DNA of 64,000 nt. It comes from a virus (taxonomy: Duplodnaviria; Caudoviricetes). Every line of letters begins with the position of its first letter. Position 1 is the first letter of the stretch. This document shows, piece by piece, positions 1 to 64,000 of the stretch. Position numbers and translations under genes: made by a program. The DNA lies in IMG/VR virus record IMGVR_UViG_3300025066_000003, positions 4,336-68,335 of that record. One strand, written 5' to 3'. Below the pieces are notes generated by a model. That model made no database searches. It was given only the letters and a program-made list of their open reading frames with translations, and was not told where the DNA came from.

Positions 1-321
1 GTTGATACTATTCATAGGGCTTCCTACTGTATATTGAGCCATGTCAATCTCAGCAGACATAAAGATTTCGTTTAAAGCTTCAGCAATCGCAGGATCACCA
101 ACCAATTCCGCAGGGATAACGACTTCTCCTGGTGTCATATGAGCTAATATGGTATCCCCCATACGCCCAGCCTCTTCGCCTTCTTCCATAGTCATCTCTT
201 GATCCATCATAGGATCACCTTCGGGCATACCACCACCAAGTCCCATCATTGAGGGATCACCCTCAGGCATACCGCCACCAAGTCCCATCTCCATCGCTTG
301 TTGCATTGGATCCATTGCCAT
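1..321 (-). CDS. Met/Gly-rich virion-associated protein, truncated at the window edge
   Basis: Manual translation from ATG 321: MAMDPMQQAMEMGLGGGMPEGDPSMMGLGGGMPEGDP...GRMGDTILAHMTPGEVVIP...SIN, open to base 1; occupies the pre-portal slot of T7-like phages. Confidence 0.7.
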   Translation of the reverse strand, partial: MAMDPMQQAMEMGLGGGMPEGDPSMMGLGGGMPEGDPMMDQEMTMEEGEEAGRMGDTILAHMTPGEVVIPAELVGDPAIAEALNEIFMSAEIDMAQYTVGSPMNSIN

Positions 322-324
322 AAC

Positions 325-516
325 TTAACCCCTTTCTTGTTGTTTAGTGATTTGAAATAGCTTCTTTATTAATTCTCTCTGACCTCCCCTAAATGCCCAG
401 TCCTCTCTTGATACATCCTTAGAATAATCAAGAGGAGGATACATCTTCTCCAGAATCTTTACTAGATCTGGATCGACGTATGGTATTTTTTGATTCGGCA
501 TTGAGTTGTTCCTCAA
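325..516 (-). CDS. Small hypothetical protein typical of the pre-portal region of T7-like phages
   Basis: 63-aa ORF (likely start MPNQK) with YPP...AFRGGQRELI pattern. Confidence 0.55.
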   Translation of the reverse strand: MRNNSMPNQKIPYVDPDLVKILEKMYPPLDYSKDVSREDWAFRGGQRELIKKLFQITKQQERG

Positions 517-616
517 CCTTCTTGAGTCTGTTGTCTAACTCTTGAAGGAATTTATTTAGTTGTGTTGTATTCAAAGAATTACTTAAGCCCAGTTGTCGGG
601 CGGGTGAAATATCCAT
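428..616 (-). CDS. Hypothetical coiled-coil protein
   Basis: ATG overlaps RNR stop (TAATG); overlaps the next ORF, so uncertain. Confidence 0.4.
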   Translation of the reverse strand: MDISPARQLGLSNSLNTTQLNKFLQELDNRLKKVEEQLNAESKNTIRRSRSSKDSGEDVSSS

Positions 617-2517
617 TAGGTTGTCTCCACTAAGTCTACTACTTCGCAAGAACCCCCACTACATGCTAAGGTTTGTGTACCTTTAGTTGTATCCTCAGAT
701 TCATATTCTCTAAGTTTATTACAATCTACCTCTGGCATATTCTTACTTAATTTATTATAACATTCTTCAGATATCTCCTCAAAGGGAGCCTGTTCATAAA
801 CATGGTCAACCCTAGGTAGGAAAGATATACCTTGAATGTCATCAAAGTTTTCCAGAACCCATGCTCCTACTGGTAGGAACTCATCGTCTGTATAATGAAT
901 GGTGATAGACGGATTATGGTCACACCAATGATTCTTATATACTCGCCAAAGCTCTAGGTGTTCTAGGGCTGAGACATCCTGTGCCTCTCTACTATGTGTA
1001 GAGGAAGATAGAGGGAAACTAAAGACTCCTGTTGATTCAGGATTAAGTACACAGTCTTCTACAGGTATCCCTGCGTCTTTCATAAAGCTATAGATAGGAT
1101 CCTTCTTGTCTATACGTACTCTTCGTATGTAATGAGACGCATATCTCGGATGTATACCCGAAGATGTATTCGCTAGACATGATACTGTACCGCTAGGTTT
1201 AACACAGGTTATAGCAGCTGACTTATTGATTCCAAGTTTGTCTGCCCATTCTGAATTAGTTTTCCTAGCATGCTCACGCCATCTACCCAGACGACCAGAG
1301 AGTTTCTCTAGTCCTTCCTTACCCCACATTAAGGGGTTGTCGTAGATACCAGTGAATGATACCCCAAGTAATCTCTCTTCTTCTACATTCCTTTCCCACT
1401 CTGTACTAAGGAATGGGAAGTATGTCATAGATGATTGACAAGTACCTAGGATGGTAGCATGCTCAATCTTTCTCTTGATATCTGCGATCTTATCGTCACT
1501 TCGGATGATGACCTCAGTTAAATTACAGAATTGTTTTGGTCTAAGAAGAATCTCAGCACAGGGATTCAGTCCATACTCTATAGTATTGTCCCGCCCTAAC
1601 CAATCACATTGTTCTTGAGCACCTAATCTATTGTAGATACCACGCTCACCTGAATGGGAATCATATAAAGACTGCCACTCTGACATGAACTCAGTCAACG
1701 CAGGTTTTCCTCGGTACACTGCTGAGTTGTTAGCCAACGCACGATGCCCCGAACCTTCCCACCATGCGCCACTCTTACATTTAGCCATTGGTCTGTCATT
1801 TAGATCTGATAAGGAAATCATAGCACTACGACGTACTCCGCCTACAATAATAGACTTAGCTATGACACAACATATATCATGACACTCTAATGTAGTCAAC
1901 TTTCGACCACGAGCATTATAAAATGTATTAGTGATGTACTTAAAGACAGCCTCAAGAGGCTCTGGTCCACTAGCACGACCACCAAAGGTTTCAAGCTTAG
2001 CTCCAGAGGGTCTAACAAGGGATGTATCCCATGTTGGGTGGATACCTTTATTCCAAAGATAATCCAATAGATTCCTTAGGGAATCTGCCCACCCTTCTTT
2101 AGAGTCTTCTACTCTAACCGTGAATCCACGATCCCTAACTATTGAACTAGGGACAGGCTTTAGTTTGTCAGTACACCTAGATTCTACGGAGTATCCTACT
2201 CCAGTACCATTCATTAGAATGTACATTAACTCTGAGAATGCTACTAGAGAATCAATCTCTAGATAGGAACAGTTGTAAACACAAGTGTTATCCCTATCAG
2301 CAGCGGGTCCAGCGGTCATCAATGCTCTCATTGACGGCATAACCTCTAAGTTATAGATACTATCTTTAATCTCAGGGGTATTTTTAAGGTCAGGAAACTT
2401 ATTGACCATCCAATCCCAGTATCTACTGACGGTCTCATACCACGTTTCTCTTCTATTTTCTTCTTTAAGCCATCTAGCATATCTAGATATGGCAATAAAC
2501 TGTTGGAATGAATCCAT
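616..2517 (-). CDS. nrdJ: Class II (adenosylcobalamin-dependent) ribonucleotide reductase
   Basis: SRYARW..RRETW, PSMRAL, YNCSY, NPCAEI, TCVKPSGTVS, C-terminal CxxxxC; no small subunit nearby. Confidence 0.9.
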   Translation of the reverse strand: MDSFQQFIAISRYARWLKEENRRETWYETVSRYWDWMVNKFPDLKNTPEIKDSIYNLEVMPSMRALMTAGPAADRDNTCVYNCSYLEIDSLVAFSELMYILMNGTGVGYSVESRCTDKLKPVPSSIVRDRGFTVRVEDSKEGWADSLRNLLDYLWNKGIHPTWDTSLVRPSGAKLETFGGRASGPEPLEAVFKYITNTFYNARGRKLTTLECHDICCVIAKSIIVGGVRRSAMISLSDLNDRPMAKCKSGAWWEGSGHRALANNSAVYRGKPALTEFMSEWQSLYDSHSGERGIYNRLGAQEQCDWLGRDNTIEYGLNPCAEILLRPKQFCNLTEVIIRSDDKIADIKRKIEHATILGTCQSSMTYFPFLSTEWERNVEEERLLGVSFTGIYDNPLMWGKEGLEKLSGRLGRWREHARKTNSEWADKLGINKSAAITCVKPSGTVSCLANTSSGIHPRYASHYIRRVRIDKKDPIYSFMKDAGIPVEDCVLNPESTGVFSFPLSSSTHSREAQDVSALEHLELWRVYKNHWCDHNPSITIHYTDDEFLPVGAWVLENFDDIQGISFLPRVDHVYEQAPFEEISEECYNKLSKNMPEVDCNKLREYESEDTTKGTQTLACSGGSCEVVDLVETT

Positions 2518-2984
2518 TAACTAACTCCAGTACTCCCGAAACCTCCGCCTTGACGCTCAGTTGAGCAATCGTAATTAAAATCCGCATCACTACAGTACTC
2601 AAATCCTGGAGTAAGTGTAGGGATAAACAATATCTGTGCAACCCGTAGCCCGTTGGTTACTTCGAATGAGGTATCCGATATATTCATGAGAGCCATCTTA
2701 ATCTCTCCTCTATAATCACTATCTATAACCCCTATGGTATTCGCTAGTACTATACCACGCTTAGTACTCAAGCCAGATCTAGGTACAAGTAACCCACATA
2801 TACCCTTAGGTATAACCATCTTCATCCCAGAAGAAATCATCTTGGTTTCTCCAGGTTTGATTGTTTCAGATCCTTTGACGACAGCACATAAATCATAACC
2901 CGAAGCTCCATTAGAACCTCTTGTTGGTATTTTTACGTGTCCGTTTCTTGTATTTAATTTTACATGTTCAGTTGTTAAAATCAT
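2517..2984 (-). CDS. dut: Trimeric dUTPase
   Basis: GASGYDL, PRSGL, GVIDSDYRGE, RQGGGFGSTG motifs. Confidence 0.95.
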   Translation of the reverse strand: MILTTEHVKLNTRNGHVKIPTRGSNGASGYDLCAVVKGSETIKPGETKMISSGMKMVIPKGICGLLVPRSGLSTKRGIVLANTIGVIDSDYRGEIKMALMNISDTSFEVTNGLRVAQILFIPTLTPGFEYCSDADFNYDCSTERQGGGFGSTGVS

Positions 2985-2996
2985 TGTATTCTCCGT

Positions 2997-3018
2997 TATA
3001 CTATAATACCCGTTTCAA
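2997..3018 (-). promoter_or_regulatory. Putative phage RNAP promoter, class A (TTGAAACGGGTATTATAGTATA)
   Basis: Matches copies at 15302-15323 and 28265-28286; directly upstream of the dut RBS. Confidence 0.65.
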
Positions 3019-3755
3019 GGTATATCCTTAGGCATATCCCATAATATAGGACACCTAGTTGTTTTATCAAAGTCATCAATACGAAGTATTCTTACGCATC
3101 TAACTTGAGATAAGAAATATTCATAATCATATCCACGCTCTTCATAAGCCCACCAAATCTCTCTAAGCCAATCCTCAGGATCAAATGTAGCAATCTCTTT
3201 CTCAAAGAAACTCTTACCACACTTAGGTAATCCAGGTATACCATCTGTAGTATCTCCTGTGACTATCTGTTCAGCAAAGAAGCGGTCGGCTTCATCTGTA
3301 GATATCTCTCTAGGTTCTCTTTCTTTATCAGGATTCCAGTGCCATCCCGGTACACCTCTAAGGTCTTTATCTATTGTTACAGCAATCGCTGTACCAGACG
3401 ATGCTCCCATACCCATGATATCATCAGCTTCTATTCGGTCGATCTTCTTGATACTCCCCATACCCTTGATCAACTCCATAGCATAGTTCAGACAATCAGG
3501 AGCTGAGCGAGTCTCCCTATTAGATTTATAATTAGCCCAGCAATCTCTTCTGTAATTTTCCTTACGATTGCACGATAATGCAATCACAGGTTTACATCCT
3601 TTCGGTGTCCATTCTTGTATGTCATATAGTAACCGATCCTCTAGTTCATCTATACCTTCAGTGTCTGCCCAGAATGCTGCCCTATATGCTATTATATCCC
3701 CATCTAGTATCGCTACATTAGGTCTCTTCATCTTCATCTCCTTCACTCGTTTCAT
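3015..3755 (-). CDS. 5'-3' exonuclease (T7 gp6-like)
   Basis: LDGDIIAYR, YKSNR, EADDIMG, DKDL, GDTTDGIPG motifs. Confidence 0.92.
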   Translation of the reverse strand: MKRVKEMKMKRPNVAILDGDIIAYRAAFWADTEGIDELEDRLLYDIQEWTPKGCKPVIALSCNRKENYRRDCWANYKSNRETRSAPDCLNYAMELIKGMGSIKKIDRIEADDIMGMGASSGTAIAVTIDKDLRGVPGWHWNPDKEREPREISTDEADRFFAEQIVTGDTTDGIPGLPKCGKSFFEKEIATFDPEDWLREIWWAYEERGYDYEYFLSQVRCVRILRIDDFDKTTRCPILWDMPKDIP

Positions 3756-4461
3756 CTAAATACTTTATCATTTCTTCATATATCTCCTTAAGGATACCTT
3801 CTAATGGTTGTCCATCTTTCATGGTCTTACAAAAAGCGCAATCACAATCAATCTCTCCACATGAATCAGCATCCATACCACACCAAACGGGAAGATACTC
3901 TTTAATTTTCTTCTCAAACTCTTCCCAAGTTTTATCATTCAATACTACCCATGAATAAAGATTCAAGTAATCCTTGTCGCCTTCCTCAATTTTCATAGCT
4001 ACTTCTTCCGATAAATCATTACGCCATTCACCATCATTGTCTCTTAGCTCTCTATCACCAGTACCAATAAAGATCTGTATGGCATTATTAAATCTACCAT
4101 AGGCTATCTCATTCAAGTAACGACAATCATCTACTATCACCAAGGTTTCCCAGAACTGATTCCCTTGTTTTAAAAGATAACTTTCCTCATCCCACAAACC
4201 CATAAAAGTATCATTAAACTTCTTGACAAAGTAGTCTGGATCCTCGGCTCTATGTTTCTTTCCCATAGATTGACAAAACTCTCTGTATTTTTCTGGTTCT
4301 TTATCCTTAGTAAAACCTGCGTTCTCTGCCTCTTGTTTGATACAGTCAGCAAAGGAAACTATATGTGGTCTCATTCCTTTATTAAAAGCATACTTAGCTA
4401 TATGTCTAGCTAAAAAGGTTTTCCCAACCCCAGCCTTTCCCCCTAACATTATGAATTGCAT
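3718..4461 (-). CDS. Deoxynucleoside monophosphate kinase-like P-loop protein
   Basis: GKAGVGKT, SFAD.IK.E, VDDCRYLNE. Confidence 0.75.
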   Translation of the reverse strand: MQFIMLGGKAGVGKTFLARHIAKYAFNKGMRPHIVSFADCIKQEAENAGFTKDKEPEKYREFCQSMGKKHRAEDPDYFVKKFNDTFMGLWDEESYLLKQGNQFWETLVIVDDCRYLNEIAYGRFNNAIQIFIGTGDRELRDNDGEWRNDLSEEVAMKIEEGDKDYLNLYSWVVLNDKTWEEFEKKIKEYLPVWCGMDADSCGEIDCDCAFCKTMKDGQPLEGILKEIYEEMIKYLDETSEGDEDEET

Positions 4462-4940
4462 TCTATTAATTCCTTATATAGTTCGGCAGGGGATACGCAC
4501 TGTTTAATCTCGTATCCACAGCACCGAAGTATTTCACACACTAATGTAGCACAGGTCTTTGGTTTCTTAGCTCCAAACCATCTTGTTACAAAGAACCATA
4601 TGAGAACTTTCCTCACACTTCCTTGATACAAACCTGAGATAATCTTATCTATCCCTGTGATATCTACGTCTAACTCTCCTAAACAAATATAAAGATCTGG
4701 ACTCCCTAGAAATTTGTCTACAGTATCAGAAGATGCAAATGTAGCATTCTTTTTTACTAAGGCAACTAAAGAATTCTCTCCTATCTTTATAGTACAATGG
4801 GTGTAACAACACTTAGTTATGTGTCGTATCATACTTACCCATACTTTCTCTATCTTAGTAGACTGCTTATTAAAGATGTCATACATACTATGATCATATC
4901 TATAAAAACCTACCTCAACATTTAATGACATTCCGACCAA
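4449..4940 (-). CDS. Permuted papain-like (NlpC/P60 superfamily) protein
   Basis: His motif YTHCTI precedes Cys motif TCATLVCEIL. Confidence 0.5.
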   Translation of the reverse strand: MVGMSLNVEVGFYRYDHSMYDIFNKQSTKIEKVWVSMIRHITKCCYTHCTIKIGENSLVALVKKNATFASSDTVDKFLGSPDLYICLGELDVDITGIDKIISGLYQGSVRKVLIWFFVTRWFGAKKPKTCATLVCEILRCCGYEIKQCVSPAELYKELIECNS

Positions 4941-6625
4941 TCCTTTCCGATCCTATAGTCTCCTTCTAAAGCAATAGAACAACCCAGCCGTTCACCAGCT
5001 TCCGTTATGCTATCGCATCCCATCTGCCCCACCTCTTCAGCTAACTCAGGTACACATTCCATTTGCCATTCATCATGCACAGTAGCCATGAATTTAACCC
5101 TGTCCTGATACTTCTTCTTCTTTATCTTACGATCAAAGATACATTGAGCAAGCTTCATCACGATAGCCCCATCACCCTGTAGTTGTACATTCAAGGCAGC
5201 ATGTGCTGACCTACATGGTACAAGTCTACCGTCGAGTAAGGATATCTTTCCAAGCTTCTTAACCTGAAACTTACAGTCATCTATAACCTTCTTCAAAGCA
5301 GGAAGACCATCTAAGAATTGTTTCTTAAGTTTTCTACCCATGTAAGAAGACTTACCAACAATCTCACCAATCCTAGCATCTCCAGCTCCATAGATAAAAC
5401 CATAGAAAAATGTCTTAGCATCATTCCTGTTAGATAATCCAGCTAACCTCTGGTTCTCTGAGTGGATATCCTTCTCGGTAATGATCTTACCATATGCTCC
5501 CTTATCAAAGGGATACATACGATTCCCAAGCATCCTTGCCTCTAGTCCTTTAGCATCTATCCCTACCTGTAGCCATCCCTCTCTAGGAACAAATAACCGC
5601 CTAGCTCTAGGGTCTCCTGATACCTGTTGTAGGTTTGGTTGGTTAGCGGTCATTCTTCCTGTGACCGTACCCTGTGGGTTTATAGACCCATGTATCCTAC
5701 CATCTCTAGAGTTAGATGCCCTAGTTATCCAGTCGGTAACCTGCCCCATTAACTTTATAATATTAAAATATTCTACCAAGACCTTAGCTTCGGGGAAGTT
5801 AAGCTTCTTGAGTACAGACTCATCAACCTTAGGATTTCCTTTGTCTGTTAATGGTGGCTTCCAGTTATATTTATCACCAAGCCTCTCAGCTATCTGCTTA
5901 CGAGATCCCGGATTGAATTTAATAACCTGATCCTTTAGTTTCTTCCCTGTCTTATCAGAATATCTTTCAATAATCTTAGTAGGAAAGACTCTTTTGAATC
6001 CGTTCTCGATCACCGTCTTCCTCTTTTGTAAAGTATGGTCTAGTTCTATGGCTGCTTTCAGATCGAAGCCAAAACCATTTCCAGTTTGTGTAGCAATGAT
6101 CTTAGATAAGATATGCTCTAGAGATATTATCTTTTCATGTGTCATAATATACTCTAGTTGTTCTAGATATATAGCCTTATTAACCTGAGTATCTTGTACA
6201 CAGTATTCTAACATCTCTTCACTGAATACTTCCCATCCTCCAGCATACTCTTCCTTATATACCCCAAGTGCCCTGCCCCACATCTCTAAAGAGTTTCCTC
6301 CAAGAGGGTGTTGATTGCGGTCGGGATACATTAGTTTACTTATTATTAAAGTATCTATAGTATCTGTGGGTATCTTACCGTACAATCTCTCCAATAAAGG
6401 GATGTCATACATGGTAATATTATGACCAACCAATAGGTCAGCCTCTCGTAACATTTGTACACCTTCCTCGATCTCAGATGGACCAAAGGTTTTAACAGTG
6501 TCGCTGTCTAAATCTAAGCACACCATACAATGCACTGTATCTCCTTCTGGGACAGAGACTCCCTTCTTCCCGAGTACTAACTCAGAAAGACCATTCCCCT
6601 CAATATCAAATACGATACGGTTCAT
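4922..6625 (-). CDS. Family A DNA polymerase (T7 gp5-like)
   Basis: Exo VFDIEG; motif A DAKGLEAR, motif B AKTFFYGFIYGAG, motif C VHDEWQ. Confidence 0.97.
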   Translation of the reverse strand: MNRIVFDIEGNGLSELVLGKKGVSVPEGDTVHCMVCLDLDSDTVKTFGPSEIEEGVQMLREADLLVGHNITMYDIPLLERLYGKIPTDTIDTLIISKLMYPDRNQHPLGGNSLEMWGRALGVYKEEYAGGWEVFSEEMLEYCVQDTQVNKAIYLEQLEYIMTHEKIISLEHILSKIIATQTGNGFGFDLKAAIELDHTLQKRKTVIENGFKRVFPTKIIERYSDKTGKKLKDQVIKFNPGSRKQIAERLGDKYNWKPPLTDKGNPKVDESVLKKLNFPEAKVLVEYFNIIKLMGQVTDWITRASNSRDGRIHGSINPQGTVTGRMTANQPNLQQVSGDPRARRLFVPREGWLQVGIDAKGLEARMLGNRMYPFDKGAYGKIITEKDIHSENQRLAGLSNRNDAKTFFYGFIYGAGDARIGEIVGKSSYMGRKLKKQFLDGLPALKKVIDDCKFQVKKLGKISLLDGRLVPCRSAHAALNVQLQGDGAIVMKLAQCIFDRKIKKKKYQDRVKFMATVHDEWQMECVPELAEEVGQMGCDSITEAGERLGCSIALEGDYRIGKDWSECH

Positions 6626-6634
6626 AAGTATCTC

Positions 6635-6952
6635 CTAAAAATATCTCCACATTCCCTTCTGTTGCCATTCCTTAGGTGGTGTTGAATCATCACCATGAAA
6701 TTTAATCGACGAATACATCAGCCCCTGTGGAGTTATGACATGTATGTACGTGTGATTATTATGTTCATATGTTACTTGTACCTTACCGAGATCTCTCTCT
6801 ACATTCACAGGTACATTTGCAGAACCATTCCCAAAGTTCATGGGAATCGAATGTTCCCCTGAAACCATAGAGGTAAGGTCTGCTCCTAGTGTTACACCTT
6901 CTCCGCCGATGGTGTCACTTACGAATTCCATTATATTATTTTCTTCAGTCAT
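6635..6952 (-). CDS. Hypothetical protein
   Basis: 105-aa ORF tightly packed in the operon. Confidence 0.6.
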   Translation of the reverse strand: MTEENNIMEFVSDTIGGEGVTLGADLTSMVSGEHSIPMNFGNGSANVPVNVERDLGKVQVTYEHNNHTYIHVITPQGLMYSSIKFHGDDSTPPKEWQQKGMWRYF

Positions 6953-7424
6953 CTAAACCAAACTCCTTATAACTAGCCAACATCTTTCCTAAATTATGCA
7001 TGTGCTCCACATTAAAACTTCTTAACACTATACAGTCTATATGAGTAGCACCCATCTTCTTTGCTGCTCCTAATCTACAGTTACCGTATCCTACGATATA
7101 CTGTGGACCATCTGAGTAAGGGATGTTCTGAAACTTATTGCCCCAATATCCCGAACCAGTTAAATGCCTAGGAAATATATATTCTCCTTGGTCATCTCTA
7201 TCTCTATAATTCCTAAAGAACTGATGCGTAACTAGGGGGTTAACTAGCCCCTCCTCTGGTAGATTTATTAATAACTTCTCTACCAACTTAGGATTACCAC
7301 CTAAGTTTTTAGGATGGTATAAACACTCTATCGGTATTCTCTCAACTACAAAATCAGGGACTGCCCAATTCTTAGAGAAGGTACCATAGTCTGCTAAACA
7401 TTGATTCTTAGATTCTAATATCAT
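6945..7424 (-). CDS. ParB/Srx-like N-terminal domain protein
   Basis: GLVNPLV...YIVGYGNCRLGAAKKMG..IDCIV pattern. Confidence 0.6.
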   Translation of the reverse strand: MILESKNQCLADYGTFSKNWAVPDFVVERIPIECLYHPKNLGGNPKLVEKLLINLPEEGLVNPLVTHQFFRNYRDRDDQGEYIFPRHLTGSGYWGNKFQNIPYSDGPQYIVGYGNCRLGAAKKMGATHIDCIVLRSFNVEHMHNLGKMLASYKEFGLDD

Positions 7425-9148
7425 TAGTTATCTCCAACGGGTCTAAACTCTGCCGAACCATCATCACCAATAACTATATCTACCTCATCTAATCTACCTG
7501 TTTTCCTATTGAAATACAAAGCACTAGCAACACCTGCTCTACCTGTGAGCCTATTCTTTAGAACTCTAACAGTGGTGGTATTAGCTAGGTTGTCGTCAGG
7601 ATTCTGTCTATCCCTCTCTAAACCTACGACCACATTAGGTACACTTGCTAGCGAGCCAGAGCCACGAAGATCTTGTAAGGTAATCCTATCTCCCTCTTCG
7701 TATGCTTTATTTGTTTTCTTTAGTTGAGATACAACATCAATACGTACACCAGTACGAGAGACCAACCCACGTAACTCTTTCATTATGTTATCAATGAGTA
7801 AACGCTCTGAAGAACCTCCATCAAAATCACTTGACGATCCCATTAATCCAGCAGCTGCCGCAGTAATATGATCTAGTACAATAACATCTACCTTAAGAGA
7901 TACCGCCATGTATTCCATTCTAGCACAAAGATTCTTAAGTCCATTGTTTCCTAGGTGATCATACACATAGAAGGATGTTTGTCCTAGTTTAGTTCTAGCA
8001 TTAGCATACTCTTCATCCGTTAGATCATCAATGTAATCCATGAATACAGGATCTCTCCCCATCTTCTCATTAAGATCATTCATTAGCTTCGCAGCTTTGA
8101 TAGCCCTAACAGGTTTATTAATCATCAAGGAAATCATATCATCCATAGTTTCCTTTGGTGCTTCCTCTAACATTATAGCACCCACACTACGCCCCTCTTC
8201 AAGGTGGTGGTGCATCAACTCTCTAAGGATTGTTGTCTTGCCTGATCCAGTACCACTAGCCCACAATGTAATCTCTCCAGACCTTTGTCCAATAAGGAAC
8301 TCAGTCAAAGTGTTAAAGGGAAAGGGATACACTCTTGTTTCTGATAAATCTTGAGTATCTATAACCCTAGAGATATGTAAGATCTCATCTGGTGCGAATG
8401 GTTGGGCTTCCCATAACGCAGACACAGCATCATCAGCCATACCCTTCTTAAGACATTCGTTACCATCCTTACAAGGTAGCGTAGCAATCTTACACTTACC
8501 CGGAGGTAATATCTCTGCCACCTTAACCATCGCCTCCTTGCCAGGATCGTCTTGATCGAAGCATAATACTACTTCATCATAAGATACTACCCATTCAAGG
8601 TTATCTTTGATTGCTTTCACAGCACCCGCTGCTCCGTTAGGTAAAGATACTACACCCCACCTACCACCAAGCATCTGGTTAATAGCCATGCAATCATACT
8701 CTCCTTCGGTAATGATGATTCTCTTACCTCCCTTACGCCATAGGTGTTGACCCCATAGTGTGGGATGTGAGTTGTCTCCATTCCAAAAGAACTTCTTATT
8801 TGAACCACGTAAATGTTGAGCAACTAAAGTTCCATCCTTATAGTAGTTAGCAATCTCTAACTTCTCATCCATGTTACACTGATAATTATATTTCTTTGCG
8901 GTCTCCTTAGTGATACCACGCTTAAGATTGCCAACACAATCTCCAGTATACTTAGTAAACTCCAAAGATTTGTTCACTGGTTTCACTGATACTTCTCCTT
9001 TGGCTGAATTATAGTAACCACAACTAAAGCAATAGCTATGTCCGTCATCATAATTAGCTAAGTTATCTCCAGATCTATCATGACCTTTCGATGCACACGA
9101 AGGACATCTGCCTCTACTTGTAACTACACTTTCTTCTTCTATTTTCAT
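7424..9148 (-). CDS. Primase-helicase (T7 gp4-like)
   Basis: CPSC/CFSC zinc finger, TOPRIM ITEGEYD, Walker A GTGSGKTT, DLRGSGSL, KNR.TG. Confidence 0.97.
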   Translation of the reverse strand: MKIEEESVVTSRGRCPSCASKGHDRSGDNLANYDDGHSYCFSCGYYNSAKGEVSVKPVNKSLEFTKYTGDCVGNLKRGITKETAKKYNYQCNMDEKLEIANYYKDGTLVAQHLRGSNKKFFWNGDNSHPTLWGQHLWRKGGKRIIITEGEYDCMAINQMLGGRWGVVSLPNGAAGAVKAIKDNLEWVVSYDEVVLCFDQDDPGKEAMVKVAEILPPGKCKIATLPCKDGNECLKKGMADDAVSALWEAQPFAPDEILHISRVIDTQDLSETRVYPFPFNTLTEFLIGQRSGEITLWASGTGSGKTTILRELMHHHLEEGRSVGAIMLEEAPKETMDDMISLMINKPVRAIKAAKLMNDLNEKMGRDPVFMDYIDDLTDEEYANARTKLGQTSFYVYDHLGNNGLKNLCARMEYMAVSLKVDVIVLDHITAAAAGLMGSSSDFDGGSSERLLIDNIMKELRGLVSRTGVRIDVVSQLKKTNKAYEEGDRITLQDLRGSGSLASVPNVVVGLERDRQNPDDNLANTTTVRVLKNRLTGRAGVASALYFNRKTGRLDEVDIVIGDDGSAEFRPVGDN

Positions 9149-9213
9149 TCTCCATCTCCATTATCTATTTGCACCCCACCATTTTTTTCTTCTTCTAAAA
9201 TTTTCCAGGTCAT
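9145..9213 (-). CDS. 22-aa mini-ORF coupled to the primase start
   Basis: AAGGAGA RBS; MTWKILEEEKNGGVQIDNGDGE; TGA overlaps primase ATG (ATGA). Confidence 0.45.
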   Translation of the reverse strand: MTWKILEEEKNGGVQIDNGDGE

Positions 9214-9228
9214 AACTCTCTCCTTTAA

Positions 9229-9774
9229 TCATATCCATTCTCCTGTTAGATACTTACCATTGAATTTTAAGTTTACACAGTACTGCTTAAGCTTATCCAT
9301 CCACCACTCCATTGGTTCTACTGTTGGGTGTAGGTTTTTTCCTAGTGATAATATACTACTAGGTCTATGAGATATACTATATATAAATATACCACAAGGC
9401 TTACTGATTCTAGACATCTCTTTCAGTACCTCGTCCACCTCTTCAGGCAACAGGTGCTCTAGAGCATCAAAGGAAGTCACAACATCAGCATACCCATCAG
9501 GTAATGATACCTTATGCATCGGCTCTATCAAGTCTGCTTTAGGGTTAACAAAATCTACCCCTACTCCAGATATGTTGGAATTACTAATGGATTTAATAAA
9601 AGAATTATCACCGCATCCAAAATCAACTACAGTTCCTCCGTCTTTATCAATCAGAAAAGCATGTACTAAGGGTTTCGCACTCTTACCATGATTCGAAGCA
9701 CCATAATTTGGTCTTGTGGATAATAATTCTACATACTTATTCCTCTCTAGTATCCTTTGTTCGTCTAATCCCAC
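9229..9774 (-). CDS. Class I SAM-dependent methyltransferase
   Basis: VVDFGCG, GVGVD, DVVTSFDALEHL, RISKPCG. Confidence 0.85.
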   Translation of the reverse strand: MGLDEQRILERNKYVELLSTRPNYGASNHGKSAKPLVHAFLIDKDGGTVVDFGCGDNSFIKSISNSNISGVGVDFVNPKADLIEPMHKVSLPDGYADVVTSFDALEHLLPEEVDEVLKEMSRISKPCGIFIYSISHRPSSILSLGKNLHPTVEPMEWWMDKLKQYCVNLKFNGKYLTGEWI

Positions 9775-9778
9775 AACC

Positions 9779-10156
9779 TTACTCCTTAGAATTTATACCT
9801 AATGTAAAATAACCAGGCTCTCCCTTGGGAGCCCACTGTTTAGTCACATACATCGAACGAATCTGTTTATCATCAACCCATAGTTTGCCGTTCATTACAT
9901 CAAAGATAGCCTTTGTAAAGTTATCTATGTCAGCATTAGGACAATCGAGTTTAGTACTCTTAGGTCGTGTGATATACAGTTCAAGATCTACGTGCAGTGG
10001 GCTCTCAATCAAGGGGTAGTCGGTTCCAATAATATCATACACACATTCAGCCGCTTCCTCCCTGAATCTCTTGTATGGTCCTGTAAAGTAGGCACCATAC
10101 CGAGAGACCCTAGGGCGGCTAGCGGCGATAGGTGATATTGGGAATGTCCAATCCAT
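9779..10156 (-). CDS. RusA-like Holliday junction resolvase
   Basis: RPR..., PNADIDNFTKAIFD, WVDDKQI; sits in the T7 gp3 slot. Confidence 0.85.
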   Translation of the reverse strand: MDWTFPISPIAASRPRVSRYGAYFTGPYKRFREEAAECVYDIIGTDYPLIESPLHVDLELYITRPKSTKLDCPNADIDNFTKAIFDVMNGKLWVDDKQIRSMYVTKQWAPKGEPGYFTLGINSKE

Positions 10157-10704
10157 CAGAAGGGAAGATCATCTGCACCACCATCGGAGTCAGCTGGTAT
10201 AGCATCCTCAGGTGGAGTGCGGTCAGGTTGCTCTGCTTCAAACGTAGAACCATCGAAACCATCAGTAGCTTCGAAGCCACCGCCATCATAATCTCTTTCA
10301 TTCTTCTCAATGATTTGGATACCATTAAGGAATAGACTTAGTGAGTTATCTCTACTAATTACAATAGGAAACAACTTAAGTTTAACCTTATCCCCATTAA
10401 AGGGTAGGGCTGTTGTGGTATTAGCATTAGCATCTACACAAGGGAATGTTTTTACATTCTTCTTTACATAGAGTTTAGTCTTAGCTTTAAGGGTCATACC
10501 TTCTTCTACTTCTTTCATACCGTTTATCTTATCACAACCTAATTCTCGTTGAAGATCCTCAAGCTTCTGCTCTAGTTCTTTATCCAAGATGATAGTGATA
10601 TTATGATTCGAAGCATCAGCACCAAACTTATCGTCTGGTTTATGTAAGTGTGACCACTTTACTTCTACGGTTTCTGTTACAAATGATTCAGTCTTGTTCT
10701 TCAT
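10156..10704 (-). CDS. ssDNA-binding protein (T7 gp2.5-like)
   Basis: WSHLHKPD, SLFLNGIQII, acidic tail ending DDLPF; position in the operon. Confidence 0.8.
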   Translation of the reverse strand: MKNKTESFVTETVEVKWSHLHKPDDKFGADASNHNITIILDKELEQKLEDLQRELGCDKINGMKEVEEGMTLKAKTKLYVKKNVKTFPCVDANANTTTALPFNGDKVKLKLFPIVISRDNSLSLFLNGIQIIEKNERDYDGGGFEATDGFDGSTFEAEQPDRTPPEDAIPADSDGGADDLPF

Positions 10705-10909
10705 TAGTTTCTCCTTCTTCTTCCATTGGCTTTGTACCTTCGGTTATAATAGTAGTAATCGTTTGATTAATACCATTAGAAATCTCTGTCAAAGCCTGAC
10801 TTATATTACCCAGAAATGACAATACTACTTCCGTCTTAATTCCAGGTGGCAATTGAACATCTTGTTCTTCCATATTCTCAGTTACTACTTGTTCTTCTAC
10901 ACTTTCCAT
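10688..10909 (-). CDS. Hypothetical acidic protein
   Basis: 73-aa ORF coupled to its neighbours. Confidence 0.55.
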   Translation of the reverse strand: MESVEEQVVTENMEEQDVQLPPGIKTEVVLSFLGNISQALTEISNGINQTITTIITEGTKPMEEEGETNEEQD

Positions 10910-11613
10910 TAACTATTCTCCTTGTCCATTACCTCTAAGTAAGGGACTCCATCAATAACTACTCCAGCGGAGCAGATAACTTTCTTCACATGATTCTTAG
11001 CGTAGTTCATTGCTAGGTGATTAACGTCTACACCACAGCCTACGTTCATGCCGAAGATTCTAAAATTGTCCTGTCCCTCAAACCAATTCACGTTGGCTAT
11101 ACTATGAGTATGTCCCGATACTGCGGAACAGGCACGACTTTTGGCTAAATTAAACGCAGGGTATTGGGAAGATAACCCAGTACCATGTGTATATAATACA
11201 CCATCAATCATATGTGTGTACTCCCAATCCCAGTTGGGTGTACCATACACTTCATTATATTCTTTAAGATACATAGAAGGGATTCCTGAATCAGACGCAA
11301 GCCTATGTACTCTTTCGTCGTGATTACCAATGCATACCTTTGCATTAGGAAACGCCTTGTGCCAGATCTTCATTGCTTCTTGAGTTTGTTTATACTCCTC
11401 AATAGCTGCCTGAGCTTCAGGGTGTTTCTTATGAAAAGAGATAGCATTATGGTCAATGATATCACCAATAAATACTGTCTCATTTGTTTTATATTTCCTT
11501 CTCACCTTCCTTATAAAAGAAAGATATTGAGGGTGAACAGCAGGTAAATGCAGGTCACCAATTACTAATACTCTACTCACTTTACATGTCTCCGCTTGAA
11601 CGCTTGTTTCCAT
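10909..11613 (-). CDS. Calcineurin-like metallophosphoesterase
   Basis: GDLH, GDIID, GNHD, THG, GHTH motifs. Confidence 0.9.
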   Translation of the reverse strand: METSVQAETCKVSRVLVIGDLHLPAVHPQYLSFIRKVRRKYKTNETVFIGDIIDHNAISFHKKHPEAQAAIEEYKQTQEAMKIWHKAFPNAKVCIGNHDERVHRLASDSGIPSMYLKEYNEVYGTPNWDWEYTHMIDGVLYTHGTGLSSQYPAFNLAKSRACSAVSGHTHSIANVNWFEGQDNFRIFGMNVGCGVDVNHLAMNYAKNHVKKVICSAGVVIDGVPYLEVMDKENS

Positions 11614-11867
11614 TGAACAGATACAGAGGGTAAATCCATCCTCTTACTAGTTTCTTCCAAGGGATACGCTTCCTTGAACTGTCCTTTGTTATCCATTTTA
11701 TGTACCCACTTAATTTTATAGCTCTCAGTAGGCTCGTAAAGATCAATCTCTCCTCGTATATGAGCCCTTTGAAGTTCATTAAGAGTATCATAATCCTTAC
11801 CACGGCAGTCAAACCTACGTCCATTAAGTTGACTACCTGGATTCTTCTTATACCATTCTTCTAACAC
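11577..11867 (-). CDS. Hypothetical protein
   Basis: 96-aa ORF in the operon. Confidence 0.55.
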   Translation of the reverse strand: MLEEWYKKNPGSQLNGRRFDCRGKDYDTLNELQRAHIRGEIDLYEPTESYKIKWVHKMDNKGQFKEAYPLEETSKRMDLPSVSVQWKQAFKRRHVK

Positions 11868-12346
11868 TGATTCTTCTCCTTATATTCTCTTGTTGAGTTA
11901 ATAGGATCCTGTATCCTAGCAGCAGATACCATGTCATTCTCTTTAAGTATGACACAATCAATACTCGTATACCCAAGCTGCTCAGCCACATGATATCTAT
12001 TGTTGCCTGTAAAGACAGCCATCTGTACATCCTTTGACTCCCAGTCAATGGGATGTCGATACAACCACATAGCAAAGTTCCCTTCCCAACGGTCAGTTAA
12101 TTCTTTAGTTATAGGTATGACAACCACAGGATTAATCATACCTTTCTCTTTAATATCATTCTTTAATGGATCAAAGAAGTCCTCTCCTTCGACTCCATAC
12201 TTTTCATTCTTTGTTTTCTCAACCAGAGGAAAGAAAGTCCACAGATCTTTAAGATCTAGTTGAACAACCTTTAGGTCATTCCACACCTCATACTCACTGT
12301 AGAGATTTCCTTCTTCTTTTGGTAGGATTCTTCTTCTTAAGAACAT
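11861..12346 (-). CDS. Second ParB/Srx-like domain protein
   Basis: DIKEKGMINPVVV...VFTGNNRYHVAEQLG..IDCVI. Confidence 0.65.
   Translation of the reverse strand: MFLRRRILPKEEGNLYSEYEVWNDLKVVQLDLKDLWTFFPLVEKTKNEKYGVEGEDFFDPLKNDIKEKGMINPVVVIPITKELTDRWEGNFAMWLYRHPIDWESKDVQMAVFTGNNRYHVAEQLGYTSIDCVILKENDMVSAARIQDPINSTREYKEKNQC
12315..12331 (-). promoter_or_regulatory. Putative phage RNAP promoter, class B (AGAATCCTACCAAAAGA)
   Basis: 17-mer identical to copies at 21526, 24798 and 24852. Confidence 0.65.
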
Positions 12347-12570
12347 TAAGTTTCCTCCGGTATAAATACATTGATCTCTAATCCTGATAGAGGAGACAAT
12401 CGGTTATCATGAAACGTCTCGGCAAGGTTGTTTAGAAATATCTTAGACAACGCCCTGCTTGGAAACGAAAAGGATAACACCTTCTCTCCTTGTAGATTCT
12501 TAACCAATTCTGTAGTATATTCTATAGCGTTTTCCATATCATGTTCACTATCTATCATTAACATAGTCAT
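12346..12570 (-). CDS. Hypothetical protein
   Basis: 74-aa ORF with overlapping start/stop junctions. Confidence 0.6.
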   Translation of the reverse strand: MTMLMIDSEHDMENAIEYTTELVKNLQGEKVLSFSFPSRALSKIFLNNLAETFHDNRLSPLSGLEINVFIPEET

Positions 12571-12815
12571 TCCTTTTCCCCCTTAGTTAAACACTCCATA
12601 GATATAATCATACCTAAAGGAATGTTATGCACAGTACCAGTCATATTATTACAGACGGTATCTGTTATTGAAATATAATCTTCTGACTCAAGTAACACGT
12701 AGCCGATTTGTTCTACTATAGGTAGTTTTGTATGGCAATACTCATATGCTTCTTCTGCGGATACCCACTCAGGACCTCCTTGAGATAGAGCATCCCTCCA
12801 TACTATCCTTCTCAT
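12567..12815 (-). CDS. Small phage protein (IVWRDA...W...GY...IP.G.I pattern)
   Basis: Start reassigned to ATG 12815 just after the RNAP stop; pattern common among phage hypotheticals. Confidence 0.6.
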   Translation of the reverse strand: MRRIVWRDALSQGGPEWVSAEEAYEYCHTKLPIVEQIGYVLLESEDYISITDTVCNNMTGTVHNIPLGMIISMECLTKGEKE

Positions 12816-12816
12816 A

Positions 12817-15270
12817 TCAGGTGAATAAATAATCCGACTCAAGAACTCCTCTGATATCGAGTCCCCCTCTGGTTGGCAGCTTTGGCAACTGCAACCCGAG
12901 GTCTGTTTCGACATCCTCGCAGAACTTCTCGAGCAAGTTTTCCTTGTGCATTTCATAAAATTCTTCTCTAATAAACTCTCTTAACATTCCCATGTCTGGA
13001 GCAGGACACCCAAAGGAATCGTGCACCATTGAGAACTGATATAACCCATTAGTTAGGGCTCTATATAAAGTACAAAACATATGACTAGCATCTAAACTAT
13101 GAATCCAATTAGGAGATATAGCTTGCTCTACTGCCTTAGGGTCTATGTCTGTACTACTATGAGAAGCAAAGATTAATTCCTTACGATTAAACAAGGTAGC
13201 AAAGCTTCTTCTTTTGGTAGGTTTCTGATAAGCATGGACAACAGTAAACCCTGAGGGTACCGTGTATTTTATATGCTCGTTAAGGTTACTGACGATGTTG
13301 GCTACCTTCTTAAGATAAGCCTTACCTGCATTGGGCAACTCTAGAGATTCCTCTAGCCCTGCCTTAATTGCACGGGATAGTTCTGTTATCCCCCCACCCT
13401 GTCTATCCTTATCTAGCCAATCAAGATGCCCCTCTATCTTCACATACTTTTGTATACCATAGAAAGTAAGACCGTATGCATCACACATTGTAGATCTCTT
13501 AGTAACATCTCTATTTATATTACCATCCCAGTGGTCTAACATCTCTCCTAATATAGGTAGATCATCTTTATTTAATTCACAATACTTAGTAACCCTATTA
13601 GCGATGTGCCCATATAAATCTTTTGGTATATCATTAGGTGATACATTGGTTAAAGACCCTATCACCTCATCTCTCATGACTGCTGACCAATGTTGTGAGC
13701 CATTACATGCTCCATCTAATTGGACACCAACCTGTGTCATACCATCTGTACGACAGAGATCAAAGATAGCCGCAAGTCTTTGGAACGAGGGATTCTTTTT
13801 CTTCTTATCGCTTACCCATTCCTTATTATCATAGGGGTTATCATTAATTCTTTGTAGCATCTCCATATTATCCTCAGTCCACTTGACCCTATCATCTAAA
13901 GATACTTTATCTTGGTCAAATAGATTAGCAACATGGATCTTTGACCACCGTAATCCTTCTTCTGTTTGTACCCTTGGTTCTGCAAACATGATGAGACTCT
14001 TATCGAAGTCAGACCCTTGACATGACAGTAATTCACACGTACTGTATGCCCTACCTCTAAAGTCTAGGGTATAAGGCATGTACCAGAAGTCATGCTTCGC
14101 CATATCCTTAGCTAACATAAGCCTAATAAGTAGTCTGCATCTCTTCTGTTCTCCTTTGAACCATTCAGCCCACTCTTGTTCTCTCCGTACACACCACTTA
14201 GCCTTCTCTTCTTTAGTACCCTTACTCGGATACTCTTCATTAAAATCAAAAGAGTCGGACGAGTATGCGGGTAGGTTGGCTAACTGGGTGTTGTTATAGA
14301 ACAGAGTCTCCATAACTTCCAAGACCTTAGTGTTAACTGCCCACTCGGTATTCATCATAGCATTCAGACCATCTAACACTAACTGACTAGGCTTAGACCA
14401 TTGTTGTTTATGGCGGAAGCCAGTAAAGTAATCCGAAGAATACTTCTGTACCACTTCCTTCCGTATCCAATGGTTGTAGTAGCCCCCACTACGTTCTATA
14501 GTGTGATCTACTGGTGGTACAATCATAGGTCTATATAGTAATACCGTAGTCTCTAATAACTTATGCTTATTATGGAGATCTTTTAGTATCTCAGGATTTA
14601 ATGTAATGAATAACTTTTGTTTCCATATCTTACCCATTAAATGCCTCTGATTTATAGACTGTAAGATGTCTGAAGCCTCTGCTATCCTTATCATATGATG
14701 TCCAAAGTCTTGTCGTCTCTTTAAGGTAAAGAACTTCATGTTCCCTACCTTCTTAGCAAACGCATTACATCTCTTTGGTGTCCAGTTCTTAATAAACTTA
14801 GACTGTCTTCTCCAATCATCCTTAAACTCTTCCTTGGATTGTTGGTACGCCACTATGTTTAAGACCTCTGTTGATATAACATTGGCTAATCTCTGTGCAG
14901 TGGGCAAAGGATATGCTGAGTTCATGTATCCTATGAACTCTTCTTCGAACATTGATGACCTCAGCCACTCCCTTAAGAAACATCTGATAGTTAAATCAGC
15001 CATCTTAGAAGCACCTATGGATAACAGGGGAATCACCCATTCAGGTGTCCTGAGTCCACTACACATTTTATCTATCCACTCTTGATAGAATGGGGTAAGA
15101 TGTATTACAACAGAATCTAACAACTGTTGCTCTGGTATCCCCTCATCCGGAGCACGTTCGTACTCTCTCCAGTATTTAGTGATACCACTAGACATCATGC
15201 CCTCTTCTAGGACATTCTGCTCTAGTATTCTTTTCTGCTGTTCTTCGGGTGTTAACCTATTCCAAAGCAT
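12817..15270 (-). CDS. T7-type single-subunit RNA polymerase, copy 1 (817 aa)
   Basis: DFRGR, motif A DGACNGSQH, motif B RDVTKRSTMCDAYG, PNWIHSLDA, motif C VHDSF. Confidence 0.97.
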   Translation of the reverse strand: MLWNRLTPEEQQKRILEQNVLEEGMMSSGITKYWREYERAPDEGIPEQQLLDSVVIHLTPFYQEWIDKMCSGLRTPEWVIPLLSIGASKMADLTIRCFLREWLRSSMFEEEFIGYMNSAYPLPTAQRLANVISTEVLNIVAYQQSKEEFKDDWRRQSKFIKNWTPKRCNAFAKKVGNMKFFTLKRRQDFGHHMIRIAEASDILQSINQRHLMGKIWKQKLFITLNPEILKDLHNKHKLLETTVLLYRPMIVPPVDHTIERSGGYYNHWIRKEVVQKYSSDYFTGFRHKQQWSKPSQLVLDGLNAMMNTEWAVNTKVLEVMETLFYNNTQLANLPAYSSDSFDFNEEYPSKGTKEEKAKWCVRREQEWAEWFKGEQKRCRLLIRLMLAKDMAKHDFWYMPYTLDFRGRAYSTCELLSCQGSDFDKSLIMFAEPRVQTEEGLRWSKIHVANLFDQDKVSLDDRVKWTEDNMEMLQRINDNPYDNKEWVSDKKKKNPSFQRLAAIFDLCRTDGMTQVGVQLDGACNGSQHWSAVMRDEVIGSLTNVSPNDIPKDLYGHIANRVTKYCELNKDDLPILGEMLDHWDGNINRDVTKRSTMCDAYGLTFYGIQKYVKIEGHLDWLDKDRQGGGITELSRAIKAGLEESLELPNAGKAYLKKVANIVSNLNEHIKYTVPSGFTVVHAYQKPTKRRSFATLFNRKELIFASHSSTDIDPKAVEQAISPNWIHSLDASHMFCTLYRALTNGLYQFSMVHDSFGCPAPDMGMLREFIREEFYEMHKENLLEKFCEDVETDLGLQLPKLPTRGGLDIRGVLESDYLFT
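13210..13226 (-). promoter_or_regulatory. Putative class B promoter inside the RNAP1 gene (AGAAACCTACCAAAAGA)
   Basis: 16/17 match to the class B motif. Confidence 0.5.
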
Positions 15271-15301
15271 ACGCGGTCTCCTAAGTTAAAGTGATAAGTA
15301 G

Positions 15302-15323
15302 TATACTACTATACCCGTTTCTA
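15302..15323 (-). promoter_or_regulatory. Putative class A promoter directly upstream of RNAP1 (TAGAAACGGGTATAGTAGTATA)
   Basis: Intergenic; 20-nt identity with the copy at 28267-28286. Confidence 0.7.
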
Positions 15324-15329
15324 GGGTAG

Positions 15330-16349
15330 TTAACAGTATTCTAACGCTCTCTTCATAACAGTGATAGAATTAGATGCGTTCTTACCAAACAGGTTGTTAT
15401 CAACCCTAGAATCAGAGCTAGTCTTACGACCCTTCTTGCTTTCATTAAACTGCAGGTAATTAGTTACAGCGTTCGCTGCAATCCAAGCATTAGGTCTATT
15501 AACATTCAACTCTTGCATCTCATTATCAAATGTAGTACTCCATGTACTAATAGACGCTACTGCTCTCTTGTAAATCTTCTCATCCTCATCAGACTTAAAG
15601 TTACTAGGTAAGACAACAGTTTCTTTATTCAAATCTTGGTATACATCTAACCAGAATCTTTGGATTTGTTCTTTATCCCAATCAGTAGCCACTAGTCGGC
15701 TAACATTATCCTTAAAGAATCTTCCTGTTTCTCTAAAGAAACTCAATGCTTCTGTTGCCTGAGATAGTTTATCTTGCATATCTCCTTGGTGTGTAAACCT
15801 AAACATATTCTTTGATCCATTAGCCATAGCCATATGTAAGGTGTTAGCACAGACAACCCGTATGCTAGTAGGCAATCCAGATAGAGTCATTGAACCATCG
15901 TGTCCGTTACACAATAACATATACTGGTCAACCATATCATTTGATTGAGCCATGAATGAATCACACTTAACTAAACAATAGATTCTTCCACCATTCCTTA
16001 GTGAACCAAACGATTCAACTACGGTATCCTCTCCGCCCAAACTGTAAGCCAACTCTGCCAACTCAGCATTCTGTACTACATTATAACTAGGACTAACCCA
16101 GCCAACAACATCTCCAGTATCTTGGCGGATGTTAGCAACCTTCTTACTTGTATACGTAACATCTACTAAACCCTCAGCAGTCTTATAGGTACAGCCGATC
16201 TCACTACTAGGTACTACATTCCAATCAAGGTGTGCTTCACGCAACGCCTGTCTAGGATTGCAATCCTCATTTACTACGACACCTAAACCGTGCCACGCTT
16301 TTTCTTTTCGATACATTGCTGTATCATTTTCAAACATTTCTGAACTCAT
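15330..16349 (-). CDS. DUF932/TIGR03299-like phage/plasmid protein
   Basis: AWHGLG, YNVVQNAE, GSLRNGGR, NGHDGS, TSIRVVCANTL. Confidence 0.85.
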   Translation of the reverse strand: MSSEMFENDTAMYRKEKAWHGLGVVVNEDCNPRQALREAHLDWNVVPSSEIGCTYKTAEGLVDVTYTSKKVANIRQDTGDVVGWVSPSYNVVQNAELAELAYSLGGEDTVVESFGSLRNGGRIYCLVKCDSFMAQSNDMVDQYMLLCNGHDGSMTLSGLPTSIRVVCANTLHMAMANGSKNMFRFTHQGDMQDKLSQATEALSFFRETGRFFKDNVSRLVATDWDKEQIQRFWLDVYQDLNKETVVLPSNFKSDEDEKIYKRAVASISTWSTTFDNEMQELNVNRPNAWIAANAVTNYLQFNESKKGRKTSSDSRVDNNLFGKNASNSITVMKRALEYC

Positions 16350-16621
16350 TTGTTCTCCTTAATTTTTTCTATCATTTTTCTAACTTCTATCTTTTCATCC
16401 TCAGTAAGATTACCCAAGGCTAAGTCCCACCTTAAATCATACTCTTCCTTAGAGATATCACTAGTTCTCCTAGTGTCTCCTTTACCCGCTTGGTTATTTT
16501 TGTTATGATTAAATGGTGTCCATTTATCCTTATTAGTTTTCCACCTACCAGAAGATACGCCATCTCCCTTGTTTTTATTCAAATGTCTTTGCATATCTCT
16601 ATTGATTTCTGCTTCTTCCAT
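16346..16621 (-). CDS. Hypothetical protein
   Basis: 91-aa ORF with RBS. Confidence 0.6.
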   Translation of the reverse strand: MEEAEINRDMQRHLNKNKGDGVSSGRWKTNKDKWTPFNHNKNNQAGKGDTRRTSDISKEEYDLRWDLALGNLTEDEKIEVRKMIEKIKENK

Positions 16622-16698
16622 ATTTTTTCCTTAACATATAGCTGTCAATAACGCAGCCTTTCCAAATATAACATAAAGTCTATTCCAATATAACATTC

Positions 16699-17037
16699 TC
16701 ATACTTCATTTACCTCATAGGTTGCTTCGAAGCAACCATATCCACGATGATCGTATTCAATGTGTGATAGTTCTGCCATCCAATCACATTCATACTCTCC
16801 ATAATCATCGTCTTGTCTGTAACATCCTTGTACTCTTGTAAATATCACACTCTCAATATCTACAGGATATTTCACCACAATTTCTTGAGTTGTTAAGGAT
16901 AATCTTAGATCTTTATCAGTATATTTTCCATCGCCCCACTCATAGTACCCTATACCCTGATCTTCTACCTGAAACTCACACTCTGTCTCTACTATATCAC
17001 GGATATCATCTTCATCTACGTATTGTATGTCTATCAT
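16699..17037 (-). CDS. Hypothetical acidic protein
   Basis: 112-aa ORF with overlapping junction. Confidence 0.6.
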   Translation of the reverse strand: MIDIQYVDEDDIRDIVETECEFQVEDQGIGYYEWGDGKYTDKDLRLSLTTQEIVVKYPVDIESVIFTRVQGCYRQDDDYGEYECDWMAELSHIEYDHRGYGCFEATYEVNEV

Positions 17038-17378
17038 CCTTCACTCCTCTCAGACTTATTAAGGTTAGAACCGTACTGCTCCGCCATAGCACGTTCCTTA
17101 CCTTCACGTCCCTCACCAGACTCAAGGTAACAATCTACTGGGAACGAAGGTACGTCTAGTATTACCTTAAGATTAGATAACTGCTTCGTTACTGCCTTGT
17201 CTACAAGAGTATCTATCTTCTCATTCACATGCCGAAGAATCACACCTTCGAGTTCCTTTTGGATTGTCTCGAACTGTTTAGTTATCTCGGCATCGGATGC
17301 CAAGCGTACTATCTCCTCTATCTCCTGCTCCATCTCACTAATTACTTCACTGGTGTCTACATCTACTGATATATACAT
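17034..17378 (-). CDS. Hypothetical protein
   Basis: 114-aa ORF with TAATG junction. Confidence 0.6.
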   Translation of the reverse strand: MYISVDVDTSEVISEMEQEIEEIVRLASDAEITKQFETIQKELEGVILRHVNEKIDTLVDKAVTKQLSNLKVILDVPSFPVDCYLESGEGREGKERAMAEQYGSNLNKSERSEG

Positions 17379-17554
17379 TACTTATATTCCTTTACTTGGT
17401 AGGGTGTATCACCCTTTTTCCTCATTGAGTTAAAGTCATCAGCATCTTGCTGTGCTTGTCGTTTGAATTGGTAAATACTAGGCTTACCATCTTCTTCGAT
17501 CCACCACTTACCATCAATTATGATGCCCCATTGCTTTGGTTTATCCTTCTTCAT
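17378..17554 (-). CDS. Hypothetical 58-aa protein (absent from the ORF track)
   Basis: MKKDKPKQWGIIIDGKWWIEEDGK...; exactly fills the gap, with overlaps at both ends. Confidence 0.6.
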   Translation of the reverse strand: MKKDKPKQWGIIIDGKWWIEEDGKPSIYQFKRQAQQDADDFNSMRKKGDTPYQVKEYK

Positions 17555-17763
17555 TTTCCCATCTCCATCAATATAGCAGAGAGTGTACCTATATTAGCAT
17601 TCACCATCTCTATATGGTATCGTTCGCCCCATACTTCACCACCATGAAAGCATCGGATGCAATCATGGATAGCATTCTTAAGTCTACGATCCCGCATGTC
17701 TGCAGGTTTTGACATCAGTAACTCTAGTGCTGTGTCTATTATGTGTAAGTCTTGGCTTGTCAT
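17551..17763 (-). CDS. Hypothetical protein
   Basis: 70-aa ORF with AGGAG RBS. Confidence 0.6.
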   Translation of the reverse strand: MTSQDLHIIDTALELLMSKPADMRDRRLKNAIHDCIRCFHGGEVWGERYHIEMVNANIGTLSAILMEMGK

Positions 17764-18026
17764 GTCTTTCTCTCCTTAAATACATCATCACAAATCTCTC
17801 GGAATTGTTCTGATACCCACTGCCAGTCCAAATCATTGAACCGACCAGCAATCTCAGCCCACTCATCATCAGTAACCTGTAAGTCAGGTGTTTCTGGATC
17901 ATCAGTATAATCATTGATAGCCCAGTTAGCCTCATCACGTCCAAACCATATAACAGCAAGTTCGTTATGGGGGTTCTCCTTCAAGAACTTTACCATCTGA
18001 TCATACATCCAGTTGTTTGTAGTCAT
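17760..18026 (-). CDS. Hypothetical protein
   Basis: Start reassigned to MTTNNW behind an AAGGAG RBS. Confidence 0.55.
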   Translation of the reverse strand: MTTNNWMYDQMVKFLKENPHNELAVIWFGRDEANWAINDYTDDPETPDLQVTDDEWAEIAGRFNDLDWQWVSEQFREICDDVFKERKT

Positions 18027-18144
18027 CTTCAATCTCCTTTTCCATTTCCTCATCGCATTCGGTACAGTAATAATCATCGTCAAGGCGAACCATGAAATCA
18101 ACCGACTCCATCTCTCCGCACCTGTCGCATAGTTTATGTATCAT
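18001..18144 (-). CDS. Small zinc-finger protein (CxxC...CxxC)
   Basis: MIHKLCDRC...YCTEC. Confidence 0.55.
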   Translation of the reverse strand: MIHKLCDRCGEMESVDFMVRLDDDYYCTECDEEMEKEIEDDYKQLDV

Positions 18145-18268
18145 CTTCAACAATCTCCCAATGCTGGAGAACCACATCAAGTGCTTCTTGCTCTGCTTCT
18201 TCAAATGTTTCTGCATCTATTGTAAACTCCATCACAGATGGGTCAATAATTATTTTATAAATCATCAT
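18134..18268 (-). CDS. Hypothetical 44-aa acidic protein
   Basis: MMIYKIIID...FTIDAETFEEAEQEA; coupled junctions. Confidence 0.5.
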   Translation of the reverse strand: MMIYKIIIDPSVMEFTIDAETFEEAEQEALDVVLQHWEIVEDDT

Positions 18269-18408
18269 CCAGTTCCTTGTACTTGCATCATAGTATTAAG
18301 TTTTCTTTCGATCTCTTGTAGTTGAGTACTAAACTCACGGTTCAGTATACCCCTAGCATACATATCAAGAGCCTCACGTAGTATGATTAGTTCTTCAATC
18401 GTTAGCAT
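18265..18408 (-). CDS. Hypothetical 47-aa protein
   Basis: MLTIEELIILREALDMY...; fills the gap. Confidence 0.5.
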   Translation of the reverse strand: MLTIEELIILREALDMYARGILNREFSTQLQEIERKLNTMMQVQGTG

Positions 18409-18721
18409 CCTTTGCCTCCTGTTCACGTTTCAGTAGCCATTGTATATCAGCCCGTTCATTCTCTATTAGTTCAACGTCTTGATGATCATCTAGTTCATCG
18501 TACCTATACTCTTGGTCTTGCCATCCAGTATAGTCTATGTCATAGGGCACAGTGGTATCGTCAAGATACTTCTCTAATGCGTCTTCAGGTGAGTCAGCCT
18601 CATAGATATGCATACCTGATTCCCATATGGTACTTGTTATAGTAACAGGTACACCATAGAACTTTCTATCACTCTTAATTATTTCCTCAGGGATTACATT
18701 CCCATTCATATCATGTCGCAT
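18395..18721 (-). CDS. Hypothetical acidic protein
   Basis: 108-aa ORF with RBS. Confidence 0.6.
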   Translation of the reverse strand: MRHDMNGNVIPEEIIKSDRKFYGVPVTITSTIWESGMHIYEADSPEDALEKYLDDTTVPYDIDYTGWQDQEYRYDELDDHQDVELIENERADIQWLLKREQEAKDAND

Positions 18722-19082
18722 TGGATTCTCCTAGTCTGTTGATCCAGTATTTCTTTTCGTCAGCATGTGTCCATATGTGTCCAGCAACTCGTATTTCCCA
18801 GTACTCGTCATCTTCGGGTGGTATCCAGTAGTTAGGTGTACCATAAGCATTACCCCAAGGGTCATCAGGTGGCTCGACTTCATCAAGTGATGTCTCACCT
18901 TCACAGGTACAACACCAATCCATACTAAAGTCTTCCACACAATCCACAAACGCTAAGTCATTGTTAGGATCGAACCAAGCAGATGCCATAGATTGTACAT
19001 CACTGCTACCACACTCACTACATACCCACTGTGGTTTATAGTTACTGTAAGGGTTCATTGGATTCTGATTATTCATCTTCAT
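18711..19082 (-). CDS. Zinc-ribbon-like hypothetical protein
   Basis: CSECG...CCTCEG. Confidence 0.6.
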   Translation of the reverse strand: MKMNNQNPMNPYSNYKPQWVCSECGSSDVQSMASAWFDPNNDLAFVDCVEDFSMDWCCTCEGETSLDEVEPPDDPWGNAYGTPNYWIPPEDDEYWEIRVAGHIWTHADEKKYWINRLGESNAT

Positions 19083-19350
19083 CTCCTATAAAAGTTATAG
19101 TTACCTTCGCTACCCTTCCCCCAGAGTATTCGATATCAACAGGGTAACAGCCATCTCCATAGCCACTATTGATAAGCATACCTATACCCTCACCTAAGGG
19201 TGTTTGTACTGTCGCATCAAAGTCTAGTGTATTACAGAACTCTTGCCAGTCCTCTACTTTATAACTAGCATCGTCTCCCATGATATAACATGGGTCGCCT
19301 ACCCAGATACACCCCGCATCTACACCTATTTTATTCTTCATCTTCTTCAT
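19069..19350 (-). CDS. Conserved phage protein (DUF4241-like)
   Basis: GVDAG...DPCY...SGYGDG.YPV pattern. Confidence 0.6.
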   Translation of the reverse strand: MKKMKNKIGVDAGCIWVGDPCYIMGDDASYKVEDWQEFCNTLDFDATVQTPLGEGIGMLINSGYGDGCYPVDIEYSGGRVAKVTITFIGDEDE

Positions 19351-19537
19351 CCTTCTCTATACTTAGGTTAAAGCCGTAGTAATTACACAATGCATCAACG
19401 CTGTCTAGGTCTCCACATCCTCCATTATCCCCACCACATGCATGGTAAAAGGAAGAGGCTACGCTACGCCAGTCAATTACATCGCCATCTTTATCTAGTT
19501 CATTCTTCATTGGTTGTCCTCTCGTGCCAGTCTTCAA
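19331..19537 (-). CDS. Hypothetical protein
   Basis: 68-aa ORF in the early cluster. Confidence 0.45.
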   Translation of the reverse strand: MKTGTRGQPMKNELDKDGDVIDWRSVASSFYHACGGDNGGCGDLDSVDALCNYYGFNLSIEKDEEDEE

Positions 19538-19727
19538 ATGGCTCTATGTCAGTTTCAGCGTCACAGTTACCACACCATATGTATTCAGTGGGATAGTCTA
19601 CCCCTCCTGATACAGGTAGGTTACTGTAACCATCATCATTCACTTCGTACCCCGCTAAGTGGTACTCGATAATGTTATCTACCTCACCACATAAAGTGCA
19701 ACACATTTCAGTCGGATGTCTCATCAC
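19500..19727 (-). CDS. Zinc-ribbon-like hypothetical protein
   Basis: CTLCG...CGNCD. Confidence 0.55.
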   Translation of the reverse strand: MMRHPTEMCCTLCGEVDNIIEYHLAGYEVNDDGYSNLPVSGGVDYPTEYIWCGNCDAETDIEPFEDWHERTTNEE

Positions 19728-19926
19728 AGCTCTCCAGTTTTTCTACAAGTTCACAGTACCTATCACTATCTAAGCCTACGCATTGTTGTTCCTCATTATC
19801 AGGGTCATACATCTCGTCATCTCTATAGATTTCACAGTCCTTACAACCAACGACATCAGCCCATTCTTGAAGGGCATCGAGTAGGTTTTCACACTCATCT
19901 TTATTTAACTGTATCATCACAGCCAC
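19708..19926 (-). CDS. Hypothetical acidic protein
   Basis: 72-aa ORF. Confidence 0.55.
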   Translation of the reverse strand: MAVMIQLNKDECENLLDALQEWADVVGCKDCEIYRDDEMYDPDNEEQQCVGLDSDRYCELVEKLESCDETSD

Positions 19927-20264
19927 TCCTTTGCATCTGCTACCATACTTTCGATAGCCAAGTATACATTATGTGGCTCATTCCAACTCTCTTCTATACA
20001 ACACTTACATAAATCTATAAGTTCTTCATCAAACCCATATGCTTCTCGTAGTACTGAAGCAATCTCTACCCGTGCCTCTATAACATCTGATACCTTTATA
20101 CCTGAGGTCATTCTAGGGGTATCAAAGTGTATGAGGAAAGAATCTGGTGATACAGTAACATACATACGAACAGATTCTCCATTCGTTTCGGCAGTTATAA
20201 TACATTGACCATCTTCAGTAACTGATACGCTTCCATTGATTTCGTCTTTCATTCGATTTTCCAT
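19917..20264 (-). CDS. Hypothetical protein
   Basis: 115-aa ORF with AGGAG RBS. Confidence 0.6.
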   Translation of the reverse strand: MENRMKDEINGSVSVTEDGQCIITAETNGESVRMYVTVSPDSFLIHFDTPRMTSGIKVSDVIEARVEIASVLREAYGFDEELIDLCKCCIEESWNEPHNVYLAIESMVADAKEWL

Positions 20265-20394
20265 AACGCTTTATCTCCTGAGTTACAATAACTCGTTTAC
20301 CTGTCTGCGGATTTAGACATAACAATTCTAAATCACCATTAGATTTCGTCCAATAGTTTTCAACTATCAGACCATTGTACTTTCTTCCTATCAT
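20215..20394 (-). CDS. Hypothetical 59-aa protein (absent from the ORF track)
   Basis: MIGRKYNGLIVENYWTKSNGDLELLCLNPQTGKRVIV...; overlaps the next ORF by 50 nt. Confidence 0.4.
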   Translation of the reverse strand: MIGRKYNGLIVENYWTKSNGDLELLCLNPQTGKRVIVTQEIKRYGKSNERRNQWKRISY

Positions 20395-20429
20395 TTTATA
20401 TCCATACCTATCTCCTATTAAAGAAATTA

Positions 20430-20965
20430 AAAAACAACCTGCTTTACTAGTCGCACCGTAGTGTTACTTAGATTATATACCTGCGATGAACATGAAGTAA
20501 TTGTTACTAGCATTGCCAGTTGCTATCAGTCCTGAGTAGGGCTGTCATTATCGAAGAACATTATTGCACCCGTCTGGATGGGGCAGGTATTAAATTGTCG
20601 GGGAGCAGTAGCAGAGCCTCGGTATAGGTCTTATCTCTAATTCATTGTCTCAAGGACATTCGAGTCTTACTACTCCCCTTAGATTATTGACTCTGGACAC
20701 AAGCCACCGTGTCTATACCGTAATGAATCTTACATCATCTTCATACCCTAAGGTATCACCAAAGGCTTTGTACTCGGCAGAGTCTTAGATTGTGGGGCAG
20801 TAGTAGGGGCATCTGTCCCGACTCTATGATGCTTACCGACGGGGACTCCAACTACTACCACCCCTTAGATTGTAGAGCAGTTTTGCAACGTGCTCAGGTT
20901 TCAGGTTTTGTTCCAGACCGTTACTGGGATAGGTTACGGCTATCACTCGGATGCTTTTATACTCT
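20430..20965 (-). ncRNA. Putative array of five structured RNA domains separated by AYAAUYUAA linkers
   Basis: Linkers at 20468, 20590, 20679, 20785, 20865; each domain closed by a terminal stem next to the linker; G-U wobbles favour the minus strand; U-tract at about 20430. Confidence 0.6.
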
Positions 20966-21219
20966 GCATCACAGGTTGAGTTGATACTGTTTATACTCAC
21001 CAATAGTATCATACTGAGTTATTAGTATAATGTTATCCGCGTAATATAGGATAACCTAGGACGTACGCTAGCCTCTTATACTAATGTTTGTTGTTTTGTT
21101 ACTCTTGGTTACAACTAACCGCATCACGCCACTTGCTCCGCACTTTTCACCGTGAGATATTAGGTTTAATTAAGTGAAGCCACATGCAAACCTAAAAAGT
21201 TTGGCGTTCACTATGTAAC

Positions 21220-21729
21220 TTAGACGTTATCAATAGCAGAGAATACCTCGGCTATCTTGTCTGTCCTAAGTTCAAGCATGTTCTTACAACGAAGGTAACG
21301 ACCCTTCTCCCTAGCATTGGTAAACTTCTCAATGCTCTTATCACTCTCCATGATACTAGCGATTAGGTTTTCATCAAGTGAATCAATGAATCCCTGCTCA
21401 TCTGCTGTTACCTTTGCGTTGTCAGCCTCATGCTTCTCTGATAAATACTGAATAAATGGATTACTCATAGTCTTATCTCCTTCATACATTACCACATTAT
21501 TAAGTACATTACTTATTGTACTCTCTCTTTTGGTAGGATTCTCTTTCCACGTATGTATATGTGTACGTATCCACTGTAAAGCCTCGTCCAATTCGCACTC
21601 ATATCCCCACTCTCCAAAGCGTTTATCGCAGACTCTAAAAGAGCCGTGAGTAGGGTGTTCTACACATACCTTGTTCTTCATAAATTGGACAGACCATCCA
21701 CCTTCTTCTAGTTGTTGTCGTGCGTTCAT
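21220..21729 (-). CDS. Hypothetical protein with an in-frame internal start at 21468
   Basis: 169-aa ORF; internal GAAGGAGA RBS before MSNPFIQ. Confidence 0.6.
   Translation of the reverse strand: MNARQQLEEGGWSVQFMKNKVCVEHPTHGSFRVCDKRFGEWGYECELDEALQWIRTHIHTWKENPTKRESTISNVLNNVVMYEGDKTMSNPFIQYLSEKHEADNAKVTADEQGFIDSLDENLIASIMESDKSIEKFTNAREKGRYLRCKNMLELRTDKIAEVFSAIDNV
21526..21542 (-). promoter_or_regulatory. Putative class B promoter
   Basis: Exact 17-mer; about 45 nt upstream of the internal RBS. Confidence 0.65.
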
Positions 21730-21742
21730 CGTATTCGTTCTC

Positions 21743-23845
21743 CTATGTTATGAAGTAGTTAGCCTGTGATACCAACTCGGTATCCAAAGTACCAAACTCT
21801 GGGCATTCTACCTCGTATACTTCCGCCAATACTTCAAGCGGATTCGTTTCGATTATCTTTCTAAACACGGTAGGTACTGTTGTTACCAACAAGCCTACGA
21901 AGTTAGCATGAGTAGCAAAGCAATCATGTACTGTGCTAACGTGTGCTGTTACCTTGCTTATGTCTATCACTATGTAATGCAAGTGGCTTGCATCCATACT
22001 GTGAATGTACTGAGGTGGTGCAGATGACACAGCCTTACGCTTGTTAAGTTCTGTATCGAAGATAGTAAACTTAAGTTGCGTACTTGTCTGGTCATCAAAC
22101 AACTCACTCGCTGTAAGGTTGAACTCTATCTTAGTGTTAGGGTGGTTGCGTACTAGTACACCACTAGGTGATAGCCATTCCATACATTGGTTATCATCAT
22201 TGGCTACCTTAACACACGCTCTTAAGAAGTTAGTTACCTCTAGTGCCGATGGTGCTACTGCATACAAGGATGTTTCATAGTCCCCTGCTAAAGCGAATGA
22301 TGCATGCCATTGCTTGTCCACAGGTATATCAATCTGAGCCATCACACTGTCAGGGTTAGCACCTACTGTCCACTGTGGTTCATCCTCTGTGCCTAGATTA
22401 ACCCAATGCTTCTTACCCATGAGCCTACTTGTAATCCCTCTACGCTTGCCACCATAGCCAATGACTAGGGTTGCATTCTTTCCTACCTTTCTATCACACA
22501 GCTTATCAGTGTGTTGAGTAAAGATGTCTATGAAGTCATGGTCTCTCTCATCGTTAGCCCATGCCCTAGCATTCTCATCTGCTACATCAGTGTGGAAGTC
22601 ATACGGTTTATCACACGGTAGGACATTGGTACGCCTTGCTAAGTCCTCATCTTTCAACAGACCTGCGAACCACTGATAGTTATTACAGGTTGCATCCAGA
22701 GTTACAGGTAAGCAGGTCATCCCTGTTTCCGATATGTTCTTCGCTTCTATACACGCAGTCATACACTGGAAGGTCTTAACTTTACTGCCGAATCCTTCCC
22801 AGAATAATTCCTTGTGTCCGATTGGGTCATAGCCCACATCTAGGATTGTTTCTATGTTGCCATCCACCCAATCTACACGCTCATCGAATGATAGTTTGTC
22901 TATCTTCTTACCGTCTGCTATTGGTAGTCCACTACATTGGTTGGCTATGTGTACCCTCATCCAATACCACCCCTCTTTGGTAATTGGAATTGATTTACCA
23001 TACACCAACAGACCACGACTCATGTCGTTACCTTGTGGTGATAGGATGTCTGCTTGATACCCTACTCTACCTCTAAAGTCTATGTATGTAGGATTCCATA
23101 ACTCATGTCCTTCTAATTCCTGAGCCACAAACAACGCCATGTCATGAGCGTACTTGTTTGTTTCCCGTGCTTCCATGTACGGTTGCATAAGGAACTCAAT
23201 ACTTCTCATGGCTTCGCTATTGATACGCCACGATGTATTTTGTAAGGCGTTCAACGCATCTAATACAGGCATGGCTTTAATGGCAGACCATTTACCATTC
23301 GCTACACCCTTGCGTAGTTTACCTGTCAAGTACCCACCTGATTCTGATAGTGTGTGTTGTATAGGCGGTACTACCATAGGTCTACGGTTCAATCCGCATA
23401 GTCCCCACAATTTATATGTATCGAGCAACTCTCTGAACAGGGATGTTATGCTTACCACAGTGGTAGGTTCGCCGCCCTTAGTGGTGGTAACTCGTATTAA
23501 CCCACACTCTCTACAAGTATGCAAGATATTCCACGCTAGTAGACATCTTGTTTTCTTATCATACTCACACATATAGACAAGGCGATTGCTTATCGTACCC
23601 ACTACACCATGTGCCTGTGCTACCCCACCTTCTTCCGAGGTGTACTCAAGTAACGCACAGATAGTAACGAAGGATACACCTTCCATACCCATATCTTTCA
23701 CCGCCCTCACCCATCTAGGCGTACACTCAAAGCGGTCGAACACCTGCTCTAGTGCTTGCGTTAGTAGTGTGGAGATTGGGTTGGCATCGAATGCCGTACC
23801 CGTAACTTGGTTTTCAATAGCGAGTTGAATCTCATGCTTGTTCAT
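21743..23845 (-). CDS. T7-type single-subunit RNA polymerase, copy 2 (700 aa, short N-terminus)
   Basis: DFRGR, motif A DATCN, motif B RKVGKNATLVIGYG, YIHSMDA, motif C VHDCF. Confidence 0.93.
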   Translation of the reverse strand: MNKHEIQLAIENQVTGTAFDANPISTLLTQALEQVFDRFECTPRWVRAVKDMGMEGVSFVTICALLEYTSEEGGVAQAHGVVGTISNRLVYMCEYDKKTRCLLAWNILHTCRECGLIRVTTTKGGEPTTVVSITSLFRELLDTYKLWGLCGLNRRPMVVPPIQHTLSESGGYLTGKLRKGVANGKWSAIKAMPVLDALNALQNTSWRINSEAMRSIEFLMQPYMEARETNKYAHDMALFVAQELEGHELWNPTYIDFRGRVGYQADILSPQGNDMSRGLLVYGKSIPITKEGWYWMRVHIANQCSGLPIADGKKIDKLSFDERVDWVDGNIETILDVGYDPIGHKELFWEGFGSKVKTFQCMTACIEAKNISETGMTCLPVTLDATCNNYQWFAGLLKDEDLARRTNVLPCDKPYDFHTDVADENARAWANDERDHDFIDIFTQHTDKLCDRKVGKNATLVIGYGGKRRGITSRLMGKKHWVNLGTEDEPQWTVGANPDSVMAQIDIPVDKQWHASFALAGDYETSLYAVAPSALEVTNFLRACVKVANDDNQCMEWLSPSGVLVRNHPNTKIEFNLTASELFDDQTSTQLKFTIFDTELNKRKAVSSAPPQYIHSMDASHLHYIVIDISKVTAHVSTVHDCFATHANFVGLLVTTVPTVFRKIIETNPLEVLAEVYEVECPEFGTLDTELVSQANYFIT

Positions 23846-23870
23846 ATAGAACCTCCGTTGTTATGTACTT

Positions 23871-23901
23871 GGTGTACCCTAGACAGACGCTAGGGTACAC
23901 C
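23871..23901. other. Perfect 12-bp hairpin upstream of RNAP2 (processing site or terminator candidate)
   Basis: GGTGTACCCTAG-7 nt-CTAGGGTACACC. Confidence 0.6.
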
Positions 23902-23924
23902 GTAGTACCGTGTATGTATCTAAC

Positions 23925-24707
23925 TTACTGACCGAACTTCTCTAACAAGTTGGCGATGCCTCGCTGTACTTGCTCTGTTGTATCGGTCGCATCTTCATGA
24001 GCAAGGTTCTGTTTGGCTAGCATATCCACCAATGTACTAGTCCTCTTGCTACATGATTCAGGCAATCCAAGGGCTGACTTCAACTGTTCCCGTGTCATCT
24101 CAGCAGGGGCTAGTGCCTCGTATCCTGTTGCCTTGCTAATCGCATCGGTCAATGGATTAGCACGATTGTCAATGACATCGTTGTAGTATGGACGAGCCAA
24201 GTATACACCTGCTTCCTTGAATGGAGCATAGAACGCATTCTTTGCTTCATTGTTGGTGTTACCTTGTGCCTTGTGTCCTGTGATTTCGTGATCTTTACTC
24301 ACCTTATCACCATCCCATACACCCATGCATTCCCAAGTCCAACCGTTATCATCCCGTGTTCGTTGGATGTTAGCACCTGTGATTGTTTCGGATGCCTTGC
24401 GTTTCTTCTTGGACTTAGGTTTCACAGGGACAGGAGAAGCATCTGCTTTCATTGCTTTCAAACTGTCCGTGGGAACACCAAGTTGTCCAAGTAATGCTAG
24501 GATAGCATCAATTTGTGTGTTGTCAGGTGTAGGTTCTGCTTCACTAGCAGGTTTCCCATTCACATTCACAGTTGCACCAAGTTCCTCTAATGCCTTACCT
24601 GCATACTTTGAGCCATTGTCTGCTCGTCTTTGTAGTTCAGCCATTGCTTTCTCTCCGCCATGTTCCTTGAGTTGTTGAGTACTCATGCTAATAAATGCTT
24701 GTGCCAT
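23925..24707 (-). CDS. Early hypothetical protein (260 aa)
   Basis: Start reassigned to MAQAFIS behind an AAAGGAG RBS. Confidence 0.7.
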   Translation of the reverse strand: MAQAFISMSTQQLKEHGGEKAMAELQRRADNGSKYAGKALEELGATVNVNGKPASEAEPTPDNTQIDAILALLGQLGVPTDSLKAMKADASPVPVKPKSKKKRKASETITGANIQRTRDDNGWTWECMGVWDGDKVSKDHEITGHKAQGNTNNEAKNAFYAPFKEAGVYLARPYYNDVIDNRANPLTDAISKATGYEALAPAEMTREQLKSALGLPESCSKRTSTLVDMLAKQNLAHEDATDTTEQVQRGIANLLEKFGQ

Positions 24708-24797
24708 AGTGGACACTCCTTTGGTGCTTTGCACCATACGTGGTTGGGTTGGGTAGTCCCATAGTTAAACCCATATGTACATACACATACATATTCT

Positions 24798-24894
24798 TCT
24801 TTTGGTAGGATTCTTATATCACATACATGTACATATGTAATCTTTGATTCCTCTTTTGGTAGGATTCTTATATCATATACATATGTGTACATGT
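24798..24894 (-). promoter_or_regulatory. Tandem pair of class B promoters in a 54-bp direct repeat
   Basis: TCTTTTGGTAGGATTCTTATATCA at 24798 and 24852; intergenic. Confidence 0.7.
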
Positions 24895-24946
24895 TAATCC
24901 TTTGATGACAAAGGACAAAGGTTCTCAAGTATACACATACATGTAT

Positions 24947-25879
24947 CTATGTGGTCTTTCTGCCGTAACGGCAATTAGGGTGGTCGCACTCGTCATGACA
25001 CGCTTCACAATGAAGACAGTCCTCACAACAATCGTGCTTCTTACACAAGTCTTCCACAGGGATATGAGAATCACACCATCCCCGTGGATTATCAACGCAA
25101 TCTGGGCATCTTGACTTAATCATTTCTACCTCATACCATCCGAAACGCTTTCCCGTTTCATCTTTGATGTAGATGTTACTATCATCTGGCTCATGCCAAT
25201 GTGCTTGTCCATCGGCTATGTACATAGCAGCATCGTATGTTTCGTAGTTAATCTCACTAACAATGCTGGCTTGCCCATCGTTAAGTACGCTGACCTCAAC
25301 CAGACAACTATCTGGTCTGTTATCTGCGAAGCGTTTGAGGCAATCTTCGATAGTTCCTAGACAGAACCACATCCAATACTTAAAACCATACTCTTCTTCG
25401 ATGAGTATGACTTTGTATTCAACAGGCATTGCCTCGTCAGTGCCAGAAGCGATTGTCCATACCTGTCTCGCAAGTAATTCCCCCGCTACGATGACACTTG
25501 ATAAGGATGGTGTAAGATTCGTGATGCGTTTGATTTCATACGACATACTATCATCCATATGCTTCTCGGTTACTGCCAAGGCAGCCTTCGCTTCTTCTAG
25601 CGTTGAATGCACCGAGCATTCCTCCCCACATTCGTTGATTATTCTATACAAACTCATGTCTACCTTTACATTCTCAGTATCATGCTCCCGTTCTAGTTCT
25701 GATAATCTTACGAATGCTAACGCCCGTATCTCCGTTGGGGTTTTATTCCCATACGTATTCTCTTGTCCCGAAGGTGGGAACAATTCTTGTACAGTACCGA
25801 CACGTTCTCCGTCCTTGCTTATAGCAGGATAGATGAACCAGCAGTACGAGTCGTAGGTTTCGGTTTCTGGTTGTTTCAT
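24947..25879 (-). CDS. Early hypothetical protein with a Cys-rich C-terminus
   Basis: Start MKQPET behind AAAGGAG; CPDC..CKKH..CEDC..CEAC. Confidence 0.65.
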   Translation of the reverse strand: MKQPETETYDSYCWFIYPAISKDGERVGTVQELFPPSGQENTYGNKTPTEIRALAFVRLSELEREHDTENVKVDMSLYRIINECGEECSVHSTLEEAKAALAVTEKHMDDSMSYEIKRITNLTPSLSSVIVAGELLARQVWTIASGTDEAMPVEYKVILIEEEYGFKYWMWFCLGTIEDCLKRFADNRPDSCLVEVSVLNDGQASIVSEINYETYDAAMYIADGQAHWHEPDDSNIYIKDETGKRFGWYEVEMIKSRCPDCVDNPRGWCDSHIPVEDLCKKHDCCEDCLHCEACHDECDHPNCRYGRKTT

Positions 25880-25970
25880 ATCACATCTCCTTTGTTTGTA
25901 TATTCTTGCCATACCGACCAGAGTATGTAGCCCCATACGCTACATACCACGAATGTTGATACCGTGAGTA

Positions 25971-26300
25971 TCATACCATATCCTTCGCTTCTGCAATAGC
26001 GTCCGACATGTCGTCTATGAGTTGCATGGATAAGATGCCACGTTGGACATCCTTCATATGCCTCTCACGTAAGCGGTCAGCCTCTGCTCTCTTTGCATGA
26101 CGTGCAAGGTATTCCTTGCGGGTTTCTTTCGTGCGAGCCACGAATCGTGTGGGTGATGAACCACAGCCACTACCTGTGCGATTGGTGGACTCAATCACTA
26201 GGCGGTCTGTGGAACCTTCTTCGAAGTTCAGTCGTGCATGAAGGTCGTTAGCCTTCGTTGCGGAGTGAACTCCTTGCGTGTTGGGGTGTGTCATAGACAT
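25971..26300 (-). CDS. Early hypothetical protein
   Basis: 109-aa ORF with CAGGAG RBS. Confidence 0.65.
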   Translation of the reverse strand: MSMTHPNTQGVHSATKANDLHARLNFEEGSTDRLVIESTNRTGSGCGSSPTRFVARTKETRKEYLARHAKRAEADRLRERHMKDVQRGILSMQLIDDMSDAIAEAKDMV

Positions 26301-26322
26301 CTCCTGTTCACGTTCTTACACA

Positions 26323-26398
26323 CATACCATCCCTGTGTGCTTGGGTTTAGCGAGTGCTACACAAATGCTCCCCTCAGGTGAGAGGAGCATTTGAATTG
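26323..26398 (-). repeat. Conserved intergenic element, copy 1 (14-bp hairpin + GTGTAGCACTCGCTAAACCC..CAGGGATGGTATG)
   Basis: Shared with 26672-26748. Confidence 0.75.
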
Positions 26399-26414
26399 AA
26401 CCCGATAGGGAAAC

Positions 26415-26639
26415 TTAACGAACGATGTTCGTGGCGTAATGGTTGGCGATATAGACGATGCCAACACTCTTGGCGAGGTTGCGATAGGTAGCGAGGCTAA
26501 CATCGTAGGCATCGTTGCCTAATTCTAATGGGCAATTTTCGTTACCAATGTACCAAGTACGGGTTCGTCCTGAGTAACGCAAATGTGATGTAGGCACACC
26601 ATATAGCGTTGCTAGGAGATTTCGGATGAGTCGTTTCAT
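26415..26639 (-). CDS. Early hypothetical protein
   Basis: 74-aa ORF with GAAAGGA RBS. Confidence 0.6.
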   Translation of the reverse strand: MKRLIRNLLATLYGVPTSHLRYSGRTRTWYIGNENCPLELGNDAYDVSLATYRNLAKSVGIVYIANHYATNIVR

Positions 26640-26671
26640 GTGATAAGATTCCTTTCACAAACTGTTCCACG

Positions 26672-26748
26672 CATACCATCCCTGCGTGACAGGGTTTAGC
26701 GAGTGCTACACACAGGCTCTCTCCGTGGGCGAGAGAGCCTGTGAATTG
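26672..26748 (-). repeat. Conserved intergenic element, copy 2
   Basis: Same core as copy 1; 13-bp hairpin of different sequence. Confidence 0.75.
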
Positions 26749-26761
26749 GACACGCTAACGA

Positions 26762-27082
26762 TTAACCGATGAGGTGTGAGTAGTCCACGCCTTGGTCATC
26801 AGCACACGCTACGAGTTCTTTCCAAGTCCAACCTACGAAGTCGCCATCGTCTTCACAGGTTTCACGCAAGAGGTCTTTCAAGTCATTGCGTAGTGCGACT
26901 TTGGCTACTTTGCCGATGGCGTAGTAGTTCCACGCTTTAGGGGCTTTCGCCTTTTTCTTGCGGGATTTCTTCGCTGGTTTCGTTTCGGTTACGGTAACCG
27001 ATGCCCCTTGCGTAGCAAGGATGGTCACGAGTGCTGTAAGTTCAGCCACTTGTGCTTCGAGTGTTTTAAGGCTTGTAGCCAT
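26762..27082 (-). CDS. Early hypothetical protein (106 aa)
   Basis: Start MATSLK behind GGAGGT; Lys/Ala-rich linker. Confidence 0.65.
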   Translation of the reverse strand: MATSLKTLEAQVAELTALVTILATQGASVTVTETKPAKKSRKKKAKAPKAWNYYAIGKVAKVALRNDLKDLLRETCEDDGDFVGWTWKELVACADDQGVDYSHLIG

Positions 27083-27286
27083 AAGACACCTCCAGTTTCG
27101 CATGATGTCCCTCATGCAGGGTTCGTGAGTCAAACGCTCACGCCTACCGACTCCTGCGAACAGGAGTCGTAAGGCAAGGGCGTTTAGCCTTGCGTGGTAT
27201 ACGCTTCCCAAGCGTCATACCACTCGTCAGGTGTGTGATAATTCATAGCAAATCTCCGTTGTGCGTGATACCCTCACGCTTGGGGC

Positions 27287-27568
27287 TCATGCGAGCGTTA
27301 GTGTGTTAGGTGCTGAGGCGGGACACAGTTGCGATTCCTTGATGTCCTTCATGCACGTAGCGAGGAAAGGCACGAAGCCACGCTTCCAATGCCAGCGACC
27401 CCCACGCTTACCCCACGCAGGGCGTGTTTGTCCTTGTGGTATCCATGCGAAGTTCGTCCTGCGTATTATACGCCCGTCTCTGATTGTGGCTAGTACCAAA
27501 ACTGCCTCCAATCCCCCGTGTGAAACACAAGTCGTACCCCTTGTGCGTGGGTTATGCGAGAGTCGCAA
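27287..27568 (-). CDS. Early hypothetical protein
   Basis: 93-aa ORF; start uncertain. Confidence 0.4.
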   Translation of the reverse strand: MRLSHNPRTRGTTCVSHGGLEAVLVLATIRDGRIIRRTNFAWIPQGQTRPAWGKRGGRWHWKRGFVPFLATCMKDIKESQLCPASAPNTLTLA

Positions 27569-27625
27569 TAGACAGCCCCGCCCGAAGGAAGGGATGTCGT
27601 TGGGATTCTCAACACGGGCGTGAAA

Positions 27626-27835
27626 TCACTTGATTTCCATTTTGTTGTGTTTGAGCACGTTCCCCACGCGGGCGAGGACTTTCTTGCGGGCGTGAGCAAG
27701 GTTTCCTGTGCCGTTTTTCAGGCGGGTAACTTGGCGTTGCAAGTTGCCGTTCAAGAACCATTTGCGATTTTGTAACTCAGGTGTGTTGAGCAGGGCTTCG
27801 CCCTGTTCGATGATTCGTGCGTCAGTCATTTTCAT
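27626..27835 (-). CDS. First early hypothetical protein
   Basis: 69-aa ORF with TAAGGAG RBS. Confidence 0.6.
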   Translation of the reverse strand: MKMTDARIIEQGEALLNTPELQNRKWFLNGNLQRQVTRLKNGTGNLAHARKKVLARVGNVLKHNKMEIK

Positions 27836-27857
27836 GTCTCCTTACACGTACGAGGGG

Positions 27858-27886
27858 AAAAAAGCAGGTTGTCACAGTGACCCTGC
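27858..27886 (-). terminator. Intrinsic terminator-like hairpin before the first early gene
   Basis: GCAGG-GTCAC-T-GTGAC-AA-CCTGC followed by six T. Confidence 0.5.
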
Positions 27887-28049
27887 ATACTACCAATGTG
27901 GATTCCGTACAGCGTCATAAGTCCTTTGATACCAAGGGTTTACGAGAGGCAATCCTGATTATTAGCCCATGAATCCCCATAGGATGCGTTATTGCCCCTG
28001 TATGACCCCTTGTTTTGGGGGACGGCGGGGGACGTGCGTTGCGCCAAGT

Positions 28050-28260
28050 ATCTAATACCCCCGTGTATATTCTCGACCCCCTAGTCGATTCCTAGGATAC
28101 CCTATAGAGTATCCATAATCCGCATACCTTAGAGATCCAAGATACACAAAGAGCTTCTCACTTTGAAATTAGGTCCTTGGACCTAAGGATACTTTGAATG
28201 TATCTACACACTTTTAATATAAAGGTGGGAAAGTATCCTTAGGATCCTAGGAACTATGTA
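28050..28260. repeat. Probable genome-end region with short CCTAGG/CCTTAG/CCTAAG-like repeats
   Basis: About eight imperfect heptamers between the last late gene and first early gene, reminiscent of T7 SRL/SRR; sharp GC change. Confidence 0.5.
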
Positions 28261-28264
28261 TACA

Positions 28265-28286
28265 CTTACTACTATACCCGTTTCTA
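28265..28286 (-). promoter_or_regulatory. Putative class A promoter after the last late gene (phiOR-like position)
   Basis: TAGAAACGGGTATAGTAGTA identical to the copy before RNAP1. Confidence 0.7.
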
Positions 28287-28292
28287 CGACAC

Positions 28293-31200
28293 TTAGACCA
28301 AATCCTCTGGTATACTACTATATGTAGGGGTCTTCAATAAAGAAGCCACAACATCTTGTGGATTTACCTGTGGAACGCTCTTTGGTTTATAGAACTCTGG
28401 CATTGGTCCCGTAGGGGTAGGAACATCTTTTCTTTGCTGTGGAAATAATGGAGTCTCTCTACTGGGCATACTTGGATGTATACGTTTATTACTAAAGTGC
28501 TCTTTATTAAGCTCTCTCATTATTCTTTCGAATTCTTTCGAATCTCCAGACTGCTCTAAAGCTTCTAGGATAGGTCTATATGCTCTCATGATTACTTCCT
28601 GATTATCAGATACCTGAGGATCAAATTCATAATCAAACATCTTATCTATTAGAACCCAATAGAATGCCTTCGTAGGAAGCATTGTATCATAAAGAACTTC
28701 GAAGAATTTACTAGCCTGTGCAGACTCACCACCACTTTCTAAATCAAAACCAGTCATAAGACGATCAATAGATCGCATATTACTGGATGCGTTATTTGCA
28801 CCCCGGGTAAGTAGATTCCCTTTAACAACATCTCGTAGAGAATCAAATAATTTAGTTACAGCCCCTAGACCCGCAGTATGTCCTACAGAAACCGGATAAT
28901 CTCTATCTCCTAGAATTTTATTAATGCCAGGTAAGAACACAGTTTCTCTAATTAAGCCATTAGTATACCCTAACCATGGAGTATTAGATCCATGTCTAAA
29001 CAACATAGCCCAAGGATTCTCCTTCCATTTCTCAGCAACCTCATCCCAGTCATCACCCCGCTGTAGTGCACGAACCTGCATATGAAATGCCTCGAATCCT
29101 GTAAGAGTTAAAATAGTAGCCAAAGCTCCTATAGTTCCCATCTCACTTGGGTTTTTCTTAAAGTATGCCATAAAGAACGAGATGGGGTAAGAAGCATAGA
29201 ATGCAAACAAGCGACCGAGTGGACTATTGTACATTCCAAACCTCACGAGACCTCTAGGCTCTGGTGAGAGATCGTGTGCATGTAGTTCTAAGAATAACGC
29301 TAGACGATCAAAGACATCTTCATATAAAGCTTTACCAGCCCCTACAGTATGCTCCATTTCAACCATACCTCGATACATGAGCCCAAGGTCAAAGGATTTT
29401 CCCTCTAGTGTAGACCCCATCCCAAGAAGATTCTTAACAACCTTACCCAACAGTATCCCATCATTATCTCCTACCAATCCTGCCCGATACCACCGAAACG
29501 CTAGAGTAGGATTAACTCCGGCTTTTCTAGCTATTCCTTTGATATACTTTACCCTCTCCCCTGGAGTAGAGGCTGTCTTTATCTTATGAATATCTAATAA
29601 TTCTCCAAATTTCATAAGACCATCTACATTTTTCATTATAGTATACTTGGCTTTTCCTACGGCTACGGCTTTGACCAAATTGATTGCCTGACGTAAACCG
29701 GAGAGTTCACTGCCTATTTTAGCTGTACCCTCTAGAAAGTTGTTTATATTCTCCATAACTTTATCCATGGTTCCTACTCGTTCACTACCCTCAAACATCT
29801 TTGACCATGCCATACGAATTCTGGTTGATACTCTAGATTCTAAATCATCTCCTATTGAAGAAAGATGTCTATGTAAACCCGAGTGTACGTAGTTATCTAA
29901 AACAAACGAAGTCCCCTCCAGGTCACTACGCTCGAGTGTATTCATATGTTTGACATTCCGAGCAGCTATTCCCATACCATTCACAAGACCACCAAGGTCT
30001 CCTGATCGAGCGAGAATAGCCATAGGAAACTCTACCAATGCTACTGCTGTTGAGATACCAGGTCCAAACATAGATTGGGCTACGTTATTAGCTGCTTTTA
30101 CCAGACTCGTTTGCTCCATCCATCCTTCGTGATAAGGTCTGCCAATCATATCATAATATGCATGCTTAGCAAGTTTTACAGCATCTACCAAACTCCTACG
30201 CTCTTCGCCTCCTATTTTCATCGTGCCTGACTTATTAATAATCTCAGTCATGTTATTTACTCTAGCTTCTATGAGATCAAAGATATCATCCCACCTAATA
30301 TTCTTTAAGTATTTTTGATCTACGCCTACCATGAGGTGTTTCATCCAATCATTAAGAACCTCTTGTGCTCTAATCTGAGCACCCATAGTTCTAGAATAAT
30401 TAGCAACAATCTTTCTAAGATCGGTTTCAAAGTTCTTTCTAAACTCAGGATACTTAACTAGAAGCTCTGCGCTAAATACTCTAGAGTGGTCTCCCATATG
30501 AGGAGACCCATCAGGATTTCTATACTTCCCTGCCATAATAGGATCAAAACCAGAACCAGTACCAGCTCGCTCTCCATTCATTCTACGAGACCATGCCCAT
30601 AAACCATCCTGTAGTGCCGTCATATTGTTTTTATATTTTTCCTTCGCCCGTCCCGTATAATGATCCGAAATACCTGTGAGAGCCTCTCCGTACTTCTCAT
30701 CAGCTGTAAGAGCATCTGTTGATCCACGGTAGTTAGGATTAATCTTTTCGGGGTCAATCCCAGCCTTCTCAAGTTTCTCTATGAGCCCTGCAGCGGAGGA
30801 TGTAGTACCTACGTCTTCTCCTACATCTGCAGTACTCATGAGTTTTCTTTTACTAGTAGAGAATACGGAAGACGTAGGGGGAGCGAATGCTCCATCCTTA
30901 TATATCTTCTTACCTAAGATCTCTTGGAGACTGTCGATAATCTGATGTTTTCTAACCTCTAGAAATTGAGCTCTCTTCATTCCTTTTTCATAAACCTTAG
31001 TTAGGTTCTTGAATTTCTTAAAGGCATTGGGTCCCACTTCCTGACCATACATCCTCATATTACGAATATCTTCCAATTCTTTATATATCTGACGTAACTC
31101 TTTCATGAGCATCATACCCACCTCAGTCTCAGCTGTTATAGCCTGAGCCTTAAGAGCCCGTATTTGGGATTCATACATGGCTACCATCTTAAGATCCCCT

Positions 31201-34200
31201 CGCTTTATCGACTGTCTCTTAAGGGTAACCATGTTGTTGTATTGTTGTCGCATAGCTTTAGTAAAGCCCTGCTTATCTCTAGCTTGTATCTTTATAGTAC
31301 TAGAGTCCGATAATCCTAGTAACTTCTTAGCTTGAGTATTCGATAGTAGTTCTTTGTTAACCACAGGACTGAAGGAGTCTCTTGGGGTATGAACATTGAT
31401 TACTATGGGTTCGTTAGCATCTACATGGTTCCTGCCTTTTTCTGTGAGCTGCCATCGTTTATTTACAGTATCAACGAATCCTTCTTTTCTTAGTTTAACA
31501 AGATGAGGATATATAGTACTCTTCCATTGAGCGTCTGTCATCTTATGCATAGCTAGGAAGTCCTTCTTACGTATAGCATCGGTATCTAACAGATCCTTTA
31601 GCTTGAACATAGTATCACCATGTGCTGCATCTGGTAACCATTTAGCTACTACAGGAACCTCGAACTGCTCGATATCCCTAGCAAGAGTTGTGTAGATATC
31701 TTTCTTGATATTCGATAGTTTACGACGGAGTACTGCTTTTTCGATCTGGAGTTTATTATACCTAGCATAGTCTCCCTTAGATATAACGAAAGCTCTCTCT
31801 CTATCAGGTCGTGCCCAACCATGTTTTACGAACCATTTGTTATCCTCTATATAAGTAAATCTTGGTTTACTTAGTTCTTCTTCAATTAACATCATACGAT
31901 TTTTCATATAGCTAATAGGATCACTACCATAGATTACAATATTATCTAAGAATCTATCATAGTCTCTTGTGTATACATCTAGGTGTGTTTTCATTTGTTG
32001 TATAACAGCTTCTCTCTCTCCTTCAGATAAAACTGAACCAAGAAGTTTTACCTCTAGTTCGTCAGCATTACTAAGATAATATTTCGAATTATCCATGAGA
32101 GACTTACCATCCATCTTAACATCTATTAGTTGTTGAGACGGTTTACCCATAAACGAGTGAGTATCTCCAGAGAATGCCTTGTCGAGCCATTTACGGAAAG
32201 TCTCTGGTGATGAATTGAGAATACGTACAGATCCCTCTACTTCTTTAAAGATAGACAAACTATCTGCATAGAAGTTCTTTAGTGCGTTGATATCAGATCT
32301 TACTGTAGCTACTGAAGCATCTGCGAACCCACGATCTCTAAGCATTTTTGCAACCTTGTCAGGACGAATTACTCCATCCTTTCTATAGATTTCACTACGA
32401 TGAGGGAATTCTTCTTCTCGTAATACTCTATCTTTCTTCACTCTAACTTCTCGTGATGACAATTCTTCTTCTACGGTTCTTTCTCTACCTCTACGAAGAA
32501 TACGTGAACCACCTTTATCTTGTTCCATAATTAAACGAACCAAAGCATATTGACGATCCTTCTCCGCCTGTTCTATAATCGTTAGTCCTGCGGTCTTACC
32601 AAAGTAAGACTTAACAATCTCGTTAAACTGTTCCCGTCCTGCTAATTCTTCTAGAGAAGCTAATGGTTTACCAAAGGTTGAACCATACTCGTAACCAAAA
32701 GGATCAGCAAATCTGTCTATAGATCCTGCCCAATCTCCACTATCTGGATCAAAGAGATCATCGTATGGACTATTGGCATGCTTTCTAGCTTCAGGATATT
32801 GTAGAAGCTTGGTAAGTCCACCCCTTCGTCTTCTGATTTCATTAGCTGCTTGGTAGATTAAAAGACCCATAGGGACTTTAGAATCTTCTCCGCCTCTGAA
32901 GCGTCTTTTCTTTGGTACACGTCTATCGAAATACTTACCCGTATCTGGATTCAACACTCTTTCGTAAGAGAATAAGTTCTTGGCTAGGTAGTCAGCATTA
33001 TGGGGAGTCATTGGATTTCCACTAGCGTTAGCGTATGCTACTATCTGTTCTACCGGAGATGTATTATACTTGTGATAAGGTAGGGTTGCCATCGTAAAGA
33101 AATCCTGAAGTATATCTTCCATCTCTTGACCAAGAAGGGACTCTGGTGCTATTGAAGTATTAGCTTCTGTGGCTATCCACCCCTTCTTCTTAGCATAGGA
33201 TAATGCTGCAACAGCGATACCTTTTAGATATTCTTCTGCTCTTTCGGGTCGTCTAGACATGAGATATATGTAGTCTCCTACTGTCCCTGTTCTTTTTCTT
33301 TCTGGAATTAAAGCATGTTCCCCTGTGCCAAAGACTTTTTGTTCAACCCTAGCTAACTCTTTGTGTAATGCTTCTGTCTCTAACTTCAGTTCAGCATTAG
33401 CTTCCTTTGCAAGCTTACCTTGTTCCCACCAATGTAACTTTGTGTCTAACAATTCCATTAGCGTAGCACCCTTAGAGAAATCTGTAAGATCGTAGTTCTC
33501 ATCTCTGAGAGTCTTAATATAATTCAACCTCTCTCTATCTAACATTAGGCGATCCATACGATCCTCTAATGTATTTAAGGGTATTAACTTAGTTTGTCTT
33601 TTAATATTCTTATCAAGCTTATTCTGGATGTGAGTAATGACTTCATCTGCCTTAGGATCCATGAATTTTCTTGTTCCATGTATCTTAAGTATTCTGTCCT
33701 CAAGTTTAGCTACAGCTAAACTCATTTCATCCTGAAGAGCTGAGATCGAGGTTACCGCTTGGTCAGCGATATCCATACTAGCTTCAAGTTTGTTAATACC
33801 TCCAGATAATGCTCTCTCTTCACCTAAAGCTTTATTATATTTAGGTGAGTCCTTTTTGTATTTTTTCTTTCTTTTGATAACATCAGAACGAACTTCCTTT
33901 AGATCTACTATACTCTGTTTGATGTCTTCAGGACTCATTCCTCTATATGCAGACGGTAGGGACTCTTCGAAATCTAACCTATCTCCCTTAATTCTTAGGG
34001 CTAAGTCTGATTCATCAAGGGCAAGCATATCATCTACTTTATCTAAAATCTCCTTCTCAAGTTTCTCTACATCTTTATCATACCCACCAAACTCTCTCTT
34101 TATTTTAGCCTCTGCAAGGTCAGTACGAAGAATCATCTCCTTAACCAACAAGTCTGAATGTTCCTTCATAACTTCCGGAGGAAGTTCTCTAAGTGCTCCA

Positions 34201-37200
34201 ATTCTTTCTTCTACTTCAGAGATTGCTGCGGATACTTTATTTAGATCAGAAGTAATCCTAGCATCTACATTATCTAGATATTCTAAGCGTTTAACTTCCG
34301 CCATCTTAGAAGCAATATACTTCCTATCTTTAAGTTGATCTGATGTTGATTCGGGGAAATATTTTTGTACCCTCTGGGATTGTGTAACATGTTTTGCATT
34401 CTTCTTAGAGCTTTCATCTAACACCTTACCCACCTGTGTATCAGAAGCCATATGGCTAGCCATTTCCTCTGGTGTGATAGGGTCAACTACCTTAGGTTGT
34501 TTGATCTCTACTGTTGGTTTAGGAGGACCTACGAAATCTGAGGCTTCTCTATGAAGCCCAGTACCGTGTGCGTCTGCAAAAGAATTTTCCCATTTACTTA
34601 CAGAAGCTCTGAAGATATCATCAGAGATATCATCTGCTGGATCCCATAGCTTCAGTCCTGGAAATTCTTCTTCTATAGCATTAGTCATTGCTATTCGATT
34701 GTTAACTGAAGCTTCTCCGCTAGAAATTCTAGCTAGGTTATCATTTATGAATCCTTGTTTTATCTCGTGTATCTTATGTAGGATATCAGTAGAAGTAGCA
34801 GCCAATGTATCCCACTCTTCTCTTCGGATCAACCCTAGTTGTTCGGTTGTGAGACGAGATTCATACTTGGATTTTACTTTATTTACTGCTGCTGTATAAA
34901 CCTCAAGATCTTCACCTTGGAGAGGTTTAAGTAGCGAGGCTACTCCGTCGTCGTCTAAAGAGATTACACCACGCTCAACCAATATAGATGACTCAGGAAG
35001 AAGATCTTCAAGATCGTAGATCCGTTTGTTTATTAGGTCTACTGCTTCTTTAACTCTATCTGGTGTTCCTATAGCTTTTAGTAGTTCTGATTTAGCTGGC
35101 TTGGGGTTAGTCTCATTGAGCCATGTAACAACATTTCTTCTGTTAACTTTAGATGCATCTTGGATTGTCTTTTGTAAATAAGCTGGGATAAACGTAGAGA
35201 TATCTATATCGTTTTGCATTGCTAAGGAAAAGAGTTCTCTCATAGATTGACTGGTCGTGAGATGTTCTGTTAAGTCTGAGGATGTAATCCCACTGTTTCT
35301 CAATGCTCTTTTAGTTATGCCTATTTCTATAGGACTAAGCGTAGTTCCAGAGAGAGCCTCCACTAGAGTCATAAGGTCGTGTGCACCAAGCATATCATAG
35401 TCTTCTGCGTTGTACAAACTATTGTATCGTAAGTACTTAGCTGCTCCATCGAACTCATCAGGTGTAAGGTTTCTTCCTACAGTCTGTAGTTCATGGCTTG
35501 GGATTAGGTCATCTATTCCTTCTACCTTGACCATAGTGTGCGTATACTCCTCAGGTTTTGCCTTTTTTAATTCTCTAGTGGCATCTTCCATTGCATACCG
35601 TCTGGCTTCATCCTTTGTCAAGGCACCGATTTCTACTTCCCCTTGGTATTTATCCTTATAAATCTCATTAGCTCTTAGAACTCTTGTTGCATCAAGGTCT
35701 TCTGTTGATGTCTTTATAACAATCTTTTCGATAACTAATGGCTCAGTAAATCTAGGCTCTCCTGACACAGGAGTATGTACTACCTTCTGTCCCTTTTCAA
35801 CCACTCCAATAGAATCTGCGAGATCTTTCATATACCCCACTGCAGGAATATCTTGTGCACCTACGATATCTGTGACAACTACTCTAGCTTCTTTAAGAAT
35901 CTTAGTACCTCGCCGAACCTCTGGATGATTCACTGCAATAACTACAGGATCTTTTGTTAGAGCACCAGGTTTTGGATCTGAGTGCCACTTGTCTACAATC
36001 CATGTTACGTCTTTAGTGTAGGGTTGGCTCATTGGATCAACAATAGTTATACCATATTCTTTTTCAAGATGTTGTAAATGTTCTTTAAGATATAAAGAAT
36101 GTTCAACAGATGATTCTGGATTAAATCGTTTGAATTCAGAGATTTGTCTCTGTAATGTATAAAGTTCTTTTGCTGCTTTAGGTAGATTATTTTCTCCAAG
36201 AGCTACTAAGTATCTGCCTTTGGAGCCTTTGTAATAAGACTCTACAGTTTCTGGAGATACTTTATTAATATCTAATCTCTTCTTTTCGAGTGTGGCTGTA
36301 AGATTGTCTAATCGGTTCGGGTGTACGTCAAGACCTTGTGCTATTCTATTTCTATCTGCAAGACCTTGCCATGCTCTCAAGTCTTCTCTAGATAGTTTGG
36401 TTAGTAGTTTCTCTATCTCTTGAACTGGGAGACCTACATTAAAGAAAGAATCTTCTGGAATACTATGGATTCCTAGTATGTTTCCTCCTTCATCTTTAGC
36501 TAGATTGAGAAGACCCAATGCTTCTAGTTCAACCCACGCTACTGTTTTATCTAGCCATAGTTCTTTGGCTTGGATTTCCCATGCTTCTCTACCGATTCGT
36601 AAGATTTCTGAATCTGGAAGTGTATCAACAAACATCATTGATATGTATCTATCAGAATCCATTGCTTTTTTAAGGAGTTGTACTTCCACACCCCTCTCTA
36701 AGTTAGATCCAAAAAAGGTTTGTACTGCTTTCGAGATATCCTCCGCATGCTTAAGAGCAGATACAGTATCTCTAAAGTTAAATCCAGCCCTTGAAAAGTC
36801 TTCTGCTGTGATAGCCTCACCTGCTAGTCGTTTTGCTGAAACTATGTCTTGAATAACATTAGTTGAAACAACACCTAGCTCCGTCTCAGCCCTATTTACA
36901 GCAGTAACTACATGACCACCGTCTCTAAATGCTTGTCGCTGTGCAGACCATACAGACCTCATACGACCAAACAAAGCTATATCATCTGCTAAAGCCTCGT
37001 GGCTACTATCAATCATTCGAGCAAGTAGACGTATCTCATGAGCTATACTATACACCATACTAGAGTAACCAGAGCCAAGAGTTGCAATCTTAGTAAGACC
37101 CTTACCTGGTCCACTTCTCATAACCCTATCAAACCATGCTCCACTTTTTGCATGATCACCTTGCGGAGACTCTGCTCCTAGTTTTTTTACCAAGAGATTT

Positions 37201-39707
37201 AAGAGTTTCTCTTTAACTAAAGCTTGTCCCTCGTCTCCTGCTTTTCTAATCTCCGGCATAAGTATATTAATATCATCCTCAAGAGCTTGTAATCGGGTTT
37301 TCTTATCCCTTCGAGCAAAGGTCTTATCTATTGATTCAAGTGCCCTAGCAAAATCTTGCTCAAGTCCTTTGATTTCTTTTTTAGGAGCACCACGCCATCC
37401 TGCTTCTTCTATACTTTCAGCTATTTGGATTAGCTTAGCTAAGAATGCCCCTTCCTCTGTAACCGAAAAATTATAATCCTTAAATCTAATTTCAGGTATC
37501 ATCTCTGTGGGCAAGAAGTCTATTCCTTCTTTTTCATACCATTTCTCTAGAGCATCTATAGCCTCATCATATGCTTTATGTGTCTCATCTTCCACTCTAC
37601 CATTTTTCTTTTCTCTATTAGCTCTCTTACGAATAGTATCAATATCATTTTGAAGGGTAGTTAACTTAGTTCTTTGAAAAGTATTTAAACCAGAATGGTC
37701 TCTTTCTGGCACAGGAACTTCTATGGCTGGTTTGCCCTTTTCTTCTGAGATGTTTTTACGTGCTTTTCTCCATAGTTCAGCTGCTCTTTTTTTATTCATA
37801 GCAAGGCGTTCTGTTAAATTTGCAGGTCCATGTTTACCTGCGTCTGCTATAAACCTCATTATAATTGGTTCTAATGCTTCAATAGGAATATAGTTTCCAT
37901 TTAGTTTCTTATAGATATACTCTAAGAACATACCAACATCATCAGCCAATAAATGGTTTTTTTCGAACATAGCATCGTCTAATAATCGTGCACCATGTCC
38001 TGTTTCTCCTGCCGTTTGATCAAGAATATCAGCTAAGAATTTTAGGTAGTGGTCTTTCGTTAACTGTTTTATAAGACCTTCGGGAGTTCCGTCGACCGTG
38101 GTAGTTGGGGAGTGTCCTAATACTCGATTCTTCCACATTTCACTTGGGTTCCACCCATGTTTCCTAGCACTATTCCAAAAATTCGTATAGAAGGAGCCGC
38201 GAAATAAACCAGAGAGTACTCCACCAAGAACAAAACCAGCACCACCAAATAGCAGTGAAGCTTGTACTGCCTCTCCCCCACTAAAGGTAACGTCATGATT
38301 ACCTATACCATAAGTAAGATCTGCTATTATCCGTCTGTCTTTCTGAGATCCAATAGACCAGCCCACTCCTGTGGCTGCTCCCCAGATACCTGAAGCAGAT
38401 GCGGTGTGTCCTAGTGATGCAACACTTCTCGAAGCATTCTGAAAAGCTAGAAATTCTGCAACACTTCCTAATTTTATGGAGCCCCATCCCATACTACTTA
38501 TTAATTTTTCACTAGTTCCTTGTGCAAATCTTTGTGCTAGTCGGGATTCTCCCACTAGCATTTTTCCTGTGACGAGTTTCTTACCAATCAAAGGAACGTC
38601 TTTAAGTACTCCTAGTTTCCTTAGTTCTAATACCTCATTCTCAAAGATTGGTGCAGTTTTTACGATACCCTTAGAATCTGTTAAATGAAGTACTTTAACT
38701 TTTCTTACTCCCTTACCTACACCTAGAGGAACATCTATAGTATCCCAAATCATAGCTGAGTATTTTCCTTTGCGTATACTTCCAGCAAGTCGTTTAATTC
38801 GTCCAGCTGCCTTTAGTGCTTCGCCCCCTGTCTTTAGTAGTGTCCCAACTCCTCCTGTTAGAGGTATAGTTACCACTGTATCTAGAGCAATCTCGTAATC
38901 AGTAAAGATATCTACAAGTAGCCCTTTGCCTATATCTCCAAAGACTTTATTAGAGTTTTCCCCTGTTATATAATCTTGGTAATCATATCTACTTTGAGCC
39001 CATTGTTGTAAATAGATATCCCTTAGTCTTCTTTTTGCTAGATAGGTGTATGCTTGAGCATTCTTAGTTCCTATCCCATGACTCTCTGGGTCCCACCCGT
39101 TCTGCTCTAACGCTTTTCGAGCAAGATCTGCTTGTTTTCCAAACTCTTTATTTAGAGCATCTATCCATCCGTCTGTCTTAAAATCCTTGAAGGTTGGGTC
39201 TACTTGTTCGGTCATTTCTATAACCGAATCAAAGTTCCAGTTGTTAGATAACCACCTAATAGCCTTTGCATTATATTTCACCATACCAACTACAGGATTA
39301 AGATCTGTTAGTTTCCACTCTTCATCTTGTCCTGCCGTTAGTCCACCCCAAAGATTCCATGGACTTGATTCTATATTCTTATCTTCCATATTAGCAAGTT
39401 GTCTATCGTAATTCACAGCAAACGGAGAGGCTCCATAGAGTCCAGATCTCCAGTGTGCTCTATTCGTTAGTAACCTAGGTTTCCAGAAGTCATCAACATC
39501 TGTTCTTCGGTGTCCTGTATAAAAAGAGAGATCTCCAGATTTCCCTGAATCATTGACCTGTACTTTGTTTCTTGCTGCTTCATCCATGATCTCTGTCTTC
39601 ATAGCTGCAGGAAAGATTGCCCTTGGAGCTCTATCACTAGCCCAACGGAGTCGGTCGCTAAAGCTAGGACCTTGGTTAAATGCCGGATGTGTTGTGAATG
39701 TTGTCAT
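28293..39707 (-). CDS. Giant internal virion/ejection protein (T7 gp16-like C-terminus), 3804 aa
   Basis: Gly/Ala-rich hydrophobic N-region; C-terminal LGRLFAFYASYPISF plus hydrophobic helices; follows gp14- and gp15-like genes. Confidence 0.65.
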   Translation of the reverse strand: MTTFTTHPAFNQGPSFSDRLRWASDRAPRAIFPAAMKTEIMDEAARNKVQVNDSGKSGDLSFYTGHRRTDVDDFWKPRLLTNRAHWRSGLYGASPFAVNYDRQLANMEDKNIESSPWNLWGGLTAGQDEEWKLTDLNPVVGMVKYNAKAIRWLSNNWNFDSVIEMTEQVDPTFKDFKTDGWIDALNKEFGKQADLARKALEQNGWDPESHGIGTKNAQAYTYLAKRRLRDIYLQQWAQSRYDYQDYITGENSNKVFGDIGKGLLVDIFTDYEIALDTVVTIPLTGGVGTLLKTGGEALKAAGRIKRLAGSIRKGKYSAMIWDTIDVPLGVGKGVRKVKVLHLTDSKGIVKTAPIFENEVLELRKLGVLKDVPLIGKKLVTGKMLVGESRLAQRFAQGTSEKLISSMGWGSIKLGSVAEFLAFQNASRSVASLGHTASASGIWGAATGVGWSIGSQKDRRIIADLTYGIGNHDVTFSGGEAVQASLLFGGAGFVLGGVLSGLFRGSFYTNFWNSARKHGWNPSEMWKNRVLGHSPTTTVDGTPEGLIKQLTKDHYLKFLADILDQTAGETGHGARLLDDAMFEKNHLLADDVGMFLEYIYKKLNGNYIPIEALEPIIMRFIADAGKHGPANLTERLAMNKKRAAELWRKARKNISEEKGKPAIEVPVPERDHSGLNTFQRTKLTTLQNDIDTIRKRANREKKNGRVEDETHKAYDEAIDALEKWYEKEGIDFLPTEMIPEIRFKDYNFSVTEEGAFLAKLIQIAESIEEAGWRGAPKKEIKGLEQDFARALESIDKTFARRDKKTRLQALEDDINILMPEIRKAGDEGQALVKEKLLNLLVKKLGAESPQGDHAKSGAWFDRVMRSGPGKGLTKIATLGSGYSSMVYSIAHEIRLLARMIDSSHEALADDIALFGRMRSVWSAQRQAFRDGGHVVTAVNRAETELGVVSTNVIQDIVSAKRLAGEAITAEDFSRAGFNFRDTVSALKHAEDISKAVQTFFGSNLERGVEVQLLKKAMDSDRYISMMFVDTLPDSEILRIGREAWEIQAKELWLDKTVAWVELEALGLLNLAKDEGGNILGIHSIPEDSFFNVGLPVQEIEKLLTKLSREDLRAWQGLADRNRIAQGLDVHPNRLDNLTATLEKKRLDINKVSPETVESYYKGSKGRYLVALGENNLPKAAKELYTLQRQISEFKRFNPESSVEHSLYLKEHLQHLEKEYGITIVDPMSQPYTKDVTWIVDKWHSDPKPGALTKDPVVIAVNHPEVRRGTKILKEARVVVTDIVGAQDIPAVGYMKDLADSIGVVEKGQKVVHTPVSGEPRFTEPLVIEKIVIKTSTEDLDATRVLRANEIYKDKYQGEVEIGALTKDEARRYAMEDATRELKKAKPEEYTHTMVKVEGIDDLIPSHELQTVGRNLTPDEFDGAAKYLRYNSLYNAEDYDMLGAHDLMTLVEALSGTTLSPIEIGITKRALRNSGITSSDLTEHLTTSQSMRELFSLAMQNDIDISTFIPAYLQKTIQDASKVNRRNVVTWLNETNPKPAKSELLKAIGTPDRVKEAVDLINKRIYDLEDLLPESSILVERGVISLDDDGVASLLKPLQGEDLEVYTAAVNKVKSKYESRLTTEQLGLIRREEWDTLAATSTDILHKIHEIKQGFINDNLARISSGEASVNNRIAMTNAIEEEFPGLKLWDPADDISDDIFRASVSKWENSFADAHGTGLHREASDFVGPPKPTVEIKQPKVVDPITPEEMASHMASDTQVGKVLDESSKKNAKHVTQSQRVQKYFPESTSDQLKDRKYIASKMAEVKRLEYLDNVDARITSDLNKVSAAISEVEERIGALRELPPEVMKEHSDLLVKEMILRTDLAEAKIKREFGGYDKDVEKLEKEILDKVDDMLALDESDLALRIKGDRLDFEESLPSAYRGMSPEDIKQSIVDLKEVRSDVIKRKKKYKKDSPKYNKALGEERALSGGINKLEASMDIADQAVTSISALQDEMSLAVAKLEDRILKIHGTRKFMDPKADEVITHIQNKLDKNIKRQTKLIPLNTLEDRMDRLMLDRERLNYIKTLRDENYDLTDFSKGATLMELLDTKLHWWEQGKLAKEANAELKLETEALHKELARVEQKVFGTGEHALIPERKRTGTVGDYIYLMSRRPERAEEYLKGIAVAALSYAKKKGWIATEANTSIAPESLLGQEMEDILQDFFTMATLPYHKYNTSPVEQIVAYANASGNPMTPHNADYLAKNLFSYERVLNPDTGKYFDRRVPKKRRFRGGEDSKVPMGLLIYQAANEIRRRRGGLTKLLQYPEARKHANSPYDDLFDPDSGDWAGSIDRFADPFGYEYGSTFGKPLASLEELAGREQFNEIVKSYFGKTAGLTIIEQAEKDRQYALVRLIMEQDKGGSRILRRGRERTVEEELSSREVRVKKDRVLREEEFPHRSEIYRKDGVIRPDKVAKMLRDRGFADASVATVRSDINALKNFYADSLSIFKEVEGSVRILNSSPETFRKWLDKAFSGDTHSFMGKPSQQLIDVKMDGKSLMDNSKYYLSNADELEVKLLGSVLSEGEREAVIQQMKTHLDVYTRDYDRFLDNIVIYGSDPISYMKNRMMLIEEELSKPRFTYIEDNKWFVKHGWARPDRERAFVISKGDYARYNKLQIEKAVLRRKLSNIKKDIYTTLARDIEQFEVPVVAKWLPDAAHGDTMFKLKDLLDTDAIRKKDFLAMHKMTDAQWKSTIYPHLVKLRKEGFVDTVNKRWQLTEKGRNHVDANEPIVINVHTPRDSFSPVVNKELLSNTQAKKLLGLSDSSTIKIQARDKQGFTKAMRQQYNNMVTLKRQSIKRGDLKMVAMYESQIRALKAQAITAETEVGMMLMKELRQIYKELEDIRNMRMYGQEVGPNAFKKFKNLTKVYEKGMKRAQFLEVRKHQIIDSLQEILGKKIYKDGAFAPPTSSVFSTSKRKLMSTADVGEDVGTTSSAAGLIEKLEKAGIDPEKINPNYRGSTDALTADEKYGEALTGISDHYTGRAKEKYKNNMTALQDGLWAWSRRMNGERAGTGSGFDPIMAGKYRNPDGSPHMGDHSRVFSAELLVKYPEFRKNFETDLRKIVANYSRTMGAQIRAQEVLNDWMKHLMVGVDQKYLKNIRWDDIFDLIEARVNNMTEIINKSGTMKIGGEERRSLVDAVKLAKHAYYDMIGRPYHEGWMEQTSLVKAANNVAQSMFGPGISTAVALVEFPMAILARSGDLGGLVNGMGIAARNVKHMNTLERSDLEGTSFVLDNYVHSGLHRHLSSIGDDLESRVSTRIRMAWSKMFEGSERVGTMDKVMENINNFLEGTAKIGSELSGLRQAINLVKAVAVGKAKYTIMKNVDGLMKFGELLDIHKIKTASTPGERVKYIKGIARKAGVNPTLAFRWYRAGLVGDNDGILLGKVVKNLLGMGSTLEGKSFDLGLMYRGMVEMEHTVGAGKALYEDVFDRLALFLELHAHDLSPEPRGLVRFGMYNSPLGRLFAFYASYPISFFMAYFKKNPSEMGTIGALATILTLTGFEAFHMQVRALQRGDDWDEVAEKWKENPWAMLFRHGSNTPWLGYTNGLIRETVFLPGINKILGDRDYPVSVGHTAGLGAVTKLFDSLRDVVKGNLLTRGANNASSNMRSIDRLMTGFDLESGGESAQASKFFEVLYDTMLPTKAFYWVLIDKMFDYEFDPQVSDNQEVIMRAYRPILEALEQSGDSKEFERIMRELNKEHFSNKRIHPSMPSRETPLFPQQRKDVPTPTGPMPEFYKPKSVPQVNPQDVVASLLKTPTYSSIPEDLV

Positions 39708-39715
39708 ATGTGTTC

Positions 39716-42700
39716 CTATTTAAGATCAGAAGTCAAGCGTTCTTGTATGAATGGCGAGAAAGTGTAAGGTAAGACAAACTCACCACCCCTCAAATCACCA
39801 GATATTTTTTTGGCTGTAATAAAAGGAGCTACTCCCCTTTGCATTGGGTTCCAGTCCCACTTAACTCTCATGCCTTTTTCCTCTATTTCTCCTCGTACTT
39901 CATTGTGTACATTATCAGGAAATACTATATTGATTTCAAAATCTGGAGAGTCTTTGCTTACCAATCTAAATGCTTTCCCTTTTTGGTTTTTAATTTTTTC
40001 TCTAGTAATTGCACCATCCATATTATTTTGGTTGATTACAAACGCAGGACTCCTTGTCTGTTCATTAACCCAACGACCATCTATATCCCTGTATATATTA
40101 CGAACATATAACGTAGGAAAATCATCTATAGGTGTACCATCGGGCATACTCAGTCTTAGTTGGACAGGGTATCCATCTCCATAGAGATTAAAGTATTGAT
40201 CTAATTGAGACTTCCTGATTTGATGACTAAGCTTAGTTTCAGTATCCCGGCGTTCCCCGCCAAAAGAATCTCTAAAGATTCCTAGTTCTGCATGAGTAAA
40301 GTCTTCTGGATTAGGATGTATAGATACTTGGTCTAGGTTTATCATTTCCTGTCTAGCAAATTCAGAGGGGTACTTTATACTATCTGAGGCTCTGTGAGAG
40401 TTGAGAGCCCATATCGCAATATCTGCTCTTGTTTTTAATTGGTTTCCTATCATACTATACACTTCTTGTGATGGAAAACTACCTGCAATATTTATGTAGT
40501 CATGTACAGCATTCTTATAAGAATATGCTTTGCTATTAGAACTTACTGAAGTTGGGGTATGTGTAAGTGGGTGGCTAATCCAATTACCTTCTGTGTCCAT
40601 CTCTCCTGGTATTGGTATCTCTCCTAGATGTATAGCATTAGCAAGGTTCTCTACTACTCTTTTGTACTCATGCTCTTCAGTATAATCTGGAGAAGATTCC
40701 CTTAGTTCTCTTGTGGTATTATAAAATTCTTGTACAGTTGGATGGGCTATCCATTTACCCCTAAAGAATTCACTATCAGCCAAGAATGAACCATCTTCTT
40801 TAATTAAGTAATCATCCATGACTAAGCGTATAGCACTATACATGTTATCTACAGCTTTAGGAGATGTTAGATCTATAGAAGATGATGTATCGTATAGCAT
40901 ACTATTGGTATCAAAGTTATCTGTGATCACATACTTACTGGCTGTAGAAAACCATGCTCTCATCGGTGTTGTTGGTCCTTCTAAAGCTCCTTCAGTATCT
41001 TTGGTAAAGTATACCCTACCGTTAGCCCCAAAGGAATCATCTATGTATATTGACCATTCTCCTGCAGCAAATTCGTCGCTTAGTGTATTATTCCAGAAAT
41101 CATTAAGAGATAAATCTTCTGACTCTCCTGTATCTGGATCAACAGGATGCTGAAAACGGTACTCTAGATACCGGAACATCATATCTTGCATAAAGTCACC
41201 GTATGAATTTGGGTCGAATTGTTGTGGTCCTAGAGATGTAGAGACTACTTTAGAGTAATAAGGATACATGGCTAGTTGATTAGAGTCACTCCACCTACTT
41301 CCCTCTTCTCTAGTTGCCTCAAGATAACCTCCACTACTTAGCACCCCTATTAGAGACTCGGCAGCTTCGTCTATATTCATGTCCCCCTCATAATCTGGAT
41401 CAGCAAGAAACTTATCAACCTCCTTACTAAAGCCCTTCACCCGAGTTTTTTCCCTAATTCCAGCGTATGTTATAGCATCATTAAGCAGTGTCACCATATT
41501 CTCGTCTAATGATAATTCTCCAGACATCATACCTAATGCTTGTGCTCTCTCCTCTGGATCAGATGGTAGGTTACCTATTTGTGTAGTAAGTTTATTATCG
41601 AGGTCATAAATAATCCATCCTAGTTTTCTATAGTCAGCATTGTTTTCGTTGGTCGTGAGGTTTTTTATAAGAGACCTACGAGATGCTTCATGGATATGGT
41701 ACTTACCATTATCGTCCGTTAGGTACATCCACTGTATTAAAGGATGGAACATCTTAGGATCTTGTATACTCTTTAACAAGGCATCCTTAACTGTGTTATC
41801 CAGTTTTCCAGTGGTGTTTACATTATGCATAAGAAGGCTATAGTTCTTATACTTTTCATACTCTACTTCCCCTAATACTTTTGCAGCATTCTCGATAGCA
41901 TTGGGAGTATCTGGGGTTCTTTGGCGTGTATCCTCTTCTCGGGATATTGCAGCTATAATATTTTCTAAGATATTTTTTTGACCAGATGTTGTACCCAAGC
42001 CATTTAAAGTATCTACCCCCCCAGCATCTTCAGATCCCCCAGCCTCTGCTACAGTATTCATTACTGTTTTAAACATATTATGAACAGTTACACCTATAGG
42101 ATCTGCTGGGTCAATTCTTTCGTACTCTACATGAGTGAGACCATTCTGATCTTTCCAAGTCTTCTTAATTATACCTAAGTGGTCATTCAGTAAAGTAGGA
42201 TCTCCTATATCTTCCTGTTCTTTGTCTGTTAAGTTTCCAGGATGCATATAGTCGTATGTGATACTAGAGTTATATTCTCCAGTATTACGATAGCTCTCTA
42301 TATTTTTAGTATTTTGTATGATACCATCCAAAGAATCGTCTAACGATTTATTGGTTACTAGGGCTTGAAAATAAGAGTAACCGTCCACATTAGTTAAGTA
42401 ACCTAGTAACATAGATGATTCCAAATGTGCGTTGAACCTAGTCAGAGAAGCGTCTTTTTCAAATTGAATTACCTGAGTTTCGAATTTTTCGAGTGCTTTC
42501 TCTCTCTGGGCTAACGCTTGGTCTCTGATACTTTTAGTTCTCTCTTCAGGATCTTTGATATTATCAAATGTTCCAAGTCTATCATGGTATGCTGTAAAAA
42601 TATCTATGAAATTATTCTTTGATAAGACTTTGTATCCTTCTAAAAGTTTAGTTTCTTTATTACCTTCTGGATTTGTAGCTATTGAAATAGCTCTATTGTC

Positions 42701-44173
42701 AAAGCCTCCAAGAATTCTAGGATGGATGATATTTGTTATAGTCTTAATATACAAAGAAAGATCTTCTTGTGATCCTTTTGAGGGATAGAAATCATCTATA
42801 TCTACCACATCTCCCCTAGCAATCGAGTCCTCATCCATAATAAGTTTGTGTTGCCTACGTATCTGTGTGTTGAGATCTCGCTCTACAGCGAATCTTTCAG
42901 ATACTATAGGAAAGATCTTATCTCGGACGAAGCTCTGGATTACTGCAGACTCTGAATCAAACCCGATTGTATTATCCCCAAGCCCAAGCCCTCTCATCAT
43001 ATCTTGGATGATTTCTGGATTCAAAAAATCTGGTCCATCTTCTCTAGTACCTAGTAAGGAATCTACAACAAAGTCTGTAAGATACGATGCTGGCATGTCC
43101 TCTACATTCCAAGTAACATCTTCAGGTATTGGAATGGAACCATTCTTAAAGTGTTCCTTGACCTGCATAATAAAAAGGTCTATTACTCCTTCTTCTTTTA
43201 TCTCGTCATACCAATCCGTTACAGCCTTAATACGAGATCTAGAAATAGTAGTATGTGCATTCCCAGCTATGTTCTCAATAGTCTGTTGATATACCCCACT
43301 ACCACGGAGCTCTGGATTATTTATATATACCGCCTCATTCCAGTTATCTATGATTTCATCTGCTTCTTCAAGAGTGATGTTAGGGTCTGCATCAAGCATA
43401 TTAACAATCTCAATAAGATCGGCACGATACTCACTAGCAGTTAACTCATTCATATGAGAGTTCAAGGAGTTCAGTCCCTTATAATACTCAGCACTTCCTC
43501 TGGAGGTTTGCATCTGTGTTTCAAGAGTCTTCCAGTTACTTGTTAGTATCTGTCGTTGCTTCTTAAAATTCCACTCAATAGGAAGGGCATCTAACATTTT
43601 CGCTATTTCTGCCGCCCCCTTGCCTTCTAGTGATCTAAAATCTACACCTTGAGAGATAGATAAGATTTCTGTGTTAGTTAACATAGAGAAATCTATCTCG
43701 TCATCACCTGTTTGGGGGTTTGACTTAGTTACCTCATTGAGTCTATCTGGTGTTAGATAATTTCTAGCCTCTTTAGTTCTCTTGAGAAGAGTATTGTTTC
43801 TTCCTTCTTCCCAATCATTCTCAAGACCTAAGAGTTTATTCATAGCCTCTATTTGTTTATCTTCGTCCTGCTTAATCCTTCGTTGTTCTTCTACTTTTTT
43901 ATATTTAGCTTGGGCATCCACAACACTTGTCATGTTTGTGGCAAATTCATTGAGCTGCTGAATAGATCCTTTAGCTACTTTGATATTATTAGGATCATGT
44001 TTGCCTGGACCTACAGCAAAAGAAGGAGCTGTTATATGCCCCTTCATATTTTGAGGAGATACAGGAGTAATTTGTGATCCTTCTTCGACAATCTGTCCAA
44101 GTTTGGTAAACTGTTCTATAGATCCTAGACCCCCGGTTCTCTCTCTACGTTTTTTGTTGTTAGGTTGTGGCAT
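39716..44173 (-). CDS. Large internal virion protein (gp15 slot), 1485 aa
   Basis: Position between gp14- and gp16-like genes; helical, acidic. Confidence 0.55.
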   Translation of the reverse strand: MPQPNNKKRRERTGGLGSIEQFTKLGQIVEEGSQITPVSPQNMKGHITAPSFAVGPGKHDPNNIKVAKGSIQQLNEFATNMTSVVDAQAKYKKVEEQRRIKQDEDKQIEAMNKLLGLENDWEEGRNNTLLKRTKEARNYLTPDRLNEVTKSNPQTGDDEIDFSMLTNTEILSISQGVDFRSLEGKGAAEIAKMLDALPIEWNFKKQRQILTSNWKTLETQMQTSRGSAEYYKGLNSLNSHMNELTASEYRADLIEIVNMLDADPNITLEEADEIIDNWNEAVYINNPELRGSGVYQQTIENIAGNAHTTISRSRIKAVTDWYDEIKEEGVIDLFIMQVKEHFKNGSIPIPEDVTWNVEDMPASYLTDFVVDSLLGTREDGPDFLNPEIIQDMMRGLGLGDNTIGFDSESAVIQSFVRDKIFPIVSERFAVERDLNTQIRRQHKLIMDEDSIARGDVVDIDDFYPSKGSQEDLSLYIKTITNIIHPRILGGFDNRAISIATNPEGNKETKLLEGYKVLSKNNFIDIFTAYHDRLGTFDNIKDPEERTKSIRDQALAQREKALEKFETQVIQFEKDASLTRFNAHLESSMLLGYLTNVDGYSYFQALVTNKSLDDSLDGIIQNTKNIESYRNTGEYNSSITYDYMHPGNLTDKEQEDIGDPTLLNDHLGIIKKTWKDQNGLTHVEYERIDPADPIGVTVHNMFKTVMNTVAEAGGSEDAGGVDTLNGLGTTSGQKNILENIIAAISREEDTRQRTPDTPNAIENAAKVLGEVEYEKYKNYSLLMHNVNTTGKLDNTVKDALLKSIQDPKMFHPLIQWMYLTDDNGKYHIHEASRRSLIKNLTTNENNADYRKLGWIIYDLDNKLTTQIGNLPSDPEERAQALGMMSGELSLDENMVTLLNDAITYAGIREKTRVKGFSKEVDKFLADPDYEGDMNIDEAAESLIGVLSSGGYLEATREEGSRWSDSNQLAMYPYYSKVVSTSLGPQQFDPNSYGDFMQDMMFRYLEYRFQHPVDPDTGESEDLSLNDFWNNTLSDEFAAGEWSIYIDDSFGANGRVYFTKDTEGALEGPTTPMRAWFSTASKYVITDNFDTNSMLYDTSSSIDLTSPKAVDNMYSAIRLVMDDYLIKEDGSFLADSEFFRGKWIAHPTVQEFYNTTRELRESSPDYTEEHEYKRVVENLANAIHLGEIPIPGEMDTEGNWISHPLTHTPTSVSSNSKAYSYKNAVHDYINIAGSFPSQEVYSMIGNQLKTRADIAIWALNSHRASDSIKYPSEFARQEMINLDQVSIHPNPEDFTHAELGIFRDSFGGERRDTETKLSHQIRKSQLDQYFNLYGDGYPVQLRLSMPDGTPIDDFPTLYVRNIYRDIDGRWVNEQTRSPAFVINQNNMDGAITREKIKNQKGKAFRLVSKDSPDFEINIVFPDNVHNEVRGEIEEKGMRVKWDWNPMQRGVAPFITAKKISGDLRGGEFVLPYTFSPFIQERLTSDLK

Positions 44174-44178
44174 TATTT

Positions 44179-44853
44179 TTAGTTTCCTTGTATCATATTA
44201 GACCAGCCACCATATGTGTCTTGAACCGATGAGTCCAGTCCGATTCCACTAGCTGCACCGCTAGCAAACATAGATGCTGCTGCTAAAGGAGATGTCTTTG
44301 CTGTTTGTACGAGTTGTGGGGCTGGACCAGAGAAATATGTAGATCCCTGATTATAACTATATAGATCTCTACTTGCTAAAGCTTTCTCTTGCTCACGAAT
44401 AATATTTTGTCGAGCCATGTAATTGTTTTCCCTAAGGGACTGCATCTCTTGACCACTGGACGTAAGGATCATATTACGTAATGCCTTGGCTGTTCCACTT
44501 TCGGGGGTCATCCCTGCTCCCGTTGCTTTGGATGCTAGGGCATCTAATGCTTGGTTACGTCCACGGCTTATCTGCATCATCTTACCACCGACACTCTTTC
44601 GGAGTTCTCTCTCCTGAAGCACACGGTTTTCATTAGCTGCTTTAGCGATCTCACGATTCTGTCTCCATCGAGCTTGATTAATTCTAGAGATTTCGATATT
44701 CTTCATCATGTTCTGAAGATTACCAATCATATTCTCACGATTGTAGTTCGACATTTGGATAGCATGTTGAGCTGCTTCTGCTTGTCGTTGGGCTGCATTG
44801 GCTTGCATGCCTGATAGCATACTTAAGCCGCCCATTACTAATCCTGCGTACAT
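44179..44853 (-). CDS. Internal virion protein (T7 gp14-like)
   Basis: Gly-rich hydrophobic N-terminus, Ala/Gln-rich helix, Gly/Ala/Ser-rich C-terminus. Confidence 0.7.
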   Translation of the reverse strand: MYAGLVMGGLSMLSGMQANAAQRQAEAAQHAIQMSNYNRENMIGNLQNMMKNIEISRINQARWRQNREIAKAANENRVLQERELRKSVGGKMMQISRGRNQALDALASKATGAGMTPESGTAKALRNMILTSSGQEMQSLRENNYMARQNIIREQEKALASRDLYSYNQGSTYFSGPAPQLVQTAKTSPLAAASMFASGAASGIGLDSSVQDTYGGWSNMIQGN

Positions 44854-44865
44854 ATGAATATCTCC

Positions 44866-55400: not shown

Positions 55401-57953
55401 AAAGTTTACACTATGCGTAGACCAGACCCAGAATCCATAAGCATTGTGCCCTTCTTCTATGATACAATCTTTAATAGTACAGTTACGGGCAGCAGCACTA
55501 TACTCATCCCCTAGATAGGGTGCGTGTACAAATACAGAGAAAACCTTGAAACCGTTATTGTAGTCTCCATCATAATAATTCTCCGAGTCCTCCTGAACTC
55601 CATAGGAACCCAATGGGTGATATAACTTAAACTTACAATCACGAACTAAGATATCACCGAGAAGGTCTGAGGGGTCTTGGTCATCCGCAGAGCTTGCAGA
55701 TCCCATTCTAATAGCACCACAGAAGGGGTAGTATTCAGAACTTGTTTTGTATCCTGTGAAGGTCATATCGAAACGAAAACCCTCAACCACCACAGTGTTG
55801 CAATCCGTTAAAGAAGCAAACATTAGCCCACCATAGGTGGATATATCGTGGTCTACTATTTTTATTACTGCATTATCTCCCTGTAAACGAATGTTCTCAA
55901 GATCTGTTAAATCTACAACATTATTACCATAAACAGATGTAAAGTCTGAAAACCCAGAACGACTTATGAGATAAGTCCCACTAGGGAAGTATAAGGTTTG
56001 TCCACTACCTAAAGCTGCCGAAGCAGCGATAATAGCCGTAGTGTCATCAGTAACGCCATCTCCCACAGCACCATAGTCTTTAACATTTACTAACTCAGCA
56101 AACCTAGTAGCCAGTGTTCTTCCTGTGGTTGATCCTGTACTTGTAACGTAGCTGCTACTAGCATCACCTGTGTGAGCAATACCAAAGACAACTATATATA
56201 TCTCTGAGCTATGAGGAGGAGCTGTATCAAACGTAAGTGTAGAACCACTAATTGAATAGTCGGTTGCTTTCTGGGTAACCCCGTCGATGTTAACGATAAC
56301 ACTAGCTGAGGTTGTAGTATTAGGTACTTCTCCTAAGGTGAATTCGACAGTAGATCCATCGCCGTATCCTCCAGTAAGACCCCCTGAAATAGCGTTGTCT
56401 CCTACTCCGCCGCTGTAGAATGATTGTGGATCAGCAAATGAAGCTGAGTTCTCCCACTTAGATGTACTTTCATTATAGAAAAGAATATCATTGGCTCCTA
56501 CATCTGTAAACGAAGTATCATTTAGATCTTCCAGTGCTAAGCCATCGGTAGCATCACTAGGTAATGCCATTACCCAATCGGTTCCATCATGTCTAAGGAT
56601 TGTACCCTCAGCAGCACTACCAGAAGTATCCGCAAGATCTTCTACCTTTACACTATCGACATAGTTCATTGTTGCTGCATCCGTGCTAGCCGCAGGTTCA
56701 CCCAGAGAAGTTATTTTGTTTGAATCTAAGTCAAAGTCTCCCGTAGCTGCTGTAGCACCATCAGCTCTAAAATATGCAGACAGGTCATTAGTTGTTGGGG
56801 GTTTAGCTACATACCATCCATCATCACCTTCTGTTTTGTATCGTAAGAAATCTCCTGTTACTACTGCGATGGTAGCACTGTCCTCATCTAAGAATGGAGT
56901 AGCTGTAGTGCCATCGTCGATAACATCATATGTCATTCCTGCTTCAAGAACAGGAGGAGTTGGTGGATCAGCGGGATCAAACTCACCTAAATATACTATA
57001 CCTGAACCATAGAGATCAATAGAATCTTGAATTGTCTTACCACCAGCTGCAGACAAAGCTTTAGTAGAATCATCTGTTGTTGTACTATCAGTTAGATCTA
57101 CATAGATTCCTGTAGAATCCGCAAGGAGTCCACCAGAGGACTTTAGTTTTATATCAAGCACATTACTAGCAAACTCAAGATGATTGGAATTCAAGGTAAT
57201 CGTTAGTTCACCACTAGTGAAACTTAGAGCCGTATCACTATGGAGATCTATGGATAACGTAATACTATCACTTAAGTTATCCCCACCTGTAAGTCCATCT
57301 CCTGTGTATACATATAGATCACTAAGATCAAAAGAGGTACTATCAACATATGAAGAAGGTATCTTACCTGTAGAACCGAGAGGACAAATGCCATCAGCAG
57401 TTCCATAGAATGGGTTAAGATCTGTTGTCTTAAAGATTTTGTCGTGTATTTCTTGAGTTAGATTTAAGAGTTGCTGTGTTTCATGGTTTAGTTGAGAGGA
57501 TGTTAACCTAGAACCAGAGCTCCAGGAAACAAAAGGATTAACTCCATGTGTTTTTCTTACGATAATCAATGTATCATTGTCAGGATCAAATACAGGAAGA
57601 TTGATTGATGTCCCTGATCTATCCCATACGTAATCTGAAGCTGTGGAAGACAGGGTAATTGTCTTGGCAGTATCATCTATAGTATACATAGAACTACCAG
57701 AAGAAGAATCATTAGGTAATGACCACACTTCCCATTGTTCTGCTCCCGTAATCTTTGTTCCTCCGAGACCGTCAGGCGTGGAGGCGGCTTCGAATGTTGA
57801 TGTTGGGGTATGCTGTCGTAAGATTACTAATTGGTCTTGGTCGCTCACTGAATTATTCAGGGTTAGACTACTATATGAATAAGTAAACTGACCAGTATTG
57901 CCAGTGTACTTTACGAATGAGCCATACTCATCGTTAGTATTAATGTTTGCCAC
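52488..57953 (-). CDS. Tail fibre (T7 gp17-like N-terminus) with two tandem beta-helix modules
   Basis: [20 protein letters not shown]; two copies of [22 protein letters not shown]. Confidence 0.85.
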
Positions 57954-57964
57954 GCTTTGTCTCC

Positions 57965-60865
57965 TTAGTCTAAGACTGAACTATAGGTTGGTTTGAAGAA
58001 TCCCCTTAACTCTATGTTTGTTATATTACATGGAGTAGGAAAATCACTCTTGATAAAAATTTGAATCTCGGAAGCATATCCGTAGACTTTACTGGTAAAC
58101 TCTCCGTGTTCTTCGTAGAGTTTGAAGTTTGATAAGGTAGTATTGAAACTATCTATTTGATTTACATTGAAGATACTAGAGAATGCTGAGCGTTCTCTTC
58201 TGTTTACATCTATGGTGTAGTTACCTGTGTTAAAATGACGTGTTGATAATGTTCTTAGGTTCAATACTCCGTTGACGACATTGTTTTCTTTGTCTCGATA
58301 GAAAAGAGGGGAAAGCTCTACATTCATCTCAAACATTCTACCGAAATATATTTTATTACCCACAGTACTATAGTTACCTGATATGGTAATATCTGTTGTC
58401 TCTGCAACTGGATCGTCCGTTACAGATACTACTGCCTGTCTGGTGTATTCTTCTTCGCCCCACCCTACTTGGAAGATTACTTCATCAATAAGAGGATCTA
58501 GGTAAGGTACTGTATATGTCGTAGAATCAGAGACACTTGAGTAACTTGCATTACTCTCAGTGAGTGTTAATAGGTATTTGTGATCTATTCTAGGTATATC
58601 ATATTCCTCATCAGACATTGATGTCTTCTCTAGATATAAATAAGAGGTCCCAGCACTATCTTGTTGGGAGGTAATAGTATACAGATCATCATCAAAGAAT
58701 GTTAATCCTAAAACTTCTGCAGTATCCTTTAGTATCCACCTAGAGAATGAGTTTTGTATAACACGATCTCCTGAGAATCTATTAGTATAGAAATACATCT
58801 TACTTTTATCATCGTTGTCTACAAAGATAATAGTATCTCGAGACGCTGCTACACCAACGGCAGCATAATCACTTGGTATATAATTAGGACAATGTGAGCT
58901 AACCTCTACTGCGGTATTAAGATTAGATGCCTCGGATGAAAAGTATAGATACATTCTATTGGGTGAGAAGAAGTATATCTGAGATCCCATAAGTACTGGA
59001 TCAACCATCGGTGATGTACTATAGAATGCCGTAGGTGCTAACTCAGCTGTGAACGGTGTGATCTGGTTCTCAGATCCCAAGAGCTCAAACTGAGTATCAC
59101 TATCGGTGTTAATGAAGAGATAATCCGAGAATGGTATCATCGAATTAATTCTTGAGTATTTGTTTGATGAGGCTTGAAGATCTAGAGGATCGCCTGATGT
59201 AATATTCGCTGGATCATTAAGCCATAGATTATCAAAGTCTCCAATTCTAGAGGAGAATAATGTATCTGCCGCACTTAAGAATAATCTACCTCTATAAAAA
59301 GCCATTGAGTTAATCTCAATATGTCGTAGGGTTCCGTCTCTATTTGTAAATACAGAGGGTCCTGGATTGGAGTCAATGCTTCCCGTTGTTCTTGTATCCC
59401 AAGAGACAGGCTCGAGTTTAAAGGAATCTGTATCAACTAAGGATAATAACACGGGCATTCTGTTTATATCTAAGTAGCTATGTTTGTCAGGAGTCCTAAC
59501 ACGTTGGGTATAAGGTCGTCCTTTTCCTCCATCTTCTGGAGTCTTAGAAATAATTCTATAATATCCCGGCAGTGTAGATAGGTATGTACCACTAACGAAG
59601 TAAACTTTACCACGTCCCTCTGAATCTCCAGTGTCTGGATAAAGAGCTGCTAATACAGCCTCTGTTCTATCGCCTGTTCCTGTTCGGGAAGCACCATTAT
59701 TTGCTGTCATGTCTGTAGATAGTGGAGGAAACTTAATTTCACTAAAGTCAGATAACGCTTGTCCTAGGTCTAGATTCTCTACGTCGGGGTATACCCAGTC
59801 TTCTACTAATAGTAACTGTGCATCCCTCTGTTCGTCCCATTCAGTAGTAGCTGTAACAGGATTGTCTGCTCCACCTGTACCAGTGATGTCTTGGTTTGCT
59901 TCATAGATCTTACGATCACTACCGCCTGAACCATACACTACAAGATCACCAGCTAAGTAATCTTCGTATGTATTCCATTCTGTGGCTTTTGCTTGTGGGT
60001 CTTGAGTAGCTGATGTATAGTATCCAATAGGTTTTCCCTTACTGTCTACTGTAGTACTAGTAGAGCCGTCATAATTATAAAGATAATTCTGAGGATTCAA
60101 GAGTCTTACTGTAGCTCCTCCGCTTCCTATGGTTACTAACTCGTTTAACTGATAATCATTTCCTGCATTTATAATATCTAAGATACCATCTACAACACCA
60201 GCTGATTGAGAGACTTTGCAGATTAATCCAGACCCATTATCACTAGTTGTAGTGTATTCTGTAGTAGAATCATATCCTGTACCGCCCTCAATTATATCAT
60301 ATTCCCAAGTACCTATAGTACCTGAGCTTCTAAACGCAGGACCACCATCGGTTGAACTAAATCCTGCTTTGACGTTTCGGTTCAAAAGAAGTACATCTTG
60401 TCCAACTGAGATACCCTTTAAAGATTGTCTAGCATTTGTGGTAGAGCCTACTGGTCTGTATGTTAGATAACTCCTCAGAGCTGAAGATATAATACCATTA
60501 TCAGGTGAGATATCTTTCCACCCACTAGCCAGAACCCTAAAGATCCATAGTAATCTATCAGAACTATTCTCAGCATTAAAATCTACAATAATAAGATACC
60601 TAGATTCTTCTGAAAGATCAAACCAAAAGAACCATAAGTCTTTACCTAAGATATCTGTAATACCTAGATCAACTCTTGTCCCATCTATCTCGGATATAAT
60701 CTGAGACCCTGCTCGTTTGGATATAGATCTCTCTAAAGTAACGAAAGCGTTATCAATGTTCTCGGCTTCTGTTGGTAGTCTCTTACTGGGGGCTTGTCTG
60801 CCCACACCACTAGAGAGAGTATTAATTGGTAATCTAACTTGTGAGTTCTTCTTTGATTTAGCCAT
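57965..60865 (-). CDS. Tail tubular protein B / nozzle (T7 gp12-like)
   Basis: [31 protein letters not shown] motifs; position. Confidence 0.9.
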
Positions 60866-60866
60866 A

Positions 60867-61523
60867 TTAACCCCTAAAATTCCAGAATCTAAATCTGGAG
60901 GGATCGTTAGAAGTCATTCTATCTCTGTTAATTAAACTATTATTCAAGATATTTCTTCTACGGTGTCGAATATCCGATGCCCTTCCCTTAGCCATACTAC
61001 GCATCTCTTTCTGTGCTAGGTATTGGTCAGCCTCTCCGTCACCTTGGGTAATCATTTGATACCAGCGTGTAGCCGAGGATATAATCCCCTGTTGTATTGC
61101 CGTATCCATATCTTCCCACCTGATTCTTTGCACTATCTCTATAGTATACTCAGTACCTGCATCCCAGTATTCTGTTTGTTCTGTAACATTATAAAGGTAG
61201 CCATTAGGTTCTCCTCGTATGCCTGTTTCTATAACATAGCCGTCATAACCATCTGCACTGTTATCACTTACATGATGGCTTAGTAAATCTACGGATAAAC
61301 AATCAGATGGTAAGACTATTCTTAAATTAGTATCTGGTTTAAGTTTCTTAATATACTTATTACCAGCAATGCCTCGCATTTGGAATTCGTTAGTTACTTT
61401 CTTGAGCATGAACTCAGCAACTTCCGTGTCGATACCAGAGGATTCCTCTAAGTCAGAGACTAGTGATTCACCTGCTGCTAATAGCATTTCATTGACGGCA
61501 TCTAATCTTGTGATATAGCCCAT
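60867..61523 (-). CDS. Tail tubular protein A / adaptor (T7 gp11-like)
   Basis: TRLDAVNEMLLAAGE N-terminus; follows the capsid gene. Confidence 0.9.
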   Translation of the reverse strand: MGYITRLDAVNEMLLAAGESLVSDLEESSGIDTEVAEFMLKKVTNEFQMRGIAGNKYIKKLKPDTNLRIVLPSDCLSVDLLSHHVSDNSADGYDGYVIETGIRGEPNGYLYNVTEQTEYWDAGTEYTIEIVQRIRWEDMDTAIQQGIISSATRWYQMITQGDGEADQYLAQKEMRSMAKGRASDIRHRRRNILNNSLINRDRMTSNDPSRFRFWNFRG

Positions 61524-61537
61524 GATATCCTCCTGTT

Positions 61538-61567
61538 AAATAAAAGACCAATCCCCCCGAAGGGGGA
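61538..61567 (-). terminator. T-phi-like terminator after the capsid gene
   Basis: UCCCCC-UUCG-GGGGGA stem-loop followed by UUGGUCUUUUAUUU. Confidence 0.85.
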
Positions 61568-61596
61568 CCAGCCCGAAGTACGTATAACTAAAGTTG

Positions 61597-62784
61597 TTAT
61601 CCGTTATTTGCACCATATTCAGTAGCGAAATTACTACCGAGATCGGTCGCTAATGCAGCACGAGTAGTAGTACTAGCGTCACTTGTGATGACAGCGCAAC
61701 ATTCAGGACGTAGAACGCCTGTGCCACCCATCATACTAGCAACTGTAAACACAGTATTTCTACGTATGTCATCCACTGTATCAACCTTAAGACCTTGTAG
61801 TCTTAGGGAAGCTACACAACCTGTTTGCCAGATCAAAGCTTTAACACCAGCTGTTGAGAAGTCTAGGTTATATCGTGCTTCACCGAGCGTAGGAGCATCG
61901 GTTGAAGGGATATGATTAGACTTAATAATCTTACAGCCCATGTATTCAAGTGAGTCTTGAAGAGCACCAAGTGGATTACTCCACGGAGCACCTAGACCAC
62001 CAGCTTGTGCAACACCACCAAACATTGGTTGAGCATTGTAAACATTACTGATATCTGCAGCTCTTGCTACACCAAGTGAACGAATGTCCATGAACGCTTG
62101 TGGCGTTACAGCACAATATACACCACCCACAGGGATGTTGTTTTCTTGGAGGTGAACACAGAAGTCTTCGATAGCTTGAAGTACCTTAAGAGCAGCTTCA
62201 ATACGCTTTGAAGAGGATGCAGTTGAAAGCCCGAGATTTGCAAAGTCTGCATCTGAGTACAACGCATTGTCAAGACTCATGTCTGGACGTGGATCGTCGT
62301 CACTTGATGCGTTAGCATCGTCTCGTTGAGATTCAGCACCAGCACGTACTAGGTAAGCAGCAATTTGCTTATCCCGTGTATTCGCTAGAACCAAACCAGC
62401 TTGACGAGCGAGTTCTGCACGGTATTCCCATTGGGTTACCATGAGGTCTACGTTGTCAAGTTCAAAGTGAGCCGCCATTGGACGCTTATCCAATGTTACT
62501 TGGAATGTAGTAGCTGTTGAGTTTGTTCCACCCATTAGCTCTTCACCTGCATCCCATGCAGCTTCGAGATCTACTGTTCCTGTGATTGGAAATTCCATTG
62601 ATCGACCACTAGGGATCGTCTTTGAGTTTACCAAACCTTCGAACATATTATATTCATCATAAGCATGAATTACTTCACCAGACCAAACTGGTAGCCACAG
62701 CTTACCTGGAGGGTTTGCCCCCGAAGTTGCTGCAGTTGTTGAGGATCTATACCCCATGTCAGTATTACCGAGTGAATCAGCCAT
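61597..62784 (-). CDS. Major capsid protein (T7 gp10-like)
   Basis: LWLPVWSGEV, TIPSGRSMEFP, ELARQAG.VLA..RD, G.GVLRPEC. Confidence 0.95.
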   Translation of the reverse strand: MADSLGNTDMGYRSSTTAATSGANPPGKLWLPVWSGEVIHAYDEYNMFEGLVNSKTIPSGRSMEFPITGTVDLEAAWDAGEELMGGTNSTATTFQVTLDKRPMAAHFELDNVDLMVTQWEYRAELARQAGLVLANTRDKQIAAYLVRAGAESQRDDANASSDDDPRPDMSLDNALYSDADFANLGLSTASSSKRIEAALKVLQAIEDFCVHLQENNIPVGGVYCAVTPQAFMDIRSLGVARAADISNVYNAQPMFGGVAQAGGLGAPWSNPLGALQDSLEYMGCKIIKSNHIPSTDAPTLGEARYNLDFSTAGVKALIWQTGCVASLRLQGLKVDTVDDIRRNTVFTVASMMGGTGVLRPECCAVITSDASTTTRAALATDLGSNFATEYGANNG

Positions 62785-62956
62785 AATACTAAACTCCTTA
62801 TATAAAGGTTAAAATATAGGACTATTACTAACACATATAGATTATTCCCTGCAGCGAGAGTCTAACTTGTGGTGGTCATAGAATTTATAAGTCATCCATT
62901 GCCCTTAGGGGGATTTACTTAAGGTATCTATTCCCGATGTATACCTGATCGTCCAA

Positions 62957-63940
62957 TTATTCAGGTAATGTATTCCAATTTGTACGCATCATGCGTTGTT
63001 CTACAGCCTCCCTAAACTTAGGTTCTACCTTAAATCTAGGGTTGTTCCTATCTTGTAAGAACTCACGTCTTGTAGTATAGGTGGTGTAGGTTTGTTTAGT
63101 AGCCGTTTGGTTTACTCTATTTTGAGTAGCCTCAGGCTCATTATTGATAGGTTTAGATTGTGCATCAGCATCATACTTGGACGCTAGTCCTCTGAGGGTA
63201 ATGTCCCTCATGTTTGGAGTAGCCATCCCAGCATTGATACTGTATTGCACATCTTCAGATAAATTCTCAGATGCCCATTGTAACATAGACTGTAGTCGTT
63301 CCATTCCACCGACGACACTCCCTGCCTGAGCATATGATTCTCTCATCTTTGCTTTCTGTCCCGTAAGAAAATCATCAATCATAGGACCATTAAGACCTGT
63401 ACGATTCGTAATATCTTGTCGAGTTTCCTCAGATAGCGTACCTGTGGCAGCCACCTCATAGGACCAATTATCCCAGTTACTTTGGTCTACACCTAGGATA
63501 TTCTCTGAAGCCTCTGAGAGCTCCTCTACGGGTTCCTCTGTTTTAGGAGGGATCCGTAGCTCCCCTTCAGCTAAAGGTTCTGAGACAGCCTCTACGGGCT
63601 TCTCTGGCTCTGTAGCATTTGGGTTTATCGGACCTGTATCTGAGTATTGTTTCTTTAGTTCAGCAATCTCTTGCTGACCTTGAGTATAATTCTTCTGTGC
63701 TTCCTTGAGGGAATCAAACCATGAACCTGCGTCTGCAAAGTTCTCTGGTATAGTTTTTCCACCTTCTTGCACATAAGTTTCAAAAGCAGCACGTTCCCTA
63801 GCAGCGTTTACTTCATCTGCACTTGCTGTAATAGATTGTTCCGTATCACGGACTGTATCCATGATCTCATTAGGAGTCTCCTGTTGGTATTCGAATACCT
63901 CAGGTGATTGTTCCTGTGGAGTCTGATTACTTTCTGTCAT
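62957..63940 (-). CDS. Capsid scaffolding protein (T7 gp9-like)
   Basis: Acidic; GGMERLQSMLQWASENL, DPRF/NPRF-type C-terminus; directly before the capsid gene. Confidence 0.85.
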   Translation of the reverse strand: MTESNQTPQEQSPEVFEYQQETPNEIMDTVRDTEQSITASADEVNAARERAAFETYVQEGGKTIPENFADAGSWFDSLKEAQKNYTQGQQEIAELKKQYSDTGPINPNATEPEKPVEAVSEPLAEGELRIPPKTEEPVEELSEASENILGVDQSNWDNWSYEVAATGTLSEETRQDITNRTGLNGPMIDDFLTGQKAKMRESYAQAGSVVGGMERLQSMLQWASENLSEDVQYSINAGMATPNMRDITLRGLASKYDADAQSKPINNEPEATQNRVNQTATKQTYTTYTTRREFLQDRNNPRFKVEPKFREAVEQRMMRTNWNTLPE

Positions 63941-63999
63941 TTATTCTTTTCCCTTTCGATTGTCCTTAAGCGAGCTTCGTGGTCTTCCAACATATCGTG
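63937..63999 (-). CDS. 3' end of an upstream ORF (HDMLEDHEARLRTIEREKNK*)
   Basis: Open frame whose TGA overlaps the scaffold ATG. Confidence 0.5.
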   Translation of the reverse strand, partial: HDMLEDHEARLRTIEREKNK

Positions 64000-64000
64000 A

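Follow-up and report, generated by a model that had tools for sequence, protein, structure and literature searches.

The 64,000-nucleotide stretch analyzed here (the window) covers nearly the entire 68-kb genome of a marine podovirus of the T7 supergroup. The record from which it derives is 68,335 bases long and is a circular assembly with a 55-bp overlap, rated 100% complete. An earlier note on this DNA had described two intact T7-type RNA polymerases (RNAPs), and we recovered both on the minus strand, an 817-aa enzyme (RNAP1) and a 700-aa enzyme (RNAP2) encoded 6.5 kb upstream in gene order, with small open reading frames (ORFs) in between (Table 1). Both scored well above the PF00940 cut-off of 22 bits (254.7 bits for RNAP1 and 168.5 bits for RNAP2) and were the only two matches to this family across the genome. 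The two proteins are 25% identical, and neither gene contains stop codons or frameshifts. In a three-way alignment with T7 RNAP, residues D537, D812, K631, Y639, G640, H784, and H811 were kept in both enzymes. The catalytic residues were also kept in orthologs of RNAP1 and in those of RNAP2; because they are invariant over RNAP2 orthologs of 33 to 69% identity, RNAP2 appears to be under purifying selection. The specificity-loop sequences that the earlier note had cited were present in the two proteins and, when aligned, proved unrelated to each other.

RNAP1 has orthologs of 51 to 73% identity in 25 IMG/VR contigs, and its ortholog is the only RNAP in complete single-polymerase relatives (G002, 64 kb, and G001). 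Its N-terminal domain gave only a sub-threshold Pfam match to RPOL_N. RNAP2 belongs to a family of approximately 10 clusters in a database of 5.8 billion proteins; it lacks two segments of the N-terminal domain seen in T7 RNAP, and RPOL_N was not detected by Pfam. An AlphaFold model of RNAP2 (pLDDT of 73.5, with low confidence in parts of the N-terminal half) nonetheless matched the T7 RNAP-promoter complex (PDB code 1CEZ) over its whole length (TMq of 0.69). The comparisons below draw on six two-polymerase lineages, namely, the window together with L090, L088, L005, L008, L089, and L023. The 270-aa protein encoded next to RNAP2 had no Pfam match, and its homologs are 48% (L088), 33% (L005), 28% (L089), and 20% (L023) identical to it. 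The place of this gene of approximately 260 to 270 codons is constant, with a tandem pair of motifs, then the gene, and then RNAP2; its product is possibly a cofactor.

Table 1. Polymerase genes, neighboring features, and candidate promoters in the window
Feature	Position	Strand	Description
RNAP1, 817 aa	12817..15270	-	PF00940, 2e-75; typical Autographiviridae-type RNAP, upstream of replication genes
RNAP2, 700 aa	21743..23845	-	PF00940, 3e-49; additional RNAP, N-terminal domain shortened
270-aa protein gene	23925..24737	-	Family unassigned; between tandem class B pair and RNAP2
ORF-free stretch	20265..21220	-	Downstream of class B copy at 21526
Class A promoter candidate	15304..15321	-	Exact; 34 nt upstream of RNAP1 start codon
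Class A promoter candidate	2999..3016	-	2 mismatches; between 5'-3' exonuclease and dUTPase genes
Class A promoter candidate	28267..28284	-	Exact; directly after stop of 3804-aa gene
Degenerate class A-like copy	49769..49792	-	75% identity to reference copy; just before large terminase gene (terL)
Class B tandem pair, promoter candidates	24798..24867	-	Exact; 24852-24867 and 24798-24813, 54 nt apart
Class B promoter candidate	21526..21541	-	Exact; just downstream of RNAP2
Class B promoter candidate	12315..12330	-	Exact; approximately 0.5 kb downstream of RNAP1
Class B-like copy	13210..13225	-	1 mismatch; inside RNAP1 coding sequence

The earlier note had also reported two unrelated motif families. 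Both are co-oriented and greatly exceeded chance expectation, with all matches on the minus strand. Class A (GAAACGGGTATAGTAGTA; approximate consensus ATAAnCGGGTATAGTAGTATA) has three strong copies and one weak copy, with three matches at up to 3 mismatches compared to 0.07 expected. Class B (GAATCCTACCAAAAGA; approximate consensus GAATCCTACCAAAA, followed by G) has four exact copies and one near copy, or five matches compared to 0.74 expected. No further copy of either class was found in the 4.3 kb of the genome that lie beyond the window. Among the class A copies, the slot ahead of RNAP1 is also filled in L005, L088, L089, and L008, and the copy at 2999, which heads the nucleotide metabolism and structural block, has an equivalent in L005. 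The copy at 28267 follows a giant ORF of 3804 aa (28293-39707; counterparts of 4001 and 4037 aa in relatives); this slot is likewise filled in L088 and L089, and the motif faces a noncoding stretch that probably holds the genome ends. The copy before terL can be aligned with the family and is its weakest member. Class A differences between lineages are confined to the 5 nt upstream of an invariant GGGTATA and are accompanied by substitutions in the RNAP1 loop.

The tandem class B pair precedes the 270-aa gene and RNAP2, and pairs with a spacing of 55 to 64 nt occupy the equivalent place in L005, L088, L089, and L023. The copy that follows RNAP2 precedes the ORF-free stretch and a set of small middle genes, in a slot that is also filled in L090, L088, L005, L008, and L089. 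We found neither a tRNA nor an Rfam family in the ORF-free stretch; its sequence is conserved in L090, and its slot holds tRNA genes in relatives, a pattern suggesting that it is probably a noncoding transcript. The copy at 12315 falls within the first codons of the first ORF of the replication block; the slot after RNAP1 is also filled by class B in L088 and L008, and a class A-type promoter occupies it in single-RNAP relatives. As the earlier note had held, each polymerase gene is thus preceded by a candidate promoter of its putative cognate class, and the same is seen in relatives. The function of the near copy at 13210 is doubtful, because it coincides with the codons for KPTKRR in the specificity loop of RNAP1 itself and lacks conservation among relatives (searches of L088 and L005 gave no counterpart); it may reflect a coincidence of Lys and Arg codons.

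Comparison with relatives bears on which polymerase goes with which motif. Class B homologs occur at conserved positions in all six of the two-polymerase lineages and form one alignable family in which T, C, A, A, and G are invariant. We noticed no class B-like family in the single-polymerase genomes examined, although little weight can be given to this absence in view of the rapid divergence of the motif. The single-polymerase relatives G002 and G001 carry one repeated motif (TTGGGGCTACTGATAGG) in 2 to 4 copies, one of them directly ahead of tRNA-Lys, and this motif aligns with class A column for column, with GGG..T..T..T invariant. The earlier note had suggested a search for two-RNAP relatives with covarying motifs, and L005 and L089 are one such pair: their RNAP1 proteins share 78% identity, and neither the specificity loop nor the class A motif differs between them, whereas their RNAP2 proteins share 60% identity, the loops diverge, and the class B motifs are not the same (TTCTACCAAAGGG versus TTCTGCGAATGGG). 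In the window, L088, and L008, class B takes the slots that the single family fills in one-polymerase relatives (before tRNA or middle genes and after RNAP1). Neither L005 nor L089 has a class B copy behind RNAP1, and in L023 class B was seen as the tandem pair only; the division of labor between the polymerases therefore appears to differ by lineage. The earlier note had assigned class A to RNAP1 and class B to RNAP2 and left the reverse open; this comparative evidence supports its assignment over the reverse.

Because the comparison supports this pairing, we propose that the two polymerases use separate promoter families and run as a cascade that passes from the host polymerase to RNAP2 and class B and then to RNAP1 and class A, an arrangement that we hold to be probable with moderate confidence. 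The early region, including RNAP2, would presumably be transcribed first by the host polymerase. RNAP2, as an accessory polymerase in this GC-richer early region, would then read class B and amplify its own gene and the middle genes, and read-through would reach RNAP1. Its putative sites are the tandem pair (serving the 270-aa gene and RNAP2 itself), the copy after RNAP2 (serving the ORF-free region and small middle genes), and the copy after RNAP1 (serving the replication genes). RNAP1, in this explanation the clade's typical and ancestral polymerase, would next amplify its own gene and drive the late genes from class A sites directly ahead of RNAP1, ahead of the dUTPase, ribonucleotide reductase (RNR), and structural block, and behind the last gene, with a weak site ahead of terL. 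Promoter function, order of expression, and orthogonality are read here from sequence comparison, and the transcription start sites are guesses based on the conserved G. Very long operons must be assumed for such a cascade, because the genome has only 3 or 4 class A and 4 or 5 class B copies.

Among other explanations, RNAP1 might read both classes, with RNAP2 employed otherwise (in priming replication at the tandem sites, in pulling in the long genome, or at unrecognized promoters). The tandem class B pair does resemble the phi1.1A/phi1.1B pair next to gene 1 of T7, which is the primary replication origin of that phage, and in L023 class B is restricted to such a pair. There is also a precedent in Klebsiella phage KP34, where one single-subunit RNAP (ssRNAP) is reported to read two unrelated promoter sequences in one phage genome (PMC6834552). 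Unlike in KP34, however, the second family here goes together with a second enzyme in both occurrence and variation: class B was found solely in RNAP2-bearing genomes, and between L005 and L089 it shifts with the RNAP2 loop while the RNAP1 loop stays identical. In addition, the class B copies before tRNA or ORF-free regions and before replication genes resemble ordinary transcription units, and we consider a two-promoter RNAP1 unlikely. We judge it slightly less probable still that class B is not a promoter at all but a binding site for a regulator (such as the 270-aa protein), an origin, or an RNA-level signal, with the promoters of RNAP2 located elsewhere. In favor of this, certain copies run into coding sequence or ribosome-binding sites (the one at 12315 falls inside the first codons of an ORF, and in L008, an ATG follows 6 nt after GGGAGA), and alternating purine-pyrimidine tracts lie beside many copies. 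T7 promoters, however, also often sit inside coding sequence, and a length of approximately 16 to 20 nt, strict co-orientation with genes, and a conserved G behind an A-rich stretch, like that of T7, T3, and SP6 promoters, all fit an ssRNAP promoter, as do positions at operon heads and directly before noncoding or tRNA regions and a lineage-specific drift that tracks RNAP2.

If RNAP2 read class A and RNAP1 read class B, cross-activation would replace self-activation; this option, kept open in the earlier note, has the appeal of a simple relay in which early RNAP2, acting at the class A site at 15304, turns on RNAP1. It is very unlikely in our view, since the family homologous to class A is used where the RNAP1 ortholog is the sole polymerase and the covariation between L005 and L089 points the opposite way. 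The missing N-terminal parts and undetected RPOL_N of RNAP2 could suggest that one polymerase is a remnant without activity or serves a noncatalytic role, yet we find this hardly credible given two uninterrupted genes, catalytic residues that are invariant across orthologs of 33 to 69% identity, and a predicted RNAP2 fold that matches T7 RNAP throughout.

The proposed cascade can be set beside known phage systems. Like T7, the window encodes single-subunit RNAPs with a specificity loop, and its candidate promoters are approximately 20 nt long with an A/T-rich end followed by G, few in number, co-oriented with genes, and paired near a polymerase gene. The class A copy after the last gene can likewise be compared to phiOR of T7, a promoter in that position. 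The class II and class III promoters of T7, however, are variants of one consensus for one phage polymerase, whereas the window has two divergent polymerases and two unrelated consensus sequences. As in N4 (PMC4496689), more than one T7-family polymerase is encoded by one podovirus, and a temporal cascade in which one enzyme enables the next stage would operate. N4 differs in that it injects a giant virion RNAP, uses a two-subunit RNAPII, and makes late RNA with the host polymerase. In the window, both RNAPs are single ORFs, no polymerase domain was found in the 3804-aa protein by searches of PHROGs and PDB sequences, and the late stage would fall to a phage enzyme. We therefore rejected an N4-type arrangement, as the only two PF00940 matches are single ORFs and the giant protein lacks a polymerase match.

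The earlier note had questioned whether such a system had been described before, and two-RNAP marine Autographiviridae with the same architecture were in fact published in 2025 (Commun Biol, PMC12361551). Members of that group, AG-10.1, have large genomes, a giant protein of 3274 to 5566 aa, and an additional RNAP of approximately 650 aa encoded among small unknown genes, following the giant gene and preceding the typical RNAP of approximately 800 aa; absence of a single-stranded DNA-binding protein (SSB) gene is a further criterion, and the authors suggest that different RNAPs transcribe different genes (PMC12361551). The window shares with AG-10.1 a genome that, at 68,335 bases, is markedly large for Autographiviridae, as well as a giant-protein gene ahead of the RNAP region and an extra RNAP (RNAP2) that precedes RNAP1 among small ORFs; the likeness is one of gene content. 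In our SSB search, the ORF at 10156-10704 gave a match to the Enc34 single-stranded DNA-binding protein that fell below the cut-off (E value of 0.004). The two-polymerase gene content is thus already published, and the promoter wiring is the new part: the word "promoter" appears nowhere in that paper, which covers gene content and a tree (PMC12361551), and the promoter families, their positions, their covariation, and the conserved neighbor of approximately 260 aa are added here.

Taken with this prior work, the value of the present comparison is tempered by the published gene content and by enzyme-promoter pairs that are candidates drawn from comparison. In textbooks, T7-family phages exemplify a single phage polymerase that reads a single promoter family. 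The two-enzyme lineage would show how a viral transcription cascade can arise when a polymerase is added and existing promoter slots are reassigned. It also offers six natural matched sets of enzyme and promoter (window/L090, L088, L005, L008, L089, and L023) with defined candidate promoter sequences, which, if orthogonal, could supply parts for synthetic gene circuits and help in following how specificity loops and promoters coevolve. A bolder and tentative extension, which we think possible but would not presume, is that RNAP2 is half of a portable "middle transcription module" (tandem pair, cofactor of approximately 260 aa, and RNAP2) that was inserted into a one-polymerase lineage and captured ancestral middle promoters, giving a three-stage relay with two fully orthogonal T7-family enzymes, and that similar modules have arisen on more than one occasion. 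Examples named for such modules are the additional 590-aa RNAP in L018 and the AG-14 group.

The earlier note described two intact T7-type RNA polymerases (RNAPs) with unrelated specificity loops, and both points held. RNAP1, the typical Autographiviridae-type polymerase, and the additional polymerase RNAP2 each match PF00940 far above the cut-off, and alignment with T7 RNAP showed that D537, D812, K631, Y639, G640, H784, and H811 are kept in both, including the T7 catalytic residues. The loop strings that had been quoted were found in the two proteins and bear no likeness to each other. RNAP1 and RNAP2 share 25% identity, and neither exceeds 28% identity to an RNAP of the phage collection. 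Two segments of the T7 N-terminal domain are absent from RNAP2; its AlphaFold model (pLDDT 73.5) resembles T7 RNAP, and the top TM-score was obtained for the promoter complex 1CEZ (TMq 0.69).

The two candidate promoter families that had been proposed were also recovered. Class A (GAAACGGGTATAGTAGTA) has three matches at ≤3 mismatches (0.07 expected), and class B (GAATCCTACCAAAAGA) has five (0.74 expected). Every match is on the gene strand, and the remainder of the genome holds no further copies of either class. Their positions agree with the suggestion that each polymerase gene is preceded by a candidate feedback promoter, of class A for RNAP1 and a tandem class B pair for RNAP2. One class B-like copy lies within RNAP1, at the codons for KPTKRR of its specificity loop. 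Relatives encode this peptide with other codons and carry no class B motif there; because it has no counterpart in relatives, the copy is doubtful as a functional site. Class A was rejected as a sigma-70 host promoter, its hexamer-like parts being just ~7 nt apart, and a consensus scan of 11.5 to 28.4 kb found no excess of sigma-70-like sites (34 versus 42.8 expected). A consistent hairpin around class B was likewise unsupported: the inverted repeats vary by lineage and result from alternating purine-pyrimidine tracts (TGTATGT/TACATAC). In every lineage, such tracts lie ~10 nt 5′ of the core of the tandem copies and of the copy that follows RNAP2; class B copies 3′ of RNAP1 are without them.

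Positions of the polymerase genes, candidate promoters, and neighboring features in the window
Feature	Position	Strand	Remark
RNAP1	12817-15270	minus	817 aa
RNAP2	21743-23845	minus	700 aa
270-aa protein gene	23925-24737	minus	always between tandem class B pair and RNAP2
ORF-free stretch	20265-21220	minus	~950 nt; just downstream of class B copy 21526
3804-aa protein gene	28293-39707	minus	relatives' versions 4001 and 4037 aa
Class A	15304	minus	34 nt 5′ of RNAP1 ATG
Class A	2999	minus	between exonuclease and dUTPase genes
Class A	28267	minus	immediately 3′ of stop of 3804-aa gene
Class A, degenerate	49769	minus	5′ of terL
Class B, tandem	24852 and 24798	minus	5′ of 270-aa gene and RNAP2
Class B	21526	minus	just 3′ of RNAP2
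Class B	12315	minus	~0.5 kb 3′ of RNAP1
Class B-like	13210-13225	minus	within RNAP1
Alternating purine-pyrimidine tracts	24814-24840, 24868-24895, 21545-21570		also at L005, L088, L089, L023, and L090 copies

RNAP1 orthologs occur on 25 IMG/VR contigs (51 to 73% identity). Among these, an RNAP2 ortholog lies 6 to 8 kb upstream of the RNAP1 ortholog in three groups of loci (L005/L007/L022, L008/L009, and L023), and two long relatives have no RNAP other than the RNAP1 ortholog; one of the two is a complete 64-kb genome. RNAP2 as a single query gave no matches in IMG/VR; its relatives were recovered by an alignment-based scan and from a large protein database, where the family is small and sharply set apart (nine further clusters at 39 to 72% identity, then generic RNAPs at ≤28%). 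Two 65- to 67-kb contigs from Tara Oceans assemblies, L088 and L089, share the gene order of the window: giant gene, small early genes, ~260-aa gene, RNAP2, ORF-free stretch, small genes, DUF932 gene, RNAP1, and replication genes. The search for relatives with two RNAPs and covarying motifs, which the earlier note had called for, yielded six two-polymerase lineages (window/L090, L088, L005, L008, L089, and L023) in which class B changes along with RNAP2. Two further arrangements were observed. Locus L018 (1974-3746) encodes an extra RNAP of a third type (590 aa; PF00940, 3e-22) with only ~22% identity to RNAP2; the RNAP1 of this relative is 51% identical to that of the window. In an 82-kb record (loci L033 and L034), the RNAP1 ortholog is spread over two adjoining ORFs of 620 and 259 aa, which may reflect a split polymerase or a frameshift.

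The single-polymerase relatives contain one repeated motif, TTGGGGCTACTGATAGG, in 2 to 4 copies per genome and on the gene strand only; a reversed-pattern control gave no matches in these genomes. One copy lies 16 nt 5′ of a tRNA-Lys gene and one lies 3′ of the RNAP gene. TTGGGGCTACTGATAGG and class A of the window, L088, L005, L089, and L008 align as a single family with an invariant GGG..T..T..T. Because the RNAP1 ortholog is the sole phage polymerase in the single-polymerase relatives, we infer that this family is its promoter and that class A is the local version. Class A varies among lineages in the 5 nt that precede GGGTATA (GAAAC, TAATC, TAACC, and AGGTT), and the RNAP1 specificity loops vary in step with these bases. 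An extra class A copy directly 5′ of RNAP1 is found only in the window, L005, L088, L089, and L008 lineages. GC-rich or perfect hairpins stand directly 5′ of this copy in L088 (16525-16552) and L005 (9555-9575) and may act as terminators, shielding RNAP1 from transcription that enters from upstream; no comparable hairpin precedes the copy in the window.

Class B homologs from the six two-polymerase lineages can be aligned as one family. T, C, A, A, and the final G are invariant in it, and the core, like RNAP2, drifts from lineage to lineage. In the window, L088, L005, L089, and L023, two copies 54 to 64 nt apart stand in tandem 5′ of the ~260-aa gene and RNAP2; a single copy lies just 3′ of RNAP2 in all of the lineages but L023 (window, L090, L088, L005, L008, and L089), and another 3′ of RNAP1 in the window, L088, and L008. 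No class B-like family stood out in the single-polymerase genomes. The sharpest test of which enzyme reads which motif is the comparison of L005 with L089. Their RNAP1 proteins are 78% identical with identical specificity loops, and class A is identical; their RNAP2 proteins are 60% identical with divergent loops, and class B is TTCTACCAAAGGG versus TTCTGCGAATGGG. This pattern fits RNAP2 acting on class B and RNAP1 on class A. The reverse assignment is awkward, since class B and the RNAP2 loop differ between these loci while class A and the RNAP1 loop do not; it is also awkward to suppose that RNAP1 reads both classes, as class B differs despite the identical RNAP1 loops. The pairing put forward in the earlier note, RNAP1 with class A and RNAP2 with class B, gains comparative support from both the single-polymerase relatives and the L005/L089 covariation, and on comparative evidence the proposed interpretation, two RNAPs with two putative promoter families, is well supported.

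Where one-polymerase relatives have their single family, 5′ of the tRNA/middle genes and 3′ of the RNAP gene, the window has class B, and class A occupies the slot before the late block. This occupancy, with class A before RNAP1, leads us to propose a relay. Transcription would begin with the GC-richer early region, RNAP2 included, and presumably be carried out by the host enzyme. From the tandem class B pair, RNAP2 would then amplify the operon that encodes it; it would also drive the small middle genes, the ORF-free stretch, and, in the window phage, the replication genes. RNAP1, reached by read-through, would in turn amplify itself and drive the dUTPase, ribonucleotide reductase, structural, and packaging genes. 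The division of labor proposed for the RNAPs differs among lineages.

The 270-aa protein encoded beside RNAP2 matches no Pfam family, has homologs in four other lineages (48, 33, 28, and 20% identity), and could be an RNAP2 cofactor. The ORF-free stretch contains no tRNA and matches no Rfam family; long runs of it are near-identical in L090 (2700-3310), and relatives have tRNA genes in its place, immediately 3′ of the local promoter. The stretch probably represents a conserved noncoding transcript. The 3804-aa protein was rejected as an N4-like virion RNAP, as neither PF00940 nor any PDB sequence matches it and no PHROG function reaches significance; some giant proteins of this kind carry RNase_H, SMC_N, or RNA_pol domains (PMC12361551).

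The class A copy 3′ of the last gene has a parallel in T7 phiOR. Some resemblance to the window is also seen in N4 (virion RNAP, two-subunit RNAPII, and host polymerase) and KP34 (a single RNAP for two promoters) and in jumbo phages (two multisubunit RNAPs). No experimental work on a phage with two single-subunit RNAPs turned up in our literature searches. The two-polymerase architecture itself is already published: a 2025 survey of marine Autographiviridae reported an additional ~650-aa RNAP in 23 members of the large-genome group AG-10.1 and 17 of AG-14; in AG-10.1 the additional gene follows a giant gene of 3274 to 5566 aa and precedes the typical RNAP (PMC12361551). The window agrees with this description on every gene-content feature that could be tested. 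The survey authors suggested that the different RNAPs may transcribe different genes; the word "promoter" is absent from their paper, which contains no promoter analysis (PMC12361551). The present comparison adds two putative promoter families, the conserved way in which they are wired, and six naturally occurring sets of enzyme and predicted promoter that covary.

The window covers 64,000 of the 68,335 bases of a single IMG/VR virus record. The ends of the record share a 55-base overlap, and the assembly is therefore circular; its completeness is rated 100%. Every long ORF of the window is on the minus strand. PHROGs and Pfam identified scaffold, major capsid, tail tube A and B, tail fiber, large terminase, and portal genes, together with primase-helicase, DNA polymerase, 5′-3′ exonuclease, dUTPase, and ribonucleotide reductase; the window also encodes an internal virion protein with a lysozyme domain, besides the 3804-aa protein. 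Because its terminase is ≤40% identical to those of marine Autographiviridae of Pelagibacter, Roseobacter, cyanobacteria, and Limnohabitans, we place the phage, by sequence, as a deep-branching, enlarged T7-supergroup podovirus. GC content is 0.44 to 0.51 at 22 to 28 kb, the early region that includes RNAP2, versus 0.39 to 0.40 elsewhere. This region (22000-28000) also contains repeated spacers with hairpins (D7 at 26316 and 26665). The gene for an 1821-aa tail fiber carries an internal duplication (54338-54483 and 56021-56166; 84% identity over 93 nt), with the two copies 1683 nt apart.

Follow-up and report, generated by a model that had tools for sequence, protein, structure and literature searches.

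A conserved array of stem-closed RNA modules joined by a short junction in an uncultured marine podophage

What does a phage keep in a stretch of 825 nt that carries no gene? The question was raised by positions 20395-21219 of the window, by which we mean the whole 64,000-nt stretch of DNA analysed here. The window covers most of a complete 68.3-kb virus genome from IMG/VR with direct terminal repeats, and the minus strand carries all of the genes of this phage. They identify it as an uncultured, large T7-like marine podophage, with a T7-type primase-helicase, a family A DNA polymerase, a 5'-3' exonuclease, a dUTPase, a ribonucleotide reductase and a T7-type terminase, together with two single-subunit RNA polymerases of 817 and 700 aa. 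Identity to the nearest cultured phages is at most 25% for the early RNA polymerase (RNAP2) and at most 40% for the terminase. The gene-free gap follows the RNAP2 gene and is flanked by a 169-aa ORF, located after RNAP2, on one side and by a run of small genes on the other. A first-pass annotation had proposed an array of five stem-closed RNA domains at 20430-20965, punctuated by a 9-nt linker and probably cut there into small structured RNAs. The RNA element turned out to reach further upstream, to about 21190, and the same layout of swappable cassettes was found in about twenty other marine virus contigs (L numbers below).

Spacers and modules of the window array

The degenerate word AYAATYTAA matches the window six times. 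Five of these matches lie on the minus strand within 406 nt, at 20468, 20590, 20679, 20785 and 20865, and the sixth, outside the array, is inside a gene. None of 200000 simulations placed five of six sites within 410 nt of each other on one strand. Read in the direction of transcription, spacers 1 and 2 (20865..20873 and 20785..20793) are both ACAAUCUAA, spacer 3 (20679..20687) is the variant AUAAUCUAA, spacer 4 (20590..20598) is ACAAUUUAA, and spacer 5 (20468..20476) is again AUAAUCUAA. The distances from spacer to spacer are 80, 106, 89 and 122 nt, which leave different remainders on division by three. No conserved protein frame explains the region, the longest ORF in 20430-21010 being 64 aa, and this is in keeping with the structured-RNA reading of the first-pass annotation.

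Each of the four inter-spacer segments (units 2 to 5) is closed by a terminal helix abutting the spacers, with lengths of 13, 7, 11 and 7-8 bp, respectively. Shuffled segments matched these lengths in 1, 258, 0 and 117 of 20000 trials, and 0.9% of random genomic segments of the same sizes reached 7 bp. The closing helices are present in the minimum-energy fold of the whole region. Compared with shuffles, the fold z-scores of the four units were -3.0, -2.3, -3.3 and -0.9, while the fold of the whole region was thermodynamically unexceptional (z = -1.4). Chance does not explain the clustering of the spacers and the helices abutting them, and the proposed five-spacer array with stem-closed segments was borne out by the simulations, the shuffles and the minimum-energy fold for these four segments. 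When the plus strand was read instead, the helices of units 2 and 4 dropped to 4 and 6 bp, so that the sense (minus) strand is the folded one, as had been argued from the G-U pairs on this strand.

The array begins upstream of the first spacer. Unit 0 (21021..21085, minus strand, as are all features below) is closed by a 10-bp helix, AUUAGUAUAA/UUAUACUAAU, which is longer than any other long-range helix in this upstream part of the gap (z = -2.25). It is conserved in L007 and L025, and its closing words are reused around a different interior in L057 and L060. Unit 0 is followed by the leader, described further below, and then by an inserted module of 54 nt (20874..20927) between the leader hairpin and the first spacer, which is predicted to form two local hairpins. 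The insert is present in L056 and L065 and missing from L025, a contig whose RNAP2 is 99% identical to that of the window phage. In this part the proposed layout had to be revised. The segment next to the first spacer had been described as a 92-nt first unit closed by AGAGUA/UGCUCU. AGAGUA is, however, part of a covarying pseudoknot in the leader, and UGCUC pairs locally within the 54-nt insert; as L025 lacks this insert, the AGAGUA/UGCUCU helix is not conserved.

In unit 2 (20794..20864, z = -3.0), a 13-bp 'handle'-type helix closes a conserved interior. This unit has homologues in L053, L056 and L196, and two pairs changed on both sides among the four sequences. Unit 3 (20689..20784) is conserved more widely than any other module; it is closed by the 7-bp helix GACUCUG/CAGAGUC and has homologues in L007, L005, L066 and L190. 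It tolerates two variable insertion sites, and five pairs changed on both sides among its five sequences. Unit 4 (20600..20678), with an 11-bp handle-type closing helix and two inner helices, has seven homologues. In the alignment of seven sequences, 8 of the 21 pairs changed on both sides and 96.5% of the cells are paired; its covariation score of 0.431 compares with 0.189 in shuffles, none of 500 shuffles scored as high, and all slid registers scored much worse. Unit 5 (20478..20589), closed by the 7-bp helix UACCUGC/GCAGGUA, has homologues in L196 and L198, and three pairs changed on both sides among three sequences. Substitutions in the helices were compensatory, and their direction was consistent across units 2 to 5; the covariation statistics are modest because each unit has only 3-7 homologues. 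Homologues with covarying stems and a conserved spacer thus agree with the proposal of structured RNAs.

The closing helices start with a G-C pair and leave an unpaired base on the 3' side. One of them, GGGGNGUAGUAG/CUACUACNCCCC, is common to at least ten different payloads across arrays, including units 2 and 4 of the window. The similar 3' ends of some units, which had been taken for signs of an ancient duplication, are better described by this common closing helix. Many handle-closed cassettes of L055, L057, L060, L190, L197 and L056 also have the inner word (G/A)AAGCAGG in common, which is not found in the window units.

Downstream of spacer 5, the array ends in a tail (20429..20467) with a U-run at about 20429-20437, followed by the ribosome-binding site (RBS) of the next genes. 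Of the closing hairpin and U-tract that had been suggested here, the U-run is real, but the fold of the hairpin is not significant (z = +0.4). No terminator-like site was found after the array, only the U-run and the RBS, and transcription of the array as part of an early polycistronic RNA is therefore probable. At 20391-20416, an AGGAGA after the array precedes a four-codon mini-ORF (MDIK), and this arrangement is identical in L025. The stop codon of the mini-ORF overlaps the ATG of a 59-aa ORF (AUGA), which suggests translational coupling.

On the upstream side, a class B promoter had been noted, and a copy of promoter family B (AGAAUCCUACCAAAAGAG...) is indeed located at 21522..21542, inside the 3' part of the 169-aa ORF and approximately 300 nt upstream of the gap. 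It is one of five co-oriented copies within the window and likely is the start of the transcript that covers the array. Motifs resembling promoter B lie directly upstream of the arrays in L007 (about 2670) and L005 (about 8545). The spacer itself was also considered as a phage promoter and rejected: it is unlike promoter families A and B, its single copy outside the array in the window is inside a gene, and one array context has no T7-type polymerase in the partial records searched. To our knowledge of boxA-like and Shine-Dalgarno-like words, the parts that define them are lacking in the spacer, and both were dropped.

Two further observations concern the surroundings. Upstream of unit 0, the stretch 21110-21160 weakly resembles the last codons (...VMR..LV stop) of a DUF932 gene, namely the one that precedes the arrays in 65-kb relatives, and may be a relic that was brought along when the array moved. 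Between 25900 and 28200, in the presumed early region, the G+C content is 51% compared with about 40% elsewhere, and the intergenic repeats consist of a hairpin of variable sequence and then a conserved word (GUGUAGCACUCGCUAAACCC) before each small ORF.

Catalogued families did not account for the window array. Rfam 15 gave 0 matches to the window at gathering thresholds and 0 over the region at E<=10, in agreement with the statement that no known family was recognisable, and it gave 0 matches to eleven array-bearing loci. ARAGORN found no tRNA genes in the window; at a threshold of 80% it returned only an off-register call over unit 3. Of two loops that had been called anticodon-like, CCGUAAC is the conserved loop of the leader hairpin and CUGGCAA sits in a predicted stem. 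No GenBank phage had a nucleotide match to the array, and no description of such an array was found in the literature.

Related arrays and exchange of cassettes

RNAP2 homologues with 39-99% identity occur in marine metagenomes, and all of them keep a non-coding gap downstream of the gene. At first look, the exact spacer was absent from the gaps of the closest relatives; the homology of the arrays was found by reading L007 and then by blastn and nhmmer. L007 (68% identity) carries a homologous array in which the closing sequences of units 2 and 4 differ from those of the window yet still pair, and L005 has unit 3 and the leader hairpin. The order, combination and neighbours of the modules vary among the arrays. 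Exactly one module and one spacer distinguish L199 from L197 and its three sister contigs, and L025 differs from the window not only by the missing 54-nt insert but also by a swapped last cassette. The window locus thus holds a conserved, strand-specific and modular RNA array.

The spacer is the common denominator of these arrays. ACAATCTA is the commonest 8-mer in 17 arrays, with 36 copies in 12.8 kb and presence in 17/17 arrays, compared with approximately 0.2 copies expected by chance. It is often varied to ACAAUUUA, ACAAUAUA or AUAAUCUA. At 64 distinct sites, no G followed the spacer, although these sites had been collected by a degenerate pattern fixing five positions. Arrays have two to six spacers each, 60-200 nt apart. 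The spacers bound 43 distinct modules, the majority of which are closed by a terminal helix that reaches up to the spacers. On the sense strand, these helices comprise 288 Watson-Crick, 20 G-U and 4 A-C pairs. Some junctions of relatives have no spacer, such as that of units 3 and 4 in L007, which are separated by AA only. A scan of IMG/VR with a generic pattern of three spacers returned more than 120 matches, all of them noise and none homologous to the arrays.

Arrays were found in three genomic contexts: after RNAP2, between a DUF932 gene and the single RNA polymerase gene of the 65-kb relatives, and on another backbone after genes for a Sak4-like annealase and a PD-(D/E)XK nuclease. In the third context, the partial records contained no T7-type polymerase. 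L066 (65.9 kb, 98% complete) has one T7-type RNA polymerase of 814 aa with the array just upstream of its gene, so the two-polymerase layout is not universal in the group. No neighbouring gene common to the three contexts was found that could be a candidate nuclease; a small Lar-like family is frequent but not adjacent to the arrays.

Several of the more distant relatives carry RNAs of known kinds at the corresponding locus. Pistol ribozymes were detected in L008, L014 and L015 with 42-43 bits (cut-off 34.5), and the gap of L008 also contains a tRNA-Arg. In L003, manA RNA lies at the syntenic locus (7202-7490; 81 bits), with ACAAUCUAC one module upstream and UCAAUCUAC directly after it; on account of these flanking words, it looks less like a gene's 5' UTR than like one cassette of an array. 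L005 contains at 8860-8941 an 82-nt tmRNA-like tRNA-like domain with a G3:U70 pair, which scored 45.4 bits, just below the cut-off of 47 bits. Given these catalogued RNAs in relatives, the locus downstream of RNAP2 is an island of structured RNAs in this phage group.

The details of these elements are as follows. The distant pistols at 9049-9150 in L014, 9151-9260 in L008 and 6631-6740 in L015 are covered by the Rfam match in their 5' part only; they have a long P3 broken by an insert of approximately 33 nt, a GG instead of a GU junction and a 4-bp P2 (GAAU/AUUU). In L014, the pistol is followed by a weak manA-like match (25 bits). The 82-nt RNA of L005 aligns end to end with the tmRNA model without the whole mRNA-like part and, judged by this model, is a putative phage-encoded mimic of the tRNA-like domain of tmRNA. 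Where the window has unit 5, L025 (Ga0209756_1008969) has at 5729-5900 a two-part cassette, the second part of which is a tRNA-like RNA of approximately 78 nt that has G3:U70 in its acceptor stem and the canonical T arm GGUUCGAAUCC. L190 has this cassette as well, with a compensatory change in the acceptor. ARAGORN detects the tRNA-like cassettes of both L025 and L190, which are absent from the window.

A leader resembling the 5' half of a pistol ribozyme

Every complete array examined is headed by a leader, which in the window consists of tandem small pseudoknots at 21019-20950 and a hairpin. Each pseudoknot is built from P1, ACUC(A)/(U)GAGU, the word AUAAA, and a strand that pairs with the loop of P1. 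Copy 1 (20983..21019) has P1 ACUCA/UGAGU, AUAAAC and the pseudoknot helix GAUACU/AGUAUC; the element also occurs in L066, L056, L058, L054 and L195 with the compensatory variant GACAU/AUGUC. Copy 2 (20950..20981) has P1 ACUC/GAGU, AUAAAA and the pseudoknot helix GAUGC/GCAUC, and its variants still pair (GAUUC/GAAUC in L053, GGUAU/AUACC in L007). Altogether, five mutually complementary versions of the leader pseudoknot were seen across the arrays. The variants were tabulated by hand; the MAFFT alignment of the leaders misplaced the strands of the two leader types.

Copy 2 leads into CGAGU and a hairpin with an invariant loop (P3, GAUAG CCGUAAC CUAUC; 20928..20949), which is the signature element of the arrays. 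A pattern for this hairpin matched 16 IMG/VR stretches, in nearly all of which N-ACAAUCUA-N follows directly after the hairpin, and a second scan with unconstrained stem bases matched 24. The stems found were GAUGG/CCAUC, GAUAG/CUAUC, GGUAG/CUACC, GAUGA/UCAUC and two wobble variants, and never a mismatch. Two pattern scans for the signature motif gave 0 matches in 185,579 prokaryote species, each represented by one genome.

The pistol ribozyme is a self-cleaving RNA with ten highly conserved nucleotides (RF02679; Harris et al. 2015, PMC4604425). The leader shares with it P1 (ACUC/GAGU) followed by AUAAA, a covarying pseudoknot in which the P1 loop pairs with the strand that follows AUAAA, a purine-rich junction of 5 nt (CGAGU in the leader, AGCGU in pistol), the P3 hairpin and a single-stranded site directly after P3. 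Furthermore, the true pistols of the more distant relatives head the corresponding RNA island. The leader differs in that it has no P2, with only 0-2 nt between AUAAA and the pseudoknot strand, and in that its P3 loop is conserved, whereas that of pistols is variable. The Rfam pistol model gave 10.4 bits on the L058 leader searched alone (cut-off 34.5) and no match in the window, even at E<=10. A conserved complement of ACAAUCUA in cis, which could act as a hidden P2, was found in none of the arrays. As P2 and a spacer partner in cis are missing and the score is only 10.4 bits, we term the leader pistol-like and not pistol. In its modelled topology it corresponds to the 5' half of a pistol ribozyme. 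The leader is a concrete candidate for a pistol-derived ribozyme variant.

Proposed function, alternatives and known systems

The explanation that we favour, with about even confidence, is an early polycistronic small-RNA operon whose modules are released at the spacers and serve as cassette cargo. Structure, strand, conservation, modularity and genomic position of the array are established by the results above, and on this footing we infer where transcription would start, that the precursor would be cut and by which kind of enzyme, and what each of the modules might do. Transcription would proceed from the phage promoter B through the array and into the downstream genes, and the transcript would present, in this order, a closed module, the pistol-5'-half-like leader, CGAGU, the hairpin, a spacer and four modules. 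Each module would fold independently with its own terminal helix, and next to it would come the 8-nt junction, ACAAUCUA or a close variant, which would serve as single-stranded punctuation or processing signal beside the helix end. Cutting at the junctions would free the modules as separate stable RNAs; candidates for the cutter are a sequence-specific endonuclease, host enzymes of the tRNA-processing type, or, at the first junction, the leader itself. We read the spacer as a processing signal because it is always single-stranded against a helix end, because the modules behave as independent units, and because ribozymes and tRNA-type RNAs share the island. The modules would then be accessory cargo swapped as cassettes between phages, and this exchange suggests roles in host take-over or counter-defence. 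Several results count against the favoured operon: the three contexts have no candidate nuclease gene in common, some junctions of relatives are free of the spacer, the leader has no P2 and a low pistol score, the region as a whole folds unexceptionally, and the homologues of each unit are few.

The same spacer could serve an RNA that is not cut at all. A multi-domain RNA or ribonucleoprotein scaffold, in which ACAAUCUA is a multi-copy protein site or a sponge for an RNA-binding protein or toxin nuclease and the folded modules keep these sites single-stranded, is in our estimate unlikely. In its favour, no other element is as conserved or as often repeated as the spacer, which always lies single-stranded between helix ends and has no complementary partner in cis. 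The spacer also contains words of the ACA/UAC type, like those cut by some toxins of the MazF family. However, the modules have conserved interiors and covarying inner helices that are common to unrelated contexts, which makes them more than insulators. Moreover, the module order is free, and in relatives this island also hosts processing RNAs (pistol) and a tRNA.

We consider it rather improbable that the released modules act as decoys against RNA-targeting defences of the host, such as type III toxins, anticodon nucleases or Ro/Y-RNA pathways. The location of the array in the early region, the tRNA-like and tmRNA-like cassettes in sister arrays, and the turnover of cassettes between near-identical phages, which is like that of arms-race loci, would all fit such a role. 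None of the five window units is, however, a tRNA, a ToxI-type repeat or a Y RNA by the models used, and the precedents that the first-pass annotation had named for a decoy function found no support in the window. Its units are not identical repeats of the ToxI type as in type III pseudo-antitoxins, and the ORFs flanking the array had no Pfam or PHROG toxin match; they are not tRNAs by ARAGORN; and neither a match to the Y-RNA model (YrlA, RF02553) in the window nor one to TROVE (Ro60) or RtcB in the complete 68-kb genome was obtained.

Alternatively, the junction might be conserved mainly as a DNA connector, through which microhomology recombines cassettes in an integron-like manner without an integrase, with any role in RNA being secondary. 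The exact indel of one module plus one spacer between L197 and L199, the cassette swaps between 99%-identical phages, the presence of the array at three genomic positions on two backbones, and the annealase and nuclease genes just upstream in one context all point in this direction. On the other hand, 8 or 9 bases are very short for homologous recombination, the swap between the window and L025 has its 3' end away from a junction, and no recombinase common to all contexts was found. The strict orientation and the single-stranded placement beside RNA helices fit a role in RNA, and we regard a purely connecting junction as quite improbable. The idea that the units are miniature inverted-repeat transposable elements, inserted serially into one 9-bp target that was duplicated each time, draws on their 7-13 bp terminal inverted repeats, the flanking direct copies of one 8-9-bp word and the recurrence of the same termini in many modules, but is hardly credible given that terminal mismatches on the sense strand are G-U far more often than A-C (20 versus 4), interiors covary as RNA, termini differ by module family although a single target is required, modules are seen only within arrays, the signature motif is missing from all 185,579 prokaryote species genomes scanned, and no transposase gene was seen.

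Returning to the favoured operon of released modules, a bolder version of it can be put forward tentatively, and we hold it to be possible but unlikely: a standardised 'RNA cassette' system of marine phages, in which a pistol-derived leader and the 8-nt junction serve both the excision and the transfer of cassettes. If so, the arrays would be an RNA-gene analogue of the integron, manA, a riboswitch candidate orphaned since 2010, would become a trans-acting cassette, and the P2-less leader would represent a new class of self-cleaving or junction-recognising ribozymes. Regardless of this reading, about a dozen structured RNA families absent from Rfam 15, including the window units and the signature leader, travel as interchangeable cassettes with one fixed junction in abundant uncultured marine phages, and manA, pistol ribozymes and a tmRNA-like tRNA mimic are placed in one functional neighbourhood. 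A processing role of the junction would imply a new sequence-specific RNA-cutting activity, be it that of a protein or of an RNA. Should the cassettes serve in counter-defence, they would form a hypervariable RNA arsenal comparable to the anti-defence islands of proteins.

Compared with known systems, the array shares single traits with several of them. As far as we know TIGR arrays, CRISPR and retrons, their defining parts are lacking here, and they were dropped. ToxI consists of identical 36-nt tandem repeats next to toxN, and the nuclease cuts a conserved site between the units. The array resembles it in that a short conserved site separates the structured units of a tandem RNA precursor, but its units of 71-112 nt each differ from the others, and a toxin gene was not detected in the vicinity.

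According to Weinberg et al. 2015, as relayed in PMC6765202 and PMC4604425, phage intergenic regions contain clusters of self-cleaving ribozymes with orphan structured RNAs, and these orphans did not cleave and have no assigned function. Compared with the clusters as they are relayed there, the orphan modules of the array share a standard junction and a signature leader, and they have no match in Rfam 15. The RNA manA (RF01745), an orphan from marine phages, was put forward as a cis-acting riboswitch by Weinberg et al. 2010 (PMC2864571). The window has no match to manA, which in L003 behaves as one cassette of such an array, and this placement does not suggest a cis-acting riboswitch.

In layout, the array is also like polycistronic tRNA operons such as the tRNA cluster of phage T4, in which the small stable RNAs rnaC and rnaD (species 1 and 2) are co-transcribed. 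As in the T4 operon, several unrelated stem-closed RNAs follow one another on a single strand in an ORF-free stretch, downstream of a promoter and ahead of the next genes, and the closing helices of the array are acceptor-stem-like, with a G-C start and an unpaired base on the 3' side. Sister arrays contain tRNA and tRNA-like cassettes as well. The window array, however, has no tRNA, and the fixed 8-nt spacer and the shuffling of cassettes are features of the array that set it apart from a tRNA operon.
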